IMG/VR virus record: IMGVR_UViG_2541047917_000003
Source of the DNA: a virus
Taxonomy: Duplodnaviria > Heunggongvirae > Uroviricota > Caudoviricetes
Strand: one strand, 5' to 3'
Length of the DNA: 45,350 bases
In this document: positions 1 to 45,350 of the stretch, piece after piece
How positions within the stretch are numbered: position 1 is the first letter of the stretch
Layout: every line of letters begins with the position of its first letter
Notes under the pieces: model-generated
The model's input: only the letters and a program-made list of their open reading frames with translations
Databases searched by the model: none
What the model was told of the DNA's origin: nothing
Position numbers and translations under genes: made by a program

Positions 1-3000
1 TCAGCTAATCGTGATGCCTGCAGTGGCTTTCTTCATCACCACAACCAGCAAATCGCTGATACTTGCTGTGGGATACCAGTTATTTACCCACCATGCTGAT
101 ACAGAAAACTCCAGTGTCATTACACCACTGCCTGCAGGCATATCAATAACACCCGTGTAAATCAGAGTATTATCCAGAGCCGTTCGGTTATAAATTTCAG
201 CCCCGTTTTTCTTCACTATCAGGCAGCATGACGAATAAGTATCGCTATTCTCCCGCTCATGTCTGGCACCGCAGAAAGCCACCGCTGGAATAACAATTTG
301 CCGGTCAAACGACTGATCGTCATAAACCCTGACGGTAATAGTCCCTGATGGCCACCGCTCCGGTGCACGGGAGTCCCGGGGGAAAGCTTTGCCCACTGTT
401 TTAACGAGATCGCCTTCAATCTGGTTCGCGGACAATTTTCCCAGAACCCGACAGTTCTCGTTAATCGTGACGTTGTTGAGCGTCCCGGAGTTCGCATTCA
501 CGTTACCGCTGATATCGGCATTTTTCGCCGTCAGCCGCCCGTCCGGTGTCAGGGAAAATGCCGGAGGATTACCGCCGCTGGTAATGGTGGGAGCCGTCAG
601 ATATTTCAGGAACACTTCATTCATGAATATCTGATCGCCCTGACCAACAAACATCGGCTTTGTGTTGCCATTCGCAGGATTAATCATCGCAATCCTGTCT
701 GCCGCCAGCAGCACCTGACTCTGCATACCGTCGGGGGTGTTCTCAATACCGGCACCAATACCCGCGATATAAAGGCGTCCATCCTGCATCTGCTGCAGCT
801 TCACAGCCCACATGCTGTTCAGGTTATTATTTGTATCAACCTGAACCTTCTGTATCTGCTGGATTGCCGCACTCTGGTCTTCCAGTTTCTTATTGACAGT
901 CTGCGTGATTTCATTGCTGACATCCGTAATGGACGTCCTGATTTCAGCCAGGTCAGGCGCAAGCTGACCGTTATCAATCTGCGTCCACAGCTCCTGAGCC
1001 AGATGTGTTTTCCCTATCTCTCCTTTGAAAAAATCCAGGTAACCTTCCGCATCATCGCTCGCCCGACCGACAGCCTCCACGAATGCCGATTTGCCAACAG
1101 TATTCACACTGCGGATATAAAAGTAATAATCATGGCCCGGTTTGATATTGATACTGGCGGCTATCCAGTACAGCGCCGTACCAAGATAACGCGCGCTTGT
1201 TTCAACCTGCCTGATATCCGCAATCCGCTTTTCCGAGAACCAGAACTCAAACTGTACCGTCGGATCATAAACCGCAAGATGCGGCGTGGCGGTTATCTGA
1301 AAATAGCCCGGCGTCAGCTCAATCCGAGACGGCGCTGCCGGTGCGGCAATCCGGAACGATACCGATGCCGGATCGCCCTGCTGCCCCCACGCATTTACCG
1401 CCCGGACTGTCAGACTGTAATTTCCCAGAGCCAGCTGCCTGAAGCGGTAAGTGGTTTCCGTCGTCCGGGCCGTGCTGACCAGCCGCTCACTGCCGTCATC
1501 CGCTGCCACGGTCAGGCGAAGCATAAAGCTCACGCCCTTCACCACCTTCGGCGTATCCCAGCGCGCCAGCACCTGGTATTCCCCGCTGTCTGCGGTGACT
1601 TCTGCGGTCAGATGCTGCACTGCTGGCGGCGTGACACCATTCACCGTGCCGCTCTGGTTACCGTCAAAGTGCGCCCCGTTATCCACGATGGCCTCTTTCT
1701 CCGGTACATGCTGCACTGCAGTGATGGCATACATACCGTCGTCGTTCTCACGGATACTCACACAGCGGAACAGGCGCTGGCGCAGCGTCGGCAGCTTCAG
1801 CCCCCACACGCTGTATTCAGCAACGCCGTCAGGAACACGGCTCACTTTCACCTTCACGCCGTCGGTGACGGACTGAACCTCCACGCTGACCGGACTTCCC
1901 TGCCCGTCAACCAGGCTTATCAGCGTGGTGCCGGAAGATGTCAGCGTGATTTCACGGTCGAGCGTCAGCGTCCGGGTCTGGCTGTTCACCGCCAGCACGC
2001 GACCACCGGTGCTGATACCGGCATAGTCATCATCGCAGATTTCAATAACATCGCCCGGTACATGGCGAAGCCCTTCTGCGCCCACGCTGAAATCCACGGT
2101 CTGCGTTTCCAGCAGCTCCGTTTTAATCAGCCACAGCCCGGCGCGGTGTGCCTGCCCCCGGCTGGTACAGCCAAAGGCATCCATCTTCGTGACGTTACGA
2201 CCGTAACGGGCAATGGCCTGCGTGTCCTCCACAAGCTCTGTCGCCGTCTCCCAGCCGTTATCCGGGTCAATCCAGTTCACCTCAACGGCATTATGGCGGT
2301 CCTTCAGGGCGCTGAAACTGTAGCGGAACGGTGCGCCATCATCCGGCATCACCACATTACTGCGGTTATAGGTCCACACCTTATCTGATGGTCGGTCCTG
2401 CACGAACGTCAGCGTCTGCCCGTTCCATACCGGCATACAGCGCATCGCCGAGCAGAAATCACTGAGAACATCCCACGCCTTACGCTGTGTGGTCAGCCAG
2501 GCATTACAGGTGATGCGCGGCTCCGTGCCACCAAAGCCATCCGGCACTGACTGATCGCAATACTGGCCGATGACATACAGCGCCCATTTGTCCACATCCG
2601 CCGCACCAAGACGTTTCCCCATGCCGTAGCGCGGGTGGGTCAGCATATCCCACAGACACCAGGCCATGTTGTTGCTGTATGCCGGTTTAAACGTCCCGTC
2701 CCAGATACCGTTGTATTGCCGCGTCTGCGGGTTATAGTTCGACGGCACCTGCAGAATGCGCCCGCGAAGATGATAATTACGGCTCACCTGCTGGCTGCCG
2801 AACTGTTCCGAGTCCACCTGCACACCGACCAGTGCCGTGTTCGGGTAGCACTGTTTCACATCGATGATTTCGGTGTATGACAACCAGAGCGTTTTGTTCT
2901 GCAGCTGGTCTGTGGTGCTGTCCGGTGTCATCCTGCGCATCCGGATATTGAACGGGCGCGGCGGCAGGTTATCCACCACCACCGAGGCCAGATACTGCGA

Positions 3001-3480
3001 GGTGGTTTTGCCCTTAATGGTGATGTCTTTTTCCGTCACCCAGCCACCGTTACGCTGTATCTGAACCAGCAGGCGGACTTCCGACGGATTCCGGTCCCCC
3101 TTTGAAGTGGTTTCCACCAGAGCCTGCACACCGAAGGTAAAGCGCAGACGGTCGATGTTTGCAGACGTGATGGTCCGGGTGATCGGCGTGTCATATTTCA
3201 CTTCCGTACCCAGCACCGTCTCGGATCCGGAGGATTCAAAACCCTCCGGCGGTGTCTGCTCCTGCTCACCTGCCCGGAACACCACCGTGACACCGGCGAT
3301 GTTGGTATTCCCTTCACTGTCCAGCACCGGCGTACTGTTCAGCAGCACGCTTTTTAATCCATCCACCGGACCTTCTATCGGCCCTTCGCTGATGGCATCG
3401 ATCACACTCAGTAACTGCGTGGATTTCAGGTTGTCCTTCGCTTCGCGCGGGGTATGCCCCTTACTGCTGCCTTTACCCAT
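1..3480 (-). CDS. J: Tail tip / host-specificity protein J
   Basis: 1159-aa ORF ending at window position 1-3 (stop). Collinear with lambda J, last gene of the tail operon; C-terminus ...[16 protein letters not shown]. Confidence 0.95.
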
Positions 3481-3540
3481 TCGTCATGCTCCATAAACGA
3501 CAAAACCGCCCGCAGGCGGTTTCACATAAAACATTTTGCA

Positions 3541-4212
3541 TCAGCGACCAATCACCACAACCTGACCACCATCCCCTTCGTCTGCCGTGCTGATCTCCTG
3601 AGAAACCACCCGCGACCCCACACGCATTTCACCGTACAGAACAGGCAAAACATTGCCCTGGGCAACCATGTTATCCAGTGAGGAGAAATAGGTGTTCTGC
3701 TTACCGTTATCCGTTGTCTGTGTGCGGGGAGTTCTGGCTTTCGGTGCCAGCATCTGAGCCACACCGCCGAGCACCATACTGGCACCGAGAGAAAACAGAA
3801 TGCCGGTCATACCACCGGCCCCAATGGCTGTCCCCCATGCTGCAAGGGTGACTCCGGCGGTAAAGAATGATCCGGCAATGGCGGCTGCCCCCAGGACAAT
3901 CTGGAATACGCCACCTGACTTGGCCCCGGCGACTCTGGGAACGATATGAATCACAGCGCCGTCAGGCAGAGCCTCATGTAACTGCGCCGTTAATCCGGAC
4001 GTGCTGACATCCTGCCCGGCAATACGTACCTGATACCAGCCGTCGCTCAGTTTCTGACGAAACGAAGGGAGCTGTGTGGCCAGCGCCCGGATGGCTTCAG
4101 CCCCCGTTTTCACACGAAGGTCGATGCGGCGGCCAAATCGTTGTAAATCCCCGTAAAGGCAGATGCGTGCCATGCCCGGTGACGCCAGAGGGAGTGTGTG
4201 CGTCGCTGCCAT
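3541..4212 (-). CDS. I: Tail assembly protein I
   Basis: 223-aa ORF between K and J; overlaps the K 3' end by ~103 nt as in lambda. Confidence 0.9.
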   Translation of the reverse strand: MAATHTLPLASPGMARICLYGDLQRFGRRIDLRVKTGAEAIRALATQLPSFRQKLSDGWYQVRIAGQDVSTSGLTAQLHEALPDGAVIHIVPRVAGAKSGGVFQIVLGAAAIAGSFFTAGVTLAAWGTAIGAGGMTGILFSLGASMVLGGVAQMLAPKARTPRTQTTDNGKQNTYFSSLDNMVAQGNVLPVLYGEMRVGSRVVSQEISTADEGDGGQVVVIGR

Positions 4213-4853
4213 TTGTCGGTATACCTCTCTCGTTTGCTCAGTTGTTCAGGAATATGGTGCAGCAGCTCGCCGTCACCACAGTAAATGGCGGCATGATTCG
4301 GCACAGATGAACCAAAACAGCACAGCAGCACATCGCCCGGCTGCGCCGCTGACAGCGGCACCTGATACAGCCCTGTGGCCTCCAGATTATCCAGATAGAG
4401 ATTCTGACCGTTACGCCACCAGTCATCCTCACGATGAAAATCCGGCATCTCAATCCCCGCCAGATGGTAAGCATCCCGGAACAGCGTGTAACAGTCCGTC
4501 ACCCCGTGCTCAAAGAGCCGCCCGGTGAGATGCGGCACACAGCGGAACTTATGAATCGCCCCCCGGCAGACCAGCCACCACGGCAAATCACTCTGCACCT
4601 GCAGTCGCCGGTCGGCCTCACTCAGCCAGGGCAGACCACCGGGATGGCTGTGCACCAGCGCCACAATCTCACCCTGCATTTCTGCCCGCAGCCAGTCCTC
4701 CGGCGACATCCGGAAATACTCCTCCGGCTCACCGGAGATATTTACGCAGGTAAGATATCTGTCTCCCTCCGGCGTTCTCACCACAAAGCCGCACGACTCC
4801 GCTGGCGCACATCGCCGGGCGTGCGCCAGAATCGCTGATTCTGTCTGTGTCAT
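4110..4853 (-). CDS. K: Tail assembly protein K (JAB/MPN-like plus NlpC/P60-like)
   Basis: 247-aa ORF with ATG 5 nt after the L stop; HSHPGG...S..D JAMM-like motif. Lambda K is usually annotated as 199 aa from an internal Met (MSPEDWL); the longer form includes the metal-binding N-terminal part. Confidence 0.85.
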   Translation of the reverse strand: MTQTESAILAHARRCAPAESCGFVVRTPEGDRYLTCVNISGEPEEYFRMSPEDWLRAEMQGEIVALVHSHPGGLPWLSEADRRLQVQSDLPWWLVCRGAIHKFRCVPHLTGRLFEHGVTDCYTLFRDAYHLAGIEMPDFHREDDWWRNGQNLYLDNLEATGLYQVPLSAAQPGDVLLCCFGSSVPNHAAIYCGDGELLHHIPEQLSKRERYTDKWQRRTHSLWRHRAWHASAFTGIYNDLAAASTFV

Positions 4854-4858
4854 GGGAT

Positions 4859-5557
4859 TTACTGCGAAAGTTTGTTAATGGAAAGGAAGCCGCCAAAGTT
4901 GCCGACGTTATTGCGAAACTTACAGCCACTCAGGCATTTGCTGCATTTATCCTTCGTGATATCGGATGTAGGCTGGTCATATTCATCAGCGACAGCCGGA
5001 CCGTTATAACCGCACTCATCACCGCGATAGGTCCAGGTGCAGGTATTAGCCAGCATGATGCGCCCCGGAAAAACAGCACCATCCGTTTCCGTCGGCGTGG
5101 ACAGTACAAAAGAGGCACTGACCGCGCTCAGTTCGCTGCACTGCTCGATGCGCCAGCGGCTGATCACCTCCTGCTCCGGATCGGCGTCGCTGTTTCCGTT
5201 GACGAAGTTCACCGCATCCAGAAAACGGGCATAAACCTTACGCCTGACCACCGTTCCGCCGACCAGACTCTGCAGGTCTTCCGCCATCCCGGTGACCATA
5301 CCGTACAGGTTAGAAACCGTCAGCGTGGGGCGCGTACTGGTGCCTTTGCCATTCAGTTCGAAACCACTCCCCTGAATGGGATACGCCTGATACTGTCGCC
5401 CCTGCCAGGTGACCGGCTCACCTTTTTCGTTCTGCTAATTACAGAAAAAATAACGTTCTCCACCAACCTCTGTCAGATCGATTTCCCAGAGCACCACGCA
5501 GGCAGACTGCTCCGCACGGGTGCATTCATTCAGTGTTTCCTGTCGGATATCCTGCAT
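4859..5557 (-). pseudogene. L: Tail tip assembly protein L interrupted by an in-frame amber codon at codon 41
   Basis: ATG at 5557-5555 overlaps the M stop (TGATG). The frame reads MQDIRQETLNECTRAEQSACVVLWEIDLTEVGGERYFFCN, then TAG (+ strand cta at 5435-5437), then QNEKGEPVTWQGRQYQ... in the same frame. The ORF track shows only the downstream 146-aa ORF 4859..5299 starting at an internal Met. Confidence 0.8.
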
Positions 5558-5886
5558 CAGTTCACCACCTGTTCAAACTCTGCGCTGAACTCAACACGCA
5601 ACATACTGACCCGCGACGACCATTTTGCGCAGGTCACCTTTATCTGCCGCCACTCATAAGGCGGCGTCCACAGAAAGGATTTCCAGCCCCCGTGCTCTTC
5701 CAGAAACGACTCCAGTACCGTGGCCTCCTCACGGGGGACAGAAAGCGTCACGCTGTACGTTTTCAGGTTGGCATTCAGCCCGGCAGGCGCTCGCTGAGAA
5801 TAGCCATCACCAAAGCGCACCTTTCTTACAGAAGGGACCGAAGCCACATCCATACCGGGTTTCACTTTCCAGCGGAAGGTCTTCAT
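5557..5886 (-). CDS. M: Tail assembly protein M
   Basis: 109-aa ORF collinear with lambda M, between H and L. Confidence 0.9.
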   Translation of the reverse strand: MKTFRWKVKPGMDVASVPSVRKVRFGDGYSQRAPAGLNANLKTYSVTLSVPREEATVLESFLEEHGGWKSFLWTPPYEWRQIKVTCAKWSSRVSMLRVEFSAEFEQVVN

Positions 5887-8462
5887 CGTCCACCTCCGGA
5901 GAACAGGCCACCATCACGCATCTGTGTCTGAATTTCATCACGGGCACCCTTGCGGGCCATGTCATACACCGCCTTCAGAGCAGCCGGACCTATCTGCCCG
6001 TTCGTGCCGTCGTTGTTAATCACCACATGGTTATTCTGCTCAAACGTCCCGGACGCCTGCGACCGGCTGTCTGCCATGCTGCCCGGTGTACCGACATAAC
6101 CGCCGGTGGCATAGCCGCGCATCAGCCGGTAAAGATTCCCCACGCCAATCCGGCTGGTTGCCTCCTTCGTGAAGACAAACTCACCACGGTGAACAATCCC
6201 CGCTGGCTCATATTTGCCGCCGGTTCCCGTAAATCCTCCGGTTGCAAAATGGAATTTCGCCGCAGCGGCCTGAATGGCTGTACCGCCTGACGCGGATGCG
6301 CCGCCACCAACAGCCCCGCCAATGGCGCTGCCGATACTCCCGACAATCCCCACCATTGCCTGCTTAAGCAGAATTTCTGTCATCATGGACAGCACGGAAC
6401 GGGTGAAGCTGCGCCAGTTCTGTTCACTGCCGGTCAGCATCGCCGCCATATTATGCGCAATACCATCAAAGGTCTGCGTGGCTGCACTTTTAACCTGCGA
6501 CATACTGTCCGTGGCGCTCTCTTCCCACTCACTCCAGCCTGACCTGAGGCCTGCCATCCAGCTCCCGCGAAGCTGGTCTTCAGCCGCCCAGGTCTTTTTC
6601 TGCTCTGACATGACGCTATTCAGCGCCAGCGGATTATCGCCATACTGTTCCTTCAGGCGCTGTTCCGTGGCGTCCCGCGCTGCCTGCCGGTCAGTCAGCC
6701 CCCGGTTTTTCGCCTCAATGGCTGCCCGTTTTGCCCGTTGCTGCTGTGCGAATTTATCCGCCTGCTGCGCCAGCGCGTTCAGGTGCTCCTGATACGTGAC
6801 CTTATCGCCAAGTGCAGCCAGCTGGCGTTTGTACTCCAGCGTCTCGTCTTTATGCGCCAGCAGGGATTTCTCCTGTGCGGACAGCTGGCGACGTTGCGCC
6901 GCCTCCTCCAGTACCGCGAACTGACTCTCCGCCTTCCACAAATCCCGGCGCTGCTGGCTGATTTTCTCATTTGCTCCGGCATGCTTCTCCAGCGTCCGGA
7001 GTTCTGCCTGAAGCGTCAGCAGGGCAACATGAGCACTGTCTTCCTGACGATCGCCCGCAGACACCTTCACGCCGGACTGTTTCGGCTTTTTCAGCGTCGC
7101 TTCATAATCCTTTTTCGCCGCCGCCATCAGCGTGTTGTAATCTGCCTGCAGGATTTTCCCGTCCTTCAGTGCCTTGTTCAGTTCTTCCTGACGGGCGGTA
7201 TATTTCTCCAGCGGCGTCTGCAGCCGTTCGTAAGCCTTCTGCGCCTCTTCGGTATATTTCAGCCGTGATGCCTCAGACTCGGCCCAGTCCTTTGCTGCCA
7301 TCTCTCTGGCCTTTTCAAGATCGGCCTGCAACGTGGCGGCTGAAAGTCCAAGTTGCGCATTCGCTCTGTCCTCCCATGCTCCCCGGAGATTGGCAAGAAA
7401 TGCTGAGGTTTTACCGCGCCGGTGGCTCCGGCTCTGATACCACTGCCATTTTTTGTCCGCCTCATCAAAAGCCTTTTCTGCTTTCTCCAGCATTCCCTGG
7501 GCAGTGTCCGGGCGACCAATATCCAGCACCGAATCCCACATGGATTTGAATGCCCGTGCTGTCCTGTCTGCCCAGGTCTCCAGCGTGCCCATGTTCTCTT
7601 TCAGGCGGCGGGTCTGGTCATCAAACCCTTTCGTTGCGGCCTCGTTCGCCGCCTGCAATGCGCCGGCTTCATCTCCGGAACGCTGCAACTGAGCAACATA
7701 CGCAATCTGCTCCGCCGTCACGTTATGGAACTGACGTGCCATCGCTGTCAGTCCCGACGTCGGGTCTGTGGTCAGCTTCCCGAAGGCTTCAGCGACCTTG
7801 TCCACCTCCACGCCGGATGCAGAGGAGAAACGCGCCACACTCTGGCTGATCGCCTCAAACTGCTCACCACCACGCACACCGGCATTCACCAGCGCCGTCA
7901 GTGACTCGCTGGTCTGGTTAAACGTCAGCCCTGCCGCCTGCCCGGCTCTGGACAGGACCAGCATACGATCTGCCGTCAGTCCCGCCTGATTGCCGGAAAG
8001 GACCAGCGTTTTGTTGAAATCGGACAGGGTTGAGTTGCCCTGATACCAGGCATACGCCAGCGCACCGGTCGCCACCGCCAGCGAGGTGGCCCCCACCATC
8101 GGCAGGGTGATCGCACCGGCAAGCCCCCTGAACATGGGGATCATCCCGCCGAAGGAGTCCTTAACCTGACCCCCCTGTTGCAGCAGGATCAGCCACGGGC
8201 TTTGCCCGCCTGCAAGCTGCGTGGCCACGTCGGTGAACTGTGCAGGCAGCATACGCATGGCGGCTTTATACTGTCCGACGGAAATCCCCGCTTTCTGTGC
8301 AGCCAGCGCCTGCCGGTTCATTGACTGTTCAACGACTGCCGCTGTTTTTTTCGCATCACTTTCCGTACCGGAAAAATGACGCCTGACTCTGGCCATCTGC
8401 TCGTCAAATCTGGCCGCATCCAGACTCAAATCAACGACCAGATCGCCTACCGGTTCAGCCAT
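5883..8462 (-). CDS. H: Tail tape measure protein H
   Basis: 859-aa ORF starting MAEPVGDLVVDLSLDAARFDEQ; Gly-rich C-terminal segment; position after G/T. Confidence 0.95.
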   Translation of the reverse strand: MAEPVGDLVVDLSLDAARFDEQMARVRRHFSGTESDAKKTAAVVEQSMNRQALAAQKAGISVGQYKAAMRMLPAQFTDVATQLAGGQSPWLILLQQGGQVKDSFGGMIPMFRGLAGAITLPMVGATSLAVATGALAYAWYQGNSTLSDFNKTLVLSGNQAGLTADRMLVLSRAGQAAGLTFNQTSESLTALVNAGVRGGEQFEAISQSVARFSSASGVEVDKVAEAFGKLTTDPTSGLTAMARQFHNVTAEQIAYVAQLQRSGDEAGALQAANEAATKGFDDQTRRLKENMGTLETWADRTARAFKSMWDSVLDIGRPDTAQGMLEKAEKAFDEADKKWQWYQSRSHRRGKTSAFLANLRGAWEDRANAQLGLSAATLQADLEKAREMAAKDWAESEASRLKYTEEAQKAYERLQTPLEKYTARQEELNKALKDGKILQADYNTLMAAAKKDYEATLKKPKQSGVKVSAGDRQEDSAHVALLTLQAELRTLEKHAGANEKISQQRRDLWKAESQFAVLEEAAQRRQLSAQEKSLLAHKDETLEYKRQLAALGDKVTYQEHLNALAQQADKFAQQQRAKRAAIEAKNRGLTDRQAARDATEQRLKEQYGDNPLALNSVMSEQKKTWAAEDQLRGSWMAGLRSGWSEWEESATDSMSQVKSAATQTFDGIAHNMAAMLTGSEQNWRSFTRSVLSMMTEILLKQAMVGIVGSIGSAIGGAVGGGASASGGTAIQAAAAKFHFATGGFTGTGGKYEPAGIVHRGEFVFTKEATSRIGVGNLYRLMRGYATGGYVGTPGSMADSRSQASGTFEQNNHVVINNDGTNGQIGPAALKAVYDMARKGARDEIQTQMRDGGLFSGGGR

Positions 8463-8889
8463 ACCGGACTCCTCCTGCGATCCCTTCTGATACTGTCATC
8501 AGCATTACGTCATCCTCCGTCATGTCCGCCACATCCGGGGAAGCGGGGATAACTTCATTCCCGTCCGGGCCAAAGCGGACGCCTCCGGCAAGCCCTGCCG
8601 CTTTCTGCATCAGCACATCATCTTCAGGCTCTTCGTCAGCCTCGCGCCGGTTCAGCAGACTGAAATCCAGCGGATGCATATCCGGATCGCTGAAAAACAG
8701 GCTGAGTACGGTGTACGTCAGCCCGGAAAAGTGCATATCCAGCAGAACATCATGAAAATAATGGGTACTGTAAAAGCGGTGCCAGTCGGCATACTCCGTG
8801 GATGACATCCCGGCAAGCATGGCGCGCCAGTCGGGTCGCCCCATCTCACGCGCCAGTTTCAGGGCAAAACTCAGCTCACCGTCGAACAC
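8455..8889 (-). CDS. T: Tail assembly chaperone T frame (expressed as G-T fusion by -1 frameshift)
   Basis: 144-aa ORF overlapping the G 3' end in the -1 frame; lambda T arrangement. Confidence 0.85.
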   Translation of the reverse strand: MFDGELSFALKLAREMGRPDWRAMLAGMSSTEYADWHRFYSTHYFHDVLLDMHFSGLTYTVLSLFFSDPDMHPLDFSLLNRREADEEPEDDVLMQKAAGLAGGVRFGPDGNEVIPASPDVADMTEDDVMLMTVSEGIAGGVRYG

Positions 8890-9293
8890 TTTCCCGCAGA
8901 AACAGGCTCTGCTGGCCCGGCGTCATCTGCCTGTTCAGGTGCATCATTCACAACAAACTCAGACATACCGGACAGCCGGTACACCACGTTTTCAGCATGA
9001 GAAATTGCCTCTGTGGGCCAGGTGGTAAGCACTTCCTGCTCAATCTGTTTAACGGCTTCATTCATGGAAGGCTGCTTTGTCTTCTGCGGATGGTTATGCC
9101 ACAGGGACATCGCCACCAGAAACGCGCCGGTTCTGATGGCGTCTTCCACAGTAAACTTCCGGTTGCTGTCTGACTCCGCCTGTTCTGCCTGCCGTTTCAT
9201 CAGGGCGAGATGCTCAATACGCTGCAGGGCTGACAGTTCAGAAAGCGTGACGGTCACACCGTTATGTTCAAATGATTCGGTTTTCAGGAACAT
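8871..9293 (-). CDS. G: Tail assembly chaperone G
   Basis: 140-aa ORF after V, ending ...SAGKCSTVS with slippery site. Confidence 0.9.
   Translation of the reverse strand: MFLKTESFEHNGVTVTLSELSALQRIEHLALMKRQAEQAESDSNRKFTVEDAIRTGAFLVAMSLWHNHPQKTKQPSMNEAVKQIEQEVLTTWPTEAISHAENVVYRLSGMSEFVVNDAPEQADDAGPAEPVSAGKCSTVS
8889..8895 (-). other. Programmed -1 ribosomal frameshift slippery site GGGAAAG (G to G-T)
   Basis: + strand ctttccc at 8889-8895 is GGGAAAG on the coding strand, 6 codons before the G stop (…AGKCSTVS*), as in lambda G/T. Confidence 0.8.
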
Positions 9294-9308
9294 CTCTGAC
9301 TCTCCGGA

Positions 9309-10049
9309 TTAACTGGCGGTGACGGTGATTTCTGCAACCGCAGCAAACTCACCATTACCGGATACAACCGGAATGTTGACCTTGCCTGCAGCAACGCCAT
9401 TCACGGTGATGGTCATACCACTGACCGACACGGTGGCTTTTGTTTTATCCGCTGACACCGCACGGAAGCTCTTGTCGGTTGCGCCTTCCGGCTGGAATGC
9501 CACGGTCAGCGTGGTGCTCTTCCCTTTCTCTACGGAAGCACTGGCTGGCGTCACGGTCATACCGGTTACCGCTGTTACCGTGCTGCGATCTTCTGCCATC
9601 GACGGACGTCCCACATTGGTGACTTTCACCGTGCGGGTGATCACTTCCTTCGCCGTCACCGCCTTACCGATACTGCTGACCCAGCCGCGGAACACATCGA
9701 CCGTGCCGTTCGGGAAGCGGATTTTATAGGCACGGGTATCACCTTCATTAAACCACGCCAGCAGCGCCTGCTGCCCCTGCTCTCCGGGCATCCACGCCAG
9801 CGTGAAGCTGGTATCTCCGGCGGATTTCTGCCCCTGCCCGGTCGCAGTCCAGTCTGCATCTTCATCATCGAGATAGCTGTCGTCATAGGACTCAGCGGTC
9901 AGTTCGCCGGGCGTCAGGTCTTTAACTTTTGCCAGACGCGACCAGTCAACGTCTGAAAGCGGATTCGCATAAGGGTCGCCGCTCCCGTTATAAACCCACA
10001 GTGTGGTCCCGGCCCCTTTCACCGGTGCCAGAGGATTTGGTGTTGGCAT
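9309..10049 (-). CDS. V: Major tail tube protein V
   Basis: ORF 9309..10079; likely start at the internal Met ([20 protein letters not shown]...), giving 246 aa; C-terminal Ig-like domain. Confidence 0.9.
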
Positions 10050-10056
10050 ATCGTCC

Positions 10057-10452
10057 TCACATTTCATAGGTAATGACATAAGTCAGATCGGCTGAACTCC
10101 ACAGGCCCGCATCATCGTCGCGCCGGTAGTCATAGCCACTGGCCACCATACTGGTGATCAAATCTGACAGTGCCGGGATATCGCTCATCACCGGATAAAT
10201 CCGGGACTCCATCCACGCATCCAGCTCTGAATCCGGCACCTGAGCAGGCAGGAAAACTTCAATATGCAGCTCCGCCTGCCAGGTATCGCTGTCCAGCTCT
10301 TCGCCCGTGTATTCAGCGCCGGTGAGATAAACGGCAATTGCCGGAAAATCTTCCTCATCAAAAACAGCGGGGCGACCATCAAAAAGCGTCGCCCCTGTGT
10401 CATGCTTCTCCAGTGCATCCAGTACGGCTGCACGGAGTTCAGTATGTTTCAT
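10057..10452 (-). CDS. U: Tail terminator protein U
   Basis: 131-aa [39 protein letters not shown]...; lambda U position. Confidence 0.9.
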
Positions 10453-11027
10453 CGCTTTATTACCATTCTCAGTTGATGCTGCAGCGCATAGCCCAGCTCT
10501 TTCGGAAGACGCTCACGCCGTATCCGCTCAATATTCTGTTTAAACGCCGTGGTCAGCGGCACCGCCATCGGGATTTTCACCACATCAATGGGGTAACGGT
10601 TTTTCCCGGCCACACGCTGCATGACATGCCACCGGCCATTTTTCAGTTGCTGAATAAACGCGCCGGGAATACGACGGTTTCCCACCACAAGCACGCTGCC
10701 GCCACCTTTCAGGGATGAACGCTGCCCCTTTTTACGACGCCTGCGGCGGGACAGGACAACCCGCGCATTACCCAGCCTGATTACGGGCAAATCCCCCCGG
10801 TTAACCCTGATTCTGGCCTGCGGATTTTTGACCGTGGCCCTTTTCAGCCTGGCCCTTTCCTTTACCAGTTTCCGGCGTACCTTTGTCTCACGGGCAACCT
10901 GTGACGCAGACTGCGATATCGCGGATGACGCAACGCGGTTAATGGCCATTGCGGCGGCACCAGGCACCGCCGTTTTGCTGATACGGCTGAGGTTTTCAAC
11001 GGCCTGCTCAAGACCTTTTATGGCCAT
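10449..11027 (-). CDS. Z: Tail completion protein Z
   Basis: 192-aa basic ORF overlapping the U start; lambda Z position. Confidence 0.85.
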   Translation of the reverse strand: MAIKGLEQAVENLSRISKTAVPGAAAMAINRVASSAISQSASQVARETKVRRKLVKERARLKRATVKNPQARIRVNRGDLPVIRLGNARVVLSRRRRRKKGQRSSLKGGGSVLVVGNRRIPGAFIQQLKNGRWHVMQRVAGKNRYPIDVVKIPMAVPLTTAFKQNIERIRRERLPKELGYALQHQLRMVIKR

Positions 11028-11038
11028 ACATCCCCCTT

Positions 11039-11392
11039 TCAGCGGCGACGGTTAACGGCAGGCGGCACGCCACGCCCAAGCCAGAGATGACAGCTTCCGC
11101 CATCATCCGGCGAAACCCGGTCTATCCAGAAGTTTTCCTCACCGATGGTCAGCGTGTCTCCACGCCGCAGCTGCCGCACCTCATCAGTCCGGACAAACAG
11201 GGACGGGCTGGAGCCTTCAACGCGCACGCCCTGTCCGGCATAGCTGATATTTTCAGGGTCATCAAAAACACCACGTATCACAGCACCGGACTGCTCACCG
11301 GATGTCATGGTGGCTGACGTTCCCATGTACCCGCGTATCGTTTCATCAGCGCGGGCAATGGCGGCATCGAACAGGTTATCGAAATCAGCCAC
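11039..11392 (-). CDS. FII: Head-tail joining protein FII
   Basis: 117-aa ORF MADFDNLFDAAIARADETIRGYMG...; lambda FII position. Confidence 0.9.
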   Translation of the reverse strand: MADFDNLFDAAIARADETIRGYMGTSATMTSGEQSGAVIRGVFDDPENISYAGQGVRVEGSSPSLFVRTDEVRQLRRGDTLTIGEENFWIDRVSPDDGGSCHLWLGRGVPPAVNRRR

Positions 11393-11403
11393 AGCGCCTC
11401 CCG

Positions 11404-11802
11404 TTATTGCATTCTGGCCAGGCCACGTTCTGTCATTTCGGCTGCCACACCGGCAGAGACACGAAACGCCGTTCCCGGCAGCACAAATGCCACAGGTTTA
11501 TCCCGCGTGGCGTGAAGTGCATCAGTATGCAGCGTCACCAGTGCCACGACCGTGACCAGTTCAGCCGTATCCTGAATCACGGTATCCGGCTGCGCTGATA
11601 CCACCTCATTTTCATGCCCGGTCAGCACATTTTCCCGGCTGAGAGGGGTGTCCTGACCGGCAGTTTCATCCGTGTCATCAAGCTCTTCTTCCAGCTCTGC
11701 CACACGAAGCGCCAGTTCTTCTTTCGTTCCCGTCAAACTGACATCGCGGTTCAGTTGCTCACCCAGCTCCTGAAGACGGGCAATCAGTTCATCTTTCGTC
11801 AT
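11404..11802 (-). CDS. FI: DNA packaging protein FI
   Basis: ORF 11404..11841; likely start at MTKDELIARL (132 aa); acidic coiled-coil region. Confidence 0.85.
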   Translation of the reverse strand: MTKDELIARLQELGEQLNRDVSLTGTKEELALRVAELEEELDDTDETAGQDTPLSRENVLTGHENEVVSAQPDTVIQDTAELVTVVALVTLHTDALHATRDKPVAFVLPGTAFRVSAGVAAEMTERGLARMQ

Positions 11803-11843
11803 GAACTCCTCCACAGAGAGAAAATGGCCCCGAAGGGCCATGA

Positions 11844-12869
11844 TTACGCCAGTTGTACAGACACGAACTCATCAGGATCAGCCAGCAGCATCAGCGGTGC
11901 TGACTGAATCATGGTGAACTCACGCGCCGGATCGCCGGTGGTCACCCAGTTTTTCGGGTAACGGGCAGAGGCGTTAATGCCTTCGCGCTGTGCGTCCGCA
12001 TCCTGAATGCAGCCATAGGTGCGCAGACCGCGTGCCTGAGTGTTCCCCAGCACCATCGTGTTGTCCGGCAGGAAGTTCTTTTTGACGCCGTTTTCCACGT
12101 ACTGTCCGGAATACACGACGATGGCCACATCGCCATACATCCCCTTGTAGGACACCGCTTTGCCCAGGTCTTTCACCGCTGTCTCCAGCTCGGAATGAGA
12201 GCCACGATGGGTATCCAGCTTCTCCTTGACGGCTTTGAAGGAACGGAACAGCGCCCAGCCTTTCGGATCAAACACGATGATATTCACCACTCCGCTGGCG
12301 TTCAGCGCGTAGGCTTCGATATCGTCGGTCGGGTCATACGTGGACTTGTCACGCTTGCTCCACTCCGTGCCGCCGGACTGCGTGATGTTGTTGGCCGCAC
12401 TGCGGCCCATATCCACTTCAACCGGATCGAAAGCTTCACCGGTCATGGTGTATTTGCCCTTAAGCACGGCAGAAACTGCCTGCATCTCTTCGACCTGGGC
12501 AATGGCCAGCTCTTCGTCACGCATGTTCTGCATAATGATGCGACGGCGGCGGTAAGTCGGGTCCGCCAGATTCTGCGGATCTTCATCCGGCAGGCGACGC
12601 AGGGTCATCTGCGGATTCACCTCATGCTTCGGCTTGACATATCCCGGCGTAAATTCAGAGGTGGAGCCGCCACGGGAGCGGATAACCTCACCGGAAACAA
12701 TCGGCGAAACGTACAGCGCCATGTTTACCAGCCCCGGAATTTGTGAGAGATAGACTTTCTCCGTGGTGAAGGGATAGCTCTCACGGAAAAAGAGACGCAG
12801 AAACAGCGGATCAAACTTAAATTTCTGCTCATTTGCCGCCAGCAGCTGGGCGGTTGTGTACATCGACAT
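11844..12869 (-). CDS. E: Major capsid protein E
   Basis: ORF 11844..12896; likely start MSMYTTAQLLAANEQ (341 aa); lambda E position. Confidence 0.95.
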   Translation of the reverse strand: MSMYTTAQLLAANEQKFKFDPLFLRLFFRESYPFTTEKVYLSQIPGLVNMALYVSPIVSGEVIRSRGGSTSEFTPGYVKPKHEVNPQMTLRRLPDEDPQNLADPTYRRRRIIMQNMRDEELAIAQVEEMQAVSAVLKGKYTMTGEAFDPVEVDMGRSAANNITQSGGTEWSKRDKSTYDPTDDIEAYALNASGVVNIIVFDPKGWALFRSFKAVKEKLDTHRGSHSELETAVKDLGKAVSYKGMYGDVAIVVYSGQYVENGVKKNFLPDNTMVLGNTQARGLRTYGCIQDADAQREGINASARYPKNWVTTGDPAREFTMIQSAPLMLLADPDEFVSVQLA

Positions 12870-12924
12870 AAAAAAATCCCGTAAAAAAAGCCGCACAGGC
12901 GGCCTTTAGTGATGAAGGGTAAGG

Positions 12925-13257
12925 TTAAACGATGCTGATTGCCGTTCCGGCAAACGCGGTCCGTTTTTTCGTCTCGTCGCTGGCAGCCTCCGGCCAGAGC
13001 ACATCCTCATAACGGAACGTGCCGGACTTGTAGAACGTCAGCGTGGTGCTGGTCTGGTCAGCAGCAACAGCAAGAATGCCAACGGCAGCACCGTCGGTGG
13101 TGCCATCCCACGCAACCAGCTTACGGGTGGAGGTGTCCAGCATCAGCGGGGTCATTACAGGCGCTTTCGCACTCAATCCGCCTGGCGCGGTTGCGGTATG
13201 AGCCGGGTCACTGTTGCCCAGCGGCTGGTAATGGGTAAAGGTTTCTTTGCTCGTCAT
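12925..13257 (-). CDS. D: Capsid decoration protein D
   Basis: ORF 12925..13263; likely start [12 protein letters not shown] (110 aa). Confidence 0.9.
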
Positions 13258-13266
13258 AAACATCCC

Positions 13267-13872
13267 TTACACTGGTGTGTTCAGCAAATCGTTAACGGCA
13301 TCAGATGCCGGGTTACCTGCAGCCAGCGGTGCCGGTGCACCCTGCATCAGACGATCCAGCGCAGTGTCACTGCGCGCCTGTGCACTCTGTGGTGCTGCGG
13401 CCAGAATGCGGCGGGCCGTTTCCACGGTCATACCGGGGGTTTCTGCCAGAACGCGCGCCTGTTCTTCGCGTCCGTGAGCCTCCTCACAGTTGAGGATCCC
13501 CATAATGCGGCTGTTTTCTGCCGCAACCGCTGCAGTGATCTGCGCGTTCACGTCCGGCTGCGCCGCGCTGGCGTTTTCGCCCTCCGTCGCTTGCACCACG
13601 TCAGTAACGTCAGCCTGCGAAGCAGTGGCTGAAACAGTTGTTGATTGAGTCTCTTTGGTCATTCGCCCTCCTGAGAGACGGGATTTACGTGCATCCAGTG
13701 CATCACGCATAACGGTGATCGCATCGGTGCTGTTGACAAGTTCATCAGCCAGTCCGGCATCAATGGCCTCCTGACCGCTGTACACTGCAGCCTCGGTATC
13801 CAGCACAGCCTGCACGGACAGGCCGGTATATGCCGACACCTTCTGCGCAAACATCCGGCGGGTTGCATCCAT
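13267..13872 (-). CDS. nu3: Scaffolding protein Nu3 (nested in-frame in the C 3' part)
   Basis: Internal in-frame Met (MDATRRMFAQKV...) 201 codons before the shared stop; assigned by lambda gene organisation. Confidence 0.55.
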   Translation of the reverse strand: MDATRRMFAQKVSAYTGLSVQAVLDTEAAVYSGQEAIDAGLADELVNSTDAITVMRDALDARKSRLSGGRMTKETQSTTVSATASQADVTDVVQATEGENASAAQPDVNAQITAAVAAENSRIMGILNCEEAHGREEQARVLAETPGMTVETARRILAAAPQSAQARSDTALDRLMQGAPAPLAAGNPASDAVNDLLNTPV

Positions 13873-14566
13873 CCGGGACTGCAGTGTCTCCCGGACATCA
13901 CCCGGTAGATGGCTGTAGGGGTTGCCATCCACCTTATGGCTGCCGCTGTAAATCAGCGTGATTTCCACGCCCTGTTTCTCCAGCGCAGCGCCGTAATTAC
14001 TGTGAGCCATCATGACGCCGATGGAGCCTGTCCGGGCGGTCTGCGTGACCAGACGCCGGGAGGCGGCGCTGGCAAGCAGCTGACCTGCACTGCAGTTCAT
14101 GTCGTTGGCCAGCGCCCATACCGGCTTTATGTCACGCACACGGGCGATGATGTCAGCACAGTCAAATGCTCCCGCCACCATCCCGCCCGGTGTGTCCATA
14201 TCGAGCAGAATGCCGTCCACCATCGGATCGCTGGCAGCCTGTTGCAGACGAGCGATAATGCCGTTGTAACCGGTCATTCCCGAATACGGCTGCAGCGCCC
14301 GCGTCCGGCTGACCAGCGTACCGGACACCGGCAGCACGGCGATGCCGTTCATGACCTGATAACTGCGGGCCTGTCGTGGTCCGTCATCATCACCGGATAA
14401 TGCCAGCGTCGCGAGTGCCTCCTGGGCAGTCAGGCTGTCGCCGGACACCGCATCCGTCAGGCGGCTGATCCCAAGCTGGCCTGCAAGCGCACAAAAGAAA
14501 ACCCGCGCATAGGCGGGTTCAAGCATCAGCGGCTCATTAAAGGCCATGCTGGCAATATGCGGGAGA

Positions 14567-14586
<20 letters not shown>
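13267..14586 (-). CDS. C: Head maturation protease / scaffold C
   Basis: Lambda C-like sequence begins at an in-frame GTG (codon 50 of the 488-aa ORF; SD AGGAGGAG upstream), giving 439 aa. Confidence 0.85.
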
Positions 14587-18267
<3,681 letters not shown>

Positions 18268-18293
<26 letters not shown>

Positions 18294-18813
18294 TCAGCAA
18301 CCCCGGTATCAGTTCATCCAGCGCGGCTGCTTTGTTCATGGCTTTGATGATATCCCGTTTCAGGAAATCAACATGTCGGTTTTCCAGTTCCGGAAAACGC
18401 CGCTGCACCGACAGGGGGATCCCGTCGAGAATACTGGCAATTTCACCTGCGATCCGCGACAACACGAAAGTACAGAATGCGGTTTCCACCACTTCAGCGG
18501 AGTCTCTGGCATTCTTCAGTTCCTGTGCGTCGGCCTGCGCACGCGTAAGTCGATGGCGTTCGTACTCAATAGTCCCTGGCTGGAGATCTGCCTCGCTGGC
18601 CTGCCGCAGTTCTTCAACCTCCCGGCGCAGCTTTTCGTTCTCAATTTCAGCATCCCTTTCGGCATACCATTTTATGACGGCGGCAGAGTCATAAAGCACC
18701 TCATTACCCTTGCCACCGCCTCGCAGAACGGGCATTCCCTGTTCCTGCCAGTTCTGAATGGTACGGATACTCGCACCGAAAATGTCAGCCAGCTGCTTTT
18801 TGTTGACTTCCAT
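18268..18813 (-). CDS. nu1: Terminase small subunit Nu1
   Basis: 181-aa ORF starting MEVNKKQLADIFGASIRTIQNWQEQGMPV (winged-HTH), directly downstream of cos. Confidence 0.95.
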
Positions 18814-18990
18814 TGTTCATTCCACGGACAAAAACAGAGAAAGGAAACGACAGAGGCCAAAAAGCTCGCTTTCAGCACCTGTCGTTTCCTTTCTTTTCAG
18901 GGGGTATTTTAAATAAAAACATTAAGTTACGACGAAGAAGAACGGAAACACCTTAAACCGGAAAATTTTCATAAATAGCGAAAACCCGCG

Positions 18991-19002
18991 AGGTCGCCGC
19001 CC
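18991..19002. other. cosN cohesive-end site (12-nt overhang sequence)
   Basis: AGGTCGCCGCCC on + strand is the reverse complement of the lambda 5'-GGGCGGCGACCT overhang; ~180 nt upstream of Nu1 as in lambda. Confidence 0.8.
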
Positions 19003-19201
19003 CGTAACCTGTCGGATCGCCGGAAAGGACCCGCAAAATGATAATAATTATCATCTACATGTCACAACGTGCATCTACGCCATCAAACCACGTCAAATAA
19101 TCAATTATGACGCAGGTATCGTATTAATTGATCTGCATCAACTTAACGTAAAAAAAACTTCAGACAATACAAATCAGCAACACAGAATACGGGACAACCT
19201 C

Positions 19202-19435
19202 ATGTCAACGAAGAACAGAACCCGCAGAACAACAACCCGCAACATCCGCTTTCCTAACCAAATGATTGAACAAATTAACATCGCTCTTGTTCAAAAAGGG
19301 TCCGGGAATTTCTCAGCCTGGGTCATTGAAGCCTGCCGCCGGAGACTGTGCTCAGAAAAAAGAGTTTCGCCTGAAGCAAACAAAGAAAAGAGTGACATTA
19401 CTGAATTGCTCAGAAAACAGGTTAGACCAGATTGA
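19202..19435 (+). CDS. Small basic ribbon-helix-helix-like protein (hypothetical)
   Basis: 77-aa ORF; basic N-terminus then RNIRFPNQMIEQINIALVQKGSGNFSAWVIEACRRRL, a strand-helix-helix pattern typical of Arc/CopG-type RHH proteins; opposite strand to the packaging genes. Confidence 0.5.
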   Translation: MSTKNRTRRTTTRNIRFPNQMIEQINIALVQKGSGNFSAWVIEACRRRLCSEKRVSPEANKEKSDITELLRKQVRPD

Positions 19436-19492
19436 AGCAATCTAGATAATCGTGCAGACTACGCCCCCTCATATCACATGGAAGGTACTACA

Positions 19493-19903
19493 ATGGCTCA
19501 GGTTGCCATTTTTAAACAAATATTCGATAAAGTGCGAAATAATTTAAACTATCACTGGTTTTATTCTGAACTAAAACGTCACAATGTCTCACATTACATT
19601 TACTATTTAGCCACAGAGAATATTCATCTTGTTCTTGAAAACGATAATACGGTTTTAATAAAAGGACAGGGTAAGGTTGTAAATGTAAGATTTTCAAAAA
19701 ATAAATGCCTTATAGAAGCCACCTTAAAAGGATTCAAATCAGGAGAGTTATCATTTTACGAATACAGGAAAAATCTTGCTACAGCAGGGGTTTTCAGATG
19801 GATTACAAATATCCACGAAAACAAAAGGTATTACTATACCTTTGATAATTCATTACTCTTTACTGAGAACATTCAGAACACTACACAAATATTTCCGCAC
19901 TAA
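19493..19903 (+). CDS. DUF1398 family protein (YbcV-like)
   Basis: ORF 19478..19903; likely start [11 protein letters not shown] with SD ggaagg. Strong resemblance, from memory, to DLP12 YbcV (...[15 protein letters not shown]...[27 protein letters not shown]). AT-rich. Confidence 0.65.
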
Positions 19904-20473
19904 ATCATAACGTCCGGTTTCTTCCGTGCCAGAACCGGACTCGCTGGCATGATGAAATATGTGTACCCGGTAACCCCGGTGTGCATCGTTTTTGATTATT
20001 CCCGCACACTCGCGCAGAAGGAGTTCCCCGTCGGGCTACGGTCTCTGTTAATACGGGAATACGGCGACGATACAGCGCATGATGTGTCAGGCTTGAATAC
20101 CTTTATCCTTTAAAAGGGATATCAGTTAAGTTATCCCGTGTAGGGTATAAGCCATTATCAAAGCCACTCTGTAGGGAATGGCTTTTGTGATGGCATCACT
20201 TACTCTTTACGCTGCTATCCCACTCATCCCGGAATTTTGATGGGTTATTGAAACCTTCTGCTGACATAACAACTCCTTCAATGTTTGGCTGAAATTAGGA
20301 TGTCTTTCCATCAGTCCGCCACCACAAAGAATCCTTTTTGCCATAAGGCAGGAGGTTCATCTTTCAGTGGCTGCCGGTGTTATTTCCCCACTTACTGGCT
20401 TGGGTTGTTTCGTGGTACTGCCGTTAACTGGTGGCGCACAGATTTAGTTAAATCCGTTCTCGCCTGAACTATC

Positions 20474-20503
20474 TTTTACATACCCGGATTGTGGGGATGT
20501 AAA
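20474..20503. repeat. ~30-bp element TTTTACATACCCGGATTGTGGGGATGTAAA, one of a small repeat family
   Basis: Near-identical copy at 20922-20953 inside the KilA-N ORF (encodes ILHPSQSRYVKT); longer related hairpin-containing elements at ~20128-20195 and ~20481-20552 in the 700-bp non-coding stretch. Confidence 0.6.
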
Positions 20504-20612
20504 TCACGGTTTCATTATCAAGCCCACCCGTAGATGGGCTTTGTAATGGATAGCCGTTGCTCAGTTCTAGTAATGCTTTGATTTTTTCGATAACGCAGTT
20601 TTGCGTTTGCCA

Positions 20613-21134
20613 TCAGCACGCGATATCGAGAGTCAACTGCAGTTGCTCGCGCCAGTACTCAACATTTGCTTCAATAACCGGCTTATCCCATCGCCAGCGA
20701 GCCATCTCTCTTGCCCCATTGCTGGCTTTTGATTTCCGGTCATCGCGAATGCGACATGCTTGCTCATATTTCTGCTGCTCAGTCAGTTCACCGCGAAGCA
20801 GACTATCAATGTGCAGGTCGCACCACACAGCAAAACGAGCATCACACCAACGGGCAAATGCAACTGAAAGTTTTGGATGTAGCCACGTACCACCACCCCT
20901 GTCCTTTCGTGCCTTGCTGGTTTTTACATACCTCGATTGTGAGGGATGTAAAATTTGAGATTCTTTCCCGGTCAACGCTTCGTCTAAAGCACGAACGTAT
21001 TCAAGCGTTTCTGCCAAACGCATCCAGTTATCAATGCGTTTCCCAAATCTCTCAGCAACACCTGTGACGTTGATCCAACCATCAGTGTTGAAACTGACAA
21101 TTTCACCTTTGTAATTAAGTGGCACGATATTCAT
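20613..21134 (-). CDS. KilA-N domain protein
   Basis: 173-aa ORF; motif GGTWLHPKLSVAFARWCDARFAVWCD typical of the KilA-N DNA-binding domain; downstream of Rz. Confidence 0.7.
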   Translation of the reverse strand: MNIVPLNYKGEIVSFNTDGWINVTGVAERFGKRIDNWMRLAETLEYVRALDEALTGKESQILHPSQSRYVKTSKARKDRGGGTWLHPKLSVAFARWCDARFAVWCDLHIDSLLRGELTEQQKYEQACRIRDDRKSKASNGAREMARWRWDKPVIEANVEYWREQLQLTLDIAC

Positions 21135-21250
21135 AACGTTTACCTACCATTTGAAATGAACCTTTGCCGCACAGGAAACCAGCCCACCGAGGCTCGCCAG
21201 CACTAACTGGTATCCTCAAAGGCCCATTCCAAAGGGGCAGGTTCGGTGTA

Positions 21251-21307
21251 AAAAAAACATGCGTTGCGGTACGCATTTATTGCAAAAAAGCCCCGCATCG
21301 CGAGGCT
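21251..21307 (-). terminator. Two tandem intrinsic terminators downstream of Rz
   Basis: On the - strand: GCCTCGCGATGCGGGGC + TTTTTT (21284-21307) and ATGCGTACCGCAACGCAT + TTTTTTT (21251-21276). Confidence 0.6.
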
Positions 21308-21338
21308 CATTAAATGGACTTTGTGATTTGCAAAAAAA

Positions 21339-21797
21339 TTATTTCAGACATTGCGTCCTGATGTACTCCTGCAGGTAGTTAACCTGCGCGGTTATCCTGT
21401 CGATTCCACTTCGGAGACGGTAATAATTGAGTTCAGCATCTGCTGTAAGTCTTGGGCTTTCTCCATCGCCCATGCCGCTGGCTCCGGTCGTTGACTTTGC
21501 ACAGGTGGCGGCGACTTGCAGGCGCTTACGCCCAGCAGAAACATCAGCACGGAGACTTTCGATAGTCGCGTTAGCATCAGCAAGCTCCTTTGTGTATCTT
21601 GCGTCGAGTTCTGCTACATCACGTTGACGCTTCCGCATGTCAGCGATGGTGGCGTTCGCCTTCTCCAGTTCACTGGCCTTGTTATCGCGCTGCTCTTTGT
21701 AGGCGATTGCGTTATCACGGTAATGATTAACAGCCCATGACAGGCAGACGATGATGCAGATAACCAGAGCATAAATAATCGCGGCGACTCTGCTCAC
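21339..21797 (-). CDS. Rz: Spanin inner-membrane subunit Rz (i-spanin)
   Basis: ORF 21339..21812; likely GTG start overlapping the R stop (GTGA), giving (M)[30 protein letters not shown]..., close to lambda Rz N-terminus; TM helix plus coiled coil. Confidence 0.85.
21392..21583 (-). CDS. Rz1: Spanin outer-membrane lipoprotein Rz1 (o-spanin), embedded in Rz
   Basis: 63-aa ORF in the +1 frame inside Rz; signal peptide with lipobox (LLGVSAC) and Pro-rich segment. Confidence 0.75.
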
Positions 21798-22327
21798 TGA
21801 TCTATCCCCCAACAGGCTAATGCGCTTTCCTGGTCACGACGAATAACCTGTCCATAGCAGTTATTTGAACGTATGCGGCAATCGCGCCCACCATCTTTTA
21901 TCCACCAGCGAATCGCCTCGCATGCACCTTTACGATCACCGGCATTCAGCCGCTTATAAAACGTCGACGGGAAACACTTACCGGGGCCAATGTTATAGGG
22001 ACAAAATGACGCGATACCCGCTTTCTGTGGTTCGGTCAGTGGCACTTTAATATTGCGCTCCACCCATGCCAGCGCCTTATCCCGTTCAATGGCGTTAACC
22101 TGGTCGCATTTTTCCTTCGACAGTTTCATACCGGGAAAAACGGGTTTTCCATCCACCACCGTGGCACCCCGACAGATGGTCCAGATGCCGGAACCATCGC
22201 GGTATGCCGTTGTGTGGTTACCTTCTTTTTCATCCAGAAACTGGTCGAGAATATCAGGCGCAGGCGCACCGACGGCAATCAGTGCCAGAACGGCAGCCGA
22301 CAGGCCGTATCTGATTTTTGCGTTCAT
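21794..22327 (-). CDS. R: SAR endolysin (GH24 lysozyme with signal-anchor-release N-terminus)
   Basis: 177-aa ORF; N-terminal hydrophobic segment [16 protein letters not shown] then T4-lysozyme-like catalytic region (EG.HTTAYRD.SG.WTIC.G); resembles Qin/phage-21-type lysozymes, not lambda R. Confidence 0.9.
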
Positions 22328-22432
22328 GGATATTTATCAGGATTTATCGGTTTCTGAACCCTGGATATGTTTATCTGTCCCGGCCTGTTGAATCAGGCAA
22401 GGAATAGTTAAATACAATAGAGAGGATTGTTT

Positions 22433-22705
22433 ATGGACAATAGCACCATTTCTCTACAGGAGTTGCTCGACTGCATTTCCAGGCTTCGGGATGATGTAAA
22501 TGCCCTTACTGTCGCATTTTCATATCTGGCATTCTCAATTCCCAAGGAACAAATGCAACCAACACTGGCATCGCTCCAGCTTGAATCACTCAACCCCAAA
22601 TGGTCCCAGCAACAACAAAATTCTTTCAAGTGGCTGGCGGTATTACTGGAAGAAAAATATGCTGGTGAAATTACCATTTCGGCGGAGTCTTCAGAGAACC
22701 AGTAA
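22433..22705 (+). CDS. Hypothetical 90-aa protein on the opposite strand inside the lysis cassette
   Basis: ATG at 22433 preceded by AGAGGA; ORF track lists 22427..22705 from an upstream TTG. Convergent with and overlapping the 3' end of the 22671..23015 gene. No family recognised. Confidence 0.4.
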   Translation: MDNSTISLQELLDCISRLRDDVNALTVAFSYLAFSIPKEQMQPTLASLQLESLNPKWSQQQQNSFKWLAVLLEEKYAGEITISAESSENQ

Positions 22706-23015
22706 TTCTTCCCGGTAGCTTTCCTTTGTAGGTTATCCACACATTCTGCGCCTCTAAAATTATGGGGCGCTTTTCCGGCGACAGCTCATCCCCTTCACAT
22801 AACCCGGCAGCAACATCCAGGAAGACCTGTCTGATGCTCCTTCTGGCTGCTGCCTCATAAAACTCCAGCGCGGCACCTTCAACACGGTCCAGCGAGATGT
22901 CCAGGTCAAAAATTTCACCGTCAAAGCGTTTTTTGTCCCGTAACGCTAAAGTTACCGTAACTTTATTCTCAAAATTGCGGATCCCTTTCACAATCAGTTC
23001 ATAGTTTTGAGTCAT
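22671..23015 (-). CDS. Hypothetical protein between holin and endolysin (possibly YdfR/DUF1327-like)
   Basis: 114-aa ORF starting 5 nt after the holin stop; N-terminus MTQNYELIVKGIRNFENKVTVTLALRDKKRFDGEIFDLD. Family assignment is from memory. Confidence 0.5.
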   Translation of the reverse strand: MTQNYELIVKGIRNFENKVTVTLALRDKKRFDGEIFDLDISLDRVEGAALEFYEAAARRSIRQVFLDVAAGLCEGDELSPEKRPIILEAQNVWITYKGKLPGRITGSLKTPPKW

Positions 23016-23019
23016 TGAA

Positions 23020-23235
23020 TTACTCTCCCCGTGCAGCCTTACGCTTGTCTTCTTTAATCTTGAAATAAAGGTTTGTCAGGTACGTCAGCAGGCCAAATAC
23101 CAGGCTACCCAGCACTCCAATTGCCGCCCACTGTGAGGGCGTGACTTTATCTAGCAGCTGTAAAAACCAGTACCCGGCACTACCTGCTGAGGTGCCATAG
23201 GCGACACCCGTTGTTAACTTATCCATGGATTTCAT
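23020..23235 (-). CDS. S: Pinholin (phage-21 S-type) with dual start
   Basis: [26 protein letters not shown]...: two TM segments and charged C-terminus; MKxM dual start (antiholin/holin); SD gaggtgggg upstream. Confidence 0.85.
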
Positions 23236-23377
23236 AACCCCACCTCGCAGACAAAGCGGGTGTAAATTGAGGGAATACAACGTATCGCAAAAAAGCAGAA
23301 ACGTAACAGACTCGGAGTCAGTGAATAACTCAGGTATTGGGTTATCAGCTAATATCGAGACTCAAAAAATGGAAAAA

Positions 23378-23396
23378 CCCGCTCGACGGCGGGTTT
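23378..23396 (-). terminator. Intrinsic terminator-like hairpin upstream of the holin gene (candidate late-operon tR')
   Basis: CCCGC-TCGACG-GCGGG stem-loop with AAAAA on + (TTTTT on the - strand). Role as Q-modified terminator is inference. Confidence 0.4.
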
Positions 23397-23824
23397 AAGC
23401 TGTGTGACGAAGTAACCACTCTTAACAGCATAACCAATTTTTTACGTACGTAAACCACTAAATGATATTTGCGAGAATGCTACCGAGTATTGAAAACACC
23501 ACTACAAATACATAAGCAAATCTCAACAAATAACCAACAAATAATTTCCAGTGTTATTTTTAGCTGGTTTAAATTGAACCTTCAAATTATAGAGCACTTA
23601 TAAATAATAGCCGTTAATATAAATTGGCTAATAGATTTATTTTTATTCAGTCAAGAGCCATGAATAGGATTCGATAGAAAAAAGTTCAGATAAAAATAGA
23701 GATCTACTTCACAAATCAAACGAGAAACCAAAACTTACATCTTGAAATAATCACATTGATTAGATGAATATTTATCGCGCAGTGACATCATTTTTTAATA
23801 ATAGTTCAAAAAAAAGGGCTCACG

Positions 23825-24907
23825 ATGAAAAAATTAACAGTGGCAATTTCTGCTGTAGCTGCATCAGTACTGATGGCGATGTCTGCTCAGGCAGCTGAAA
23901 TTTATAATAAAGACAGTAACAAGCTGGATCTGTACGGGAAAGTTAATGCTAAGCACTACTTCTCCTCTAATGATGCAGATGATGGTGATACTACTTATGC
24001 CCGTCTTGGCTTCAAAGGTGAAACCCAAATCAACGATCAACTGACTGGTTTCGGTCAGTGGGAATATGAATTCAAAGGCAACCGCGCTGAATCTCAAGGT
24101 TCCTCCAAAGACAAAACCCGTCTTGCATTTGCAGGCCTGAAATTCGGTGACTACGGCTCAATCGATTACGGCCGTAACTACGGTGTAGCATACGACATCG
24201 GTGCGTGGACTGACGTTCTGCCAGAATTCGGTGGCGATACCTGGACCCAAACAGATGTGTTCATGACTGGTCGCACCACTGGTGTTGCAACCTATCGTAA
24301 CAACGACTTCTTTGGTCTGGTCGATGGCCTGAACTTTGCTGCTCAGTATCAGGGTAAAAATGACCGCACTGACGTAACTGAAGCCAATGGTGATGGTTTC
24401 GGTTTCTCCACTACTTATGAGTATGAAGGATTCGGCGTGGGTGCAACCTATGCTAAATCAGATCGCACTGACGGTCAGGTCGCCTATGGTAAGAGCAAAT
24501 TCAATGCCTCCGGCAAAAATGCGGAAGTATGGGCTGCAGGCCTGAAATATGATGCGAACAATATCTATCTGGCTACCACATATTCTGAAACTCAGAATAT
24601 GACCGTTTTTGGTAATAACCATATTGCAAACAAAGCACAAAACTTTGAAGCAGTAGCACAATATCAGTTTGACTTCGGTCTGCGACCATCTGTTGCTTAC
24701 CTTCAGTCAAAAGGTAAAGACCTTGGTGTTCATGGTGACCGAGACTTAGTCAAGTATGTCGATGTCGGTGCTACTTACTACTTTAATAAAAACATGTCCA
24801 CTTTTGTTGATTACAAAATCAACTTAATTGACGATAGTAAGTTTACCAAAACAGCTGGTATTGATACCGACGACATCGTCGCTGTAGGTCTGGTGTATCA
24901 GTTCTAA
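23825..24907 (+). CDS. Outer-membrane general porin, OmpC/OmpF family (phage-encoded Lc/NmpC-like)
   Basis: 360-aa ORF with signal peptide [30 protein letters not shown]...GKVN start and C-terminal ...VAVGLVYQF; sits between Q and S on the opposite strand as nmpC does in DLP12. Confidence 0.9.
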
Positions 24908-25040
24908 TCTGATTACGAAAAAGATATGTTGCGGGAGGCTTTGCCTCCCCAACATATAAGTGGCTCCCTCAAGCCACTTCCTTTAGGAGCACAACCTTGC
25001 TTCTAACTATATAAACCTTCTGTTATATATTACCCTTTAT

Positions 25041-25070
25041 TTTTGGGGGCGTTGCAACGCCCCATTTTTA
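25041..25070. terminator. Bidirectional intrinsic terminator between the porin and Q genes
   Basis: TTTT-GGGGGCGTTGCAACGCCCC-ATTTTT: perfect GC-rich stem flanked by T-runs on both strands, between two convergent genes. Confidence 0.8.
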
Positions 25071-25096
25071 ATAACTTTTAGTAAACAACTGGCATA

Positions 25097-25480
25097 TTAA
25101 TTAGAGTTATTAACAACGATATCCATCTCTAACCGGATATCTAATGCCATTAACATCCCTTCAATTATACCCTCAGCCTTCTGTAACCTTTTCCCGATAT
25201 AACCATCAGAGCAGCAATGCTTACCTGCCAGTGACATGAATGTCATACCGACTACATAATAATCTACTAATAAATCGTGCAAATCGCTGTTGTTCTTTTT
25301 CAGACGGGCCATGCACCCGCAAATGATCATCGCGTCATCGTCACAACATTGCGGGCGAGATTTTACTTTTGAAGGAATTAATCCCTTAAAACCGGCGGCA
25401 ATGGACGACCAGGTCACATCTTCATGATTATTAGCCGCCCACGCTCCCCAACGTTCAAGAACCATCTGAATATCACGCAT
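25097..25480 (-). CDS. Q: Late-gene antiterminator Q (phage 21 / DLP12 QuuD type)
   Basis: ORF 25097..25495; likely start [24 protein letters not shown]...; recalled near-identity to DLP12 QuuD; unrelated to lambda Q. Confidence 0.85.
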
Positions 25481-25565
25481 CAACTTACTCCACAAAAATC
25501 AGACCAGAACGCCAATTACAAGCAAAAATCAACAAAACAGTATTAGTTGATTGTTATCTCTGACT

Positions 25566-25688
25566 TCATACTCCTGCTCCTGTCAGGGTTTTGGCGTAAT
25601 TCTTCAGTATTCGGTAATCGGTCAAAACAGAACTGGGGAAACGATATAAGCGCAGGCGCATCCAGCGGTGGCGAAGAAGTTCTGCCAT
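25566..25688 (-). CDS. Small protein YlcG-like (40 aa)
   Basis: Short ORF between rusA and Q (MAELLRHRWMRLRLYRFPSSVLTDYRILKNYAKTLTGAGV) resembling DLP12 YlcG; below the ORF-track length cutoff; coordinates from manual translation. Confidence 0.45.
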   Translation of the reverse strand: MAELLRHRWMRLRLYRFPSSVLTDYRILKNYAKTLTGAGV

Positions 25689-25702
25689 ATTAAACTCAAA
25701 CA

Positions 25703-26065
25703 TCATTCATTCCCCATTTCGGTGATGGTCAGTTCCAGCCTCCCACCTTTGGTAACAGGCATCTTCACAACGCGGTAATCAACGACCTGAGCATCATCCA
25801 GCCAGAAACCTGCTTTAGTGAGTGCGTCAAAAGCGGCTTTTTGCAGATTATCCAGGTCACGGCGACGGCGATCCGGCATGTGGCACTCAATGCGGATTTT
25901 CACAGGGATAGCCAGGCCGATATCCAGCATTGCGTTTTTAATGATTCTGGCGACGTTATCGCGGTATGCCTGCCCCTCTGCGCTGACGTGCGTGCGCCCG
26001 CGATTATGGCGGTAATAGCGATTATTGCTCGGAGGCCAGGGTAATGTGATGCTGTAGGTATTCAC
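25703..26065 (-). CDS. rusA: Holliday-junction resolvase RusA
   Basis: 120-aa [39 protein letters not shown]..., recalled near-identity to DLP12 RusA. Confidence 0.95.
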
Positions 26066-26268
26066 GCCTTAATAATCCCCTCTTTCAGCCACATAACCTG
26101 TGTTTTCGAGCGCGCATTCTTTTGCATATGCAGCATCGACTTGCTTGGCATGCCCTTTACCGGCAATCTTCTGTATGCGCTAAACCTAGATAGAATCCAC
26201 TCTGTGCTCATTGAAGCCCGCTCTATGCTTCCTTTCTGGTATTGAAGGGATTGAGATGGGCTAAGCAT
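26062..26268 (-). pseudogene. Decayed remnant of a ybcO-like (DUF1364) gene
   Basis: 68-aa ORF whose C-terminus (...[13 protein letters not shown]) matches the recalled YbcO C-terminus, while an adjacent frame encodes ...VDAAYAKECALE; the N-terminal zinc-ribbon part is absent. Confidence 0.4.
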
Positions 26269-26608
26269 TATTGGCCTCCTGCATCAGGAGAAAGACAATC
26301 ATGGCGGCGCGGAGAGGTCTGGTATCAAATATTGGGCTTACGCCTTTTGCATCCACACACCATTCAGTTAACTGGTCTAAGATAGAAATCCTGTATTTCT
26401 CAATAATCGGCCATGAAGCGCTCGGATCATTGCAGTAGTCAGGCAAATGATTTAATGGCTCAAAAGTTGTATCAGCATTTCCGTAATACCATTTGTTGGT
26501 GTTATTCCCTGATGTTTCCGGTTTACTTGCCCAAAGGCCTTTAAAAATTATGTCTCCTACCATTCTGTTAATTTCAAAATCACTTAACTGTGAATAATCC
26601 ATTGTCAT
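26261..26608 (-). CDS. nin-region hypothetical protein
   Basis: ORF 26261..26644; likely start [28 protein letters not shown] with ATGA overlap on the ninE stop. Family not assigned. Confidence 0.5.
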
Positions 26609-26781
26609 TTCCTCGCACGATATCTTAGCCACCGGATATCCCACAGGTGAGCTGTGTAATTGAAGGTTTTTACGTCAGATTCTTTTGGGATTGGCTTGCG
26701 TTTATTTCTGGAGCGTTTCGTTGGAAGGTATTTGCAGTTTTCGCAGATGATGTCGGTGAAACTTCGTCGCTGTCGCCTCAT
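26605..26781 (-). CDS. ninE: NinE
   Basis: 58-aa product [58 protein letters not shown]; ATGA overlap with the MTase stop; matches recalled NinE. Confidence 0.7.
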
Positions 26782-27305
26782 GCCGCCCTCCTGACGCCCT
26801 GCCCGATCGCCATCAATGCCGCTTTGGATACGGTAGTAAACATCCGTCGAGGACTGATGAACGGTCGCCAAATCAGCAGCATGGAGCCTTTGCTGTTTCC
26901 CTTCTTCTCCAACCCTGTCGATGGTTCGATAAAATTAATCCGTCCATCAGTGATAATGCGAACTTCGTCGACACTCTCCAGAGCCTTGCTGAACCATCCG
27001 ACTGACATATCCTCTGGCACAAGCATAACTACCGTCTGTCGCTGTTGTATGCACTGCTCAGCGGCTTTTTCCACCCACGGCCTGATATTGCTGTACGGTG
27101 GGTTATTCCAGATTGCACCGTGGCTTACCCACTCAGAATTGAGCGCGTCGTCGGCCTCAGTTAGCCAGTGAGCACACAGAGCATTTTTGTCGCTCGCTGC
27201 CGAATCCAGCCAGAATCCAAACTCAATATCCAGTGCATCAAAAAGCCAAAGCGGCGTTTGCCAGCAGTCCTTGTCGTGTGCTGGCGTATTTGATTTGATT
27301 GTCAT
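26778..27305 (-). CDS. Phage DNA N6-adenine methyltransferase (Dam-like, NPPY motif)
   Basis: ORF 26778..27365; likely start [26 protein letters not shown] (ATGA overlap with ninB stop); catalytic NNPPYS motif. Confidence 0.8.
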
Positions 27306-27742
27306 GCAGCCCGATCTCCCCATCTCGCTTTCCACTCCAGAGCCAGTCTCGCTTCGTCTGACCACTTAACGCCACGCTCTGTACCGAATGCCTGTATAAG
27401 CTCTAATAGCTCCGCAAATTCGCCTACACGCATCCTGCTGGTTGACTGGCCTATTACCACAAAGCCATTCCCGGCAAGGTTAGGAACAACATCCTGCTGC
27501 TTTAATGCTGCGGTAAACACACACTTCCAGCTTTCTGCATCCAGCCAGCGACCATGCCATTCAACCTGACGAGAGACGTCACCTAAGCAGGCCCATAGCT
27601 TCCTGTTTTGGTCTAAGCTGCGGTTGCGTTCCTGAATGGTTACTACGATTGGTTTGGTTGGGTCTGGAAGGATTTGCTGTACTGCGTGAATAGCGTTTTG
27701 CTGATGTGCTGGAGATCGAATTTCAAAGGTTAGTTTTTTCAT
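27302..27742 (-). CDS. ninB: Recombination protein NinB
   Basis: ORF 27302..27760; likely start MKKLTFEIRSPAHQQNAIHAVQQILPDPTKPIVV..., lambda NinB-like. Confidence 0.9.
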   Translation of the reverse strand: MKKLTFEIRSPAHQQNAIHAVQQILPDPTKPIVVTIQERNRSLDQNRKLWACLGDVSRQVEWHGRWLDAESWKCVFTAALKQQDVVPNLAGNGFVVIGQSTSRMRVGEFAELLELIQAFGTERGVKWSDEARLALEWKARWGDRAA

Positions 27743-27815
27743 GACTTCCCTCTCCCCCAAATAAAAAGGCCTGCGATTACCAGCAGGCCTGTTATTAGCT
27801 CAGTAATGTAGATGG

Positions 27816-28106
27816 TCATCTTTTAACTCCATATACCGCCAATACCCGTTTCATCGCGGCACTCTGGCGACACTCCTTAAAAATCAGGTTCGTGCTCATC
27901 TTTCCTTCCCGTTCTTCCCTAGTAGCAAACCGGTAATACACCGTTCGCCAGACCTTACCTTCGATAACCAGAAGACCTGCCCGTGCCATTTTAGCCGCGG
28001 CCTGATTTATGCTGGTTACTGTTGCGCCTGTTAGCGCGGCAACGTCCGGCGCACAGAAGCTATTATGCGTCCCCAGGTAATGAATAATTGCCTCTTTGCC
28101 CGTCAT
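27816..28106 (-). CDS. ren: Ren
   Basis: 96-aa ORF immediately downstream of P, as lambda ren. Confidence 0.85.
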   Translation of the reverse strand: MTGKEAIIHYLGTHNSFCAPDVAALTGATVTSINQAAAKMARAGLLVIEGKVWRTVYYRFATREEREGKMSTNLIFKECRQSAAMKRVLAVYGVKR

Positions 28107-28804
28107 ACACTTGCTCCTTTTAGTCCGAACTTAGCTTTGATTTCTGCGATCTTCGCCAGAGCCTGTGCACGATTTAGAGGTCTACCGCCCATGACAGGAA
28201 GTTGTTTTACTGGTTCAGGGATCGCCTCACCACGGTTAATTCTCGCAGTCATATGGACAAGCTCATCTGCGGCCTTACGGCGTAATTCCGCATCAGTAAG
28301 CGCATTGGCCCGCATGTTCTGATACAGGTTGGTAACCAGCCAGTAGTGCGCGTTTGATTTCCACGGATAAGACTCCGCATCCGGATACAGGCCTCGCTTC
28401 CGGCAATACTCGTAAACCATATCAACCAGCTCGCTGACGTTTGGCAGTCCGGCGATAACGGATGCTTCTTCCCGGCACCATGCAACAAACTGCCCGGGTG
28501 ATGGCAGAAATGGTCGATTCTGCCGACGGGCTACGCGCATTCCTGCGTTAACCTGTTCCATCGTGGTGATCCCGTTTTCCCGAAAAGCCAGAACCCACTG
28601 GCGACGGATTTCGTTCACTTCGTTCTGGTCACGGTTAGCCAGGCTCGCCGGGAAAGTTGCCAGTAACTGGCTGAACACACCGTTGATGATCTGCGCTACC
28701 TGCTGTACCTGCGGCTTTTCATCGTACTGTTCCGGCATGTTGTTGGCGATCCGACGCATCTGCTCACGGTCAAAGTTAACCATCTGTGCGGCGATGTTTT
28801 TCAT
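28103..28804 (-). CDS. P: Replication protein P (DnaB helicase loader)
   Basis: 233-aa ORF collinear with lambda P. Confidence 0.95.
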   Translation of the reverse strand: MKNIAAQMVNFDREQMRRIANNMPEQYDEKPQVQQVAQIINGVFSQLLATFPASLANRDQNEVNEIRRQWVLAFRENGITTMEQVNAGMRVARRQNRPFLPSPGQFVAWCREEASVIAGLPNVSELVDMVYEYCRKRGLYPDAESYPWKSNAHYWLVTNLYQNMRANALTDAELRRKAADELVHMTARINRGEAIPEPVKQLPVMGGRPLNRAQALAKIAEIKAKFGLKGASV

Positions 28805-29631
28805 AGATCCACCCCGTAAATCCAGTCTGTGTTTGTCAGGTCGAGTTTTGGTTTGCTGGCTGTCACGCCTGCCTGTTGCTTGTTACGGTTGATTTCGAGT
28901 TGGGTCCACTTATCGCGGAGTTTGGCCGGGCTCAGCACGTTACCGGACCAGAAGTTGTCCTGGCATGCCCAGCGGAACAGCACGCACATGTCGCGGTGGT
29001 TACGTCCGTCACGTTCACGCATCAGGCGGATATCGTTAGCCCACCCAGCAAAATTCGGTTTTCTGGCTGATGGTGCGATAGTCTTCACCATGTCAAACAT
29101 CCACTCTGCGGCGGTCAGGTCTTCTGCTGTCCCCCACTTGCTGCCGCTCTGAATTGCAGCATCCGGTTTCACCACAGAAAGGTCGTTTTCTGGCTGGTCA
29201 GAGGATTCGCCAGAATTCTCTGACGAATAATCTTTTCTTTTTTCTTTTGTAATAGTGTCTTTTGTGTCCCCCTGTTTTGAGGGATAGCAATCCCCCAATT
29301 TGAGGGATGTTTTATCCCTCGTTTTAGGGGATTTTCCCTCGTTTTGAGGGATGCACCATTCTGAGATGTTTTTATTTGGTCCAAACATGCCGCCTTGCTG
29401 CTTGATAATATTCATTCTGACGAGTTCTAACTTGGCTTCATTGCACCGTTTGACAGGTAACTTTGTAATCTCGCTAAGTTGAGAATCGGTGATTCTGTCC
29501 ATTGGTTTATTCCACCCATAGGTTTTACGCAGAATGGCAAGCAGCACTTTAAACTGTCGCTTGGTCAGATCTGCGCCCGAATAAGCCTCAAGCAGCATAT
29601 TTGATAGTCTGGCGTAACCATCATCGAGATC
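28801..29631 (-). pseudogene. O: Replication initiator O, 3' portion (codons ~24 to end) separated from its start by an IS element
   Basis: Lambda O-like sequence from ...DLDDGYARLSNMLLEAYSGADLTKRQFKVLL... to the end. The ORF-track start at 29661 is a GTG inside the IS left end (MWITIAPFVT-DLDD fusion). Confidence 0.85.
29266..29353. repeat. ori-lambda iterons (four ~19-bp O-binding repeats) with adjacent AT-rich region
   Basis: tcccccctgttttgaggga / atcccccaatttgaggga / atccctcgttttagggga / tccctcgttttgaggga inside the O coding region, next to a T-rich stretch (29221-29260). Coordinates approximate. Confidence 0.85.
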
Positions 29632-31659
<2,028 letters not shown>

Positions 31660-31691
31660 AATGACTCCTGTTGATAGATCCAGTAATGACC

Positions 31692-31988
31692 TCAGAACTC
31701 CATCTGGATTTGTTCAGAACGCTCGGTTGCCGCCGGGCGTTTTTTATTGGTGAGTCCATCAAGCGCATACTTAAAAGCCCTGCTAATCGGACTGATGTCT
31801 GATGCCATTCCGAAAGCACACAAGACCGAAGCAATAAATCTCCAATCCGTTCTGCTTATCTTCGATTCATGACAGCCAATCATCTTTGCCAGACCGCGCT
31901 GGGTAATAGCTGACAGATTGATAAGTAAATCTGTTTCTGCGCGATCAACGTCACGCTGTGATAGTTTGCTGTAACTTGTTCTTTCCAT
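31692..31988 (-). CDS. cII: Transcriptional activator cII (chimeric: non-lambda N-terminal part, lambda-type C-terminus)
   Basis: 98-aa ORF; C-terminus ...LTNKKRPAATERSEQIQMEF as in lambda cII; N-terminal HTH region differs. Confidence 0.8.
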   Translation of the reverse strand: MERTSYSKLSQRDVDRAETDLLINLSAITQRGLAKMIGCHESKISRTDWRFIASVLCAFGMASDISPISRAFKYALDGLTNKKRPAATERSEQIQMEF

Positions 31989-32073
31989 TTCTTAAGATTT
32001 CCAATAGTGAATAGTTAGTTGAAAGGTATGCGTGGAAACGCATATGGCCTTAGTTGGTCAGATATCTTGGAAC

Positions 32074-32119
32074 TCGCTTTTCAGCGACGTAGGACGAATG
32101 TCCGTTGTTACAAAGAGCG
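32074..32119 (-). promoter_or_regulatory. nutR-like site (boxA CGCTCTTTG and boxB hairpin TCGCTGAAAAGCGA) between cro and cII
   Basis: Coding-strand boxA-like CGCTCTTTG just after the cro stop, followed by a stem-loop with GAAAA-type loop; matching pair also upstream of N. Confidence 0.6.
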
Positions 32120-32129
32120 GATCCGCTTA

Positions 32130-32345
32130 TTAAGCGGCTTTGTGTTCCGGCGGGAACACGTCATCAAGACTGACTTTTGCGCCTAACTTGTTTAGGCACG
32201 CAACAAGAGCACGGCATGTTTTAAGGTCTGGGAAGCGACGACCAGATTCCCAATGTCCGATAGCTCCCTGTGTGCATCCAACTGCCTTAGCAAGTGTTGT
32301 TTGAGAGATATTCAGTGACTCTCGATATTTTCGTAGGTTGCTCAT
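32130..32345 (-). CDS. cro: Cro-like repressor (HTH, non-lambda specificity)
   Basis: ORF 32130..32438; likely start MSNLRKYRESLNISQTTLAKAVGCTQGAIGHWESGRR (71 aa, SD ggaggg); divergent from cI. Confidence 0.8.
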   Translation of the reverse strand: MSNLRKYRESLNISQTTLAKAVGCTQGAIGHWESGRRFPDLKTCRALVACLNKLGAKVSLDDVFPPEHKAA

Positions 32346-32455
32346 ATGCCCTCCATAGTAAACACGAATAAAAAATACAATATGTACTTTACGAATACAA
32401 GTAAAAATACACATTGTGCATGGATGGTTCCAGTACAAAGCGTAATAATAAGGAC
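32346..32455. promoter_or_regulatory. OR operator / pR-pRM divergent promoter region
   Basis: 110-bp AT-rich spacer between divergent cro and cI; motifs AATACAATATGTACTT (32374-32389) and AGTACAAAGCGTAATAA (32432-32448) recur near pL, consistent with shared repressor operators distinct from lambda. Confidence 0.6.
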
Positions 32456-33115
32456 ATGAAAATGAAATGGTATGAACTGGCTAGATCCAGAATGAAAGAG
32501 CTCGGCATAACTCAAGAGAAGTTAGCCGAAGAGCTAGGTATGACGCAGGGTGGGATTGGACACTGGTTGCGCGGATCTCGTCATCCATCTCTTAGTGATA
32601 TTGGTGTGGTGTTTAAATACCTTGGTATTGATAACATATCATTCAACCACGACGGGACATTTTCACCTGTTGGCGAATACTCATCGGCCCCAGTTAAAAA
32701 ACAATATGAGTACCCTGTTTTTTCTCATGTTCAGGCTGGGATGTTCTCTCCAGAACTCAGAACCTTTACCAAAGGCGATGCGGAGAGATTGGTAAGCACA
32801 ACCAAAAAAGCCAGTGACTCTGCATTCTGGCTTGAGGTTGAAGGTAACTCAATGACCGCACCAACAGGTTCCAAGCCCAGCTTTCCTGACGGGATGTTAA
32901 TTCTGGTTGACCCTGAGCAGGCTGTTGAGCCAGGCGATTTCTGTATAGCCAGACTTGGTGGTGATGAGTTTACCTTCAAGAAACTGATCAGGGATAGCGG
33001 TCAGATGTTTCTACAGCCACTAAACCCACAATACCCAATGATCCCATGCAATGAGAGTTGTTCCGTTGTGGGGAAAGTTATCGCTAGTCAGTGGCCTGAA
33101 GAGACGTTTGGGTGA
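32456..33115 (+). CDS. cI: CI repressor (chimeric: non-lambda DNA-binding domain, lambda-type C-terminal S24 peptidase domain)
   Basis: ATG at 32456. From ...[28 protein letters not shown] to ...[13 protein letters not shown] matches the recalled lambda CI C-terminal domain; N-terminal HTH domain ([37 protein letters not shown]) differs. Confidence 0.9.
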
Positions 33116-33214
33116 TGTGACTGCATGTAATTTATCAAAAGCGCACATACCCTATGCTAAACAACTTACTGATTAATTTACTGAAAATCATTTATTAAAA
33201 AGTAAGGATTGCCA

Positions 33215-34066
33215 ATGAATTTTTCGGAAGAAAAAAATAAAGATTTCCCCAAAAAAGTACAAACTTCGCTATTTGAAGTAGATTGTAATGACGGATACTC
33301 ATTTGTAGATGTCTTGAAGACATGCGAAAATTTCAAACAAAACTATGACTTTGAGTACTCTAACGACACTCGGGCAAGGATAAAAAGTCTAATAGTTAAC
33401 GATGACCAAATCTTTGCTGGGATAACACTCTATGAGCCCAAAGCTTTGGTCCCGGTAACTCCAAAAGATGGAGACCATAACGATTTGCAGGATGTAGATA
33501 ATTATGATAAATGCCATATATTCTTGCTTGCAACAGAAAGCAATATTCTAACAATTTTTCAACTATCAGGAACTCATCCTTTATCTAAGTTAAAAAAAAT
33601 ATTTAGCCTCATGAATATCAATGTGAATATTTCTGAGAAACTCAACAAAGATGCACTTGGCAAGATAATAAAAGATGGAATACGCTCCATCAGCCTAAGT
33701 ATTGAAACAACAAAAGAAGATCTAGAAGAGGCAAAAGCAACATCATTAGGTATCACTGGAAAAGCTAAAGAAGCTTTGTCAAGATTATTTGAGAAAGAGC
33801 AAGATGATGACAACTCTTTCTATGGGCTTCTGACTCTTGACAAGAGACATAACCCAAAACTCTTAAATATTGCGAACAAAAATCCAAGCCTGATCATTGA
33901 TGAATTATCGGAAGAGTTCTTCATCACAACATCAAAAGGCCAAGCGATCAAAAGCTCTGAAATCAAAACAAAAAAAGATTATTACACAAGAAAGTATGGC
34001 TCTACCACCATAAAAGCGGAACACGCTAAGGAAATTCTTGAGCACTTCAAGGATTTCATACTATAA
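33215..34066 (+). CDS. Hypothetical protein in the rexA position (candidate exclusion-system sensor)
   Basis: 283-aa ORF (ATG 33215, SD aaggat) 100 nt downstream of cI on the same strand; AT-, Lys-, Asn- and Asp-rich; no hydrophobic segments; no family recognised. Confidence 0.6.
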   Translation: MNFSEEKNKDFPKKVQTSLFEVDCNDGYSFVDVLKTCENFKQNYDFEYSNDTRARIKSLIVNDDQIFAGITLYEPKALVPVTPKDGDHNDLQDVDNYDKCHIFLLATESNILTIFQLSGTHPLSKLKKIFSLMNINVNISEKLNKDALGKIIKDGIRSISLSIETTKEDLEEAKATSLGITGKAKEALSRLFEKEQDDDNSFYGLLTLDKRHNPKLLNIANKNPSLIIDELSEEFFITTSKGQAIKSSEIKTKKDYYTRKYGSTTIKAEHAKEILEHFKDFIL

Positions 34067-34103
34067 TGGAGGGTTGTACGTATAACCAAAGGGGGAGGTG
34101 TGA

Positions 34104-34595
34104 ATGAGAGGTAAAGATTGGAGTTATATTTTTTCCATAATCTTTTTTATCTGCCTTTCTCTTGTATTAACTTATTATTTACATGATAAGGTTAGATATA
34201 ACAAAGAGTTGCTTGGACTTGTGGCAAATATATTTTCAATATTAACAGGGTTTCTGTTACTTGTTATAACCACAAGTGGAGACGTAGCATCGTTTACAGA
34301 AGGTAAATCAAGATCAGAAAAGTATGCAACTAAGAGGAAATTCGAAATTCGGTTTTCTCGTTACATGATGCTTTTTTACCTCTATCTTACAGTCTTGTGC
34401 TTAATATTCTTCTACTACATGCTGCTGCCACCAGGAGACACCAGTAAAATCTTAGCAAGCAAGCCGCCTGTGACCAACCTGAGTCTGGCACTTGAGTTTA
34501 TTATATGCTGGCTAAGCATAATTTCATTTGGATGCTCTTTTTTCATACCAATAAAGCTGAAACAGATTTATAACGAAAAACTCAAGCAACAATAA
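34104..34595 (+). CDS. Hypothetical four-TM membrane protein in the rexB position (candidate exclusion-system effector)
   Basis: 163-aa ORF (SD gggggagg) with four hydrophobic segments (IFSIIFFICLSLVLTYYL, LLGLVANIFSILTGFLLLVITT, YMMLFYLYLTVLCLIFFYYMLL, LSLALEFIICWLSIISFGCSFFIPI); size and topology as RexB, no sequence similarity seen. Confidence 0.6.
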   Translation: MRGKDWSYIFSIIFFICLSLVLTYYLHDKVRYNKELLGLVANIFSILTGFLLLVITTSGDVASFTEGKSRSEKYATKRKFEIRFSRYMMLFYLYLTVLCLIFFYYMLLPPGDTSKILASKPPVTNLSLALEFIICWLSIISFGCSFFIPIKLKQIYNEKLKQQ

Positions 34596-34620
34596 CCCGG
34601 TCTCAGCGCCGGGTTTTCTT
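34596..34620 (+). terminator. Intrinsic terminator after the rex-position cassette
   Basis: CCCGGTCTCAGCGCCGGG hairpin directly after the stop codon, followed by TTTTCTTT. Confidence 0.75.
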
Positions 34621-34759
34621 TGCCTCACGATCGCCCCACCTAAAAACACATAACCAATTGTATTTATTGAAAAATAAATAGATGCAACCCACTAAACCAC
34701 GCAATTCTGATCTCTCCTTACATCGCCGAGGCAATACATCCACGCTAAAAAACAACACT

Positions 34760-34850
34760 ATTAAATACAAAGCGTTATAAAAAACCACGCCAACTTACAA
34801 CAAATTGTATTGATCTTGTAAAGTACATATCGTACTATTTAATCGTCAGC
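34760..34850 (+). promoter_or_regulatory. OL operator / pL promoter region
   Basis: AATACAAAGCGTTATAA (34764-34780) and AAGTACATATCGTACT (34821-34836) repeat the OR motifs; upstream of nutL and N. Exact -35/-10 not resolved. Confidence 0.5.
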
Positions 34851-34883
34851 AGGACGCTGGAAGCCAAATGGAACAGACTGGCA

Positions 34884-34929
34884 GGCTCTTTAAACAACGT
34901 CGACTCTCGACTACGTGGCTGAAAAGCCA
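34884..34929 (+). promoter_or_regulatory. nutL-like site (boxA GGCTCTTTA and boxB hairpin TGGCTGAAAAGCCA)
   Basis: boxA-like 34884-34892 and a 4-bp stem/GAAAA-type loop hairpin 34916-34929, ~100 nt upstream of the N start. Confidence 0.6.
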
Positions 34930-35027
34930 GATCACCCAACCACATAAGCTGTGGGATGCAATGCCGAAGCAACCGTCTCAGGAGGAGCTTCGAGATTGCA
35001 TCGCCAAAGTTTATTCGGGAGGAATCC

Positions 35028-35300
35028 ATGTCCAGAAAAACAGAATTTAAAGGCACCGCAGCTTCTCGCCGTAGAGCTCGTCGCGCAAATCTGCAAAGTC
35101 AGGAGGCGATCAGCTCCGACAAGCTACACAGGCCAACCCCTTCACGAGTGGTCTTGCAATGCAAGCGCAAACCAGCAATGAGAGCAGAAGTGATAACTCT
35201 GACAACGTTGACCAGAAAATATGAAGGTTCAACTTGTCTTCCGAACGTAGCCATTTACGCGGCAGGCTACAGGAAATCAAAACAACTGACGGCGAGATGA
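35028..35300 (+). CDS. N: N-like transcription antiterminator (non-lambda specificity)
   Basis: ORF track 34956..35300; likely start MSRKTEFKGTAASRRRARRANLQ (SD ggagg). Arginine-rich motif near the N-terminus; first pL gene downstream of nutL. Confidence 0.65.
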   Translation: MSRKTEFKGTAASRRRARRANLQSQEAISSDKLHRPTPSRVVLQCKRKPAMRAEVITLTTLTRKYEGSTCLPNVAIYAAGYRKSKQLTAR

Positions 35301-35315
35301 TAAATCATTTGCTAA

Positions 35316-35897
35316 TTACTTGTTTTTGCCATGCTTATCCTGAGCGATAAGTTCATCCATAAGACTGTCTTTCTTCCCAGCAAACCTAATGTAGCACTCA
35401 TTTCTATAGCGTTCCGGGATAACAAAACGGTCGATTTCAGGATATCCAGTAGCAGAAGGTATCCGAATAAGAAGCCCTTTTTCGAGCAATGAGATTGCTT
35501 CAGGGCTTCCCTTTTCTGTCTTTAGCTGGTTATTCGCGGCTACAGCGAATGCCAAATACGCTCTTTCTCCAAGAGTTAACGAATCAAACAAATCTTGCAC
35601 ATATTTTTCTTCTTTAGATTTGCGCTTCTGAGCAGCGGATACCTCAATTCTTTCAGTCACAGCGTGATAAGCGGAATTAACAACACCGTTAAGCACATAG
35701 CTAACGCAGAACAACAGGATGTAATACATCCAATAATGAGGAAGGATTTCTGGATTATGCAGGTTTATCCATTCTTTTACGCTTACCGGCATAACAATAA
35801 TCAATATGATCAGGATGATTAGCATATGAATCAACTGTTTAAGTGTCATTCCTTGCAGGAAAAAATGCATTAGTTCCTGCCACCATGAGTTGTTCAT
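35316..35897 (-). CDS. sieB: Superinfection exclusion protein SieB-like (membrane protein)
   Basis: 193-aa ORF convergent with N; N-terminal TM segments then soluble C-terminal domain; position between N and ral as lambda sieB. Family assignment from memory. Confidence 0.55.
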   Translation of the reverse strand: MNNSWWQELMHFFLQGMTLKQLIHMLIILIILIIVMPVSVKEWINLHNPEILPHYWMYYILLFCVSYVLNGVVNSAYHAVTERIEVSAAQKRKSKEEKYVQDLFDSLTLGERAYLAFAVAANNQLKTEKGSPEAISLLEKGLLIRIPSATGYPEIDRFVIPERYRNECYIRFAGKKDSLMDELIAQDKHGKNK

Positions 35898-36110
35898 CGG
35901 CGTTTCTCTTTTGCTCTCTGTAGGGGTGAATAGAGTTTATCCGATTTCTCGCTGTAGGGGTACACGAGAACCACCGAGCCTGATGTGGTTAAAAGACAGG
36001 CACAATCTTTACTACCGCAATCCACTATTTAAGGTGATACACGGAAGAAGAATTTGAAGAGTTCGAAGAGCATCCTCAGGATGTGATGGAACAATACCAG
36101 GACTATCCGT

Positions 36111-36311
36111 ATGACTACGACTATTGATAAAAATCAATGGTGTGGACAATTCAAGCGATGCAATGGATGCAAGCTGCAATCGGAATGCATGGTTAAGCCT
36201 GAAGAAATGTTTCCTGTAATGGAAGATGGGAAATATGTCGATAAATGGGCAATACGAACGACGGCAATGATTGCCAGAGAACTTGGTAAACAGAACAACA
36301 AAGCTGCCTGA
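36111..36311 (+). CDS. ral: Restriction alleviation protein Ral
   Basis: 66-aa ORF MTTTIDKNQWCGQFKRCNGCKLQSECMVKPEEMF...; size and position as lambda Ral. Confidence 0.7.
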   Translation: MTTTIDKNQWCGQFKRCNGCKLQSECMVKPEEMFPVMEDGKYVDKWAIRTTAMIARELGKQNNKAA

Positions 36312-36493
36312 TAGTGGCCTTTATTTTTGGCATAAATAACAGAATAAACACTGCACTGTGTATTCATTCCAACGAGTGAATACACGGAGCAATGTCGCTC
36401 GTAACTAAACAGGAGCCGACTTGTTCTGATTATTGGAAATCTTCTTTGCCCTCCAGTGTGAGGGCGATTTTTTATCTATGAGGATATGAATAG

Positions 36494-36862
36494 ATGTCAA
36501 ACATCAAAAAATACATCATTGATTACGACTGGAAAGCATCAATAGAAATTGAAATCGATCATGACGTAATGACAGAGGAAAAACTTCACCAGATTAATAA
36601 TTTCTGGTCAGACTCTGAATACCGACTCAATAAACACGGCTCTGTATTAAATGCTGTATTAATCATGCTGGCGCAACATGCTCTGCTTATAGCAATTTCA
36701 AGCGACTTAAATGCATATGGTGTTGTGTGTGAGTTCGACTGGAATGATGGAAATGGTCAGGAAGGATGGCCTCCAATGGATGGTAGCGAAGGAATAAGAA
36801 TTACCGATATCGATACATCAGGAATATTTGATCCAGATGATATGACTATCAAAGCCGCCTGA
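36494..36862 (+). CDS. ea10: Ea10-like protein
   Basis: 122-aa ORF in the lambda ea10 position. Confidence 0.65.
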   Translation: MSNIKKYIIDYDWKASIEIEIDHDVMTEEKLHQINNFWSDSEYRLNKHGSVLNAVLIMLAQHALLIAISSDLNAYGVVCEFDWNDGNGQEGWPPMDGSEGIRITDIDTSGIFDPDDMTIKAA

Positions 36863-36934
36863 GCGCGGCGTTACCGCATACCAATAACGCTTCACTCGAG
36901 GCGTTTTTCGTTATGTATAAATAAGGAGCACACC

Positions 36935-37099
36935 ATGCAATATGCCATTGCAGGGTGGCCTGTTGCTGGCTGCCCTTCCGAATCTTTACTTGAACGAATC
37001 ACCCGTAAATTACGTGACGGATGGAAACGCCTTATCGACATACTTAATCAGCCAGGAGTCCCAAAAAATGGATCAAACACTTATGGCTATCCAGACTAA
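36935..37099 (+). CDS. cIII: CIII (FtsH inhibitor stabilising CII)
   Basis: 54-aa [57 protein letters not shown], matching recalled lambda CIII; below ORF-track cutoff; start 7 nt before ORF 36942. Confidence 0.85.
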   Translation: MQYAIAGWPVAGCPSESLLERITRKLRDGWKRLIDILNQPGVPKNGSNTYGYPD

Positions 37100-37232
37100 A
37101 TTCACTATCGCCACTTTTATTGGCGATGAAAAGATGTTTCGTGAGGCCGTCGACGCTTATAAAAAATGGATATTAATACTGAAACTGAGATCAAGCAAAA
37201 GCATTCACTACCCCCCTTCCCTGTTTTCCTAA
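37068..37232 (+). CDS. kil: Kil (FtsZ-directed cell-division inhibitor)
   Basis: Start [22 protein letters not shown] overlapping the cIII 3' end by 32 nt as in lambda; frame here runs 54 codons, about 7 longer than I recall for lambda Kil. Confidence 0.55.
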
Positions 37233-37582
37233 TCAGCCCGGCATTTCGCGGACGATATTTTCACAGCTATTTCAGGAGTTCAGCCATGAACGCTTATTAC
37301 ATTCAGGATCGTCTTGAGGCTCAGAGCTGGGCGCGTCACTACCAGCAGATCGCCCGTGAAGAGAAAGAGGCAGAACTGGCAGACGACATGGAAAAAGGCC
37401 TGCCCCAGCACCTGTTTGAATCGCTATGCATCGATCATTTGCAACGCCACGGGGCCAGCAAAAAAGCCATTACCCGTGCGTTTGATGACGATGTTGAGTT
37501 TCAGGAGCGCATGGCAGAACACATCCGGTACATGGTTGAAACCATTGCTCACCACCAGGTTGATATTGATTCAGAGGTATAA
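37166..37582 (+). CDS. gam: Gam (RecBCD inhibitor)
   Basis: 138-aa [36 protein letters not shown]..., lambda Gam-like. Confidence 0.95.
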
Positions 37583-37587
37583 AACGG

Positions 37588-38373
37588 ATGAGTACAGCAC
37601 TCGCAACGCTGGCTGGGAAGCTGGCTGAACGTGTCGGCATGGATTCTGTCGACCCACAGGAACTGATCACCACTCTTCGCCAGACGGCATTTAAAGGTGA
37701 TGCCAGCGATGCGCAGTTCATCGCATTGCTGATCGTCGCCAACCAGTACGGCCTTAATCCGTGGACGAAAGAAATTTACGCCTTCCCTGATAAGCAGAAC
37801 GGCATTGTTCCGGTGGTGGGCGTTGATGGCTGGTCCCGCATCATCAATGAAAACCAGCAGTTTGATGGCATGGACTTTGAGCAGGACAATGAATCCTGTA
37901 CATGCCGGATTTACCGCAAGGACCGTAATCATCCGATCTGCGTTACCGAATGGATGGATGAATGCCGCCGCGAACCATTCAAAACCCGCGAAGGCAGAGA
38001 AATCACGGGGCCGTGGCAGTCGCATCCCAAACGGATGTTACGGCATAAAGCCATGATTCAGTGTGCCCGTCTGGCCTTCGGATTTGCTGGTATCTATGAC
38101 AAGGATGAAGCCGAGCGCATTGTCGAAAATACTGCATACACTGCAGAACGTCAGCCGGAACGCGACATCACTCCGGTTAACGATGAAACCATGCAGGAGA
38201 TTAACACTCTGCTGATCGCCCTGGATAAAACATGGGATGACGACTTATTGCCGCTCTGTTCCCAGATATTTCGCCGCGACATTCGCGCATCGTCAGAACT
38301 GACACAGGCCGAAGCAGTGAAAGCTCTTGGATTCCTTAAACAGAAAGCCACTGAGCAGAAGGTGGCAGCATGA
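37588..38373 (+). CDS. bet: Bet (Red-beta single-strand annealing protein)
   Basis: 261-aa [40 protein letters not shown]..., lambda Bet-like. Confidence 0.95.
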
Positions 38374-39050
38374 TACCGGACATTATCCTGCAGCGTACCG
38401 GGATCGACGTGAGAGCTGTCGAACAGGGGGATGATGCATGGCACAAATTACGGCTCGGCGTCATCACCGCTTCAGAAGTTCACAACGTGATAGCAAAGCC
38501 CCGCTCAGGAAAGAAGTGGCCTGACATGAAAATGTCCTACTTCCACACCCTGCTTGCCGAGGTTTGCACCGGTGTGGCTCCGGAAGTTAACGCTAAGGCG
38601 CTGGCCTGGGGAAAACAGTACGAGAACGACGCCAGAGCCCTCTTTGAGTTCACTTCCGGCGTGAATGTTACTGAATCCCCGATCATCTATCGCGACGAAA
38701 GTATGCGCACCGCCTGCTCTCCCGATGGTTTATGCAGTGACGGCAACGGCCTTGAACTGAAATGCCCGTTTACCTCCCGGGATTTCATGAAGTTCCGGCT
38801 CGGTGGTTTCGAGGCCATAAAGTCGGCTTACATGGCCCAGGTGCAGTACAGCATGTGGGTGACGCGAAAAGATGCCTGGTACTTTGCCAACTATGACCCA
38901 CGAATGAAGCGTGAAGGCCTGCATTATGTCGTGGTTGAGCGGGATGAAAATTACATGGCGAGTTTTGACGAGATGGTGCCGGAGTTCATCGAAAAAATGG
39001 ACGAGGCACTGGCTGAAATTGGTTTTGTATTTGGGGAGCAATGGCGATGA
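38370..39050 (+). CDS. exo: Exo (lambda exonuclease, Red-alpha)
   Basis: 226-aa [43 protein letters not shown]..., lambda Exo-like. Confidence 0.95.
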
Positions 39051-39229
39051 AGCATCCTCGCGATAATATCCGGGTAGGCGCGATCACTTTCGTCTACTCC
39101 GTTACAAAGCGAGGCTGGGTATTTCCCGGCCTTTCTGTTACCCGAAATCCCCTGAAAGCACAGCGGCTGGCTGAGGAGATAAATAATAAACGGGGAGCTG
39201 TATGCACAAAGCATCTCCTGTTGAGTTAA
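39041..39229 (+). CDS. exo-xis region small protein (lambda orf60a-like)
   Basis: 62-aa ORF overlapping the exo stop; position of lambda orf60a. Confidence 0.55.
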
Positions 39230-39393
39230 GAACGAGCATTGAGATGGCACATAGCCTCGCTCAAATTGGAGTCAGGTTTGTGCCAATACCAGTAGAAACA
39301 GACGAAGAATTTCACACGTTAGCCGCATCCCTTTCACAAAAGCTGGAAATGATGGTGGCGAAAGCAGAAGCAGATGAGAGAGACCAGGTATGA
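39202..39393 (+). CDS. exo-xis region small protein (lambda orf63-like)
   Basis: 63-aa ORF; position and size of lambda orf63. Confidence 0.6.
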   Translation: MHKASPVELRTSIEMAHSLAQIGVRFVPIPVETDEEFHTLAASLSQKLEMMVAKAEADERDQV

Positions 39394-39469
39394 CAACCAC
39401 TGAATGCATTTTTCTGGCAGCGGGCTTCATATTCTGTGTGCTTATGCTTGCCGACATGGGACTTGTTCA

Positions 39470-39685
39470 ATGACACCTCAGCAGGAAAACGCCCTTCGCA
39501 GCATTGCCCGTCAGGCTAATTCTGAAATCAAAAAAGCCAGACAGCAGTTTCCGGATAAAAACGTCGATGACATTTGCCGTAGCGTACTGAAGAAGCACCG
39601 CGAAACGGTAACGCTGATGGGATTCACACCGACTCATTTAAGCCTGGCAATCGGCATGTTAAACGGCGTCTTTAAGGAACGATGA
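39470..39685 (+). CDS. exo-xis region small protein (lambda orf61-like)
   Basis: ORF 39404..39685; likely start MTPQQENALRSIARQANSEIKKARQQF. Confidence 0.55.
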   Translation: MTPQQENALRSIARQANSEIKKARQQFPDKNVDDICRSVLKKHRETVTLMGFTPTHLSLAIGMLNGVFKER

Positions 39686-39783
39686 ACATGAAAAGCAAAA
39701 TCATCAGGGAGCTACAGGCTCCTTTTTTATTATTCGCATTCACCCTCAAGCGTATTAACCAACAATTCAGGGATTAATGGAAG

Positions 39784-40005
39784 ATGGCAGACATCATTGA
39801 TTCAGCATCAGAAATTGAAGAATTACAGCGCAACACAGCAATAAAAATGCGTCGTCTGAACTACCAGACTGTATCTGCCACTCATTGTTGTGAGTGTGGC
39901 GATCCGATAGATGAACGAAGACGCCTGGTCGTTCAGGGTTGTCGGACTTGTGCAAGTTGCCAGGAGGATCTGGAGCTTATCAGTAAACAGAGAGGTTCGA
40001 AGTGA
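39784..40005 (+). CDS. DksA/TraR-type C4 zinc-finger protein (lambda orf73-like)
   Basis: 73-aa ORF with CCECGDPIDERRRLVVQGCRTCASC. Confidence 0.7.
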   Translation: MADIIDSASEIEELQRNTAIKMRRLNYQTVSATHCCECGDPIDERRRLVVQGCRTCASCQEDLELISKQRGSK

Positions 40006-40409
40006 GCGAAATTAACTCTCAGGCACTGCGTGAAGCGGCAGAGAAAGCCGGTGAAGATAAGTGGCAGGCTAAAAAAATAAATGGTGATTTTTTCGTTATT
40101 CGTCACGGTAGTTATACAAGACAGCATGGCTACACATCGTATCAACCCATTGCGGAGATTGATTGTAAGCCAGTCCGGGATTTTGTTGCCAAGGCTAATC
40201 CGGCTACCGTGCTGGAATTACTGGATGAACTGGAAGCAGCAAAAAAGCGCATTGCAGAACTGGAAGCGCGGGAAATACTGCTCCCGGAACGTAGCAGCAT
40301 GCTTCATCGAACAGATTTTCACGATGATTACCAAACGGTAATGGCATACAAAGTTTCTGAAGTCATCGATGCAATCCGCGCTACTGGCATTCGCATCAAA
40401 GGAGAGTGA
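40002..40409 (+). CDS. exo-xis region protein with coiled-coil segment (hypothetical)
   Basis: 135-aa ORF overlapping the preceding stop; LDELEAAKKRIAELEARE heptad-like segment; occupies part of the ea22 slot. Confidence 0.5.
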   Translation: MSEINSQALREAAEKAGEDKWQAKKINGDFFVIRHGSYTRQHGYTSYQPIAEIDCKPVRDFVAKANPATVLELLDELEAAKKRIAELEAREILLPERSSMLHRTDFHDDYQTVMAYKVSEVIDAIRATGIRIKGE

Positions 40410-40410
40410 G

Positions 40411-41166
40411 ATGATTCACTACCACGGTGGGCCTATTACTCCTGATACGTGCGCAATGAGAGCATGGAAAGGGCGACATGCGTTTATCAGTTTTGCGCAT
40501 TCAGGCCAGATCAATCTCGCGGCTGAATACTGTCAGTCGTTCGCGCTGGACAACGGTGCATTCACCGCCTGGAAAGCAGCTGGCAAAAACAAAATCGACT
40601 GGAGCGATTACTACGAGTTTGTTGCTCGCTGGAAGAATCACCCAGGATTCGATTTTGCCATTATCCCGGATATTATTGATGGCGGAGAGGAGGAAAATGA
40701 TGCGCTTCTGAATGAGTGGCCTCACGGAAAACTAGCTGGCGTTCCAGTGTGGCACATGAATGAAAGTGACGCGCGATTTATTCATTTGTGCAATGAGTTT
40801 CCGCGAGTGGCTATCGGTAGTTGTGGCGACTATGACGTAAAGCGCCCAACTCTTGCGGTAGCCAGAATGAAAGACCTGATTCGTCACATTGTTGATGGGC
40901 ATGGTCAGCCGGTTACGAAACTACATGGATTGCGCATGTTAAATCCGCTGATATTCACAAAATTACCCTTAGCCAGCGCAGATAGTACGAACGTCGCTCG
41001 AAACATCGGTATTGATAAAGCCTGGTCTGGGGCTTATGCACCTGCAAGTAAAGAGACACGCGCAGCATTAATGGTAGAACGGATTGAGGCACACAATAGC
41101 CCTGGTTCTCTTGCGTATTGTGAACAACGCGACCGCTTTGAAATGCAATTGCAACTAGCAGTTTAA
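40411..41166 (+). CDS. TGT-fold protein, candidate DpdA-like DNA-guanine transglycosylase
   Basis: ORF 40369..41166; likely start MIHYHGGPITPD (ATG 40411, SD aaaggagag). Motifs FALDNGAF and LASADSTNVARNIG resemble, from memory, the E. coli Tgt catalytic motifs LTDSGGFQ and DMFDCVMPTRNARNG; no CxCxxC zinc site seen. Confidence 0.45.
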   Translation: MIHYHGGPITPDTCAMRAWKGRHAFISFAHSGQINLAAEYCQSFALDNGAFTAWKAAGKNKIDWSDYYEFVARWKNHPGFDFAIIPDIIDGGEEENDALLNEWPHGKLAGVPVWHMNESDARFIHLCNEFPRVAIGSCGDYDVKRPTLAVARMKDLIRHIVDGHGQPVTKLHGLRMLNPLIFTKLPLASADSTNVARNIGIDKAWSGAYAPASKETRAALMVERIEAHNSPGSLAYCEQRDRFEMQLQLAV

Positions 41167-41176
41167 GGACTAACAA

Positions 41177-41974
41177 ATGACCACTATTACCAAAGAACGT
41201 ATTGAATTGTTCATTAAAAATCCGCTTGAAAACGGGCTTACTCGTGGCGAACAAATGGAACTGGCACGAATTGCACTGGCATCACTGGAACGCGAACTGA
41301 TTCGCCACGAGCATGCCAAATGGTCTGACTCCACATTTGGCTGCGTTGGCCCCATTGGTCCACTGAAACACCTCTCAAAAGAGGCTCTGGAAGCCGCAGC
41401 CGAACCAGACGATCTCAGCGAGTGGGCTGATATGCATTTCCTGTTGTGGGATGCACAGCGCCGTGCTGGCATCAGCGATGCTGAAATTACCGCTGCTATG
41501 GAAGATAAATTGAAGATCAACATGGAGCGCCAGTGGCCTGAACCAAAAGATGGTGAGCCTCGCTTGCACATTAAAGAACCCGGCAACTCTCCGGTAATTC
41601 CGGATGGTTTATCCACGGTATGCGCTGAGGCTTATCAGGTTGTAGGAGTTATGGCAGATGCGCTTGGTGTATTCGGTGATGCAGCAGTACAGAAAGTTCT
41701 GGATAACCTGTCACAGCAAAAACTTGTTCACAAAGATGTGCTGCCGTTCTCGCTTCCGGTGACTCCGGATGGTTGGATAAGCTGTAGTGAGCGAATGCCG
41801 AAAGAAACGGGTGACATTATTGTTGTTTCGGATGGCATTGTAATGTCCGGGATTTCTTATTCTCGTCGTGACGGGTTCTATATAGCCGCATTGGAGTACG
41901 ACGACGATGAGCCAATTGGCGGTGTAACCCACTGGATGCCTCTACCAGAACCGCCTCGATTAAAGGAGCTATAA
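41177..41974 (+). CDS. DUF550 (MazG-like nucleotide pyrophosphohydrolase) plus DUF551 protein, YfdR/YfdS-like
   Basis: 265-aa ORF; N-terminal KHLSKEALEAAAEPDDLSEWADMHFLLWDAQRRAGIS resembles MazG/HisE-type helices; C-terminal ...DGWISCSERMPKE...THWMPLPEPP resembles DUF551. From memory. Confidence 0.55.
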   Translation: MTTITKERIELFIKNPLENGLTRGEQMELARIALASLERELIRHEHAKWSDSTFGCVGPIGPLKHLSKEALEAAAEPDDLSEWADMHFLLWDAQRRAGISDAEITAAMEDKLKINMERQWPEPKDGEPRLHIKEPGNSPVIPDGLSTVCAEAYQVVGVMADALGVFGDAAVQKVLDNLSQQKLVHKDVLPFSLPVTPDGWISCSERMPKETGDIIVVSDGIVMSGISYSRRDGFYIAALEYDDDEPIGGVTHWMPLPEPPRLKEL

Positions 41975-42088
41975 TAGTGAACTATTATATCTATTTGTAT
42001 TAAAAGAGTTTTTATAAAATAAATCTCCCAAAGCATGTAAAAACACTGTTAATCTTAACGTGTGTGAAACGTGAAGAGAGGTGTTGAA

Positions 42089-42370
42089 ATGAGCATTCAT
42101 GATTTGTGTGAAGATCAAGAGCAATGGGCTATGCAGACCCTTATGGGATCAGGAGTTCTTGCAAGGTGCAGAATCCATAACGATGTAATTTTAGACAGCG
42201 GAAATGATGCTTCTTCTGCTTATAAATTAGGAACTTACCTATATCAAAAAGATAATAGCTGCAACTTATTCAATACTCTTACTGAAGCCCGCGACGCAAT
42301 AAAGGATGCATATGAATCGTATTGTGGGATCGATGATTGCCCACAATGCTCAAAATACATTGACGATTAA
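42089..42370 (+). CDS. ea8.5: Ea8.5-like protein
   Basis: ORF 42071..42370; likely start MSIHDLCEDQEQWAMQTL (93 aa, SD agagaggtg); C-terminal CPQCSKYIDD zinc-binding tail; lambda ea8.5 position ~295 nt before xis. Confidence 0.6.
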   Translation: MSIHDLCEDQEQWAMQTLMGSGVLARCRIHNDVILDSGNDASSAYKLGTYLYQKDNSCNLFNTLTEARDAIKDAYESYCGIDDCPQCSKYIDD

Positions 42371-42458
42371 TAATATGAACAAGTAACTATCCTCGCACTC
42401 GCGGGGATTTCTTTTATCTGAACTCGCTACGGCGAGTTTTGTTTTATGGCGATGATAA

Positions 42459-42626
42459 ATGCACTTCCGAGTTACAGGTGAATGGAATGGAGAACCATTC
42501 AACAGAGTTATCGAAGCCGAGAACATCAGCGACTGCTATGACCACTGGATGCTGTGGGCGCAGATAGCACATGCAGACGTAACCAATATTCGAATTGAAG
42601 AACTGAAAGAACACCAAGCCGCCTGA
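42459..42626 (+). CDS. Small ORF between ea8.5 and xis (lambda orf55-like)
   Basis: 55-codon ORF MHFRVTGEWNGEPFNRVIEAENISDCYDHWMLWAQIAHADVTNIRIEELKEHQAA ending inside the terminator hairpin; below ORF-track cutoff. Confidence 0.4.
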   Translation: MHFRVTGEWNGEPFNRVIEAENISDCYDHWMLWAQIAHADVTNIRIEELKEHQAA

Positions 42627-42640
42627 TGGCGGTTTTTTCT
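42616..42640 (+). terminator. Intrinsic terminator upstream of xis
   Basis: GCCGCC-TGAT-GGCGG hairpin followed by TTTTTT. Confidence 0.7.
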
Positions 42641-42665
42641 TGCGTGTAATTGCGGAGACTTTGCG

Positions 42666-42884
42666 ATGTACTTGACACTTCAGGAGTGGAACGCTCGCCA
42701 GCGACGCCCAAGAAGCCTTGAAACAGTTCGTCGATGGGTGCGCGAATGCAGGATATTCCCTCCTCCGGTTAAGGATGGAAGAGAATATCTGTTCCACGAA
42801 TCAGCGGTAAAGGTTGACTTAAATCGACCAGTAACAGGTAGCCTTTTGAAGAGGATCAGAAATGGGAAGAAGGCGAAGTCATGA
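42666..42884 (+). CDS. xis: Excisionase Xis
   Basis: 72-aa ORF MYLTLQEWNARQRRPRSLETVRRWVRECRIFPPPVKDGREYLFHESA..., lambda Xis-like; overlaps the int start. Confidence 0.95.
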   Translation: MYLTLQEWNARQRRPRSLETVRRWVRECRIFPPPVKDGREYLFHESAVKVDLNRPVTGSLLKRIRNGKKAKS

Positions 42885-43932
42885 GCGCCGGGATTTACCC
42901 CCTAACCTTTATATAAGAAACAATGGATATTACTGCTACAGGGACCCAAGGACGGGTAAAGAGTTTGGATTAGGCAGAGACAGGCGAATCGCAATCACTG
43001 AAGCTATACAGGCCAACATTGAGTTATTTTCAGGACACAAACACAAGCCTCTGACAGCGAGAATCAACAGTGATAATTCCGTTACGTTACATTCATGGCT
43101 TGATCGCTACGAAAAAATCCTGGCCAGCAGAGGAATCAAGCAGAAGACACTCATAAATTACATGAGCAAAATTAAAGCAATAAGGAGGGGTCTGCCTGAT
43201 GCTCCACTTGAAGACATCACCACAAAAGAAATTGCGGCAATGCTCAATGGATACATAGACGAGGGCAAGGCGGCGTCAGCCAAGTTAATCAGATCAACAC
43301 TGAGCGATGCATTCCGAGAGGCAATAGCTGAAGGCCATATAACAACAAACCCTGTCGCTGCCACTCGCGCAGCAAAATCAGAGGTAAGGAGATCAAGACT
43401 TACGGCTGACGAATACCTGAAAATTTATCAAGCAGCAGAATCATCACCATGTTGGCTCAGACTTGCAATGGAACTGGCTGTTGTTACCGGGCAGCGAGTT
43501 GGTGATTTATGCGAAATGAAGTGGTCTGATATCGTAGATGGATATCTTTATGTCGAGCAAAGCAAAACAGGCGTAAAAATTGCCATCCCAACAACATTGC
43601 ATGTTGATGCTCTCGGGATATCAATGAAGGAAACACTTGATAAATGCAAAAAGATTCTTGGCGGAGAAACCATAATTGCATCTACTCGTCGTGAACCGCT
43701 TTCATCCGGCACAGTATCAAGGTATTTTATGCGCGCACGAAAAGCATCAGGTCTCTCCTTCGAAGGGGATCCGCCAACCTTTCACGAGTTGCGCAGTTTG
43801 TCTGCAAGACTCTATGAGAAGCAGATAAGCGATAAATTTGCTCAACATCTTCTCGGGCATAAGTCGGACACCATGGCATCACAGTATCGTGATGACAGAG
43901 GCAGGGAGTGGGACAAAATTGAAATCAAATAA
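42862..43932 (+). CDS. int: Integrase Int (tyrosine recombinase)
   Basis: 356-aa ORF MGRRRSHERRDLPPNLYIRNNGYYCYRDPRTGKEFGLGRD..., lambda Int-like. Confidence 0.95.
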   Translation: MGRRRSHERRDLPPNLYIRNNGYYCYRDPRTGKEFGLGRDRRIAITEAIQANIELFSGHKHKPLTARINSDNSVTLHSWLDRYEKILASRGIKQKTLINYMSKIKAIRRGLPDAPLEDITTKEIAAMLNGYIDEGKAASAKLIRSTLSDAFREAIAEGHITTNPVAATRAAKSEVRRSRLTADEYLKIYQAAESSPCWLRLAMELAVVTGQRVGDLCEMKWSDIVDGYLYVEQSKTGVKIAIPTTLHVDALGISMKETLDKCKKILGGETIIASTRREPLSSGTVSRYFMRARKASGLSFEGDPPTFHELRSLSARLYEKQISDKFAQHLLGHKSDTMASQYRDDRGREWDKIEIK

Positions 43933-44005
43933 TGATTTTATTTTGACTGATAGTGACCTGTTCGTTGCAACAAATTGATAAGCAATGCTTTTTTATAATG
44001 CCAAC

Positions 44006-44020
44006 TTAGTATAAAAAAGC
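44006..44020. other. attL core (15-bp lambda att common core; B-O-P' junction)
   Basis: + strand ttagtataaaaaagc is the reverse complement of GCTTTTTTATACTAA; flanked on the int side by P'-arm sequence (GTTGGCATTATAAAAAAGCATTGCTTATCAATTTGTTGCAACGAACAGGTCACTATCAGTCAAAATAAAATCATTATT) and on the other side by host sequence. Confidence 0.85.
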
Positions 44021-44066
44021 AGGCTTCAACGGATTCATTTTTCTATTTCATAGCCCGGAGCAACCT

Positions 44067-45350
44067 GTGTACACATTTTCAGTTTCCCGTCTGGCGCTGG
44101 CATTGGCTTTTGGCGTGACGCTGACCGCCTGTAGCTCAACCCCGCCCGATCAACGTCCTTCTGATCAAACCGCGCCTGGTACCTCTTCTCGCCCGATTCT
44201 GTCGGCAAAAGAAGCGCAGAATTTCGATGCTCAACACTATTTTGCATCCCTGACACCAGGTGCTGCAGCGTGGAATCCTTCCCCGATTACCCTGCCTGCG
44301 CAACCTGACTTTGTTGTCGGCCCGGCGGGCACTCAAGGTGTAACGCATACCACGATTCAGGCGGCGGTAGATGCGGCAATTATCAAGCGTACCAACAAGC
44401 GCCAGTATATTGCCGTGATGCCTGGTGAGTATCAGGGAACGGTATATGTCCCTGCCGCTCCGGGTGGAATTACTCTGTACGGTACAGGTGAAAAACCGAT
44501 TGATGTGAAGATTGGGCTTTCCCTTGATGGTGGCATGAGCCCTGCCGACTGGCGTCACGACGTCAACCCGCGCGGCAAATATATGCCAGGTAAACCAGCG
44601 TGGTATATGTACGATAGCTGCCAGAGCAAACGCAGCGACAGTATCGGTGTTCTCTGCTCTGCGGTCTTCTGGTCACAAAACAATGGCCTGCAACTGCAAA
44701 ATCTGACCATCGAAAACACGCTGGGCGATAGCGTAGATGCAGGTAACCATCCGGCGGTGGCACTGCGTACTGATGGTGACCAGGTACAGATTAACAACGT
44801 TAACATTCTCGGTCGTCAGAACACCTTCTTTGTCACCAACAGCGGTGTGCAGAACCGTCTGGAAACGAATCGTCAGCCGCGTACGCTGGTGACCAACAGC
44901 TACATTGAAGGGGATGTGGATATCGTTTCTGGTCGCGGCGCAGTGGTGTTCGATAACACCGAATTCCGCGTGGTGAACTCACGTACTCAGCAAGAAGCGT
45001 ATGTGTTTGCACCGGCTACGCTGTCCAACATTTACTACGGTTTCCTCGCCGTAAACAGCCGTTTCAATGCTTTCGGTGATGGTGTGGCGCAACTGGGCCG
45101 CTCGCTGGATGTTGATGCCAATACCAACGGTCAGGTGGTGATCCGTGATAGCGCCATCAACGAAGGTTTTAACACGGCTAAACCGTGGGCCGATGCGGTG
45201 ATCTCTAATCGTCCGTTTGCGGGTAATACCGGCAGCGTAGATGATAACGACGAAATACAGCGCAATCTGAATGACACTAACTACAACCGCATGTGGGAAT
45301 ACAATAACCGCGGCGTGGGTAGTAAAGTGGTTGCAGAGGCGAAGAAGTAA
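44067..45350 (+). CDS. ybhC: Host lipoprotein YbhC (pectinesterase-like / acyl-CoA thioesterase family)
   Basis: 427-aa ORF with GTG start, lipoprotein signal (LALAFGVTLTACSS); E. coli gene flanking lambda attB. Confidence 0.9.
   Translation: MYTFSVSRLALALAFGVTLTACSSTPPDQRPSDQTAPGTSSRPILSAKEAQNFDAQHYFASLTPGAAAWNPSPITLPAQPDFVVGPAGTQGVTHTTIQAAVDAAIIKRTNKRQYIAVMPGEYQGTVYVPAAPGGITLYGTGEKPIDVKIGLSLDGGMSPADWRHDVNPRGKYMPGKPAWYMYDSCQSKRSDSIGVLCSAVFWSQNNGLQLQNLTIENTLGDSVDAGNHPAVALRTDGDQVQINNVNILGRQNTFFVTNSGVQNRLETNRQPRTLVTNSYIEGDVDIVSGRGAVVFDNTEFRVVNSRTQQEAYVFAPATLSNIYYGFLAVNSRFNAFGDGVAQLGRSLDVDANTNGQVVIRDSAINEGFNTAKPWADAVISNRPFAGNTGSVDDNDEIQRNLNDTNYNRMWEYNNRGVGSKVVAEAKK

Follow-up and report, generated by a model that had tools for sequence, protein, structure and literature searches.

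A probable recent amber mutation in the tail-tip gene L of a lambda-like prophage carrying IS100 in replication gene O

The stretch of DNA analysed here (45,350 nucleotides, referred to throughout as the window) holds a natural lambda-like prophage adjoining ybhC, in which the gene for the tail-tip hub protein gpL is interrupted by an amber codon at position 41. This stop is very probably a recent, lineage-specific loss-of-function nonsense mutation in a prophage that is already defective and decaying. A preliminary description of the same DNA had proposed a recent inactivating mutation and a defective prophage, and both proposals are supported by the comparisons presented here, with neither the Glu41-to-stop change in L nor the IS100 insertion in O present in the outgroups or in a sister prophage of 99.9% identity. 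For annotation, this means that the prophage is to be recorded as defective, with L as a pseudogene containing an internal stop and O as interrupted by IS100.

The L frame and its relation to lambda gpL

Translation of L from its ATG reads MQDIRQETLNECTRAEQSACVVLWEIDLTEVGGERYFFCN, followed by TAG at 5437-5435, and the same frame continues past the stop as QNEKGEPVTWQGRQYQ... down to the TAA at 4861-4859, with the 231 other codons all open (Table 1). That one stop alone breaks a frame of 232 codons which otherwise matches intact homologues exactly argues against a chance pattern, and we reject that reading of the sequence. Base 5557 is common to the L start codon and the TGA stop of M, forming a TGATG overlap. 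The first in-frame start past the TAG is the ATG at 5299, 46 codons downstream, with no Shine-Dalgarno-like sequence before it (upstream 20 nt: CGGTTTCTAACCTGTACGGT); the 146-residue open reading frame beginning at this codon is matched by PF05100 and is probably not expressed. The in-frame TAG, the TGATG overlap, and the 146-residue frame from an internal Met had all been described previously, and all are confirmed in the sequence.

With Glu restored at codon 41, L matches TIGR01600 phage_tail_L ("phage minor tail protein L", NCBIfam) with an E-value of 1.9e-99 and a score of 331.5 bits, the cut-off for this family being 70.75. L aligns over its full length to lambda gpL (PDB 8iyk_L, E 1.8e-156), differing from the lambda gene at 31 of 699 nucleotides and from the protein at six residues, the Glu41-to-stop change among them. 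In lambda gpL (PDB 8iyk chain L) Glu41 lies within ...RYFFCNEQNEKGE..., the lambda DNA has GAG at codon 41, and Glu is found at this codon in every relative examined. The preliminary description had given Glu as the lambda residue at this position and had suggested alignment to lambda L as a check; the PDB chain and the lambda DNA bear this out. The likeness to lambda extends to the 232 codons of the frame, to the M-L-K-I-J synteny, to the TGATG overlap of M and L, and to the residue encoded at 226 of the 232 codons, whereas codon 41 in the window is TAG and not GAG, leaving at most 40 residues to be made from the normal start. The wider tail-tip order, H-M-L-K-I-J, is also that of lambda, with H of 859 and J of 1159 residues. 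Since the TAG interrupts the frame needed for the full-length protein, the locus is best classed from its sequence as an L pseudogene or amber allele, and not as a functional member of the family.

Table 1. Positions of the features discussed, numbered along the window
Feature	Position	Strand	Remark
K, JAB/NlpC-P60 tail assembly protein	4110..4853	-	intact; ATG 5 nt past the L stop
L frame, 232 codons plus stop	4859..5557	-	open except at codon 41; tail-tip hub protein gpL
L start and stop codons	ATG 5557-5555; TAA 4861-4859	-	read from the sequence
146-aa ORF from internal Met87 (L residues 87-232)	4859..5299	-	ATG at 5299 is codon 87; probably not expressed
Amber TAG, L codon 41	5435..5437	-	derived base T on the coding strand (A on the + strand) at 5437
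N-terminal L ORF, 40 codons (MQDIR...RYFFCN, stop)	5435..5557	-	translatable from the L start
M, distal tail protein	5557..5886	-	intact; no difference from the sister prophage; stop overlaps the L start
O 5' remnant, first ~23 codons	31586..31659	-	ATG at 31659; remainder of O at 28801-29631
Target-site duplication AGATC, 5 bp	29627..29631 (left); 31586-31590 (right)		single AGATC in the sister prophage
IS100 (IS21 family), 1,954 bp, in replication gene O	29632..31585	+	second disabling lesion
istA	29718-30740		IstA, NF033546
istB	30737-31519		IstB, NF006616

A base change confined to one lineage

Among complete E. coli genomes, the nearest intact L genes are those of WWCOL-236 (wastewater, Korea) and CT282 (avian, China), both of which encode WP_089477221.1 and match the window L at 698 of 699 positions, with the sole difference being G versus T at gene position 121, corresponding to window position 5437 (GAG versus TAG). 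On the plus strand this position is C in the prophage of E. coli S1-CAM-01-C and in all four of the outgroups that cover the site, the outgroups used for polarisation being WWCOL-236, CT282, NCCP 13717, D6, and J31. The T at 5437 is derived and GAG is ancestral, and the single G-to-T change that had been suggested from the window alone is borne out both by the nearest alleles and by the GAG of lambda.

The S1-CAM-01-C prophage (human stool, Switzerland; NZ_CP145718.1 3109239-3152640) is a sister of that in the window, with both lying at the same site with int adjoining ybhC, and with 99.85-99.96% identity over the entire window. It has GAG at L codon 41 and an intact O. The two differ by 39 substitutions, 15 of which fall within the last 620 nt of J, and by a 1,954-bp insertion in the window, a fortieth listed mismatch at 29634 lying inside the end of IS100 and being an alignment artefact. 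With every annotated gene of the sister prophage translated in both genomes, only L (Glu41 to stop) and O are disrupted in the window, the remaining head, tail, lysis, regulation, recombination, and integration genes being of equal length and free of internal stops.

Several further features emerge from this comparison. The 15 of 39 substitutions in window positions 1-620 (the 3' end of J on the minus strand, encoding its receptor-binding end) form a cluster whose states alternately match different outgroups, and this looks like a small recombination patch, not point mutation. An 11-bp deletion in the window (~26109) falls in a DUF1364 remnant annotated as partial in the sister, and is probably without further consequence. 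The sister L carries a private missense change of its own, Tyr177 to Cys (position 6267 of locus L124), in the Fe-S domain between Cys173 and Cys182, with Tyr present at codon 177 in all other alleles examined. The gene for a 360-residue OmpC/Lc-type porin, which differs from the sister copy by R345G, lies at window positions 23825-24907 on the plus strand as a moron between Q (quuD-like) and the essD-like S, R, and Rz, a placement also found in DLP12 and PA-2-type late regions.

The TAG is private to the lineage of assembly GCA_000460835.1. A scan with a degenerate 29-mer carrying TRR at codon 41 gave no match to a stop (TAA, TAG, or TGA) or to TGG at this codon in IMG/VR, GTDB species representatives, or JGI metagenomes, with the same 29-mer carrying GAR, used as a positive control, found on at least 120 viral contigs in IMG/VR. 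An 81-mer centred on the TAG had no 81/81 match at 5,349 places in 3,665 complete E. coli genomes, the best being 80/81, and no perfect match in 71 phage records; across IMG/VR, GTDB representatives, JGI metagenomes, E. coli, and phage records, no other sequence with a stop at codon 41 was found. In public collections the exact 40-residue product ending in a stop occurs in one E. coli draft assembly only, GCA_000460835.1 (scaffold KE702048.1). Comparison of 15,557 nt showed no difference between this scaffold, counted from its base 77, and the window from base 1 on; the assembly is thus the window's own source. The other three 40-residue matches are contigs ending at ...TGTAATGA or ...TGTAAT, and two of the three thus show the first two bases of a Glu codon, reading GA(G). 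Other matches to the 146-residue fragment comprise contig edges, frameshifted long-read assemblies, and one unrelated allele with an amber codon at Trp51.

In a number of unrelated short-read assemblies, contigs end exactly at L codon 40/41 or begin exactly at codon 87, probably at graph branch points between paralogous L copies, and in protein look-ups such pieces from contig edges look like truncated L products. Scaffold KE702048.1 itself ends 76 nt past the J stop, which leaves lom and the side-tail-fibre end of the prophage outside it.

Predicted consequences for gpL and for the phage

In the lambda tail-tip hub gpL is a trimer, with three copies per virion; residues 1-166 form the HDI beta-sandwich domain, which together with the HDII domain of gpJ makes up the last tube ring beneath the gpM ring, and residues 154-232 form a [4Fe-4S] domain with ligands Cys173, Cys182, Cys205, and Cys212 (PMC10721106). 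The four Fe-S cysteines of the window L (in NTC, DEC, DKC, and SGC motifs) are all encoded 3' of the TAG and so are untranslated from the normal start. With GAG changed to TAG, and Glu41 to amber, translation of L would end after 40 residues, giving a product without about three quarters of HDI and without the entire C-terminal [4Fe-4S] domain; because most of the hub domain and all of the Fe-S domain would be lost, the allele is most likely null. No gpL trimer would then be available to join gpJ, gpI, and gpM, and the tail tip would not be built. Reinitiation at Met87 was considered and rejected as a route to a functional protein, with residues 1-86, half of HDI, missing from its product and with the ATG lying far from the stop and lacking a Shine-Dalgarno-like sequence; rescue by reinitiation is unlikely. 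The amber may also lower the output of K, since its start lies 5 nt past the L stop without an evident Shine-Dalgarno sequence, and its translation may depend on ribosomes completing L.

The second lesion is a full-length IS100 inserted 69 nt into O, at about codon 23/24, all 1954 bp of which align at 99.9% identity with plasmid-borne copies from Salmonella and E. coli. The insertion sequence in O reported in the preliminary description is thereby identified, complete with its 5-bp target duplication, and it is missing from the sister prophage. No relative with the O::IS100 junction was found in the collections searched. An apparent junction match in EC-107 was rejected, as IS100 lies at a different position there. 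This strain (E. coli O80:H26 EC-107, H125; NZ_CP043217.1 4603951-4604632) carries a lambdoid prophage with IS100 near cII and the replication genes.

Lambda genetics has established that L is required for tail-tip assembly, so that in a non-suppressing host the prophage alone would be expected to make no tails, and tailless particles are a reasonable expectation. The insertion in O should, however, already block phage replication after induction, and the tailless phenotype may thus be moot; as replication should fail with O also broken, few particles of any kind are expected. With IS100 in the replication initiator gene of the same prophage as the L amber, the prophage as a whole would be defective and decaying. 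The phenotype could further be masked by gpL from co-resident lambdoid prophages, with E. coli genomes that contain an L homologue having a median of 2 per genome. Induction of the strain is predicted to yield no plaque-forming phage unless a resident lambdoid prophage recombines with this one or complements it. Termination-context studies in E. coli have identified UAG followed by C as a relatively weak terminator, and full-length gpL, probably as E41Q with Gln replacing Glu41, might be made in trace amounts. ARAGORN found no tRNA gene in the 45-kb window, and hence there is no suppressor in cis.

Origin of the stop

An error in the consensus of a 2013-era short-read draft scaffold, with the strain truly carrying GAG, is unlikely. 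The TAG is present in one assembly only, and no second, independent assembly or read set with it was found; most E. coli genomes have several copies of L, and the end of KE702048.1 at 76 nt past J indicates that prophage repeats troubled the assembly. Collapse of paralogues, however, cannot account for a T that is absent from every known allele at this position, and substitution errors are rare in a high-coverage consensus. The scaffold also carries about 10 other lineage-specific substitutions of normal spectrum, mostly G:C to A:T, together with a clean IS100 and its target duplication, and these private substitutions and the clean insertion argue that the lineage has genuinely diverged. The preliminary description had raised, as the other source of an isolated amber, a laboratory suppressor-sensitive mutation; in the form of a sus mutant of lambda, for example an Lam allele in a lysogen, this we reject as having next to no probability. 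The window L does resemble the sus tail-gene mutants of the Campbell collection in having a single amber in an essential tail gene, a lone amber in an essential late gene being the classical signature of such mutants, and its rescue on supE, supF, or supD hosts would likewise be expected. It differs from lambda at 31 of 699 nucleotides and at 5 residues besides codon 41, though, and stands in a prophage that has an 859-residue H and a DLP12-like late region (quuD, essD, nohD, porin) and that is most closely related to prophages carried by wild strains from wastewater, birds, and human stool. In contrast to the sus mutants, the window is not a lambda laboratory background, has no known history of selection in suppressor hosts, and carries O::IS100 alongside the amber. 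In a literature search no relevant report of mapped Lam alleles (ambers in lambda L) was found.

That L still works in the prophage's own host, with functional gpL made through a host amber suppressor tRNA or high readthrough of UAG-C, is quite improbable. The frame past the TAG is perfectly intact, and three copies of gpL suffice per virion (PMC10721106). This intactness is explained simply by recency, with the gene one base from its nearest allele, and the window contains no tRNA gene. Coliforms naturally carrying amber suppressors were reportedly described by Marshall and Levy in 1980; a literature search for natural amber suppressors found nothing relevant. A further version, in which the amber is tolerated or used, with a host suppressor or efficient UAG-C readthrough and the downstream frame kept by selection, is very doubtful, the stop being conserved in no relative and thus giving no sign of selection for it; if true, L and the production of infectious particles would be conditional on the translational state of the host. 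A programmed readthrough or recoding site finds no support, with the stop seen in no homologue from the collections searched and no tRNA gene in the 45-kb window. There is also only the slightest likelihood of adaptive domestication, that is, of a knock-out of L selected in the host, for example because it stops infectious particles whilst other prophage functions are kept. Two independent disabling hits (O::IS100 and the L amber) with the other genes all intact would be in keeping with such selection, as would the single disabling hits in relatives. Against this, one nonsense change among ~9-12 coding changes has a probability of ~0.3 by chance, the allele is a singleton, and a tail-tip knock-out would give the host no protection from lysis after induction, so that its benefit is not obvious.

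Recent decay is the reading preferred here. Changes in the structural genes of the window lineage comprise 3 synonymous, 5 missense (J R1086C, H A479V, V V174E, E R221H, and A A59T), and 1 nonsense. When every single-base change that genes J to Nu1 could undergo is counted, 3.4% create a stop, and the probability of at least one nonsense change among 9-12 unselected coding changes is ~0.27-0.34. Neutral or relaxed evolution would be expected to yield such an amber, which is unremarkable under relaxed selection, although ~9 lineage-specific coding changes give almost no power to demonstrate relaxation, and the counts behind the lineage-specific dN/dS are too few to separate relaxed from purifying selection. 

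Comparable lesions are found elsewhere. The relative in E. coli NCCP 13717 (97.8% identical) has a portal gene with an internal stop together with an ISCro1 element (IS66 family) (positions 14563-16164 and 20343-22958 of locus L139), and adds a second case of early decay to this prophage lineage. The Logan assembly of SRR29324731 contains an unrelated L, 25 nt from that of lambda, in which TGG is changed to TAG at codon 51 (W51am; positions 2743-3441 of locus L126); this is an independent lesion in an otherwise intact H-M-L-K-I-J block.

Beyond annotation the amber is of little importance, but as an intact, 99.9% identical sister is available for comparison, the prophage shows clearly what the very first stage of such decay looks like. 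What is observed is ordinary, known decay of a lambdoid prophage, with no new mechanism. As in the cryptic lambdoid prophages DLP12, Rac, Qin, and the defective pool of O157 Sakai, nonsense mutations and insertion sequences inactivate morphogenesis and replication genes whilst most genes remain intact; unlike these, the prophage in the window is at a very early point in its decay, with two lesions, no large deletions, and an intact sister still at hand.

Follow-up and report, generated by a model that had tools for sequence, protein, structure and literature searches.

The window, that is, the whole stretch of 45,350 nucleotides analysed here (IMG/VR record IMGVR_UViG_2541047917_000003), is a lambda-like E. 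coli prophage, apparently complete and not cryptic. At the junction of its lysis and packaging genes, with the lysis genes, Nu1 and TerL all on the minus strand, lie two plus-strand open reading frames coding for proteins of 77 and 136 amino acids, separated by a gap of 57 nt (Table 1). An earlier reading of this DNA, made from the sequence alone, had described these frames as an AT-rich, cos-proximal pair opposite to the packaging genes, and its coordinates, lengths and strand agree with ours. The 12-nt cohesive end AGGTCGCCGCCC is the reverse complement of lambda GGGCGGCGACCT, and the end of the lambda record (J02459 position 48502) aligned to position 19003 of the window. It follows from this alignment and the cohesive end that the ATG of the first gene, which we will call ynfO, lies 200 bp from cosN; in lambda the homologous gene (48139-48303) also starts 200 bp from cosN. 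The location of cosN, as read from the letters, puts the cassette at a right end of the lambda type. The GC content of the second gene (0.32-0.34) and of ynfO (about 0.41-0.42) is lower than that of the flanks (0.50-0.56), which is typical for acquired accessory genes. Between cos and ynfO there is also a perfect 17-bp palindrome, ATGATAATAATTATCAT, that is kept in lambda/HK629 with one change and could be a protein-binding site.

Table 1. Coordinates of the two genes and of surrounding features in the window.
Feature	Position	Strand	Remarks
TerL (large terminase)	16368-18293	-	packaging gene
Nu1	18268-18813	-	packaging gene
cosN cohesive end AGGTCGCCGCCC, 12 nt	18991-19002	.	read directly in sequence
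Perfect 17-bp palindrome ATGATAATAATTATCAT	19038-19054	.	between cos and ynfO
ynfO-type gene, 77-aa YlcI/YnfO (DUF3950) protein	19202-19435	+	Pfam, NCBIfam, AF2, dN/dS
DUF1398 leader, promoter-like element	19417-19492	+	conserved across paralogues
PdhR-box-like GGTTAGACC	19420-19428	+	within DUF1398 leader
TTGAAG	19432-19437	+	overlaps ynfO stop codon; 17-nt spacer follows
CAGACT	19455-19460	+	after 17-nt spacer in leader
RBS GGAAGG	19480-19485	+	upstream of 136-aa start
DUF1398 gene (YdfO/YbcV/YcgX family), 136 aa, soluble, basic	19493-19903	+	Pfam, PDB 2HH8
KilA-N gene	20613-21134	-	
Rz	21339-21812	-	lysis
Lysozyme	21794-22327	-	lysis

Identity and conservation of the two genes

The product of the first gene matches Pfam DUF3950 (PF13132; E 2e-20, 72.8 bits against a curated cut-off of 25) and NCBIfam NF041551 (35.2 bits against a cut-off of 30), and the identical protein is named YlcI/YnfO family in RefSeq. 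In the family alignment, residues ~12-50 (nt 19235-19351) form a conserved core, whereas the C-terminal tail varies. Genuine members, when aligned, share the motif [K/R]-x-I-R-F-P, followed by a helix, a short turn and N-F-S-A-W-V-[IL]-[ED]-A-C, and the spacing IRFP-x(13-20)-NFSAWV[IL][ED]AC is common to the family. The N-terminus is indeed basic, as noted before, with 6 K/R among the first 17 residues, and the protein has a pI of 10.9. Over the first 52 codons, the dN/dS between lambda-type and Stx-type copies is 0.08-0.12 (dS 0.8-1.4); the conservation of the 5' half of the gene is, therefore, at the protein level and not a by-product of its proximity to cos.

An AF2 model built on the family alignment contains helices at residues 19-32 and 37-53 (pLDDT 81-87 for residues 11-50). 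No beta strand is formed in this monomer model, and the basic IRFP segment (residues 15-18) occupies the position expected for the strand of a ribbon-helix-helix (RHH) protein. Nearly all of the best 50 Foldseek matches of the model in the PDB are RHH proteins (StnY, CdbA, NikR, TacA, MazE9, Arc, CopG, ParD, AtaR, MatP and AmrZ among them), every one with an E value of at least 0.68; such non-significant values are expected for a domain of 40 residues. Sequence and profile searches of YnfO against the PDB returned no relevant match and no solved RHH protein. Of the RHH-like character that the sequence-only reading had ascribed to this protein, the two well-placed helices and the RHH-dominated matches were thus recovered, whereas the strand and a significant match were not. 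In size and basic N-terminus YnfO resembles the RHH repressors (Arc and Mnt of P22, CopG, the N-domain of NikR, ParD/TacA-type antitoxin domains); further likenesses are the modelled two-helix hairpin, reminiscent of a helix-turn-helix, the IRFP segment preceding it at the place expected for the strand, and a G-S-G-N turn ahead of helix 2. It differs from them in that no significant sequence or profile match links it to any solved member. YnfO is plausibly a RHH DNA-binding protein, the best, if unproven, reading of its fold, and it would most likely act as a small, basic, dimeric RHH transcription factor.

No sigma-70-like promoter was found on the plus strand upstream of ynfO. Beyond the coding sequence, no k-mer is common to the DNA preceding ynfO in the lambda type and in the Stx type, for which reason a conserved auto-operator for YnfO was rejected. 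The predicted DNA-reading strands of the lambda-type and Stx-type proteins are identical, yet upstream motifs are not shared. In satellite-like islands, the 5' regions of the related DUF3950 genes contain either two copies of the palindrome GGTACGTACC or direct repeats in arrays; RHH proteins use operators of this kind.

The second protein belongs to DUF1398 (PF07166), as had been recognised from the sequence, with an E value of 3e-43 (147.1 bits against a cut-off of 22; positions 1-119 of the 119 of the profile), and it matches PDB 2HH8, the NMR structure of E. coli YdfO, with an E value of 2.9e-67 over residues 1-135. An alternative start (ATG at 19478) would give a protein of 141 aa, but the sequence ATGG[C/A]TCAGGT at the start of the 136-aa form is kept in all paralogues and the upstream ATG is not, so that the 136-aa start is considered correct. 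The protein (pI 9.4) has no transmembrane or hydrophobic segment (maximum KD(19) 0.39). Fold matches obtained with a single-sequence AF2 model of this protein were discarded (pLDDT 51, TM 0.31 to 2HH8). Two labels in circulation, "head protein" (PHROG 413) and "putative envelope protein" (for lambdap78, the lambda homologue), are unsupported, because the gene is read against the late operon and its product has no hydrophobic segment. The finding that lambdap78 is non-essential in CRISPRi mapping (PMC10695390) also counts against such virion or envelope labels. Distant homologues outside the Enterobacteriaceae, in Pseudomonas, Bacillus-like, actinobacterial and other assemblies, were dismissed as contamination, as these matches trace to the 3.5-kb lambda nanopore control DNA.

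Phage copies of the DUF1398 gene have dN/dS values of 0.2-0.37 and the chromosomal ycgX orthologues values of 0.04-0.09. Both ynfO and the DUF1398 gene are real genes under purifying selection. The literature that we searched assigns no function to YnfO, YlcI, YdfO, YbcV or YcgX, and a 2025 study could give ycgX none. Expression of ydfO in K-12 is strongly and conditionally induced (PMC4077768) and host-responsive (PMC4077768; PMC11430063), and a passage of the former study, citing earlier work, relates that over-expression of YdfO raised peroxide resistance, i.e., that it was protective rather than toxic. From the retention of DUF1398 genes in decayed prophages and the existence of a strongly constrained, domesticated chromosomal member, we infer that DUF1398 probably has a role in host physiology, one that may be related to stress.

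A conserved leader and the separability of the two genes

The DUF1398 gene is preceded by a leader of ~75 nt with the consensus GGTnAGACC, TTGAAG, a 17-nt spacer, CAnACT and a ribosome-binding site; in the window, this leader overlaps the final codons of ynfO, the stop codon included. The same leader occurs upstream of Qin ydfO, of DLP12/lambda ybcV, of the DUF1398 gene of phage L044 and of the solitary ycgX of Escherichia spp. and Citrobacter, and it is thus kept among paralogues whose proteins share only 44-53% identity. A structured RNA leader was considered and rejected: RNAalifold predicted only a 5-bp hairpin with no covariation and Rfam gave no match in the region. With no supported RNA structure, the conservation of the leader is read as acting at the DNA level, as a promoter or operator. 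In K-12, the sequences corresponding to the GGT...ACC box are identical in every base to sites reported for PdhR, the pyruvate sensor of the host, by genomic SELEX, in which PdhR bound them, and the ybcV mRNA was down 10-fold in a pdhR mutant (PMC7660256), so that the DLP12 copy is reportedly activated by PdhR. These features suggest that the leader may be an activator-dependent sigma-70 promoter.

[quoted passage not shown] Relative to the Qin-type copy, the YnfO of the window is 96-97% identical and its DUF1398 protein 76%. Qin is cryptic, in contrast to the apparently complete prophage of the window, and the DUF1398 allele of the window, which differs by 24% from K-12 YdfO, occurs in identical form in the viable isolated phages ev099, PhiR49_1, Kati and Chlobot, all of which carry the cassette. 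The identical ynfO-DUF1398 pair is also annotated by RefSeq in E. coli S1-CAM-01-C. Lambda has, besides the ynfO homologue, the homologous DUF1398 gene lambdap78 with the same leader. In lambda and DLP12 (ylcI-ybcW-ybcV), however, ~690 nt lie between the two; some 620 bp of this distance, which encode ybcW/lambdap79 on the opposite, late strand, have no counterpart in the window. The YnfO tail of lambda and DLP12 is also different and shorter. According to a 2026 preprint, the Vulcan NADase defence is triggered by lambdap79, and lambda escapers have lost lambdap79 through recombination with Qin (bioRxiv 10.64898/2026.09.04.749371). The window has the same layout lacking lambdap79 that this recombination gives to the escapers. 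The E. coli ycgX, of the same family (44% identity) and with the same upstream leader as the DUF1398 gene of the window, differs in being solitary, with no adjacent DUF3950 or phage genes, and in being under stronger purifying selection.

Among 5,426 complete E. coli genomes, 4,187 contain DNA related to ynfO and 5,376 contain relatives of the DUF1398 gene; in the phage collection, 155 records contain DUF3950 and 43 contain DUF1398. Each gene also occurs by itself. More than 100 records of Stx-type phages have DUF3950, adjoining HNH-TerS-TerL, and no DUF1398; DUF3950 is further found in satellite-like islands of the PICI type (integrase/primase/capsid), and it closes chromosomal operons in which a TonB-dependent receptor gene or cytochrome bd genes precede it. 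Conversely, L044, a phage with a different terminase, has DUF1398 without ynfO, and the ycgX-type genes lack a DUF3950 neighbour within 5 kb in both of their chromosomal settings, beside bluR and iraM in E. coli and beside different genes in Citrobacter, with no small upstream partner in either. The Qin-type lineage is different: a long-tailed YnfO and DUF1398 are found together, with a spacer of 56-59 nt, at 77 of the 78 IMG/VR loci, the sole unpaired one being due to an IS5 insertion. Two DUF1398 alleles, 24% apart in sequence, are found with the same long tail in this lineage. Simple linkage explains this tight pairing equally well, although lineage-specific functional coupling may be involved. 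A cluster of 233-aa proteins (P0134, 761 members) in which the two genes appear to be fused by read-through is an artefact of gene calling with genetic code 4, as the in-frame open reading frames are still separated by a single TGA in the DNA. The variation of the spacer among the 77 loci also means that the same-frame relation of the two frames is not conserved. Judged by this distribution, ynfO and the DUF1398 gene are separable units that abut here.

These observations bear directly on the proposal in the sequence-only reading that the pair has the layout of a toxin-antitoxin or addiction module. In its full form this would be a type II module with YnfO as an RHH antitoxin that acts both as repressor of the operon and, via its C-terminal tail, as neutraliser of a DUF1398 toxin. 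The small RHH gene followed at 57 nt by a second small gene would fit such a module, as would the conserved N-terminal core and variable tail of the YnfO family and the nearly invariable position of long-tailed YnfO before DUF1398 in the Qin-type loci. Nevertheless, we consider it very improbable. The putative toxin exists as the solitary chromosomal ycgX, under the strong constraint given above and with no RHH partner upstream, as well as without ynfO in L044; the putative antitoxin stands alone in the Stx-type records, islands and chromosomal operons; and in lambda and DLP12 a gene on the opposite strand comes between the two. A bicistronic pair is, therefore, not conserved across the homologues. 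The leader of DUF1398 accompanies it in all contexts, including that of the solitary ycgX, whereas upstream of ynfO no promoter-like site was found on the plus strand, so that there is no sign of a single autoregulated promoter for both genes. The pairing of one long YnfO tail with two DUF1398 alleles as divergent as those mentioned also counts against such a module. Neither protein matches a toxin family in Pfam, and in PADLOC-DB 2.0, the defence database in which the pair was searched, YnfO has no match and DUF1398 only a non-significant one to Csx23 (E 0.023, 12.7 bits). The protective effect related for YdfO and the non-essentiality of lambdap78 point the same way. The DUF1398 assignment of the sequence-only reading is supported, and its RHH assignment qualitatively so; its toxin-antitoxin interpretation is not, as the genes are separable both ways, DUF1398 has a leader of its own and significant defence matches are lacking.

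It has also to be considered that the prophage might express the cassette in the lysogen for defence or superinfection exclusion. A position at the lysis-packaging junction, on the opposite strand and with low GC, is typical of accessory genes expressed in lysogens, and the cassette is near-ubiquitous in E. coli prophages. However, the best PADLOC match is the Csx23 one just mentioned, no enzymatic or sensor domain is recognised in either protein, ycgX, a paralogue of the DUF1398 gene, has become a single domesticated gene of the chromosome beside bluR/iraM, and the literature searched contains no link of these genes to defence. A defence function thus seems distinctly unlikely, if less so than a toxin-antitoxin one.

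Packaging boundary, satellite islands and the meaning of the cassette

A further explanation starts from the location of ynfO. It could be tied to packaging, with an RHH protein that binds close to cos or to where the packaging genes begin, and with DUF1398 as an unrelated passenger; YnfO may then block leaky transcription of the terminase genes in the lysogen, or it may take part in a packaging conflict between phage and satellite. A DUF3950 gene lies divergently beside the first packaging gene in two unrelated systems, the Nu1/A system of lambda and the HNH-TerS-TerL system of the Stx-type phages, in the latter only 41 bp from HNH, and the homology shared between phages of different cosB/Nu1 types begins at cosN and extends through ynfO. 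Moreover, satellite-like islands encode, in addition to a plain DUF3950 protein, DUF3950 fused to the N-terminal HTH of TerS, which is 66% identical to the TerS of a Stx-type phage and 53% identical to the TerS of the island itself. Against this, ynfO runs counter to the late operon, DUF3950 is also found after TonB-dependent receptor and cytochrome bd genes in chromosomes, and the upstream regions of the lambda and Stx types have no DNA motif in common. Lambda can be packaged in vitro with purified terminase, IHF and proheads, and packaging works on minimal cos fragments as well, which likewise counts against this explanation. We consider a tie to packaging rather unlikely. Slightly more doubtful still is a broader version, in which the DUF3950 RHH protein would be a conserved "gatekeeper" at the boundary of the packaging module of lambdoid prophages, one that binds DNA at cos or where the packaging genes begin and has been copied by satellites, as RHH-only proteins and as RHH-TerS(HTH) fusions, to sense or interfere with packaging by the helper, and in which, separately, the DUF1398 leader would mark a moron regulon wired to the host through PdhR.

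On balance, it seems moderately probable that the cassette is a Qin-type (ynfO-ydfO) accessory region composed of two independent moron units, a RHH transcription factor and a host-regulated DUF1398 gene, read against the late operon. The DUF1398 gene would then be a self-contained, AT-rich moron that travels with its own promoter-like leader. Since both genes oppose the direction of the late operon, they would be expected to be on in the resident prophage, under host control, and not during virion production. Read-through from ynfO into the DUF1398 gene is possible, as there is no terminator between them.

The cassette consists of two real, very common and already catalogued genes of lambda-like E. 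coli prophages. In this sense the pair is ordinary: its members are known y-genes (ynfO/ylcI and ydfO/ybcV/ycgX) that occur in most E. coli genomes and in lambda. What is gained is that an apparent pair is really two units, that DUF1398 genes carry a PdhR-linked, promoter-like leader wherever they are found, and that the labels "head protein" and "envelope protein" are without support. The DUF3950 domain, putatively of the RHH type, turns up repeatedly beside packaging modules and among satellite islands, in one case joined to a DNA-binding domain of TerS, which provides a testable lead concerning a gene of the best-studied phage to which no function is assigned. If the gatekeeper reading were true, ynfO would be part of a previously unrecognised layer of conflict between phages and satellites, or of terminase silencing.

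The element upstream of DUF1398

A conserved element of about 75 nt (see table) occupies approximately positions -75 to -1 relative to the DUF1398 start codon in comparison loci L018, L020, L044, L046-L053 and L059. It is kept before every DUF1398 paralogue, including the solitary ycgX of Citrobacter, and is more conserved than the DUF1398 proteins themselves. The K-12 copies of this element are published binding sites of PdhR, the host pyruvate sensor (PMC7660256).

Features of the prophage window and of the comparison loci
Feature	Location	Strand	Remarks
DUF1398 upstream element, ~75 nt	window 19417-19492		parts GGTnAGACC, TTGAAG, CAnACT, RBS
Perfect 17-bp palindrome ATGATAATAATTATCAT	window 19038-19054		between cos region and ynfO
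KilA-N + ORF11CD3 protein, 173 aa	window 20613-21134	- (late strand)	between Rz and cassette
Lambda cIII thermoregulator element	window 36922-36980	+	Rfam, 88.5 bits
DUF3950 proteins of PICI-like islands (120-129 aa, and 60 aa at L007 5590-5772)	L007 6001-6363, 5590-5772; L011 4714-5103

Layout and surroundings of the cassette

In contrast to lambda (47042-48303), the prophage has no ybcW/lambdap79 at 19202-19903; this gene is reported to activate the Vulcan NADase defence (bioRxiv 10.64898/2026.09.04.749371). The prophage's junction there is the one that lambda escapers gained on recombining with Qin, the K-12 prophage carrying ynfO-ydfO. A long-tailed ynfO without DUF1398 was encountered at a single IMG/VR locus (L105, 438-1454), where an IS5-family transposase gene lies directly downstream of it.

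On the cos side, the palindrome overlaps a promoter-like match (19065-19038, - strand) directed to cos and Nu1, the first packaging gene. On the other side, RefSeq annotates no gene in the approximately 700 bp at 19904-20612, and phage ev099, an isolated phage with the same cassette, is shorter by about 360 bp in the matching region. A 54-aa ORF in this interval (19949-20113) is annotated as hypothetical in ev099 and gave no family match. The KilA-N + ORF11CD3 protein encoded beyond it weakly matches the candidate defence entry PDC-S22 (PADLOC, E 1.2e-5); this gene is also found with DUF3950 in Stx-type phages. The Rfam match to the cIII thermoregulator confirmed that the prophage possesses a lambda-type early-left region.

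DUF3950 in PICI-like islands

The PICI-like islands of L007 and L011 carry an integrase/AlpA/primase/TerS/capsid gene set. Their 120-129-aa protein combines a DUF3950 (predicted RHH) domain with only the N-terminal HTH of a small terminase subunit, and this HTH shares 66% identity with TerS of a Stx-type phage (residues 2-54) versus 53% with TerS of the same island. Direct-repeat arrays (GTTTAACAC, four copies; GTGCACAAACAC, three copies) lie upstream of the genes for the longer protein, whereas two GGTACGTACC palindromes precede the 60-aa gene. At L007 8040-9776 the island integrase immediately adjoins the HNH gene of an Stx-type prophage, together with a truncated 61-aa TerS fragment and the prophage's own DUF3950 gene, which suggests an insertion site for the island within, or adjacent to, the packaging genes of that prophage.

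Artefacts and contamination in databases

Public protein sets contain a 233-aa "DUF3950+DUF1398 fusion" cluster (P0134; 761 members). We rejected a real fusion: it is a gene-calling artefact in which genetic code 4 reads an in-frame TGA as Trp, and this stop codon is still in the DNA (L003 1274-1975).

Dozens of assemblies from unrelated phyla (L022-L058), some labelled as plasmids, contain a ~3.5-kb lambda right-end fragment, for example the 3566-bp "plasmid unnamed1" of Arcanobacterium hippocoleae (CP136411.1). This fragment is contaminating nanopore control DNA, which is probably why YlcI/YnfO genes have been reported from genomes outside the enterobacteria.

What the first reader, a model, noticed from the sequence alone, without database searches (positions are those of the whole stretch)
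19904..20612. 700-bp non-coding stretch with a family of repeated hairpin-containing elements, one copy of which recurs inside the KilA-N coding sequence
Seen: no ORF with a credible start fills 19904-20612. The stretch contains two related ~65-bp elements (~20128-20195 and ~20481-20552), each with a short stem-loop of the form AAGCC.C...GTAG..ATGG.CTT. The 30-bp segment TTTTACATACC.GGATTGTG.GGGATGTAAA (20474-20503) recurs at 20922-20953 inside the KilA-N ORF, where it encodes ILHPSQSRYVKT. Inference: these may be recombination scars from repeated module exchange, a duplicated gene fragment, or structured RNA or protein-binding elements.
Basis: seen in the sequence. Interest (0 to 1): 0.35.

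Follow-up and report, generated by a model that had tools for sequence, protein, structure and literature searches.

The report
RNase III-like hairpins at phage junctions
The gap holds two copies of a conserved RNA hairpin found once or twice in the late operon of many lambdoid and P22-like phages, where gene cassettes have been swapped; it looks like the RNase III cutting signals of phage T7, but no cutting has been shown.

Summary
Window 19904-20612 is an untranslated, mosaic stretch of a lambdoid prophage late operon, which runs on the minus strand.

It contains two copies (20151-20194 and 20513-20549) of a 37-41-nt hairpin family. The family has a 9-10-bp upper stem, a conserved small internal loop and a 5-6-bp lower stem. 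Both stems covary, and the B-type copies keep G:U pairs only on the late strand, so it is an RNA element.

The family occurs in at least 147 cultured phages and many viral contigs, all Enterobacterales, and matched no Rfam family. A stop codon abuts its 5' edge in 53 of 98 contexts. Its flanks are shuffled: 38 left types, 37 right types and 58 combinations. Every homology break in this window falls at an element edge.

Models built from these hairpins and from T7 RNase III sites find each other. The hairpins share with T7 sites a lower stem and the lack of a U run, which separates both from terminators. RNase III cleavage itself is untested.

The 30-nt repeat near 20474-20503 is a separate thing: a roughly 60-nt fragment related to the KilA-N gene.

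The parts
20513..20549 (-). Core hairpin B (late strand): CCAUUACA-AAGCCCAUC-UACG-GGUGGGCUU-GAUAAUG. It has a 9-bp upper stem, a 2x2 internal loop (CA/GA) and a 5-bp lower stem. By analogy with T7 R1 and R0.3, the predicted cut is ...CUUGAU|AAUG, between 20517 and 20516.
   Evidence: Model R1 scores 64.4 bits. Fold energy is -20.6 kcal/mol. The T7-derived model R2 has its top hit in the window here (17.6 bits). The element is shared as an isolated island by many phages.
20151..20194 (-). Core hairpin A (late strand): GCCAUCACA-AAAGCCAUUC-CCUACA-GAGUGGCUUU-GAUAAUGGC. Its upper stem is almost identical to that of T7 R1.1 (CAUUC...GAGUG). The predicted cut is ...CUUUGAU|AAUGG, between 20157 and 20156.
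   Evidence: Model R1 scores 51.8 bits. Fold energy is -21.1 kcal/mol. Model R2 scores 16.4-16.6 bits. A diverged version in HK620, Chlobot and POCJ13 keeps both stems through compensatory changes.
20131..20150 (-). Small hairpin A'1: UUAUACCCUACACGGGAUAA, of the TTATCC-N8-GGATAA type.
   Evidence: Read directly from the sequence. In the loci, 136 of 170 same-strand matches to this motif lie within 60 nt downstream of a core.
20103..20122 (-). Small hairpin A'2: AUAUCCCUUUUAAAGGAUAA. In P22-like phages it is followed directly by the ribosome-binding site and ATG of the next gene.
   Evidence: Homology with P22-like phages starts at 20102.
20196..20267 (-). A 23-codon ORF, MSAEGFNNPSKFRDEWDSSVKSK, with the Shine-Dalgarno site GAAGGAG at 20273-20279. 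It is the variable cassette in the slot 20195-20298 and ends 2 nt before core A.
   Evidence: Unannotated homologues of 52-61% identity occur in other E. coli, Enterobacter, Proteus, Salmonella and Cronobacter phages. Sf6 carries gene 66 in the same slot.
20299..20438 (-). Conserved non-coding block shared with HK620, Sf6, Stx2 phages and others. Its downstream edge (...GACAUC) is a junction followed by at least 5 alternative cassettes.
   Evidence: The ORF that can be read in it is broken by frameshifts or stop codons in several phages.
20439..20503 (-). Segment related to KilA-N codons 61-80, carrying hairpin B' (20474-20503). The part 20439-20499 is a 61-nt indel absent from HK544.
20550..20612 (-). 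3' untranslated tail of the KilA-N gene, inherited together with that gene.
   Evidence: HK544, ev099 and Emek share it together with KilA-N.
19904..20102 (.). Block shared with lambda-like phages that carry the DUF1398 gene (Chlobot, ev099, Stx phages). It contains a mechanical 54-codon plus-strand ORF (19949-20113) that two phage records annotate as hypothetical.
20922..20953 (-). Palindrome inside the KilA-N coding sequence (ILHPSQSRYVK). It is native coding sequence and the source or partner of B'.

Best explanation
The stretch is the untranslated, mosaic tail of the lysis and accessory part of a lambdoid late operon, transcribed on the minus strand.

Its repeated element is a structured RNA hairpin that marks the ends of gene cassettes. 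I propose that it is an RNase III processing signal of the phage T7 type. The upper stem carries the recognition determinants. The internal loop would limit cutting to the 3' strand, predicted at ...CUUGAU|AAUGG. The upstream mRNA would keep a protective 3' hairpin, and the downstream mRNA would gain a defined 5' end.

Because the 37-41-nt element is kept nearly identical in many otherwise unrelated phages, it is also the place where homologous or short-homology recombination joins different cassettes. That explains why homology breaks sit at its edges.

What is shown and what is inferred:
- Shown: the family, its structure, its strand, its position, the shuffling of its flanks, and its resemblance to T7 sites.
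- Inferred: cleavage by RNase III, stabilisation of mRNA, and recombination within the element as the cause of the shuffling.

Confidence by layer: RNA hairpin on the late strand about 0.85; preferred junction about 0.8; RNase III substrate about 0.5.
For: Structure and strand:
- On 39 distinct cores, 98.5% of cells pair on the late strand. Six pairs change on both sides. None of 500 shuffles reaches the observed value, and slid controls give 30-51% pairing.
- U:G occurs at one position in 26 of 39 sequences.
- B-type cores fold better on the late strand in 49 of 57 cases.
- The lower stem covaries: AUUAC..GAUAAU becomes AUUGC..GACAAU, and the internal loop CA/GA is kept.

Position:
- An ORF stop codon lies within 8 nt of the 5' edge in 53 of 98 contexts on the core strand, against 0 of 98 on the other strand. 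It abuts exactly in 34 of 108 contexts.
- The upstream genes are unrelated to each other: KilA-N, Rha, an 85-aa protein, and a tail tube protein with a Big_2 domain.
- The downstream genes are often the small terminase or a tail chaperone.

Distribution:
- There are 147 phage records, almost always with one copy per genome, and mostly unannotated.
- True hits occur only in Enterobacterales, apart from two short contigs labelled as other MAGs.
- The window has exactly two copies.

Junctions:
- Homology breaks in the window fall at 20102, 20169/20191-3, 20294-9, 20433-8, 20500/20513 and 20548-52.
- ev099 has one hairpin where the window has A, 319 nt and B.
- There are 38 left and 37 right flank clusters in 58 combinations, and 82% of context pairs share only the core.

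T7 link:
- Model R1, built from lambdoid cores only, finds the upper stems of T7 R1, R1.1, R1.3, R0.3, R0.5, R4.7 and R18.5 among its top hits in the 40-kb T7 genome. The best scores are 19.9 and 18.3 bits, with E of 2e-4 and 8e-4.
- The same model finds nothing better than 11 bits in lambda.
- Model R2, built from T7 sites only, puts its top four hits in this window on the two cores, and its top three hits in HK620 on that phage's cores.
- Core A carries the published determinants. The distal box is U:A then U:G next to the loop-closing C:G. The proximal box is G:C, A:U, A:U, A:U (PMC1540722).
- Cores resemble T7 sites and differ from canonical terminators of the same phages. U count in the 8 nt after the stem is 2.2 for cores, 3.3 for T7 sites and 6.9 for terminators. 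Flank-to-flank lower-stem energy is -5.7, -5.2 and +0.8 kcal/mol respectively.
- Internal loops restrict RNase III to one cut that leaves a protective 3' hairpin (PMC1540722).
Against: - No cleavage or transcript-end data exist for these elements.
- The similarity to T7 sites lies mainly in the upper stem. The T7-derived model also hits ordinary intrinsic terminators in these phages with equal or higher scores, and R1 also hits the T7 TE terminator. The sequence similarity alone is therefore not specific to RNase III sites.
- E-values of the reciprocal hits are marginal (0.04-0.09) and the calibration is rough.
- The helix is short: about 17-18 stacked positions, against the roughly 22 bp typical of good substrates.
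- B-type cores lack the U:A/U:G distal box of R1.1. They have U:G then A:U, as T7 R1 and R0.3 do.
- Many A-type copies have C:G in place of the U:G.
- A-type cores show no strand preference in folding energy.
- The core set was collected with a pattern that fixed the outer arms, so their invariance is partly by construction. The sequences are related to one another, which inflates shuffle-based significance.
- T7 cleavage coordinates other than R1.1 are from my memory of Dunn and Studier 1983.
Confidence: 0.5

Rival explanations
1. The hairpins are leaky, possibly bidirectional, intrinsic terminators or plain 3'-end stabilisers. They would block 3' exonucleases or stop unmodified RNA polymerase in the lysogen, are read through by Q-modified polymerase, and have no RNase III involvement.
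For: - The stem is GC-rich, with A-rich 5' and U-containing 3' flanks.
- The upper stems resemble true terminators of the same phages and the T7 TE terminator.
- In this window the region lies between convergent genes.
- The phage L paper notes that intra-operon terminators of unknown role exist in P22-like late operons (PMC8022706).
Against: - There is no U run. Cores have 2.2 U in the 8 nt after the stem, against 6.9 for real terminators, and the terminator scan does not call them.
- A conserved, covarying lower stem and a conserved internal loop are not features of terminators.
- In many contexts the core sits immediately after a strong canonical terminator (...GGGGCUUUUUAUUG|CCAUUAC), which would make a second terminator redundant.
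Confidence: 0.25
2. The element works at the DNA level. It would be either a recombination 'linker' (a boundary sequence in the sense of Susskind and Botstein, and of Clark et al.) with no RNA function, or a palindromic binding site or folded single-strand site for a recombinase or other protein.
For: - The sequence is palindromic.
- Flanks are shuffled in many combinations and homology breaks fall at its edges.
- The idea of short conserved boundary sequences exists in the literature (PMC3029335).
- The small TTATCC-N8-GGATAA hairpins keep their stem sequence rather than covarying, which suits a protein-binding site.
Against: - The inner and outer stems change by compensatory substitutions while pairing is kept, and in B-type cores G:U pairs are tolerated on one strand only.
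- Orientation is strictly tied to gene direction, 53 against 0. A pure DNA linker need not be oriented.
- No recombinase gene is consistently adjacent.
Confidence: 0.12
3. The repeats are only decayed gene remnants or scars of past illegitimate recombination, with no function.
For: This is true for one component. B' (20474-20503) with its flanks is related to KilA-N codons 61-80 and lies in a 61-nt indel. The ORF readable in block 20299-20438 is broken in several phages.
Against: - The cores are conserved as isolated 37-41-nt islands between unrelated flanks in well over 100 phages.
- They show compensatory changes.
- They have no coding counterpart.
Confidence: 0.05
4. The stretch encodes one or more small regulatory RNAs whose terminators are the hairpins.
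For: The stretch has stable hairpins and a 140-nt conserved non-coding block (20299-20438), also present in Stx phages, where prophage small RNAs are common.
Against: - There is no Rfam match at E up to 1.
- No promoter-like site lies near the cores. The only one inside the stretch is a weak 9-of-12 match on the minus strand at 19932-19904.
- The hairpins lack U tails.
- The cores occur in many contexts with a stop codon on one side and a ribosome-binding site on the other, leaving no room for a small RNA gene.
Confidence: 0.05

Closest known systems
Phage T7 RNase III processing signals (R0.3, R0.5, R1, R1.1, R1.3, R4.7, R18.5; the R1.1 model substrate)
   Same: - Both lie between cistrons on the transcribed strand.
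- Both have a 9-10-bp upper stem that begins AAG.../...CUU and is capped by a 4-6-nt loop, then an internal loop, then an AU-rich lower stem.
- Neither has a U run.
- The upper stems are nearly identical: T7 R1.1 AAGGUCAUUC..GAGUGGCCUU against core A AAAGCCAUUC..GAGUGGCUUU, and T7 R1 AGGUCAUCUGCGGGUGGCCU against core B AGCCCAUCUACGGGUGGGCU.
- The 3' flanks are similar: UAUGAUAUU against (U)GAUAAUGG.
- Covariance models built from each set find the other.
   Different: - The lambdoid elements are in temperate lambdoid and P22-like phages, in the Q-dependent late operon.
- The lower stem is shorter (5-6 bp) and has a different, conserved sequence (CCAUUA/UAAUGG).
- The internal loop is small and symmetric (2x2 in B) rather than 4/5 nt.
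- The upstream stop codon often abuts the element.
- Cleavage has not been shown.
'Boundary sequences' or linkers at module junctions of lambdoid phages (Susskind and Botstein 1978; Clark et al. 2001, as cited in PMC3029335)
   Same: Both are short conserved sequences found between exchangeable modules, and homology breaks coincide with them.
   Different: - The Sf6 record annotates a boundary sequence (bsq7) inside Rz, not at these hairpins, and the HK620 record annotates nothing here. I could not read the 2001 paper.
- Here the element has its own RNA-level constraint, which would explain why a linker is conserved at all.
Intra-operon rho-independent terminators of P22-like late operons (phage L genome paper, PMC8022706)
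   Same: Both are GC-rich hairpins inside the late operon at module ends, with role stated as unknown.
   Different: The cores lack the U tract and have a lower stem. True terminators of that kind occur separately in the same loci.
REP/BIME intergenic palindromes of enterobacterial chromosomes
   Same: Both are imperfect palindromes downstream of genes that can protect mRNA 3' ends.
   Different: The cores are not dispersed. There are one or two copies per phage genome, none in the two K-12 prophage regions examined (DLP12 and Qin), and only about 30 true hits in 185,579 species genomes. The sequence is also different.
Integron attC sites
   Same: Both are imperfect hairpins directly after the stop codon of each exchangeable cassette, with conserved outer arms and a variable centre.
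   Different: There is no integron integrase nearby and no R''/R' core sites (RYYYAAC/GTTRRRY). The evidence here points to RNA rather than folded single-stranded DNA. The resemblance is one of layout only.

Membership tests
T7-type RNase III processing signal | A hairpin on the transcribed strand, between cistrons. | tested here: met
   Both copies are on the late (minus) strand. An ORF stop abuts the core in 53 of 98 contexts on that strand and 0 of 98 on the other. A ribosome-binding site and ATG often follow directly.
T7-type RNase III processing signal | An upper stem of about 10 bp, an internal loop and a lower stem that together give roughly two helical turns. | tested here: inconclusive
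   The upper stem is 9-10 bp, the loop is 2x2 (B) or about 4x4 (A), and the lower stem is 5-6 bp, giving 17-18 stacked positions. T7 R1 has comparable geometry: 9 bp, a 2/3 loop, then 5+4 bp. This is shorter than the roughly 22 bp quoted for full contacts (PMC1540722).
T7-type RNase III processing signal | Proximal-box determinants: G:C, then A:U or U:A, then A:U, and no G:C at position 4. | tested here: met
   Both window copies carry G:C, A:U, A:U at the base of the upper stem, followed by A:U in core A and an A.G mismatch in core B. In the 39-sequence alignment the two basal A:U pairs are invariant and the third pair is G:C in 30 and A:U in 9.
T7-type RNase III processing signal | Distal box U:A then U:G next to the loop. 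| tested here: inconclusive
   Met in core A of this window and in the HK620-type, L066-type and L075-type variants (CAUUC..GAGUG). Many A-type copies have C:G instead of U:G. B-type copies have U:G then A:U, as in the natural T7 sites R1 and R0.3.
T7-type RNase III processing signal | Sequence and structure similarity to the T7 sites. | tested here: met
   Reciprocal covariance-model hits, with lambda as a negative control. Caveat: the same model also hits terminators. Cores separate from terminators by U count and lower stem.
T7-type RNase III processing signal | Cleavage by RNase III in vivo or in vitro. | not testable with these tools
   No transcript-end data were available, and the literature search found nothing.
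Rho-independent terminator | A GC-rich stem-loop followed directly by a U run. | tested here: not met
   The terminator scan does not call the cores. Cores have 2.2 U in the 8 nt after the stem, against 6.9 for 15 canonical terminators from the same loci.
Boundary sequence / recombination linker | A short sequence conserved between phages whose flanks are unrelated, with homology breaks at its edges. | tested here: met
   82% of context pairs share only the core, and there are 58 flank combinations. Whether recombination occurs within the element has not been tested.
Any Rfam family | A match to a curated covariance model. | tested here: not met
   No hit lies within 19904-20612 at E up to 1.
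KilA-N gene remnant (for B' only) | Sequence homology to a KilA-N coding segment beyond the palindrome itself. | tested here: met
   An alignment of about 55 nt, with the Sf6 copy 97% identical over 30 nt to the window's KilA-N segment. The KilA-N segment is native, since it aligns with Pseudomonas homologues.

The most novel reading that the evidence does not exclude
These hairpins are true RNase III processing signals of the T7 type that lambdoid and P22-like phages use to punctuate the long late transcript at module ends. Because selection on RNA function keeps a 37-41-nt sequence nearly identical across otherwise unrelated phages, the same element would serve as the homology patch through which Red, Erf or RecT-type recombinases swap cassettes. 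That would make it a functionally maintained 'linker' and give the old boundary-sequence model a concrete, testable case.
Probability: 0.3. Interest if true: 0.7.

Novelty: new member of a known kind. Interest (0 to 1): 0.5.

Why it matters
Two things would follow if the reading is right.

First, the roles of hairpins and 'terminators' inside lambdoid late operons are openly described as unknown (PMC8022706). A conserved processing signal at cassette ends would explain how a 20-kb-plus late transcript is cut into segments with different stabilities. It would also extend T7-style RNase III punctuation to temperate phages, including Stx-converting phages and common E. coli and Salmonella prophages.

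Second, it bears on how phage mosaics arise. Short conserved boundary sequences are said not to be identifiable at most junctions (PMC3029335). Here is one that is found in over a hundred phages, is about the length that I recall Red-type recombination needs, and is kept by an independent selective constraint.

In practice, the element is a useful landmark for annotating module borders, and it is unannotated in nearly all records.

Tried and rejected
- **Rfam:** nothing in the stretch. The only hits were weak miRNA-model matches to the palindrome just upstream of the Nu1 start, at 18833-18899.
- **Promoter and terminator scan:** no site at the cores.
- **Strict palindrome pattern in the window:** found nothing, because the loop lengths differ between copies.
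- **HK620 and Sf6 records:** I looked for an annotated boundary sequence at these positions and found none.
- **Literature search for the sequence itself:** only unrelated primer matches.
- **Literature searches linking RNase III to lambdoid or P22 late operons:** nothing. A search for a table of T7 R-site coordinates also found nothing.
- **K-12 DLP12 and Qin late regions:** no copy, so K-12 RNase III maps cannot help.
- **The 21- and 54-codon ORF in block 20299-20438:** rejected as a gene because of frameshifts and stops in other phages.
- **Sites compared by eye with no convincing match:** Fur box, IHF site, DnaA box, CsrA site and sigma-70 promoter readings of the arms and the small hairpins.
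- **Integron-like and REP-like readings:** rejected because there is no integrase and the elements are not dispersed.
- **Taking the T7-model hits as specific proof:** rejected after the same model hit ordinary terminators. I replaced that argument with the three-way feature comparison.
Full report
**Setting**

The window is a lambdoid prophage of E. coli, and its late operon runs on the minus strand. The order is endolysin (21794-22327), Rz (21339-21812), a KilA-N gene (20613-21134), then the 709-nt gap. After the gap come two plus-strand genes (DUF1398, 19478-19903, and YlcI, 19202-19435), and then Nu1 and terminase. RefSeq annotates nothing in the gap in a 99.9%-identical prophage. Parts of the gap occur in 3535 of 5426 complete E. 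coli genomes, but only 65 carry at least 80% of it. No cultured phage carries at least 80% of it either. The stretch is therefore a mosaic.

**Checking the observation**

The two related elements are imperfect palindromes at 20151-20194 and 20513-20549. Both fold well beyond shuffled controls (z of -4.1 to -4.9). The 30-nt repeat 20474-20503 versus 20922-20953 is real. Two further small hairpins (20131-20150 and 20103-20122) and a 23-codon ORF with a strong Shine-Dalgarno site (20196..20267, minus strand) were missed.

**Anatomy from comparison**

I ran a local BLAST of 19801-21200 against nine annotated relatives: HK544, Sf6, HK620, Chlobot, ev099, Emek, two Stx-type phages and an E. coli prophage. 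Homology breaks at only a few places: 20102, 20169/20191-20193, 20294-20299, 20433-20438, 20500/20513 and 20548-20552. Each of these is an edge of one of the elements listed under 'parts'.

- ev099 runs from 20193 straight to 20513 through a single hairpin. The 319 nt between copies A and B are absent there.
- HK544 lacks 20439-20499.
- Sf6 has its gene 66 where the window has the 23-codon ORF.
- Many phages share nothing with 20440-20612 except 20513-20548, give or take about 13 nt.
- In annotated phages this island sits just after the last gene that follows Rz. That gene may be KilA-N, Rha, hkbL-like or something else.

**The hairpin family**

Across all loci there were 140 instances, 42 distinct cores and 108 distinct flank contexts.

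Read on the late strand, the element is CCAUYAC(A)-AAG...[loop]...CUU-GAUAAUGG. On an alignment of 39 distinct cores, the proposed structure pairs 98.5% of cells. Six pairs change on both sides, and none of 500 shuffles reaches the observed score. Sliding the partners drops pairing to 30-51%.

U:G pairs are frequent; one position is U:G in 26 of 39 sequences. These would be A:C mismatches on the other strand. B-type cores fold better on the late strand in 49 of 57 cases, while A-type cores show no preference.

More diverged copies found with a covariance model have wholly different upper stems, such as CAGGCAUUC..GAGUGCCUG and GGGCGGU..ACUGCCC. The HK620, Chlobot and POCJ13 version of copy A changes the lower stem from AUUAC/GAUAAU to AUUGC/GACAAU while keeping the internal loop CA/GA.

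Caveats: the collection pattern fixed the outer arms, the sequences are related to one another, and model-based alignments lean towards the model's structure.

**Position and distribution**

- A stop codon of an ORF of at least 40 codons ends within 8 nt of the 5' edge in 53 of 98 contexts on the core strand, and in 0 of 98 on the other strand. It abuts exactly in 34 of 108 contexts.
- The upstream genes are unrelated: KilA-N, Rha, an 85-aa protein, a tail tube protein with a Big_2 domain, a 149-aa protein with hydrophobic stretches, and small proteins.
- The downstream genes include DUF2560-like proteins, by annotation of a similar Emek gene, and what look from their N-terminal sequences like several small-terminase types, tail assembly chaperones and HNH proteins. 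The ribosome-binding site often follows the element directly.
- The window has exactly two copies. HK620 has one strong and one diverged copy. Lambda and the two K-12 prophage regions examined have none.
- Core B is in 147 phage records (148 places) and is almost never annotated.
- In one genome per species, true hits are confined to Enterobacterales: Enterobacter, Leclercia, Siccibacter, Pantoea, Kluyvera, Yokenella, Shigella and E. coli. Two short contigs labelled as other MAGs are the exception. The remaining matches are chance hits to the arms.
- Rfam has no match.

**Shuffling**

The 108 contexts fall into 38 left-flank and 37 right-flank clusters, in 58 combinations. In 82% of context pairs only the core is shared. 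Ten left clusters have two or more right partners (up to 5), and ten right clusters have two or more left partners (up to 10). The core is thus a shared island at which different cassettes are joined. The set was selected for carrying a core, so this shows combinatorial joining at the core. It does not show that cores are richer in breakpoints than other sites.

**Mechanism: the T7 lead**

The upper stem of copy A (AAAGCCAUUC..GAGUGGCUUU) is almost that of the T7 R1.1 RNase III substrate (AAGGUCAUUC..GAGUGGCCUU), with one compensatory pair. Copy B (AGCCCAUCUACGGGUGGGCU) is close to T7 R1 (AGGUCAUCUGCGGGUGGCCU).

I tested this in both directions.

- The model built only from lambdoid cores, run on the whole T7 genome without filters, returns as top hits, all on the transcribed strand, the hairpins in front of genes 1, 1.1, 1.3, 0.3, 0.5 and 4.7. 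The one before 18.5 is hit too, but as a degenerate plus-strand match and a minus-strand match. Each of the six hit ends 3-4 nt before the cleavage position I recall from Dunn and Studier 1983.
- The location of R1.1 and its 47 + 13-nt cleavage products are confirmed by PMC6121014.
- The same model finds nothing above 11 bits in lambda.
- Conversely, a model built only from seven T7 sites puts its four best hits in this 45-kb window on the two cores. Its three best hits in HK620 fall on that phage's cores.

[quoted passage not shown] Copy A meets them, and copy B meets them in the form seen in T7 R1 and R0.3. Internal loops are known to restrict cutting to one strand and to leave a protective 3' hairpin. 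Counting from the loop as in T7 gives a predicted cut at ...CUUGAU|AAUGG in both copies.

**A necessary correction**

Across 1 Mb of lambdoid loci, the T7-derived model also hits ordinary intrinsic terminators (AAGGCUGCC..GGUGGCCUUUUUUAUU), with equal or better scores. The lambdoid model also hits the T7 TE terminator. The sequence similarity therefore belongs to a hairpin class shared by terminators and T7 RNase III sites.

What separates the classes is the 3' tail and the lower stem:

| Class | U in the 8 nt after the stem | Flank-to-flank duplex energy (kcal/mol) | Pairs |
|---|---|---|---|
| Canonical terminators | 6.9 | +0.8 | 2.6 |
| T7 RNase III sites | 3.3 | -5.2 | 7.9 |
| Lambdoid cores | 2.2 | -5.7 | 6.8 |

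On both features the cores group with the T7 sites. Many cores also lie directly after a strong terminator, which argues against a terminator role for the core itself. I therefore rate an RNase III-type processing signal at about 0.5, and a plain stabiliser or leaky terminator at about 0.25. The two are not exclusive.

**The KilA-N repeat**

B' (20474-20503) lies in the 61-nt indel. Together with about 25 nt downstream, it aligns with KilA-N codons 61-80. The Sf6 copy is 97% identical over 30 nt to the window's KilA-N segment. In the loci the motif occurs only in these two contexts. The KilA-N segment ILHPSQSRYVKT aligns with ILDTRNSGYVKT in Pseudomonas homologues, so it is native coding sequence. 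B' is best read as a short KilA-N-derived fragment, or as a gene-conversion partner. An oddity is listed under 'noticed in passing': the Salmonella-type allele has a different but equally good palindrome at the same codons.

**Other components**

- Block 20299-20438 is conserved and non-coding. Its only ORF is broken in several phages. It ends at a junction followed by at least five alternative cassettes.
- The 23-codon ORF has diverged, unannotated homologues in other phages and is probably a real small gene.
- The small TTATCC-N8-GGATAA hairpins almost always follow a core. They keep their stem sequence rather than covarying, and they show no late-strand preference. Their role is open.

**Novelty**

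I found no description of this element in Rfam, in the annotated records, or in the searchable literature. The concept of boundary sequences exists, and intra-operon hairpins of unknown role have been noted. I could not read Clark et al. 2001, so prior mention there cannot be excluded.

I file the element as a new member of a known kind: an RNase III-type or terminator-like intercistronic hairpin that also serves as a recombination junction. Cleavage is untested.

Noticed in passing
window 20922-20953 (minus strand, inside KilA-N); L110 homologous codons: The KilA-N coding sequence carries a palindrome at codons 61-71 in two alleles. The E. coli type is UUUUACAUCCCUC..GAGGUAUGUAAAA, encoding ILHPSQSRYVK. 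The Salmonella type is CUACAUACCCG-UGAUUC-CGGGUAUGUA, encoding ILHTRDSGYVK. The stem differs by paired substitutions that change the amino acids of a variable loop. This suggests selection on a hairpin inside the gene, or repeated conversion with the intergenic copy.
   Followed up: partly
window 20196-20267 (minus strand); Shine-Dalgarno site 20273-20279: An unannotated 23-codon ORF, MSAEGFNNPSKFRDEWDSSVKSK, has a strong GAAGGAG site. It has homologues of 52-61% identity in other E. coli, Enterobacter, Proteus, Salmonella and Cronobacter phages, and a 27-codon relative in L093 that also ends at a core hairpin. In one contig (L024) it is fused in frame to 21 upstream codons (CAA instead of TAA).
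   Followed up: partly
window 20103-20122 and 20131-20150; many loci: Pairs of 20-nt palindromes of the form TTATCC(CC)-N4-8-(GG)GGATAA follow the core hairpin within 60 nt in most contexts and often end at the ribosome-binding site of the next gene. Some copies look by eye like lambda operator sequences (for example TATCACCACCAGGGGATA against OR1 and OR3). I did not test this.
   Followed up: partly
window 20299-20438: A 140-nt non-coding block is conserved at about 94-97% in HK544, HK620, Sf6, Chlobot, Stx2-type and other phages. Its downstream edge is a sharp junction (...GACAUC) followed by at least five different cassettes. It contains a plus-strand terminator-like hairpin at 20334-20355.
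   Followed up: partly
window 21259-21276 (minus strand): A canonical terminator, a 6-bp stem followed by a run of eight U, lies between Rz and KilA-N. The matching intergenic hairpin is annotated as a rho-independent terminator in HK544 and Emek. The KilA-N cassette is thus bracketed by a true terminator upstream and a core hairpin downstream.
   Followed up: no
L057 10241-10272 and L079 8586-8617: Another hairpin with no U run, UAUCAGGCCACC-GCGG-UGGCCUGACUGAU, lies 5 nt after an ORF and 20 nt before a 342-codon ORF. The T7-derived model picks it up, so it may be a second RNase III-like family in lambdoid structural operons.
   Followed up: no
L030 1236-1857; L066 12266-12609; L043 7040-7685; L075 3906-4523: Some viral contigs carry two or three core hairpins, including diverged ones, within about 600 nt. 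The layout looks like a short array of cassettes, each ending in a hairpin.
   Followed up: no
window 18833-18899: A long palindrome just upstream of the Nu1 start gives weak false matches to miRNA models in Rfam. I did not examine it further.
   Followed up: no

Follow-up and report, generated by a model that had tools for sequence, protein, structure and literature searches.

Does the gap between a phage endolysin gene and its upstream neighbour hold a gene of its own, read against both, and if so, what kind of gene is it? The question is raised by a 90-aa ORF on the + strand of the window (the whole 45,350-nt stretch of phage DNA analyzed here), which runs from an ATG at 22433 to a TAA stop at 22703-22705 (22433..22705); an alternative TTG start upstream, at 22427, would give 92 aa. 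A Shine-Dalgarno (SD) sequence, GAGAGGA (22420-22426, + strand), precedes the ATG with a 6-nt spacer, and an SD of the form (A/T)GAGGA is kept in the alleles of the ORF and in a copy linked to iha. Both neighbors are on the - strand, so that the ORF opposes both. On one side is an rrrQ/R21-like lysozyme gene (21794..22327; Pfam Phage_lysozyme, 1.4e-24; PGAP rrrQ), whose start abuts the leader described below and whose N-terminus appears, from its residues, to have SAR character. On the other side are a YdfR-family (DUF1327) gene of 114 aa (22671..23015; Pfam PF07041, 4.1e-42, residues 1-112 of 114; PGAP 'YdfR family protein') and, beyond it, a class II (S21-type) holin gene of 71 aa on the - strand (23020..23235; Pfam PF04971 Phage_holin_2_1, 2e-35; PGAP essD). 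With Rz also present (Pfam 1.5e-40), the lysis cassette is otherwise the standard S21-YdfR-R21-Rz set of the phage-21/Qin type. The gap between the lysozyme start and the end of the YdfR gene spans 22328-22670 (343 bp), and the ORF extends beyond it into a convergent overlap of 35 nt (22671..22705, both strands), in which ORF codons ~80-90 and the TAA face the last 10 sense codons and the stop of YdfR. The sequence and the ORF list confirm the layout given in the initial annotation in all of these respects (343-bp gap, SD, ATG 22433, 90 aa, 35-nt overlap). Its view that a reverse-strand gene near a lysis cassette is unusual was overstated, since iss, a bor homolog, is found next to an Rz-like gene on the strand opposite the lysis genes in one of the prophages compared here (L007), and phage HK022 has annotated reverse-strand morons.

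As judged from sequence conservation and selection, the + strand ORF is a genuine protein-coding gene. The full 343-bp spacer is present in 1053 of 5426 complete E. coli genomes, and of 167 collected copies, which comprise 32 distinct alleles, 164 keep the ORF intact with 89-90 codons. Truncated (29, 46, and 59 aa) and frameshifted (94 aa) variants also exist. The + frame has a dN/dS of 0.17-0.5 (NG86), compared with 0.7-4 in three other frames, and a synonymous excess that is significant by a binomial test (p = 3e-3 to 3e-6). However, dN/dS cannot by itself tell the + frame from its mirror antisense frame, a 110-aa ORF on the - strand (22408..22740) that has an equally low ratio because it shares third (wobble) positions with the + ORF, and frame openness was therefore used instead. 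The 110-aa ORF is open solely in the window allele and is interrupted by 1-4 stops in 11 other alleles and homologs, and was judged spurious; the + frame is the sole frame that is open across all alleles and distant homologs. The proposal that the assignments of the two overlapping frames might be reversed or wrong finds no support, since both convergent genes are real: DUF1327 covers YdfR almost from end to end, and the + frame, whose conservation among homologous regions had been named as the point at issue together with the ratio of synonymous to non-synonymous change, is open in all alleles and distant homologs. For the window, this settles the annotation.

How two real genes came to overlap is explained by comparison with prophages that lack the spacer. 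Approximately 285 bp of extra DNA (22389..22676, + strand) are absent from three empty-slot prophages (L006, L007, and L306), in which YdfR ends ~50-63 bp from the lysozyme start rather than 343 bp as in the window. These alignments, in which the prophages are otherwise collinear, showed the segment to be an insertion/deletion polymorphism. Both states occur: matches to the surroundings of the slot were found in 2997 genomes, but the full spacer in only 1053. Within the segment are the leader's 3′ part, the SD, codons 1-81 of the ORF, and a new ending for YdfR comprising its last two codons and stop. Its GC content is 42.4%; the lysozyme gene has 52.4%, ydfR 47.5%, and the window as a whole 50.6%. 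The 3′ end of YdfR is remodeled by the insertion, with a C-terminus of ...TPPKW* in the window versus ...TPPESQP* in the empty-slot prophages, and the overlap is an insertion by-product or scar, not a mis-call. Within its 35 nt, the substitutions are synonymous in the YdfR frame and change amino acids in the ORF frame, where the tail varies by E->V, A->V, E->D, Q->P, and E->G; most alleles with changes in the ORF tail retain the YdfR C-terminus LPGRITGSLKTPPKW, and the E->D/Q->P alleles have LPGIITGSLKSPPKW. The comparison of constraint across the overlap, suggested in the initial annotation, identifies YdfR as the constrained frame, with replacements falling in the ORF tail. The last ~10 codons of the ORF were shown to be unconstrained read-through into pre-existing ydfR sequence up to a stop.

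The ORF product belongs to PHROG 2411 (HMM E 1.6e-59, with residues 1-90 aligned to all 90 profile positions), a family without an assigned function. It is called as a CDS by PGAP, as 'hypothetical protein' WP_000370550.1, and is named 'Ybl58' in UniRef; a literature search for ybl58 found no papers. Most of its 64 homologs are exactly 90 aa long, with 68-97% identity, and in other Enterobacterales an HMMER profile search recovered distant relatives (81-97 aa, 26-57% identity) whose starts align and which share a family motif (L..L...VN.L..AFsYLaF...e.l..T...L.fES.N). Y31, L32, and E51 are invariant in the family alignment that includes these distant homologs. An AlphaFold2 model has a mean pLDDT of 82, with blocks at 87-95 over residues 11-70. 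The conserved three-helix domain (codons 1-80, 22433..22672, + strand; helices 8-34, 38-52, and 59-76) lies wholly within the inserted DNA, and the C-terminal tail (pLDDT 41) is predicted to be disordered and is not conserved among distant homologs. The product is acidic (12 D/E versus 6 K/R by our count), and no signal peptide or membrane segment was seen on inspection. Pfam, NCBIfam, and PADLOC had no match for the window protein and gave only noise across 16 family members. A PDB sequence profile search found nothing better than E > 0.7, a Foldseek search against PDB and BFVD found nothing at E < 0.4, and a viral scan with P0067 had no match.

Members of the family are not confined to lysis cassettes. 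PHROG 2411 homologs were found on the opposite strand between tail genes M and L, near a terminase gene, beside an AIDA-type autotransporter gene, and, in Citrobacter, upstream of an unrelated holin/CHAP-endolysin cassette; chromosomal homologs occur in the arrangement dinI-X-bssS and at a second locus (L092). In such settings the homolog is a single gene, usually opposing late genes or alone in the chromosome. The iha-linked copy, which also matches PHROG 2411 (5.6e-34), lies beside iha between decayed remnants of lysozyme and ydfR genes. It was considered as proof of long-term domestication, but that argument is weakened by its distribution: the 60 genomes that carry it are all ≥99% identical there and represent one recent lineage, and an intact ORF beside decayed flanks therefore counts as a single observation.

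Upstream of the ORF is a candidate leader whose 5′ promoter-like part (22324..22371, + strand) agrees letter for letter with the beginning of the canonical leader that E. coli A25 has in this slot, and also spans the lysozyme start codon (22325-22327) on the other strand. It ends in a -10-like hexamer, TATGTT (22366-22371, + strand), which fits a family pattern of TAnnnT preceded by CCTGG. We infer that this CCTGG-TAnnnT element is a putative promoter; the TGGATATGTT box is retained in the iha-linked copy, which is 75% identical. The leader family was defined in this analysis by a covariance model, R1 (~125 positions), whose best match in the window (22341..22421, + strand; 12.7 bits, E 0.23 for 90 kb searched) is on the expected strand and directly upstream of the ORF. 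The promoter-like part and the SD region align, and the ORF starts right after the leader SD, opposing both flanking genes. However, both hairpins of the model (59 positions) are replaced by 13 nt, in the window as in five further loci (L001, L002, L003, L004, and L182), and the score falls short of the 46-129 bits of canonical members with the full two-hairpin leader. With both hairpins lost and only 12.7 bits left, the window leader may be a crippled one. In place of hairpin 1 of the canonical leaders, the presumed 5′ UTR has a small hairpin (GCCUG-UUGAAU-CAGGC, 22383..22398, + strand), of which an 86% allele has a 7-bp version (CAGCCUG-UUGCCU-CAGGCUG); the folding signal at this position in the window is weak (MFE -15.7 kcal/mol, z = -2.2).

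A generic sigma-70 scan gave no promoter upstream of the ORF, no consistent site emerged from consensus promoter and terminator scans of the window together with five homologous loci, and no terminator-like site was found in the scan downstream of 22705, where the ORF runs into ydfR. In Rfam, the window region 21000-24000 had a chance Trp_leader match at E 0.57 and nothing else. TACAAT at 22413-22418 was rejected as a -10 box because a start there would remove the SD, and a LexA box upstream of the ORF, noted by eye as CTG-N-CTG, was rejected as it has no palindrome.

In other phages, the PHROG 2411 family is preceded by the leader in its full form: ~100 nt with the -10-like box, two covarying hairpins, and an SD. 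Its alignment started from an exact 21-nt seed within hairpin 1 and is a biased sample in that respect. Across 49 sequences, the CCTGG-TAnnnT box varies at hexamer positions 3-5 only. Covariation was seen in both hairpins, the 5′-terminal one of which has an invariant GUGGGA loop and the second an invariant GAUGGCUGAUUA loop; a UCAGCC:GGCUGA pseudoknot is possible from the sequence. The leader is found in at least 120 viral contigs and is followed, at a fixed distance, by at least 25 unrelated small cargo clusters, among which hhalign found nothing significant between PHROG 2411 and the other cargo families (best probabilities 22-25%). Genes flanking the cassettes are almost always on the other strand, and the cassettes nearly always oppose late genes. 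In many canonical cassettes an apparent GC-rich hairpin/T-run terminator was seen, by inspection, right after the cargo. R1 scores reach 125-129 bits in HK022 and HK633, and 64.3 bits (E 2.6e-13) in E. coli A25, where a different and apparently frameshifted cargo occupies the same ydfR/lysozyme slot. Five loci with the canonical leader had no Rfam match at E up to 0.1, the records inspected have no annotation of it, and a literature search for leader sequence strings found no papers. Tentatively, and as a possibility that we would not yet call probable, the leader may be an undescribed structured 5′-UTR RNA that serves as a portable, reverse-oriented expression platform for dozens of unrelated, interchangeable small cargo genes in lambdoid and related temperate Enterobacterales phages, integron-like for morons, with the 90-aa protein as one conflict cargo and the ydfR/R slot as a hotspot in full, truncated-leader, and emptied states.

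Genes with a similar disposition are known. In lambda, bor is on the strand opposite the adjacent lysis genes and is expressed in the lysogen. Bor and Iss are outer-membrane lipoproteins encoded after Rz, whereas the window ORF has no signal peptide, lies between ydfR and R, and has no sequence relation to them. A closer parallel is srb (gp23) of HK022 (NC_002166), a 73-aa 'moron gene product' by annotation that opposes the flanking tail genes I and J and shares the last 81 nt at its 3′ end with gp22, a small convergent ORF, similar to the overlap of the window ORF with YdfR. Its leader is of the same family (125 bits), with the full two hairpins where the window has the 5′ part only, and the gene is situated in the tail region rather than the lysis region. 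The proteins belong to different families (PHROG 6806 for srb and 2411 for the window ORF) and their hhalign relation is not significant, although a weak HMMER profile match aligns helix 1 to helix 2 between Srb and the window family (E 3e-4 to 6e-3, 119 sequences). A literature search for srb with HK022 returned nothing useful. Morons were reportedly defined for HK97 and HK022 by Juhala et al. in 2000. The window ORF resembles them as extra DNA of deviating GC content separating genes that lie next to each other in related phages, with what appear to be its own expression signals and an expected expression from the repressed prophage. The classical HK97/HK022 definition also includes a terminator (PMC3594210); as none follows the window ORF, its cassette is without one classical moron feature. 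A further difference is that HK97 gp15 is an inner-membrane superinfection-exclusion protein (PMC3594210), and the window protein looks soluble.

The reading that we prefer, at a probability of roughly 0.7, is that the ORF is a real gene and belongs to a moron cassette that sits in reverse orientation between ydfR and the endolysin gene; the cassette is probably expressed from the prophage. Of the roles offered in the initial annotation, that of a moron protein is upheld by the extra DNA, its low GC content, the ORF's own SD, the promoter-like leader shared with srb and many other cassettes, and the orientation against the late operon, and an opposite-strand moron gene is ordinary in kind. The + strand mRNA would start near 22376-22380, giving a 5′ UTR of ~55 nt with the small hairpin and the GAGAGGA SD. 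The ORF would be transcribed on its own, against a silent late operon, and would as a result be expressed in the lysogen; during lytic growth, Q-modified late transcription would read through the cassette antisense. We propose partner-protein binding as the mode of action because the product looks soluble, is small, and has no catalytic motifs. With many interchangeable cargo families sharing one leader, our best guess is that it serves lysogenic conversion in conflicts among phages or between phage and host (exclusion, defense, or counter-defense). About a fifth of complete E. coli genomes, including those of the model uropathogens CFT073 (locus tag C_RS06730) and UTI89, carry this selected, uncharacterized small protein, and the ORF is a cheap target for lysogenic-conversion or phage-exclusion screening. 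The leader is the more interesting by-product; it precedes at least 25 further families of small genes, among them the 26-year-old HK022 srb moron, and offers a handle for finding moron cassettes systematically and for testing expression from a silent prophage and exchange between phages.

Selection could act on the transcript rather than the protein, with the reverse promoter producing a convergent or antisense RNA across the ydfR-R junction that damps leaky endolysin expression in the lysogen or tunes lysis timing. Orientation and position fit such a role, as the promoter-like leader abuts the lysozyme start codon and is conserved over many cargoes, and in the absence of a terminator after the ORF a + strand transcript would extend as antisense RNA into ydfR and the holin gene. 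We nevertheless consider this improbable. Purifying selection on the amino acids, together with homologs of 26-57% identity in unrelated contexts, indicates that the protein itself is selected; the apparent terminators after the cargo in canonical cassettes argue against a general long antisense read-out; and empty slots are common in prophages that keep intact lysis genes. Also unlikely is that the locus is the decaying relic of a former working moron, now not expressed, that has a truncated leader and has lost its terminator. The missing hairpins and terminator, the truncated and frameshifted copies, the many empty slots resembling deletions, and the frameshift apparent in the A25 cargo are all compatible with decay. 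However, the E. coli alleles with the truncated leader maintain their dN/dS of 0.17-0.5 at up to 14% nucleotide divergence and are 98% intact, and the SD and TGGATATGTT box are kept even in the 75% copy.

A functional two-gene module of the ORF product with YdfR, as antagonist or partner, in a toxin-antitoxin-like pair, or by mutual antisense through the 3′ overlap, is suggested by the convergent overlap in all E. coli lysis-cassette alleles. In addition, the Citrobacter homolog overlaps a 238-aa gene, the product of which ends in 12 residues, KITGSLRVPMKL, that resemble the YdfR C-terminus. [quoted passage not shown] We regard the pairing as quite doubtful all the same, for each gene is found without the other: many prophages have YdfR and no ORF (2997 slot-region genomes against 1053 full spacers), and the ORF family has no DUF1327 neighbor in its tail, terminase, and chromosomal settings. 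Furthermore, Pfam does not place the Citrobacter 238-aa protein in DUF1327, the ORF is under no constraint in the codons of the overlap, and strain A25 has other cargo in the same slot. Finally, it is hardly credible that the spacer holds only a chance ORF or that its real gene is the 110-aa - strand ORF, which is longer, co-directional with the lysis genes, and equally low in dN/dS, since that ORF is already refuted by the stops in its 11 other alleles and homologs and has a Cys/Ser-rich translation, and it is the + frame that has deep protein homologs.

The lysis cassette of the window lies on the minus strand and comprises a class II S21-type holin (23235..23020), the 114-aa DUF1327/YdfR gene (23015..22671), a phage lysozyme gene (22327..21794) and Rz (21812..21339), all recognised by Pfam (E-values 2e-35 to 1e-24). 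On the plus strand, a 90-aa ORF occupies the gap between ydfR and the lysozyme gene, with a Shine-Dalgarno (SD) sequence, GAGAGGA, at 22420-22426, six bases 5′ of the ATG at 22433, and a TAA stop at 22703-22705. The sequence and the ORF list bear out the initial annotation in its 343-bp gap, its plus-strand SD, start and 90 codons, and its 35-nt overlap with the 3′ end of ydfR. The window is a lambdoid prophage of E. coli; DNA identical to it is present in many complete genomes, and the NCBI pipeline already annotates the ORF as hypothetical protein WP_000370550.1; one UniRef entry names the protein Ybl58, a name for which a literature search found no paper.

We put the probability that this ORF is a real protein-coding moron gene at about 0.85. 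PHROG 2411, a family of 90 positions and function unknown, matches it end to end (E 1.6e-59), and 64 relatives, from Escherichia, Shigella and E. albertii, turned up when 5.8 billion proteins were searched by word index; most are exactly 90 aa long, at 68-97% identity. More distant relatives (81-97 aa, 26-57% identity), recovered when 1.84 billion representatives were searched exhaustively with a HMMER profile, align at their starts and have in common the motif L..L...VN.L..AFsYLaF...e.l..T...L.fES.N. Among 167 DNA copies from E. coli genomes and IMG/VR contigs (32 distinct alleles), the 89-90-codon frame is intact in 164 and truncated in three; over the non-overlapping codons 1-79 its dN/dS is 0.17-0.5 (Nei-Gojobori), against about 0.7-4 in three other frames, and four allele pairs show a synonymous excess (binomial p 3e-3 to 3e-6). 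A 110-aa antisense ORF (22740..22408, minus strand) shows equally low dN/dS because its wobble positions are common with the plus ORF. It is open only in the window allele; one to four stops interrupt it in each of eleven other alleles and homologues, whereas the plus frame is uninterrupted in every one. With those stops, both a chance ORF and the antisense ORF as the real gene are refuted. AlphaFold2, run on a 13-sequence alignment, gave a confident three-helix model (pLDDT 82) with predicted helices at residues 8-34, 38-52 and 59-76. Recurrent 94-aa variants (homologous proteins P0045, P0047, P0050, P0059 and P0064) enter the +1 frame after about residues 38-63, the point differing between variants; that frame is itself open for 72 codons (window 22500-22718), and the variants are independent frameshift alleles ending ...LPFRRSLQRTSNSSR.

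Alignment of the window with allelic prophages and with prophages without the ORF (empty slots) revealed about 285 bp of extra DNA, roughly 22389-22676, with a GC content of 42.4% vs 52.4% in the lysozyme gene and 50.6% in the window. In empty prophages, YdfR is 116 aa long with the C-terminus ...TPPESQP*, and its stop is 63 bp from the lysozyme start. The extra segment contains the SD and ORF codons 1-81 and gives YdfR a new end, ...TPPKW*, while the ORF's last nine or ten codons and stop are sequence that belongs to ydfR even in empty prophages. The window YdfR differs from the empty-slot type only at this extreme C-terminus. Allele differences within the 35-nt overlap replace ORF tail residues (E to V, A to V, E to D, Q to P, E to G) and leave the YdfR C-terminus unchanged in most of these alleles; the tail (residues 81-90) is disordered in the AlphaFold2 model and unconserved in distant homologues. 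The overlap is therefore an insertion scar. It had been suggested that the two overlapping frames might be reversed or wrong; YdfR is the constrained frame in the overlap, and neither gene is mis-assigned.

Comparison of the DNA upstream of distant homologues identified a common element of ~100 nt, here called the leader. It consists of GGTGTTaCT and 9 nt, TAACCCTGG and a hexamer TAnnnT (CCTGG-TAnnnT, a -10-like box), TTCAGCC, hairpin 1 (CGUCAGUG-GUGGGA-CACUGGCG, loop GUGGGA invariant), hairpin 2 (AGAGG-GAUGGCUGAUUA-CCUCU, loop GAUGGCUGAUUA invariant) and a terminal AAGGA followed by ATG. Its length is about 100-125 nt across loci, which include HK022 (L303:1485-1609), HK633 (L304:1309-1432), the comparison loci L009:2887-3010, L090:3884-4011, L174:3890-4013 and L178:714-831, and IMG/VR loci L183-L302. 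Both hairpins remain paired despite changes in both arms, the G-U pairs lie on the sense strand of the downstream gene (the cargo), and 500/500 column shuffles scored below the observed structure, covariation support being limited by an alignment seeded on hairpin 1. A further pairing, UCAGCC:GGCUGA, is invariant, and covariation neither supports nor contradicts it. The exact 21-nt hairpin 1 pattern matched at least 120 IMG/VR contigs; among the matches listed, an ORF with an SD begins 48-59 nt past the pattern in 118 of 122 occurrences, and these ORFs form at least 25 clusters, mostly of 65-99 aa. Nine cluster representatives were scanned, of which seven fell into PHROGs of unknown function and two into no PHROG; hhalign detected a relation to PHROG 2411 for its own cluster only. 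On either side, the closest long ORFs (tape measure, M, L and others) are nearly always encoded on the other strand. The leader occurs in the named phages HK022, HK633, mEp213, mEp043, ES18 and SPN3UB, and its canonical form, rare among complete E. coli genomes (55 of 5426), is never annotated there. Rfam 15 holds no matching family, and a literature search for the leader's sequence strings found no paper containing them; what may be new here is the leader and its cargo repertoire.

A covariance model of the leader built in this analysis (R1) scores HK022 and HK633 at 125-129 bits. Its best match on either strand of the window, 22341-22421 (+), lies directly upstream of the ORF, where the full model failed (12.7 bits, E 0.23), since just 13 nt stand in place of the two hairpins, which take up 59 model positions. 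The window's link to the leader is firm, since E. coli A25 has a canonical leader in the same slot, between the lysozyme and DUF1327 genes (64.3 bits, E 2.6e-13), whose first ~48 nt are identical to window 22324-22371, CCCTGGATATGTT included. The A25 leader heads a different, apparently frameshifted cargo ORF (L305:1314-1660, NZ_CP028750.1); this 48-aa ORF (MQKEVFINITADC...) has an apparent continuation in another frame and probably represents an ~80-aa gene with a frameshift. Empty slots (L306:1314-1390; L006/L007:1201-1264) look like deletion derivatives, as they retain the leader's 5′ part, broken inside or just after hairpin 1 (L306 scores 17 bits with R1, E 0.013; L006 retains CCGGTCAGTG). 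The L306 joint reads GCGGTGG joined to AGTCTTCAG, and CGGTGG recurs at the ydfR 3′ end, which suggests that this deletion arose through a short repeat. The ydfR/R slot is a cassette site, and four states of it were seen: a complete leader heading one cargo; PHROG 2411 behind a truncated leader, which is the state of the window and of about 1053 of 5426 complete genomes; a leader stump and no cargo; and partial deletions (H59).

By position, composition and orientation, the ORF is a moron with a truncated srb-type leader. The closest architecture is that of HK022. There the leader heads an opposite-strand gene lodged between tail genes I and J and annotated "srb protein; moron gene product; gp23"; at its 3′ end, srb runs 81 nt into the convergent moron gp22. 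The window shows this same architecture. Looser likenesses are HK97 gp15 and lambda bor/iss, the latter being reverse-strand conversion genes next to lysis genes. The earlier suggestion of a moron is upheld: the ORF is a protein gene under selection, the inserted cassette that carries it is reverse-oriented and low in GC, and this cassette has both the 5′ part of the leader and the overall architecture in common with HK022-type morons. The window cassette lacks a terminator of its own, which is one of the classical features of a moron. This absence, the truncated leader and occasional broken copies make a decaying relic possible, yet the alleles, all with the truncated leader, are still under purifying selection. 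A purely RNA-level role, in which antisense transcription damps the endolysin, is also possible but leaves selection on the protein unexplained. The Srb-type cargo (HK022 Srb, L303:1598-1819) is PHROG 6806 and gives weak HMMER matches to the PHROG 2411 profile (alignment A5; E 3e-4 to 6e-3 in a 119-sequence set), the Srb match covering the last part of helix 1 together with helix 2 (EVTALKLAFGLLFARLP aligned with DVNALTVAFSYLAFSIP). Remote homology of the two families is possible from these matches; hhalign does not confirm it.

PHROG 2411 moves about as one gene on its own. The homologue in a Citrobacter prophage is encoded on the opposite strand, immediately upstream of a holin/CHAP-endolysin/Rz cassette that is unrelated, and it overlaps the gene for a 238-aa protein ending in 12 residues that are similar to the YdfR C-terminus. 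This protein (Citrobacter meridianamericanus, L009:3239-3955) has no Pfam match and ends KITGSLRVPMKL, vs RITGSLKTPPKW in YdfR. DNA similarity between the Citrobacter and E. coli loci extends beyond the small ORF's stop, suggesting that the cassette took a piece of the ydfR 3′ end along when it moved and fused that piece to another gene. Other family members lie between the tail genes M and L, on the strand opposite to theirs; near a large-terminase gene; and next to an AIDA-type autotransporter gene. Chromosomal settings include dinI-X-bssS; the distant member P0078 (92 aa, E 6.7e-5; L180:4001-4279, L181:1463-1741) lies there with dinI on one side and bssS on the other, in surroundings resembling pyrC-dinI-X-bssS-solA, and lacks the leader. 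A 75%-identical copy with an intact 90-codon frame adjoins iha (L005:1080-1720), flanked by apparent decayed remnants of the lysozyme start and ydfR end; found in 60 E. coli genomes, all at least 99% identical, it represents one recent lineage and counts as a single observation. The gene iha encodes a siderophore receptor/adhesin, the neighbouring copy lies between IS remnants, and frameshifted versions of this type occur (P0068, P0070). K-12 YdfR is reported to bind the catalytic half of RNase E (two-hybrid, pull-down) and to co-purify RNA (PMC13232886). YdfR is common without the ORF and the family travels alone, so the two are no obligate pair; a dedicated YdfR partner is unlikely, as either gene is found alone and the overlapping stretch is under no constraint in the ORF frame.

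As for how the moron gene might work, TATGTT at 22366-22371 is a putative -10 element, because positions 1, 2 and 6 of the leader hexamer are invariant T, A and T and positions 3-5 are free. Transcription would start near 22376-22380, giving a leader of ~55 nt that contains the SD and, at 22383-22398, a small 5′ hairpin (folding z = -2.2). Since the gene faces a late operon silent in the lysogen, the prophage would express it, in the manner of morons (PMC3594210); whether the leader promoter drives expression in the lysogen is an even bet. During lytic growth, the late transcript would simply cross the cassette. The protein is small, acidic and helical, with no recognisable catalytic or membrane feature, and most likely binds another protein. 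That so many cargo families are interchangeable behind a single leader suggests, as a tentative guess, a role in conflict with other phages or host systems.

Upstream of the holin, a terminator-like hairpin on the late strand, AAACCCGCCGTCGAGCGGGTTT followed by a T-run (23375-23396, minus strand), could be a terminator read through by Q-modified polymerase. It lies in an AT-rich region of ~590 bp (23240-23824) that parts the holin from a divergent 360-aa OmpC/NmpC-like porin ORF (23825-24907). A tRNA search found none in the window; in strain CP53, whose prophage is otherwise identical, tRNA-Thr and tRNA-Asn are present on the holin-upstream side. Inside Rz, in another frame, a 63-aa ORF with a lipoprotein-like start (21392-21583, minus strand) is presumably Rz1.

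Follow-up and report, generated by a model that had tools for sequence, protein, structure and literature searches.

A known porin–IpeX cassette lying in reverse between gene Q and its probable late promoter in a lambda-like E. coli phage

The segment described here is the long-known Lc/NmpC porin and IpeX lysogenic-conversion cassette of lambda-like E. coli prophages. It probably lies reversed between the late antiterminator gene Q and Q's own target promoter, pR′; for this explanation as a whole, i.e., a cassette insert with pR′ in the spacer beyond it, we estimate a probability of about 0.8. The late promoter and the first terminator map downstream of the cassette, an arrangement that would insulate the cassette from Q-dependent late transcription rather than couple the two. 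The cassette itself is already known and ordinary. It is textbook lysogenic conversion, in which the host major porins are replaced by a prophage porin and an sRNA that silences host porins. The host major porins are phage receptors and entry routes for antibiotics. Nearly half of complete E. coli genomes carry the cassette, as at least 80% of the segment is found in 2465 of 5426. All positions refer to the window, the whole 45,350-nt stretch of phage DNA that was analysed.

The cassette, IpeX and the hairpins next to Q

The layout of the cassette and its flanking genes is as follows.

23020–23235, minus strand: S21-type pinholin gene, S (open reading frame list and PF04971)
23456–23824, plus strand: AT-rich upstream regulatory region of the porin gene (composition)
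23696–23716, plus strand: CRP-like site AGAGATCTACTTCACA, 8/10 to consensus, equivalent to the second CRP site of the PA-2 GenBank record
23825–24907, plus strand: complete OmpC-family porin gene (open reading frame list and PF00267)
23825–23893, plus strand: porin signal peptide, the first 23 codons aligning with the peptide annotated for PA-2 lc
24908–25074, plus strand: porin 3′ UTR of 167 nt, equivalent to IpeX (four hairpins and a terminator; 3′ end set by the literature length)
25046–25069, plus strand: predicted unidirectional intrinsic terminator of the porin/IpeX transcript (terminator scan, folds of both strands)
24918–24957, minus strand: candidate intrinsic terminator of transcripts from the Q strand (complementary to IpeX hairpin 1, with CUUUUU after it)
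25097–25480, minus strand: gene Q (open reading frame list and PF06530)

By the open reading frames and Pfam matches, the porin gene occupies the interval from Q to the holin gene, on the strand opposite to both; it is convergent with Q and divergent from the S21-type pinholin gene. The order Q, inverted porin, spacer, S21-type holin is also that of DLP12, PA-2 and phage 434B, and 35 phage records have the same gene order. The 360-residue product matches the entire PF00267 profile (E = 1.9e-151) and is 92% identical to Lc and 93% identical to the NmpC fragment. Among solved structures, OmpC and OmpK36/37 come closest (E about 1e-137). An earlier, sequence-only reading of this DNA had recognized a complete porin gene with a signal peptide opposite Q and the lysis genes, and had likened the arrangement to DLP12 nmpC and PA-2 lc; the profile match, the alignment with PA-2, the gene order and the porin identity bear out both points. 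The complete phage late region of the window and the existence of near-identical free phages show that this is no domesticated remnant.

The G+C content of 23456–23824 is 29%, compared with 51% for the whole window, in keeping with the AT-rich spacer described before. The promoter scan of the porin upstream region finds a lone weak σ70-like match at 23581–23608. Going by what is published on DLP12 and PA-2, whose sequences are near-identical, we infer that the porin is transcribed from its own promoter somewhere in 23456–23824. The porin gene had been credited with a leader of 540 nt; this length is not upheld, as the S-proximal 220 bp belong to the late transcription unit. Expression of prophage nmpC genes, at both the RNA and protein levels and inversely to ompC, is documented for strain CFT073 (PMC12890032).

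Judged by its near-identity to the known locus, the structured 3′ UTR of the porin gene is the sRNA IpeX, which the sequence-only reading had passed over. The 189-nt porin–Q intergenic region matches the DLP12 ipeX locus and PA-2 at 183 of 189 positions (96.8%), an identity that covers every IpeX hairpin and the terminator. The region is strongly structured, with a minimum free energy of −62.4 kcal/mol (z = −7.88). Among its variants, 21 of 21 are at least 92.7% identical, and several of the differences lie in hairpin loops or are compatible with the structure, e.g., a G·U pair changed to A–U. IpeX is 167 nt long, originates at the porin promoter and is processed out of the porin transcript (PMC12197685); its properties are also described in PMC5069750. 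A permissive Rfam scan of 21000–27000 gave nothing relevant, and Rfam has no IpeX family.

Two hairpins in the intergenic region concern the ends of the converging transcripts. The hairpin GGGGCGT-TGCA-ACGCCCC at 25046–25063 has a 7-bp GC stem and a 4-nt loop and is followed by AUUUUU; a U-rich stretch at 25036–25044 precedes the stem, so that the plus strand is T-rich on both sides. In a bidirectional terminator, a GC-rich hairpin is preceded by an A-tract and followed by a T-tract, such that both transcripts end in a U-tract. Here, the T-run upstream on the plus strand becomes an A-run downstream on the minus strand, and thus the Q-strand RNA has no U-tract: it reads ...GGGGCGUUGCAACGCCCCCAAAAAUAAAGG across the site and carries the A-run CAAAAAUAAA 3′ of the stem. 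The terminator scan reports the site on the plus strand only. Thus, of the perfect bidirectional terminator that Q and the porin gene had been said to share, the hairpin and its flanking T-runs are real, but the bidirectionality is not; as predicted from both strands, the terminator is one-way and ends the porin/IpeX transcript. For transcripts of the Q strand, the candidate is 24918–24957. The minus-strand RNA of this segment folds at −22.7 kcal/mol (z = −5.35) and continues into CUUUUUCG, a U-run that is just 4 nt long in some relatives. If this terminator is used, the 3′ end of the Q mRNA would be antisense to most of IpeX. The number of terminator-like sites in the region, four, does not exceed chance (3.0 ± 1.7 in shuffled sequences). 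The weight given to the hairpins at 25046–25063 and 23375–23396 rests on homology and conservation rather than on the pattern match.

A candidate late promoter in the spacer

Q is a 127-residue late antiterminator of the QuuD/933W branch of PF06530 (E = 8.5e-54). It matches the solved 21Q structure (E = 7.6e-8), with recognizable similarity spanning only about 80 residues. PF06530 is the Q21 family and Q82 belongs to PF06323 (PMC9388147); an assignment of PF06530 to the phage 82 Q was rejected on the basis of that source. The predicted elements of the late transcription unit, read 5′ to 3′ on the minus strand, are as follows.

23427–23454, minus strand: late promoter pR′ (homology to Stx-phage pR′)
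23397–23421, minus strand: late transcript start, near A23420 or G23421, and conserved leader AGAGTGGTTACTTCGTCACACAGCTT
23418–23410, minus strand: candidate σ-dependent pause element TGGTTACTT in the conserved leader
23362–23396, minus strand: candidate tR′ hairpin AAACCCGC-CGUCGA-GCGGGUUU, followed by UUCCAUUUUUU (terminator scan, fold)
23020–23361, minus strand: rest of the late leader (23361–23236) and the S21-type pinholin gene (PF04971, E = 2e-35)

The segment 23454–23362 (minus strand) is homologous to the Stx-phage pR′ region from about −36 to about +47. An 83-nt alignment to the pR′ of VT2-Sakai, with a score of 69, is found only in the spacer. The palindrome TTTACGTACGTAAA at 23454–23441 overlaps the −35 sequence TTTACG and is followed by an A-run and then by the −10 sequence TATGCT at 23432–23427; it is a candidate Q-binding element. 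The complete promoter pattern of palindrome, −10 and leader occurs once in the window, in the spacer, against a chance expectation of 0. With 8 of 12 positions matching the σ70 consensus, the promoter was missed by the consensus scan and found by homology only.

The start site was placed by alignment to VT2-Sakai, where dRNA-seq puts the pR′ start 258 nt before the 3′ end of tR′ (PMC7547250). Because PMC7547250 numbers the Sakai sequence by a different record version, offset from the current coordinates, the Sakai start was set from the 258-nt length together with the cleavage site at +173; it thereby falls at TAAGAG, about 21 nt past the Q stop codon. We infer the start site, pausing, Q binding and termination in the window from such sequence comparison. 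The pR′ leader is nearly invariant across Q clusters. Within it, TGGTTACTT/TACTTC at +3 to +12 is invariant in the class and is a poor match to TATAAT in any register; neither form of the pause candidate, TGGTTACTT or TACTTC, offers the usual A−11/T−7 pair in any single register.

Conservation of the −10 bears on which σ factor serves the promoter. In relatives, T−12 is found in 60 of 66, A−11 in 66 of 66 and T−7 in 65 of 66, while the middle positions vary; the −10 positions were outside the search pattern. This conserved TAnnnT, together with homology to a mapped σ70 pR′, argues for σ70 and against a scheme in which a host σE promoter (essDp) in the spacer is the main driver of the lysis genes, as is reportedly the case for the DLP12 lysis promoter, the module being a domesticated envelope-stress function. 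Control of the DLP12 SRRz operon by a Q-type antiterminator, RpoE and Hha is cited in PMC7918800 (refs 27–29). A weak σE-like TGAGTTA-N15-TCTGT can be picked out by eye at 23332–23306 (minus strand), downstream of the hairpin. The complete phage late region and the near-identical free phages also speak against domestication, and we judge the σE scheme very unlikely here.

In lambda and in 933W-type phages, pR′ directly follows or overlaps the end of Q. By this precedent, the late promoter would lie immediately downstream of Q, and Q-modified polymerase, which is established to read through terminators, would pass 25046–25063, run antisense across the porin gene and the spacer and continue past 23375–23396 to S, so that transcriptional interference would couple porin expression with late expression. 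A loose TTGCAA-19-TAATAT is visible by eye on the minus strand in 25055–25025. However, the promoter scan finds nothing on the minus strand between Q and the porin gene, and this gap is without homology to any Q21-family pR′ (best score against VT2-Sakai pR′ just 14, versus 69 in the spacer). The cognate palindrome, −10 and leader stand in the spacer, and the type of palindrome tracks the Q cluster across inserts of varied content (see below). We give a promoter adjacent to Q next to no credence.

The candidate pR′ is thus in the spacer, pointing away from the porin gene. The sequence-only reading had left two courses for late transcription, across the porin gene or from a late promoter and tR′ within the 23281–23824 spacer. 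The homology to Stx-phage pR′ and the single occurrence of the pattern sustain the second course, and the first falls away. Since pR′ starts near 23420 and is directed away from the porin gene, Q-dependent late transcription would never cross that gene, and the claim that antisense transcription couples porin and late-gene expression in either case fails. The sole transcripts antisense to IpeX and the porin gene would be early, N-antiterminated ones reading through beyond Q.

Relatives indicate how Q and a distant pR′ may be matched. In 98 of 121 loci with the leader motif, a Q of PF06530 type is recognizable upstream in the same orientation; most other loci are cut too short on the upstream side to tell. 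The palindrome type at −33 to −24 matches the Q protein cluster in 98 of 98 loci, whether Q ends 25–66 nt or 0.6–2.8 kb upstream and whatever the content of the insert; palindromes of other classes include GCGGTCCGC and GCGTACGC. This match fits a binding element, one of a different kind from the 21Q direct repeats. In the window, 1.68 kb separate the end of Q from the start site downstream, and pR′ is not directly adjacent to Q; many relatives show the same separation with other inserts. Judging from these loci, adjacency of Q and pR′ is typical of the Q21 family but is not universal. In Lambda_2E9, a promoter-like stretch and a terminator right after Q were considered as a canonical pR′–tR′ and rejected, the Q-type palindrome and promoter lying 1.9 kb further on, past two cargo genes. 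Q and pR′ are tightly linked, and co-inheritance rather than function could explain part of the palindrome–Q match.

Two tentative extensions follow from the palindrome and the leader. The 933W/QuuD branch of the Q21 family may recognize a palindrome and A-run over the pR′ −35 rather than 21Q-type direct repeats. The pR′ leader RNA of 50 nt, nearly invariant and produced constitutively by these prophages, may itself be a trans-acting sRNA, as StxS is for the longer Stx-phage leader. We regard this pair of ideas as conceivable but on the whole unlikely. If palindrome recognition is true, then a cis element, not gene adjacency, would define the Q–pR′ partnership, and the Q–pR′ junction could then serve generally as a hotspot at which inverted cargo is inserted (porin, KAP NTPase, DUF6731, lipocalin and others). 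Annotators and engineers of these prophages should find pR′ by the palindrome and leader sequence and not by proximity to Q.

Candidate tR′ and proposed working of the locus

The candidate tR′ hairpin at 23396–23375 (minus strand) corresponds to +25 to +46, with UUUUUCCAUUUUUU after it and the pinholin ATG 140 nt downstream. It folds at −12 kcal/mol (z = −2.9), and its stem is nearly invariant while its loop varies in 45 relatives. The first late gene, S, begins at about +186 and has the dual starts MKSM, at 23235 and 23226, a dual-start annotation that phage 434B also has. A hairpin and T-run about 140 nt before the pinholin start had been noted earlier and proposed as a distal tR′; the hairpin is confirmed, and with the pR′ homology, the U-tract and the conserved stem it keeps its standing as a candidate.

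As a tR′, the hairpin may be less than fully efficient here. A pR′ RNA of 258 nt has been detected in the Sakai Stx phages (PMC7547250), and therefore at least some polymerases read through the homologous +25 to +46 hairpin without Q. That RNA extends 200 nt beyond the hairpin to a terminator at +258; in the Lahn1 record, the annotated tR′ is likewise further downstream than this hairpin, and positions +1 to +46 of the leader are far more conserved than a generic terminator would require. One may thus suppose that the spacer promoter is real but that 23375–23396 belongs to a conserved leader that serves Q loading, or marks where a stable leader RNA with its own function ends, rather than acting as a functional tR′, with lysis silenced by a weak promoter, by translational control of S or by Rho. 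Yet the hairpin and U-tract have the form of an intrinsic terminator, and the terminator scan finds this as the only terminator-like site between pR′ and S, which follows only 140 nt on; a conserved stem with a variable loop is expected of a hairpin that must form. We consider a hairpin without terminator function improbable.

With the hairpin taken as tR′, the locus is proposed to work as follows. In the lysogen, the porin transcript would start at its own promoter in the AT-rich region and end at the one-way terminator at 25046–25069, as the DLP12 and PA-2 literature suggests. Its 167-nt 3′ UTR would act as IpeX, lowering OmpC and OmpF, and the major porins would thereby be swapped for the phage porin. 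The late unit would begin beyond the cassette, at a σ70 promoter near 23420 directed toward lower coordinates. As long as Q is absent, transcription would end at the hairpin and U-tract, from +25 to about +57, yielding a short leader RNA and keeping the pinholin (+186), endolysin and spanin genes silent. Upon induction, early transcripts would supply Q, whose binding site would be the palindrome, 1.7 kb downstream of gene Q. While RNA polymerase pauses in the conserved leader, Q would join it, and the modified enzyme would then pass tR′ and transcribe the lysis and morphogenesis genes.

Comparison with known systems

The closest systems are DLP12 and PA-2. The spacer is 97% identical to that of PA-2, including both CRP sites annotated there. 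In K-12, the nmpC gene of DLP12 is split by IS5, whereas the porin gene is intact here. DLP12 and 434B lack the DUF1327 gene and the small plus-strand open reading frame present here between S and R, and the S leader is about 16 nt longer here than in DLP12.

The Q–pR′ logic of lambda is the same. A constitutive late promoter gives a short terminated leader RNA in the lysogen, the 6S RNA, and Q-dependent read-through leads into S, R and Rz. Lambda Q is of an unrelated family (PF03589), and the lambda pR′ directly follows Q without cargo.

With phage 21, the Q family PF06530 is common to both. In phage 21, the promoter holds a Q-binding element, polymerase makes a σ-dependent pause in the leader, and a terminator lies downstream (PMC6606751); the general scheme is the same here, with candidate elements. 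The site bound by 21Q comprises a pair of direct TGAGCA repeats near −21 and −13 (PMC6606751), whereas the element that varies with Q type here is a palindrome around −33 to −24 followed by an A-run. The geometry of Q binding may therefore differ from that of 21Q.

The Stx phages 933W and VT2-Sakai, the source of StxS, have a Q of the same family and branch, with 75–79% amino acid identity. Their pR′ shares the −35/palindrome (TTTACGATCGTAAA there, TTTACGTACGTAAA here), the −10 position, the TAAGAGTGGTTAC leader and the first hairpin. The −10 is weaker here, TATGCT as against TATCAT, and the leader reads TACTTCGTC here and TACATTGCC in the Stx phages. There, the promoter overlaps the 3′ end of Q, which ends at about −25, and the cargo, tRNAs and stx, lies downstream of the tR′ at +258 in the late orientation. 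Here, by contrast, 1.65 kb of inverted cargo intervenes upstream of the promoter, outside the late transcript, and S follows at +186 with only the first hairpin between.

The porin cassette and the ipeX locus

The late genes of the window lie on the - strand, and an inverted porin gene sits between Q, which encodes the late antiterminator, and the lysis genes, as follows.

Genes around the porin cassette
25097-25480, - strand: gene Q (Pfam PF06530, E=8.5e-54)
23825-24907, + strand: porin gene, 360 aa (PF00267, full profile, E=1.9e-151)
23020-23235, - strand: S21-type pinholin gene S, dual start MKSM (PF04971)

A DUF1327 ORF, a SAR-type lysozyme gene and the Rz/Rz1 genes follow downstream on the late strand. 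Between the pinholin and SAR endolysin genes lie the DUF1327 ORF (22671-23015, -) and a 92-aa ORF without a Pfam match (22427-22705, +), whereas in DLP12 and phage 434B R directly follows S. The ORFs of 22427-23015 look like a second small cargo insertion within the lysis cassette.

This is the Lc/NmpC cassette, which is very common and was described long ago. In all, 35 phage records, including PA-2 (lc) and 434B, carry the same 2.7 kb at 92-97% identity. Among 5426 complete E. coli genomes, 2465 carry 80% or more of its 1.9-kb core and 3363 have some part of it. The porin is 92% identical to Lc, the PA-2 porin, and 93% to the NmpC fragment of DLP12; its nearest solved structures are OmpC and OmpK36/37. 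Annotated records of 434B and PA-2 show the same gene order, as does DLP12 of K-12 (quuD, nmpC, essD, with nmpC split by IS5), bearing out the likeness to DLP12 nmpC and PA-2 lc claimed in the sequence-only reading.

The 189 nt between the porin and Q stop codons are identical at 183 positions to the DLP12 stretch and to the PA-2 stretch; by its sequence, this segment is the ipeX locus, which the earlier reading did not mention. IpeX is a 167-nt RNA whose synthesis starts at the phage porin promoter; it forms part of the porin transcript, is processed out of it, and lowers OmpC and OmpF (PMC12197685; PMC5069750; PMC7177473). In CFT073 at 37 °C, expression of the prophage nmpC genes is strong, and ompC shows the opposite behavior (PMC12890032). 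The 24908-25074 segment folds into four hairpins plus a terminator (-62.4 kcal/mol, z=-7.88). Among 21 distinct IpeX variants from related loci, several changes fall in hairpin loops or are compatible with the structure, e.g., G.U to A-U in hairpin 3. Rfam release 15, searched at permissive thresholds, gave no match for 24908-25074, and IpeX, although a known sRNA, appears to be without an Rfam family.

The terminator scan lists four such sites in the region against 3.0 +/- 1.7 expected by chance; as the count is not above chance, their meaning must come from homology. Two of them matter here.

Terminator-like sites
25046-25063, + strand only: hairpin between the porin and Q genes
23396-23375, - strand: hairpin in the spacer (23281-23824) between S and the porin gene

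On the + strand, the 25046-25063 hairpin is preceded by TTTATTTTT and followed by ATTTTT, so that the porin/IpeX transcript ends in a U-tract. Hfq-binding sRNAs usually have a 3' module made of a U-rich stretch, a hairpin and a U-tail, and the terminator with its flanks fits such a module for IpeX. The layout and hairpins first described largely stand, but the proposal that this terminator is bidirectional does not, as Q-strand RNA has CAAAAAUAAA past the stem and the scan reports the + strand only. The complement of IpeX hairpin 1 on the Q strand (24957-24924; -22.7 kcal/mol, z=-5.35) leads into CUUUUU, with a U-run that is only 4 long in some relatives. This makes 24918-24957 (-) a candidate intrinsic terminator of transcripts from the Q strand. 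Its use would make the 3' end of Q mRNA antisense to most of IpeX, with full complementarity over ~150 nt.

The probable late promoter pR' and its leader

The S-proximal part of the spacer matches sequences beside Stx-phage Q genes (distant BLAST matches: Lahn1, phiP27 and SfIV). By alignment, window 23454-23362 (-) is homologous, from ~-36 to ~+47, to VT2-Sakai sequence overlapping and extending past the Q end. For these phages of strain Sakai, dRNA-seq together with Term-seq maps the start of pR', the late promoter, 258 nt upstream of the 3' end at the terminator tR', and RNase E cuts the pR' RNA at +173, in GU/AUU (PMC7547250). Both measures (258 nt, +173) put the Sakai start at TAAG(A)G, ~21 nt past the Q stop. 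The window positions are transferred from Sakai by alignment.

Elements of the predicted window pR' (all - strand)
23454-23441, -34 to -21: palindrome TTTACGTACGTAAA, overlapping the -35 TTTACG
23432-23427, -12 to -7: -10 element TATGCT
A23420 (or G23421), +1: transcription start
23420-23397, +1 to +24: leader AGAGTGGTTACTTCGTCACACAGCTT
23396-23375, +25 to +46: hairpin
to ~23362, to ~+59: U-tract
23235, +186: pinholin ATG

The local alignment score to Sakai pR' is 69 in the spacer versus 14 in the Q-porin intergenic region. The 45-kb window has a single occurrence of the composite promoter pattern, where chance predicts 0. Against the sigma-70 consensus the promoter reaches only 8/12, and the promoter scan did not flag it; its candidate pause element is a poor -10 match in every register. 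The alignment places pR' and tR' of the window in the spacer, the alternative that the earlier reading had allowed for.

Among relatives, the stem of the candidate tR' is nearly invariant and the loop variable, with no countable covariation, a pattern that fits a need for the hairpin to form. In Sakai, where the 258-nt pR' RNA is seen, at least some transcription passes the homologous first hairpin. The ~50-nt leader (AGAGUGGUUAC...GCGGGUUUU; 23362-23420, -) is almost invariant across Q clusters that have only 40-50% protein identity to one another, and its conservation seems to exceed the need of a generic pause site plus terminator.

The PA-2 record of 1986 annotates two CRP sites, which fall at window 23696-23716 and 23400-23420. 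The former (8/10 to consensus) is plausible for the porin promoter. The other (J02580 1067-1087; TGTGAcgaagtAACCA, 7/10) is exactly +1 to +21 of the pR' leader; as this stretch is conserved in phages without a porin, its annotation as a CRP site is probably coincidental. Past the tR' hairpin lies TGAGTTA-N15-TCTGT (23306-23332, -), weakly sigma-E-like by eye. Q, RpoE and Hha are cited as regulators of the DLP12 lysis operon (PMC7918800), and the motif may relate to the reported RpoE control.

Because pR' points away from the porin gene, Q-modified late transcription would miss it. Half of the sequence-only interpretation thus stands, the placing of pR' and tR' within the spacer; the other half, a coupling of porin to late expression through antisense late transcription, does not follow. 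Of its "540-bp leader", ~370 bp hold as an AT-rich porin control region (G+C 29% in 23456-23824 versus 51% for the window), and ~220 bp belong to the late unit. Among Q-strand transcripts, only early ones running past Q could cross IpeX and the porin gene. Lambdoid N-type antitermination lets transcripts ignore terminators, and early transcripts so modified would pass those beyond Q.

Q types, palindromes and cargo

A leader-motif scan of viral contigs yielded 120 loci. In 98 of them, counting the window, a PF06530-type Q can be recognised upstream on the same strand; the others are mostly contigs too short upstream to tell. The Q stop precedes the start site by ~25 nt (933W type), by 46-66 nt (other types) or, where DNA intervenes, by 0.6-2.8 kb. 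In the porin class, Q ends at ~-1680, the inverted porin spans -404 to -1483, and S starts at +185 or +169. Q proteins clustered at 70% identity form seven clusters, each with its own palindrome at -33 to -24 in 98/98 loci, at every Q-pR' distance from adjacent to 2.8 kb.

Palindromes by Q cluster
Cluster 0 (window, 933W and 2E9-like Qs), 50 loci: TTTAC[GA][TA][AT]CGTAAA
Cluster 1, 22 loci: GCGGTCCGC and single-base variants
Cluster 2, 16 loci: GCGTACGC
Cluster 3, 5 loci: TGTTATAACA
Cluster 4, 2 loci: GGAATTCC
Cluster 5, 2 loci: ATTCGTTACGAAT
Cluster 6, 1 locus: GCGCACGC

The hexamer at -12 to -7 lay outside the search pattern. In 66 distinct sequences, T-12 is found in 60, A-11 in all 66 and T-7 in 65, while the middle positions vary, a conservation pattern that, judged by sequence, marks a functional sigma-70 -10 element. 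Linkage of Q to pR' could contribute to the Q-palindrome match, which persists across differing inserts and differing downstream sequences. For the 933W/QuuD branch of the Q21 family, the palindrome overlapping the -35 element (23441-23454, -) is a candidate for the site that Q binds.

Comparison of the loci marks the Q-pR' junction as a hotspot into which cargo, mostly inverted, has been inserted. Besides the inverted porin, the gap holds (loci L013-L127), mostly inverted, a KAP P-loop NTPase, DUF6731, an NA37-like protein and an alpha/beta hydrolase; several gap ORFs have no Pfam match. In Lambda_2E9 (locus L130, 400-2310), the gap contains an inverted lipocalin Blc gene and a YbgA-like gene, after which comes a palindrome-bearing promoter with a different leader. 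The Q-specific palindromes, the hotspot and the invariant leader RNA may interest workers on Q proteins.

PF06530 has been named the Q21 family (PMC9388147), and placement of the window Q in the phage 82 family was rejected on that ground. The window Q is a Q21-family member and has a match to the solved 21Q structure (E=7.6e-8). The binding sites of 21Q are a pair of direct TGAGCA repeats near -21 and -13 (PMC6606751), whereas the element varying with Q type among the present loci is a palindrome that lies farther upstream; Q proteins of the window branch may bind DNA in another mode than 21Q.

Follow-up and report, generated by a model that had tools for sequence, protein, structure and literature searches.

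An adenine methyltransferase identical to the VT2-Sakai phage enzyme and a ninF/ybcO remnant with a private 11-bp deletion in the nin region of a lambda-like prophage

The distribution of genes in part of a viral genome record of 45,350 nucleotides (hereafter the window) was analyzed. The segment examined is the nin part of a lambda-like prophage, within its delayed-early rightward operon. As in other lambdoid nin regions, it lies between O, P, ren and Q, it is preceded by a tR2-type terminator and its genes are tightly packed. All of these genes are on the minus strand, and every feature described in an earlier sequence-only reading was recovered on that strand at the same position. Pfam assigned the flanking genes to NinB, NinE, NinX and RusA. 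Features and coordinates are collected in Table 1.

Table 1. Features of the nin segment, with positions counted from the first letter of the window
Feature	Position	Strand	Basis or remark
tR2-like intrinsic terminator, between ren and ninB	27767..27790	-	terminator scan: 8-bp stem, 6 GC pairs, then TTTTATTT
ninB (orf), recombination mediator	27302..27742	-	Pfam NinB, E 2e-54; TGA overlaps methyltransferase ATG as ATGA, 27302-27305
phage N6-adenine DNA methyltransferase, 175 aa + stop	26778..27305	-	Pfam, NCBIfam, 100% protein identity to VT2-Sakai dam
motif IV codons, NPPY (residues 68-71)	27093..27104	-	direct sequence reading: AACCCACCGTAC
ninE, 58 aa	26605..26781	-	Pfam NinE, E 4e-42; start overlaps methyltransferase stop as ATGA, 26778-26781
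ninX (DUF2591)	26261..26608	-	Pfam Phage_P22_NinX, E 7e-17; ATG at 26608
68-aa chimeric ORF (ninF start, filler, ybcO tail)	26062..26268	-	judged non-functional
ninF 5' remnant, ~19 codons	26211..26268	-	ATG with AGGAGG Shine-Dalgarno ahead; P22 and phrog_672 likeness
filler between both gene remnants, 70 nt	26141..26210	-	seen in 27 phage and 4 Stx1-phage records, without annotation
11-bp deletion site	26108..26109	.	relatives carry CCATACCTTCC on + strand, i.e. GGAAGGTATGG in gene sense
ybcO (DUF1364) 3' remnant, last 29 codons	26062..26140	-	79 nt here, 90 nt in relatives
rusA, Holliday-junction resolvase, GTG start	25703..26065	-	Pfam RusA, E 2e-22; NCBIfam NF007305, 276.8 bits
ylcG-like ORF, 46 aa	25566..25706	-	YlcG in relatives' annotation; start overlaps rusA stop as ATGA

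Direct reading of the sequence and of its overlaps bears out the description of an NPPY-containing ORF of 175 residues tied by ATGA overlaps to ninB on one side and to ninE on the other. The chain of overlaps runs further than had been described: ninE and ninX share ATGA (26605-26608), ninX and the 68-aa ORF share ATGCTTAG (26261-26268), the 68-aa ORF and rusA share GTGA (26062-26065), and rusA and ylcG share ATGA (25703-25706). Of these junctions, four are of the ATGA type, one is GTGA and one is an overlap of 8 nt. Linkage of genes by ATGA overlaps is a reported property of nin regions (PMC8022706). The ninX gene is mosaic relative to P22, and a PGAP-style annotation places its start at 26602, versus the ATG of Table 1. 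By analogy with lambda, the tR2-like terminator would place all the nin genes, including the methyltransferase gene, under N-dependent readthrough.

The methyltransferase was first considered. Its NPPY tetrapeptide agrees with the catalytic motif IV pattern (D/N)PP(Y/F/W), and such enzymes use S-adenosylmethionine, the NPPY motif holding the target adenine in its flipped-out state for methylation at N6. The protein matches PF05869 with an E-value of 6e-65 (218.4 bits for a cut-off of 28.1, profile positions 1-167 of 169) and the TIGR01712 equivalog model with 265.9 bits (cut-off 97.05, positions 1-165 of 165). These models place the protein in a small phage family, "T1/HP1/VT2 Dam" (PF05869/TIGR01712), which also holds the Dam proteins of phages T1 and HP1. 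A tblastn comparison showed that it is 100% identical over 175 aa to M.EcoVT2Dam, the product of the annotated dam gene of the Stx2 phage VT2-Sakai (AP000422.1, 16989-17513; BAA94133.1), which is recognized by the same family models and occupies the same position between ninB and ninE. The two cases differ solely in the carrier phage, here a non-Stx lambda-like prophage at att-lambda. The exact protein sequence is present on at least 1000 public contigs.

The enzyme had been described as a Dam-like N6-adenine methyltransferase. This holds for the adenine methyltransferase assignment and, through identity with VT2-Sakai dam, for the GATC target, but not for homology to the cellular Dam: PF05869 was the single family matched in a Pfam search at E <= 0.01, which gave no match to the cellular Dam family PF02086 (MethyltransfD12). 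E. coli Dam and phage T4 Dam (PF02086, alpha-class) share with the nin enzyme the reported GATC target and the SAM-dependent N6-adenine chemistry, whereas the nin enzyme has no detectable sequence relationship to them, is about 100 residues shorter and is without an evident domain of its own for target recognition. PMC7139368 describes T2 and T4 Dam as the sole homologues of the host Dam enzyme. A search of PDB sequences gave chance-level matches only (E 0.24 or worse), and a single-sequence AlphaFold model was unusable (mean pLDDT 43).

The identical phage enzyme was reportedly cloned by Radlinska and Bujnicki in 2001. M.EcoVT2Dam is stated to be GATC-specific in two later papers (PMC6602927 and PMC7139368), both citing that work. 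Since the protein sequences are identical, GATC is the predicted target of the nin methyltransferase, its specificity being taken from these secondary citations. For the identical protein, the literature in effect already contains the determination of methylation specificity that had been proposed for this gene. We also considered whether the enzyme could have a relaxed or different specificity, comparable to that of the non-specific Hia5 and M.EcoGII, and serve as a broad anti-restriction device. Non-specific orphan adenine methyltransferases do exist in some prophages (PMC3299994; PMC4659465), but Hia5-type enzymes carry FxGxG and DPPY motifs and a large region at the place of the target recognition domain (PMC3299994), whereas the nin protein matched PF05869 and TIGR01712 only and is the same protein as an enzyme reported to be GATC-specific. 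We regard this alternative as exceedingly unlikely. Hia5-type enzymes were also rejected as relatives, on the same motifs and large target-recognition region; T1, HP1 and VT-2 are not mentioned in PMC3299994.

Among 10 haplotypes, 11 variant codons of dam are synonymous and 3 are non-synonymous, and purifying selection thus acts on the gene. PMC7556043 calls the biological role of GATC methylases encoded by phages "still not well understood", and the virion DNA of lambda and P22 is known to be under-methylated at Dam sites (PMC8022706). The methyltransferase gene would be transcribed from pR, and only when N allows polymerase to read through the tR2-like terminator; its translation would be that of one member of a chain of genes with overlapping starts and stops. 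The most likely job of the enzyme would be to finish GATC methylation on fast-replicating phage DNA during lytic growth, and progeny with completed methylation may then be shielded, in the next host, from methylation-sensitive restriction enzymes cutting at GATC. The identical dam of phage Phi24B has a lytic-cycle expression pattern. Because of this pattern and of the tR2-like terminator upstream of the gene, the other proposal of the sequence-only reading, an epigenetic factor, loses ground: a role in the lysogen is unlikely.

To the left of ninX, a segment map drawn against P22, AU6Stx1 and K-12 DLP12 divides the 68-aa ORF into three parts of different origin. The first is the beginning of ninF. 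Between 26415 and 26211, a stretch that runs from the 3' end of ninX through nucleotide 58 of ninF, the window and P22 share 94% identity, and an AGGAGG Shine-Dalgarno sequence stands 7 nt upstream of the retained ninF ATG. The ORF matches the NinF family phrog_672 at positions 1-18 only, it departs from P22 NinF beyond residue ~19, it has no Cys cluster, and the NinF Pfam model does not match it. The ORF thus has in common with ninF of P22 and lambda (58 aa) the start codon, the way it overlaps the stop of ninX and the first ~19 codons, whereas the last two-thirds, including the Cys-rich part, have been swapped for unrelated sequence. The second part, the filler, was detected by distant blastn and tblastn searches only in 27 phage records that also carry the whole joint and in 4 Stx1-phage records; it is unannotated in all of them and was never found by these searches inside an annotated gene.

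The third part is the end of ybcO. Alignment to intact ybcO, which had been suggested as a check, was carried out: homology is restricted to the region from nucleotide 202 of the 291 of the K-12 gene onwards. The K-12 protein ends in ...VDAGYAKECALEGMARTQVIWLKEGVIKA; the corresponding residues of the window are divided between the end of the 68-aa frame and a neighbouring frame, VDAAYAKECALE. The last 29 codons and the stop are common to the window and to ybcO of the cryptic prophage DLP12 (DUF1364, putative nuclease, 96 aa) at ~94% DNA identity, an 11-bp gap aside. The remnant sits directly upstream of rusA, with its stop and the rusA GTG overlapping in GTGA as in DLP12, where the order rusA-ylcG-Q-porin is also the same. 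In contrast to DLP12 ybcO, the first 67 codons are absent here, and with them all the Cys and His residues of the K-12 protein; the 11-bp deletion further disrupts the remaining piece. Full-length YbcO has ~92-96 aa with N-terminal two-thirds bearing Cys and His residues, which the 68-aa ORF does not possess. The ORF has no Pfam or NCBIfam match, for Pfam even at E-values up to 10. The frame-repaired fragment of the relatives (42 aa) covers positions 62-91 of the 92 of PF07102 (YbcO/DUF1364) and, with 14.2 bits, stays below the cut-off of 29.9, versus 144.8 bits for intact K-12 YbcO. Programmed frameshifting as a means to produce YbcO was rejected, two-thirds of the gene being missing. The alignments thus corroborate the previous description of a truncated and frameshifted ybcO-like remnant. 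The 68-aa ORF itself had been read as a shortened ybcO, which is right for its C-terminal tail but not for its N-terminus, a ninF start, nor for its middle, the filler.

This composite structure, or scar, is not particular to the window. The joint is present in 584 of 5,426 complete E. coli genomes with at least 98.6% identity, and in the 27 phage records. The lambda-like phages ev243, mEp332 and PhiR11_1, together with the 584 genomes, show the order ninX, ninF 5' end, filler, ybcO 3' end and rusA at 98-99% identity. In a further 2,891 E. coli genomes, matches start at or past the same breakpoint, and among the matches listed all are within intact ybcO. PGAP labels the scar of relatives as a "DUF1364 ... 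missing N-terminus" pseudogene (8 E. coli genomes). A first illegitimate recombination very probably joined the 5' end of ninF to the filler, and a second one the filler to the last 29 ybcO codons, which would have imported a DLP12-type rusA-ylcG-Q-porin module.

In the relatives, the frame that starts at ninF is 64 aa long and is found on at least 1000 contigs, under the NCBI name "protein ninF". Could this frame, 64 aa in the relatives and 68 aa here, be a real small gene that encodes a variant of NinF or a newborn micro-protein? It keeps the ninF ATG behind its Shine-Dalgarno sequence and is open in 10/10 haplotypes, and the strong AGGAGG-ATG start makes it probable that the chimeric ORF is translated; its peptide, or the act of translating it, may then have a function. 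However, its likeness to P22 NinF ends with residue 19, the Cys-rich remainder is missing, the permissive Pfam search mentioned above found nothing, it receives no gene call in current PGAP annotation, its homologues are confined to one narrow clade, and in the present genome a frameshift has replaced its C-terminus. Its substitution pattern also differs from that of the neighbouring genes: in a sample of 10 closely related haplotypes with 8 variant codons in the scar ORF, none of these codons is synonymous and all 8 are non-synonymous, versus the 11 and 3 of dam (Fisher p = 0.001) and versus 48 synonymous and 19 non-synonymous codons in the pooled neighbouring genes (Fisher p = 0.0001). A real gene at this place is very unlikely. 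An Rfam search over the whole window gave no match in the scar or in its 70-nt filler. The scar, old and widespread, is judged to be a non-functional remnant, and the 68-aa ORF not to be a gene.

The 11-bp deletion, on the other hand, is private. ev243, mEp332, PhiR11_1 and the 584 E. coli genomes all keep the 11 bp GGAAGGTATGG, which the window lacks, and among 5,426 E. coli genomes and 50,697 phage records none spanned the junction without an 11-nt gap. Through the deletion, the frame that begins at ninF runs on into the ybcO tail, which generates the 68-aa ORF; the deletion is also the cause of the split of the ybcO residues over two frames. The exact 68-aa protein was found on one public contig, that of E. 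coli UMEA 3212-1 (EQY33845.1). The "ongoing decay" of the nin region proposed in the sequence-only reading therefore has to be divided: the truncation corresponds to a mosaic joint that is old and is kept in 584 E. coli genomes, whereas the deletion is recent.

As this deletion comes from a single public contig of a draft assembly, a sequencing or assembly artefact was considered. Over ~30 kb of alignment with ev243, it is the sole frame-breaking multi-base indel; the other indels, in blocks of 95-98% identity, are compensating pairs of 1 nt, one in-frame insertion of 3 nt and a few lone 1-nt changes. The assembly thus shows no sign of being error-prone in this comparison, and a clean deletion of 11 bp outside a repeat is an atypical type of error, so an artefact appears improbable.

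Another possibility is that the deletion is adaptive. The ninF-started frame now reaches the ybcO stop at the rusA GTG, by which the coupled chain from ninB to ylcG would be restored and RusA synthesis raised. Every junction from ninB to ylcG in the window has indeed a start/stop overlap, that of ybcO and rusA in intact DLP12 being the same GTGA, while in the relatives the 64-aa ORF stops 19 nt short of the rusA GTG, a start codon with a poorly spaced Shine-Dalgarno-like GAGGGG. Against this, reinitiation is possible across a gap of 19 nt, the deletion has not spread beyond one contig worldwide, and chance loss of the 11 bp from dead DNA is the simpler reading; we give adaptation a very small probability. 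It is likewise quite unlikely that the deletion is non-neutral and rescues RusA expression through the coupled ninB-ylcG chain of ORFs. In a broader form of this proposal, the widespread 64-aa chimera may stay open for the sake of its translation and not of its peptide, since ribosomes would thereby be carried over the scar and Rho-dependent polarity on rusA and Q would be avoided. The 11-bp deletion would rather correspond to neutral decay of an already dead sequence.

Taken together, it is very probable that the locus combines a known phage GATC methylase with an old, dead ninF/ybcO scar bearing a neutral private deletion. What had been observed here from the sequence is real, yet already known or trivial. 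The locus is an ordinary one, its methyltransferase being identical to a known phage enzyme whose exact sequence is so frequent among public contigs, and it gives nothing new on the question of how a GATC methylase benefits a phage in a host that has its own Dam. The 11-bp deletion is usable as a strain-specific marker. The database label "protein ninF" is attached, on at least 1000 contigs, to a 64-aa chimera of which just the first ~19 residues are NinF. The scar itself, whose pseudogene label already comes from the NCBI pipeline, is a textbook case of gene remnants at lambdoid mosaic joints.

The interval 26062-27305 and its flanks form a lambdoid nin region, and the whole window is a lambda-like integrated prophage. 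Escherichia phage ev243 aligns to the window with about 97% identity across some 30 kb, and in this alignment the ends of the ev243 genome (cos) join at 19002/19003. A lambda-type integrase gene (Int) is followed by an ORF which reaches the window end and which we take to be the bacterial ybhC; if so, the prophage is located at att-lambda. A general porin gene is present between Q and the lysis genes; this slot is taken by an IS5-disrupted nmpC in the K-12 cryptic prophage DLP12, whereas the gene is intact here. The lambda cIII RNA thermometer is the sole Rfam match in the window.

Location of the features discussed in the text
Feature	Position	Strand	Remark
O	28801-29661	-	
P	28103-28804	-	
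ren	27816-28106	-	
Terminator	27767-27790	-	stem-loop + T-run
ninB	27302-27742	-	
Methyltransferase (dam)	26778-27305	-	175-aa ORF
ninE	26605-26781	-	
ninX	26261-26608	-	
Scar	26062-26268	-	68-aa ORF
rusA	25703-26065	-	
ylcG-like ORF	25566-25706	-	46 aa
Q	25097-25495	-	QuuD-type
Porin	23825-24907	+	intact, 360 aa; opposite to nin genes; Pfam Porin_1, E 2e-151
cIII RNA thermometer	36922-36980	+	RF01804, 88.5 bits
phrog_887 match with adjoining dATP/dGTP pyrophosphohydrolase + DUF551 fusion	40369-41166 and 41177-41974	+	
Int	42862-43932		near window end
ORF taken as ybhC	44067-45350		

The sequence-only reading had proposed a Dam-like methyltransferase with an NPPY motif between ninB and ninE. 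The motif (catalytic motif IV) was found at residues 68-71 (codons 27093-27104), and the ATGA overlaps claimed on both sides are real (ninB stop/methyltransferase ATG, 27302-27305; methyltransferase stop/ninE ATG, 26778-26781). The protein matches the whole Pfam model PF05869 ('Dam') with 218 bits for a cut-off of 28, and the NCBIfam equivalog TIGR01712 'phage N-6-adenine-methyltransferase' with 266 bits for a cut-off of 97; the Pfam scan gave no match to the cellular Dam family PF02086. Using tblastn on 50,697 phage records we identified 201 records with at least 99% identity. Among the matches listed, four are 100% identical, including VT2-Sakai, whose record annotates the gene as 'dam ... 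similar to 933W L0094, HP1 Orf13 and T1 M.T1' and whose protein is REBASE M.EcoVT2Dam. The gene is under purifying selection, since 10 haplotypes (the window, ev243 and eight E. coli genomes) show 11 synonymous versus 3 non-synonymous variant codons.

A passage of PMC6602927, citing Radlinska & Bujnicki 2001, states that M.EcoVT2Dam 'is known to target 5'-GATC-3''. Radlinska's group (PMC7139368) counts the VT-2 enzyme with those of phages for which GATC activity has been demonstrated, reports only T2 and T4 Dam as phage homologues of host Dam, and lists 100% identity between the Phi24B dam CDS and the VT2-Sakai protein. Because published work covers an identical protein, the specificity experiment suggested earlier has in effect already been done, and a specificity other than GATC is highly improbable. 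The Phi24B dam CDS was found in lysogen cultures and its expression, followed by qPCR, tracked the lytic cycle, which fits the location of the gene downstream of a tR2-type terminator. What phage Dam enzymes do is 'still not well understood' (PMC7556043), and lambda and P22 virion DNA are under-methylated at Dam sites (PMC8022706). Our best guess is that the methyltransferase tops up GATC methylation in lytic replication. GATC is scarce in window 1-44000 (129 sites, for 216 expected under a Markov model and 171 from base composition), although the phage encodes its own GATC methylase. The prophage may have a second DNA-modification function beside this methylase, because a 251-265-aa protein matches phrog_887 'queuine tRNA-ribosyltransferase' (E 3e-101) and presumably resembles DpdA/TGT-like enzymes of 7-deazaguanine DNA modification. 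This protein had no Pfam hit; it adjoins a dATP/dGTP pyrophosphohydrolase + DUF551 fusion.

The 68-aa ORF between ninX and rusA reads as a patchwork of three pieces: a ninF start, a filler and a ybcO tail. For the first piece, the window DNA running from 26415 down to 26211 shows 94% identity to the P22 stretch that covers the 3' half of ninX and ninF up to nt 58. The ORF therefore owes to ninF its ATG, the 8-nt overlap into the ninX stop, the AGGAGG ribosome-binding site and about 19 initial residues, which correspond to a 19-residue stretch at the P22 NinF start. The phrog_672 match is confined to positions 1-18, and the Cys-rich remainder of NinF is missing. The second piece is a filler of 70 nt (26210 to 26141), found only in the 27 phage records with the scar and in four records of Stx1 phages (AU6Stx1, SH2026Stx1), where it is unannotated. 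In AU6Stx1 (2484-2986) an internal ninF fragment and the same filler occupy an unannotated gap after ninE, and likewise in SH2026Stx1; the ev243-like group thus has the ninF-to-filler joint in common with these two phages, the left and right joints being different. From 26140 the third piece is the ybcO 3' end, followed by rusA as in DLP12. The ninX segment (26261-26640, -) is also mosaic relative to P22: 26566-26640 is 98.7% identical, 26211-26415 94%, and the centre (26416-26565) gave no alignment to P22.

The suspected decay of a ybcO-like gene, by truncation or frameshift, proved correct on both counts. Aligned to intact K-12 ybcO, homology starts at nt 202 (codon 68), so that the remnant is truncated, and an 11-bp gap makes it frameshifted. 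The ybcO-like residues are indeed split between the C-terminus of the 68-aa ORF and a neighbouring frame, VDAAYAKECALE; K-12 YbcO ends in VDAGYAKECALEGMARTQVIWLKEGVIKA. All relatives carry 11 extra bases, GGAAGGTATGG (gene sense), between window positions 26109 and 26108. In them the ninF-started ORF ends after 64 aa, 19 nt short of rusA, and the ybcO tail is in a different frame; in the window the deletion moves the ninF-started frame into this tail, so that the ORF reaches 68 aa and its stop overlaps the GTG of rusA. Start/stop overlaps are then present at every junction from ninB to ylcG, as would suit an adaptive deletion restoring translational coupling to rusA, an explanation we consider very unlikely. 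When a 66-nt probe over the deletion junction was searched, neither the 5,426 E. coli genomes nor the 50,697 phage records gave a match free of gaps. The exact 68-aa protein occurs in only one public contig (EQY33845.1, E. coli UMEA 3212-1), and this strain is presumably where the window comes from. There is little chance that the deletion is an assembly artefact: over about 30 kb it is the sole frame-breaking multi-base indel relative to ev243, which argues for a sound assembly and a spot without constraint. The other indels, in blocks 95-98% identical, consist of 1-nt pairs that compensate each other, a single in-frame 3-nt insertion and a few isolated 1-nt changes.

Across the 10 haplotypes the ORF64/68 frame contains 0 synonymous and 8 non-synonymous variant codons (ninB 13 and 2, rusA 19 and 10, ybcO-remnant frame 2 and 5), and it differs from dam (Fisher's exact test, p = 0.001) and from the pooled neighbouring genes (p = 0.0001). 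The 68-aa ORF had no family match in Pfam or NCBIfam, sequence search found no homologue beyond its clade, and its C-terminus has been replaced through the frameshift. It is probably translated, because the ninF start signals are kept; that it is a functional micro-protein is nonetheless hardly credible, and we conclude that it is a scar which does not encode a selected protein. The ylcG-like ORF, unlike its neighbours, shows 3 synonymous versus 12 non-synonymous variant codons in the same haplotypes (Fisher p = 0.0003 versus pooled genes) and no Pfam match; it is either without purifying selection or a patchwork of swapped alleles.

The whole joint is present in 584 of the 5,426 complete E. 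coli genomes (at least 98.6% identity). For 2,891 further genomes the match begins at or beyond the ybcO breakpoint; in the examples listed it starts from the breakpoint or six bases in, within an intact ybcO gene. All eight E. coli genomes examined carry a 90-nt PGAP pseudogene at this site, 'DUF1364 domain-containing protein; incomplete; missing N-terminus'. The 64-aa form, present in at least 1,000 contigs, is mostly labelled 'protein ninF' in NCBI sources, a propagated mis-annotation since only residues 1-19 are NinF. Lambdoid phages typically carry gene remnants at their mosaic joints. The content of the region is already known, as the methyltransferase has an identical, characterised counterpart and PGAP already marks the pseudogene in hundreds of genomes; what is new here is only the 11-bp deletion, a private mutation in dead sequence.

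Follow-up and report, generated by a model that had tools for sequence, protein, structure and literature searches.

Identity and distribution of the region

How a phage repressor gene came to be half lambda and half something else, amid genes that resemble those of lambda, is the question raised by positions 31692 to 35300 of the 45,350-nucleotide stretch of viral DNA analyzed here (the window). The original prediction, whose elements were all found where it had placed them, held that an immunity module of different specificity had been exchanged into a lambda backbone. The mosaic relationship to lambda, the sharp junctions inside cI and cII, and the non-lambda operator and nut sequences were borne out; however, the module was probably not joined to this backbone at the cI junction, and exchange may have run in either direction. 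The region is very probably a lambdoid-phage early regulatory module of the VT2-Sakai type; the lambda-like E. coli prophage carrying it sits at the lambda attachment site. Phages 2G7b and PhiR11_1 match it at 99.3% identity over 3.8 kb. Its cII-cro-cI and OL-N portions are 94 to 96% identical to Stx phages, and with VT2-Sakai the identity of the cro-OR-cI N-terminal core is 97.9%. Domain matches were obtained across the module (HTH_3 plus Peptidase_S24, HTH_3, Phage_CII, N_peptide, and SieB). Of 5,426 complete E. coli genomes, 776 (about one-seventh) carry the immunity core, at 802 places; the genomes with two copies (n = 24) are uninformative either way about lambda immunity. The module is not new: the patchwork, the operators, and the half-lambda repressor were all described 25 years ago.

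Hybrid structure of CI and CII

The cI gene probably starts with the ATG at 32462, which is preceded by AAGGA; with the start annotated in relatives (ATG 32420), OR3 would fall inside the gene. Domain matches and alignments divide it into an N-terminal HTH_3 DNA-binding domain of the VT2-Sakai type (32462 to 32704, plus strand) and a linker with a Peptidase_S24 C-terminal domain of the lambda type (32705 to 33115, plus strand). The protein is thus the hybrid that had been predicted: window positions 32705 to 33116 correspond to lambda 37637 to 37226 at 94.7% nucleotide identity, with 135 of 137 residues identical from YEYPVF to the stop, and the N-terminal part is unlike that of lambda. Upstream of position 32705 in cI no DNA similarity to lambda was detectable, and the switch is abrupt, within a few bases. 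The Ala-Gly cleavage site of CI is still present, as are its serine in GNSM and its lysine in FKKL.

The claim of a hybrid CII was confirmed as well. In cII (31692 to 31988, minus strand; 98 residues, PF05269), codons 79 to 98 are lambda identical and the rest is of the VT2-Sakai type: window positions 31586 to 31754 equal lambda 38759 to 38591 at 100%, including the last 20 residues (LTNKKRPAATERSEQIQMEF), while the remainder of CII shows no DNA similarity and weak protein similarity to lambda, the whole BLASTP alignment, identical tail included, giving 43%. Full-length lambda identity of the N-terminal regions of cI and cII was looked for and is absent, both alignments switching sharply. The lambda-identical block contains the oop promoter (31634 to 31662, plus strand; TTGAGT-17-CATAAT with TG, found by promoter scan) and, terminator included, the gene for oop antisense RNA (31670 to 31746, plus strand; stem 31716 to 31743, from lambda identity and hairpin fold), assigned by reference to the lambda oop sequence. 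All three oop elements (promoter, body, and terminator) are intact and match lambda at 100%; the oop gene overlaps the final 55 nucleotides of cII. Since lambda identity stops at 31754, 8 bp beyond the oop 3′ end, the cII junction coincides with the end of the opposite-strand oop-O-P replication module and is not an arbitrary point in cII. Pattern matching gave a candidate PRE (31966 to 31998, plus strand), composed of a CII-type repeat, TTGC-N6-TTGT (31966 to 31979), and a −10 element, TAAGAT (31993 to 31998), at a spacing that is presumably that of lambda PRE. On the other side of oop, the first ~24 codons of a lambda-type O gene (31586 to 31659, minus strand; 100% lambda by blastn) are cut off by IS100 of the IS21 family (29632 to 31585, plus strand; istA 29718 to 30740 and istB 30737 to 31519, from E. 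coli annotations), with a 5-bp target duplication, AGATC (29627 to 29631 and 31586 to 31590). The IS100 element lies outside the immunity module and is mentioned as context only.

The rex slot, the flanks, and the age of the cI junction

The slot that follows cI is occupied by two genes: orf283 (33215 to 34066, plus strand), unannotated, at the rexA position and with a RexA/RdgC fold, and orf163 (34104 to 34595, plus strand), its conserved partner at the rexB position. The pair resembles lambda RexA/RexB in lying immediately downstream of cI and ahead of the terminator, in size (283 and 163 versus 279 and 144 residues), and in the four hydrophobic segments of orf163, as in RexB, but neither protein has sequence similarity to RexA or RexB, a profile comparison of orf163 with the RexB family was negative, and the pI is 5.6 (acidic) for orf283 but 8.6 (basic) for RexA. 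Searches of Pfam and PADLOC gave no match for either. The same pair also adjoins tail genes in Morganella. Positions 34587 to 34716 (plus strand, blastn) match lambda 35833 to 35708 at 90% and comprise the post-rex terminator (hairpin 34594 to 34615) and an A/T-rich stretch upstream of OL; in every phage compared, this segment bounds the variable slot on the right. Further on, sieB (35316 to 35897, minus strand; 193 residues, PF14163 by domain match) is a non-lambda allele, and the non-lambda DNA ends at 35917, with lambda identity back at 35918. The lambda-like flanks that had been postulated are real (O-P-ren-ninB 99.6% and ral-to-exo 98% identical to lambda), but the non-lambda block runs past 35300 to 35917 and includes a replaced rex locus and sieB. 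Breakpoints at 31754, 32130, 32705, 33116, 34594, 35300, and 35918 recur in comparisons with eight other phages, in a panel of ten phages only; phi458 and 720R6 share cro-OR-cI with the window without its cII N-terminal part, nutR, and N.

The sharpness of both junctions and the lambda-like flanks are what would be expected of a single recent exchange, in which a foreign immunity module entered lambda by crossovers in cI and cII and the cI C-terminal domain represents the recipient backbone. A recent crossover at cII is indeed plausible, since the block from cII is 100% lambda and continuous with the 99.6% identical O-P-ren, but for the region as a whole we consider this scenario unlikely. The cI C-terminal segment, in contrast to the adjacent oop/O block with its 100% identity, differs from lambda at 22 of 412 nucleotides, 20 of the differences being synonymous in 137 codons, and it falls among the other phages with the same kind of immunity (96 to 99.8%) and not with lambda; even the domain of the lambda-immune phage ev099 (97.1% identical to the window) is nearer than that of lambda. 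On its other side the DNA is again non-lambda as far as 35917, a stretch that takes in the rex slot, OL, N, and sieB. Moreover, the junction, which sits in the interdomain linker, is common to every carrier examined, including VT2-Sakai, 2B8, ev017, phi458, and 720R6, whose backbones differ. Among phages of both immunity types, the variable sites of the C-terminal domain are distributed as a patchwork; ev099, for example, has one difference from the window over the 3′ ~240 nucleotides and differs in the 5′ part. From the synonymous differences, the kinship among carriers, and the common junction, the latter looks like an old boundary in a still-recombining segment, and the C-terminal domain looks like an older, patchwork-recombining segment and not like recent lambda backbone.

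Cro, operators, and immunity specificity

The product of cro (32130 to 32345, minus strand; 71 residues, from the open reading frame and an HTH_3 match) shares ~50% identity with PDB chain 28tn_A, described as a "lambda repressor-like protein." Neither cro nor N has a blastn match in lambda, consistent with their description as non-lambda genes. PR (32372 to 32400, minus strand), read from the sequence and aligned with PL, consists of a −35 element, TTGTAT, a 17-bp spacer holding OR1, and a −10 element, TATTTT; PL (34810 to 34838; TTGATC-17-TACTAT) was likewise read from the sequence, and a strict promoter scan picked up neither. Compared with the VT2-Sakai operators listed in Table S1 of PMC10742460, three window sites are identical, namely, OR1 AAGTACATATTGTATTT (32373 to 32389), OR2 ATGCACAATGTGTATTT (32405 to 32421), and OL1 TAGTACGATATGTACTT (34821 to 34837, minus strand, in the PL spacer), and three are one base off, namely, OR3 TATTACGCTTTGTACTG (32431 to 32447), OL2 CAATACAATTTGTTGTA (34796 to 34812, minus strand), and OL3 TATAACGCTTTGTATTT (34763 to 34779, minus strand). 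Across the 45 kb, the motifs AAGTACATATNGTANT and TACAAAGCGTNATAA have exactly two occurrences each, one at OR and the other at OL, against a chance expectation of 0. As predicted, both sides share non-lambda motifs; the sites themselves, however, are 17 bp long and arranged three plus three, as in lambda. That the six rank as the top six matches of the scoring matrix is circular, because the matrix was built from them, and independent support comes from the motif counts and the published list. OR2 and OL2 are the poorest matches to the consensus. Center-to-center spacings are 32 bp (OR1-OR2), 26 bp (OR2-OR3), 25 bp (OL1-OL2), and 33 bp (OL2-OL3), compared with 20 to 24 bp in lambda, so that lambda-style pairwise cooperativity may not apply as such.

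Heteroimmunity of the region toward lambda was an inference of the original prediction. Partial cross-immunity or interference could instead arise if the recognition helices are related or if the near-identical C-terminal domains allow mixed oligomers, a prospect that we regard as quite unlikely. The C-terminal domains of the two repressors differ at 2 of 137 residues, and their HTH regions are alike (GMGQSGVGALFNG in lambda versus a 13-residue counterpart here); PMC10742460 credits Fattah et al. 2000 with a report of cross-immunity between VT2-Sakai and lambda, and lambda CI binds VT2-Sakai operators with apparent Kd values of 3.7 to 6.4 µM (PMC10742460). These affinities, however, are 10 to 25 times weaker than those for lambda OR1/OL1 in the same assay and similar to that for lambda OR3 alone (PMC10742460), and the window contains no lambda-type operator, with 0 pattern matches even when three mismatches are allowed and a control search that finds five of the six lambda operators.

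N and the nut sites

Fold and pattern analysis placed nutR at 32074 to 32118 (minus strand; boxA 32105 to 32118, spacer hairpin 32092 to 32103, boxB TCGCU-GAAA-AGCGA 32074 to 32087) and nutL at 34885 to 34929 (plus strand; boxA 34885 to 34897, spacer hairpin 34899 to 34911, boxB UGGCU-GAAA-AGCCA 34916 to 34929). The combination of boxA (GCTCTTT) with the GCTGAAAAGC hairpin gives exactly two matches, at the expected nutL and nutR positions. A boxB hairpin is present at both, but where a GAAAA-type loop had been proposed, the fold has a 5-bp stem and a 4-nucleotide GAAA loop; each site carries a second hairpin in the spacer, and the two boxB stems differ by a compensatory G:C to C:G change. The N antiterminator (35028 to 35300, plus strand; 90 residues, PF25694 by domain match) is 98.9% identical to N of Stx1/Stx2 phages, unlike the 127-residue N of phi24B/Min27-type phages (~40% identity), and its final 24 residues are common to P22 gp24.

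Recombination and proposed working of the module

Could the N-terminal parts of CI and CII simply have diverged fast toward a new specificity, with the C-terminal parts held by purifying selection and no recombination involved? The N-terminal domains of both CI proteins are recognizably homologous in the HTH, the CII proteins retain 43% identity overall, and a double constraint acts on the cII 3′ end, where oop is also encoded. Nevertheless, selection on protein cannot hold synonymous sites at ~95 to 100% beside DNA without detectable similarity, the change at the junctions takes place within a few bases, and the patchwork of the C-terminal domain is a recombination signature; this reading is highly improbable and close to refuted. 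The chance of an assembly chimera or sequencing artifact is negligible, as the arrangement occurs end to end in four phage records (2G7b and PhiR11_1, two each) and in seven complete E. coli chromosomes, with phage and chromosome matches of 99.3 to 100%.

For the VT2-Sakai-type module, the chimeric look would reflect the swapping of functional units among lambdoid phages by recombination, with boundaries at putative unit edges: the oop 3′ end (inside cII), the stop codons of cro, cI, and N, the interdomain linker of cI, the terminator that follows the rex slot, and the start of sieB. Conserved patches common to phages of different immunity (the cI C-terminal domain, the oop/cII 3′ end, and the terminator segment) probably serve as homology for crossovers.

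By analogy with lambda unless stated otherwise, CI, its own-type HTH joined to a lambda-type linker and a self-cleaving, oligomerizing C-terminal domain, would bind the three 17-bp operators at OR and the three at OL (half-site AAGTACA, with OL1 a near-perfect palindrome), thereby turning PR and PL off and regulating its own promoter. Cro, a 434/P22-like HTH protein, would bind the sites of CI, and N would recognize the GAAA-loop boxB hairpin in nutL and nutR. CII, divergent in DNA yet a PF05269 member, would activate PRE at the TTGC-N6-TTGT repeat, and antisense oop RNA would cover the cII 3′ end. Operator occupancy and cooperativity of CI, its RecA-stimulated cleavage, and antitermination are predicted here from homology and layout.

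Comparison with known systems

According to the modular theory, immunity cassettes are exchangeable between lambdoid backbones, and boundaries may fall inside genes; the imm21 substitution in lambda hybrids, for instance, ends inside cII. Lambda imm434 and imm21 are laboratory hybrids or other specificities, unlike the window module. With lambda itself the window shares gene order, the three-plus-three operator layout, the TTGC repeat at PRE, the integration site, the cI linker and C-terminal domain (94.7% of nucleotides), oop and the cII 3′ end (100%), and the post-rex terminator segment (90%). It differs in the CI DNA-binding domain, the Cro type (HTH_3, to which lambda Cro is not known to belong), operator sequence, the N-terminal 78 residues of CII, the N family, the boxB loop (5 nucleotides in lambda), the extra spacer hairpin, the replaced rexAB, and the sieB allele.

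The window N has an arginine-rich N terminus and the conserved C-terminal ...YAAGYRKSKQLTAR tail, both presumably features of the H-19B protein as well. As here, the N-nut system of H-19B and Stx phages combines boxA, a spacer hairpin, and a tetraloop boxB, nutR of H-19B having two hairpins (PMC3526286). The closest immunity group is that of VT2-Sakai, with Stx2 II, the Morioka Stx1-converting phage, Nil2, YYZ-2008, 1717, and the PA phages: cII, cro, OR, cI, OL, nutL/nutR, and N are the same alleles (cro-OR-cI N-terminal core 97.9 to 98.4%, N 98.9%, nut sites identical), and CI is the same hybrid, with an N-terminal domain of its own and a C-terminal domain resembling that of lambda. VT2-Sakai differs from the window, which lacks stx genes, has lambda-type O/P and structural genes in place of the VT2-Sakai backbone, and carries another cassette between cI and OL. 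The non-Stx, lambda-like Escherichia phages 2G7b and PhiR11_1 match the window at 99.3% throughout the region, the orf283/orf163 cassette and sieB included, and have an intact O where that of the window is broken by IS100.

Lambda-like backbone of the prophage

The window carries a lambda-like prophage that is reversed relative to the standard lambda map. In a blastn comparison with lambda (NC_001416), long blocks of 96 to 100% identity covered the head and tail genes, the joined cos site, ninB-ren-P-O, the segment from ral to exo, xis, and int. The prophage end is formed by the lambda attachment core (positions 44006 to 44020), after which a ybhC-like pectinesterase gene follows. Between positions 31755 and 35917, no lambda match was obtained apart from two islands. 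Two further stretches, comprising the late-regulation, lysis, and nin region (19419 to 27298) and part of the b/ea region (40044 to 42323), are likewise largely nonlambda, and the "lambda backbone" of the original prediction is therefore only partly accurate. These stretches contain a different member of the Q family, a lysozyme-type endolysin, a KilA-N protein, DUF1398, and a dATP/dGTP pyrophosphohydrolase-DUF551 protein. A general porin gene encoding 360 amino acids (23825 to 24907, plus strand; Porin_1, E = 2e-151) is located between Q (25097 to 25495) and the lysis genes; in the relative PhiR11_1, an OmpD-like porin is annotated beside Q, on the flank of Q that is distal to the immunity region.

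An Rfam scan of positions 31000 to 37000 produced the cIII thermoregulator as the sole match, the lambda element being intact (36922 to 36980, plus strand; RF01804, 88.5 bits). As no Rfam family exists for oop or nut, the assignments of these elements rest on lambda identity and folding. The replication gene O is interrupted after approximately 24 codons by IS100 of the IS21 family (29632 to 31585), with a 5-bp target duplication, AGATC, at 29627 to 29631 and 31586 to 31590; a search of 5,426 complete E. coli genomes did not recover this junction. With IS100 in O, the prophage is probably replication defective, i.e., replication after induction should fail.

Junctions within cI and cII

The immunity region had been proposed to contain recombination junctions inside both cI and cII, and in both genes a switch between lambda-type and other DNA was located. 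Positions 32705 to 33116 of cI match lambda positions 37637 to 37226 with 94.7% identity (blastn), and the DNA upstream is unalignable, in line with the predicted combination of a lambda-type C-terminal domain and a different N-terminal helix-turn-helix (HTH) domain. Specifically, global alignment with lambda revealed no DNA similarity before the YEYPVF codons and near-identity after them, the switch being completed within a few bases; the N-terminal domain is thus not that of lambda CI, DNA similarity being absent upstream of codon 82. The protein features the domains PF01381 and PF00717, the combination of HTH and Peptidase_S24 that is typical of self-cleaving repressors of the LexA/CI type. 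Its cleavage AG is formed by residues 92 and 93, and Ser 130 and Lys 173/174 align with those of lambda; as the C-terminal region is identical to that of lambda in 135 of 137 residues, RecA-stimulated autocleavage is to be expected. The junction falls within the linker, with ten residues separating it from the cleavage site, and the DNA-binding domain is therefore exchanged together with the operators and cro. The probable start of cI is the ATG at position 32462, behind AAGGA; the longer open reading frame from position 32420 that is annotated as cI in relatives would put OR3 inside the gene.

The idea that the C-terminal domain of CI is lambda backbone proved too simple. Within its 137 codons, 20 synonymous and 2 nonsynonymous differences separate it from lambda, and its similarity to other carriers of the same immunity (96.3 to 99.8% identity) exceeds that to lambda. 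Across phages of both immunity types, the variable sites are distributed like a patchwork: ev099, a phage with lambda immunity, shows a single difference from the window in the 3′ 240 nt of cI and is different in the 5′ part.

For cII, the predicted lambda-type end behind another N-terminal portion was recovered, with the last 63 nt being identical to lambda, the switch located at position 31754, and the identity extending into the start of O (31586 to 31754, 100%). The encoded protein is a full-length member of the phage CII activator family (PF05269 over residues 1 to 92, E = 7e-34). The 3′ end of cII is overlapped by the oop RNA gene (31670 to 31746, plus strand), whose 77-nt body is antisense to cII, 100% identical to lambda, and preceded by a promoter (31634 to 31662, plus strand, promoter scan); an intrinsic terminator was found at 31716 to 31743 (plus strand, terminator scan), and the fold z score is −3.9. 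Since lambda identity stops at position 31754, 8 bp beyond the oop terminator, the cII junction represents the border of the replication module oop-O-P, which is encoded on the opposite strand. Inside the cII start, a pattern search on the cI strand identified the TTGC-N6-TTGT repeat TTGCTGTAACTTGT (31966 to 31979), which is accompanied by a −10 element, TAAGAT, and forms a putative PRE. Matches to a TTGC-N6-TTGC-type pattern are not rare (8 found, 5.6 expected), and it is the position that counts; repeat and −10 element sit where lambda has PRE.

Operators, promoters, and antitermination elements

Within the 45 kb, each of the two motifs noted originally on both sides of cI has just two occurrences, one in OR and the other in OL, where none would be expected by chance. 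Each operator spans 17 bp and has the half-site AAGTACA, and OL1 is a near-perfect palindrome centered on AGTAC-N5-GTACT. When compared with OR1 to OR3 and OL1 to OL3 of VT2-Sakai (PMC10742460, Table S1), three sites are identical and three carry one change, in the expected order. Their dissimilarity to the lambda operators was confirmed: the lambda operator pattern TATCACCGC..GGTGATA had no match in the window with up to three mismatches allowed, whereas in the control it recovered five of the six operators of lambda, and the operators are accordingly not of the imm-lambda type. With two mismatches, AGTAC-N5-GTACT showed no overall enrichment (10 found, 8.6 expected), for which reason the longer motifs and the published sites were relied on; matches with at most one mismatch clustered at OR and OL. 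The center-to-center spacing amounts to 32 and 26 bp in OR and to 25 and 33 bp in OL. These distances are wider than in lambda, and lambda-style pairwise cooperativity is therefore an assumption.

In lambda orientation, the elements of the region follow the arrangement of lambda itself. Candidates for PR (TTGTAT-17-TATTTT) and PL (TTGATC-17-TACTAT) each have the respective O1 site in the spacer; a strict sigma-70 scan called none of PR, PL, and PRM. A segment of approximately 130 bp (34587 to 34716), comprising the terminator that follows rexB together with A/T-rich DNA upstream of OL3, is 90% identical to lambda 35833 to 35708 and conserved despite the differing adjacent operators. Positions 34649 to 34665 within this segment resemble a weak seventh operator (score, 13.7; the shuffle maximum averages 12.9).

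Cro and N are both nonlambda, as had been stated. Cro comprises 71 residues with an HTH_3 domain and is without a lambda match, i.e., not the Cro of imm-lambda, and N comprises 90 residues assigned over its entire length to PF25694 (E = 8e-32, residues 1 to 90) and to PHROG 271, not to the lambda N type. N is 98.9% identical to the N protein of Stx phages with the VT2-Sakai core. The gene (35028 to 35300) is itself a mosaic: the final 24 residues, GSTCLPNVAIYAAGYRKSKQLTAR, have 96% identity with N of HK630 and of several other lambda-like phages and 75% identity with gp24 of P22, and the rest of N matches none of these phages. The non-lambda allele of sieB (35316 to 35897, minus strand, 193 amino acids, PF14163) lies beyond N, and the nonlambda block therefore ends at position 35917, past the N stop codon.

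A pattern combining boxA with a boxB hairpin had exactly two matches, one downstream of PL and the other downstream of cro, which are the expected places for nutL and nutR. Each site is composed of boxA, a spacer hairpin, and a boxB hairpin, the latter folding into a 5-bp stem with a U-A closing pair and a GAAA loop; between nutL and nutR, the boxB stem differs by one compensatory change from G:C to C:G. The sequence of the GAAAA-type loop described previously is thus present at both sites, but it does not fold into the pentaloop of lambda. Two hairpins and a tetraloop boxB have also been described for nutR of H-19B (PMC3526286). Just upstream of the nutR boxA, a perfect 6-bp hairpin, CCGCTT-ATT-AAGCGG (32123 to 32137, plus strand), overlaps the cro stop codon and coincides precisely with the module boundary at position 32130.

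A two-gene cassette in the rex slot

Between the cI stop codon and the terminator lies a slot (33116 to 34594) with fixed boundaries and variable content, as became apparent from a comparison with the corresponding regions of other phages (loci L004 to L010). At least six different occupants were found in ten phages, including rexAB in lambda and SfI, an NYN-domain gene in 2B8 and ev099, a hypothetical gene plus DUF1828 in ev017, other open reading frames in VT2-Sakai and phi458, and almost nothing in 720R6. In the window, the slot harbors orf283 and orf163 (33215 to 34595, plus strand), which encode 283 and 163 residues, are AT-rich (GC content, 0.34), and gave no match in Pfam and PADLOC. 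The orf283 protein has the RexA fold; a Foldseek search with its AlphaFold model (pLDDT, 78.5) found nothing. Neither protein belongs to a RexA or RexB Pfam family, BLASTP E values being above 1 for both, and orf163 has no profile similarity to the RexB family (hhalign probability, 0.2%). The orf163 protein is RexB-like in having four hydrophobic segments, and the two genes form a unit directly 3′ of cI in which one partner is a small multipass membrane protein. The two protein families are small and confined to Enterobacterales; in Morganella, where the pair is conserved, it adjoins tail genes, and only 7 of 5,426 complete E. coli genomes possess the cassette.

There is in our view an even chance that two proposals hold together, namely, that the slot serves as a swap site for defense cassettes expressed from the prophage, with the widely distributed cI C-terminal domain and the terminator segment as homology arms, and that orf283/orf163 constitutes an unrecognized, very divergent Rex-like exclusion system, in which a RexA-fold protein would act with an unrelated four-segment membrane partner and which would be mobile also in Morganella, Salmonella, Edwardsiella, and Xenorhabdus.

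Origin of the mosaic

The breakpoints at positions 31754, 32130 (cro stop), 32705, 33116 (cI stop), 34594 (terminator hairpin), 35300 (N stop), and 35918 are shared with eight other phages. Phages phi458 and 720R6 possess the same cro-OR-cI segment and differ in the N-terminal part of cII, nutR, and N; that nutR and N are both different fits the need of nutR to match N. The best reading of these data is that lambdoid phages have repeatedly exchanged functional units, with conserved patches offering the homology needed for crossing over. One recent insertion bounded on either side within a gene fits less well. At the cII junction itself, a recent crossover is plausible, because the adjoining block shares 100% identity with lambda and runs on into O-P-ren at 99.6% identity. 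Gradual divergence without recombination cannot explain the region, since 95 to 100% identity at synonymous sites stands beside unalignable DNA. The chimeric nature proposed for the region thus stands, with repeated exchange being more probable than a one-step substitution into lambda. The breakpoints coincide with the edges of functional units, one of them being the end of an antisense RNA gene in cII, which illustrates that junctions inside genes can be module boundaries.

Immunity specificity and relationship to known phages

As the operators and the recognition domain both differ from those of lambda, the sequence indicates a different specificity, and the module is probably heteroimmune to lambda. 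The HTH regions of lambda CI (GMGQSGVGALFNG) and of the window CI are related. According to PMC10742460, Fattah et al. reported cross-immunity between VT2-Sakai and lambda; in PMC10742460 itself, lambda CI bound the VT2-Sakai operators with an apparent Kd of 3.7 to 6.4 µM, its own OL1 and OR1 with 0.21 to 0.35 µM, and lambda OR3 with 3.07 µM. With a C-terminal domain of CI that is two residues away from that of lambda, mixed oligomers with lambda-immunity repressors are conceivable in double lysogens and could be the reason for the reported cross-immunity.

The 3.8-kb region shares 99.3% identity with that of 2G7b and PhiR11_1, both lambda-like and non-Stx, and 99.3 to 100% identical to seven complete E. 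coli chromosomes. Its core, i.e., cro, OR, and the N-terminal domain of CI, belongs to the VT2-Sakai-type group, with 97.9% identity to VT2-Sakai (AP000363) over 575 nt, 98.3 to 98.4% to Stx2 II and YYZ-2008, and 97.9 to 98.4% across VT2-Sakai, Stx2 II, YYZ-2008, Nil2, and the Stx2a phages of the PA series. Of 5,426 complete E. coli genomes, 776 (14%) carry the core. A non-Stx prophage with VT2-Sakai-type immunity should protect its host from Stx2 phages of the same immunity, and such immunity hence bears on the spread of stx.

Phage 21 was considered as a source of the immunity, because the imm21 substitution also ends inside cII, and no phage 21 record was among the matches. The module, its operators, and the half-lambda repressor are already known from the literature and common, adding little that is new; of the region, only the RexA-fold cassette would contribute anything new. 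The module is a textbook example of lambdoid mosaicism.
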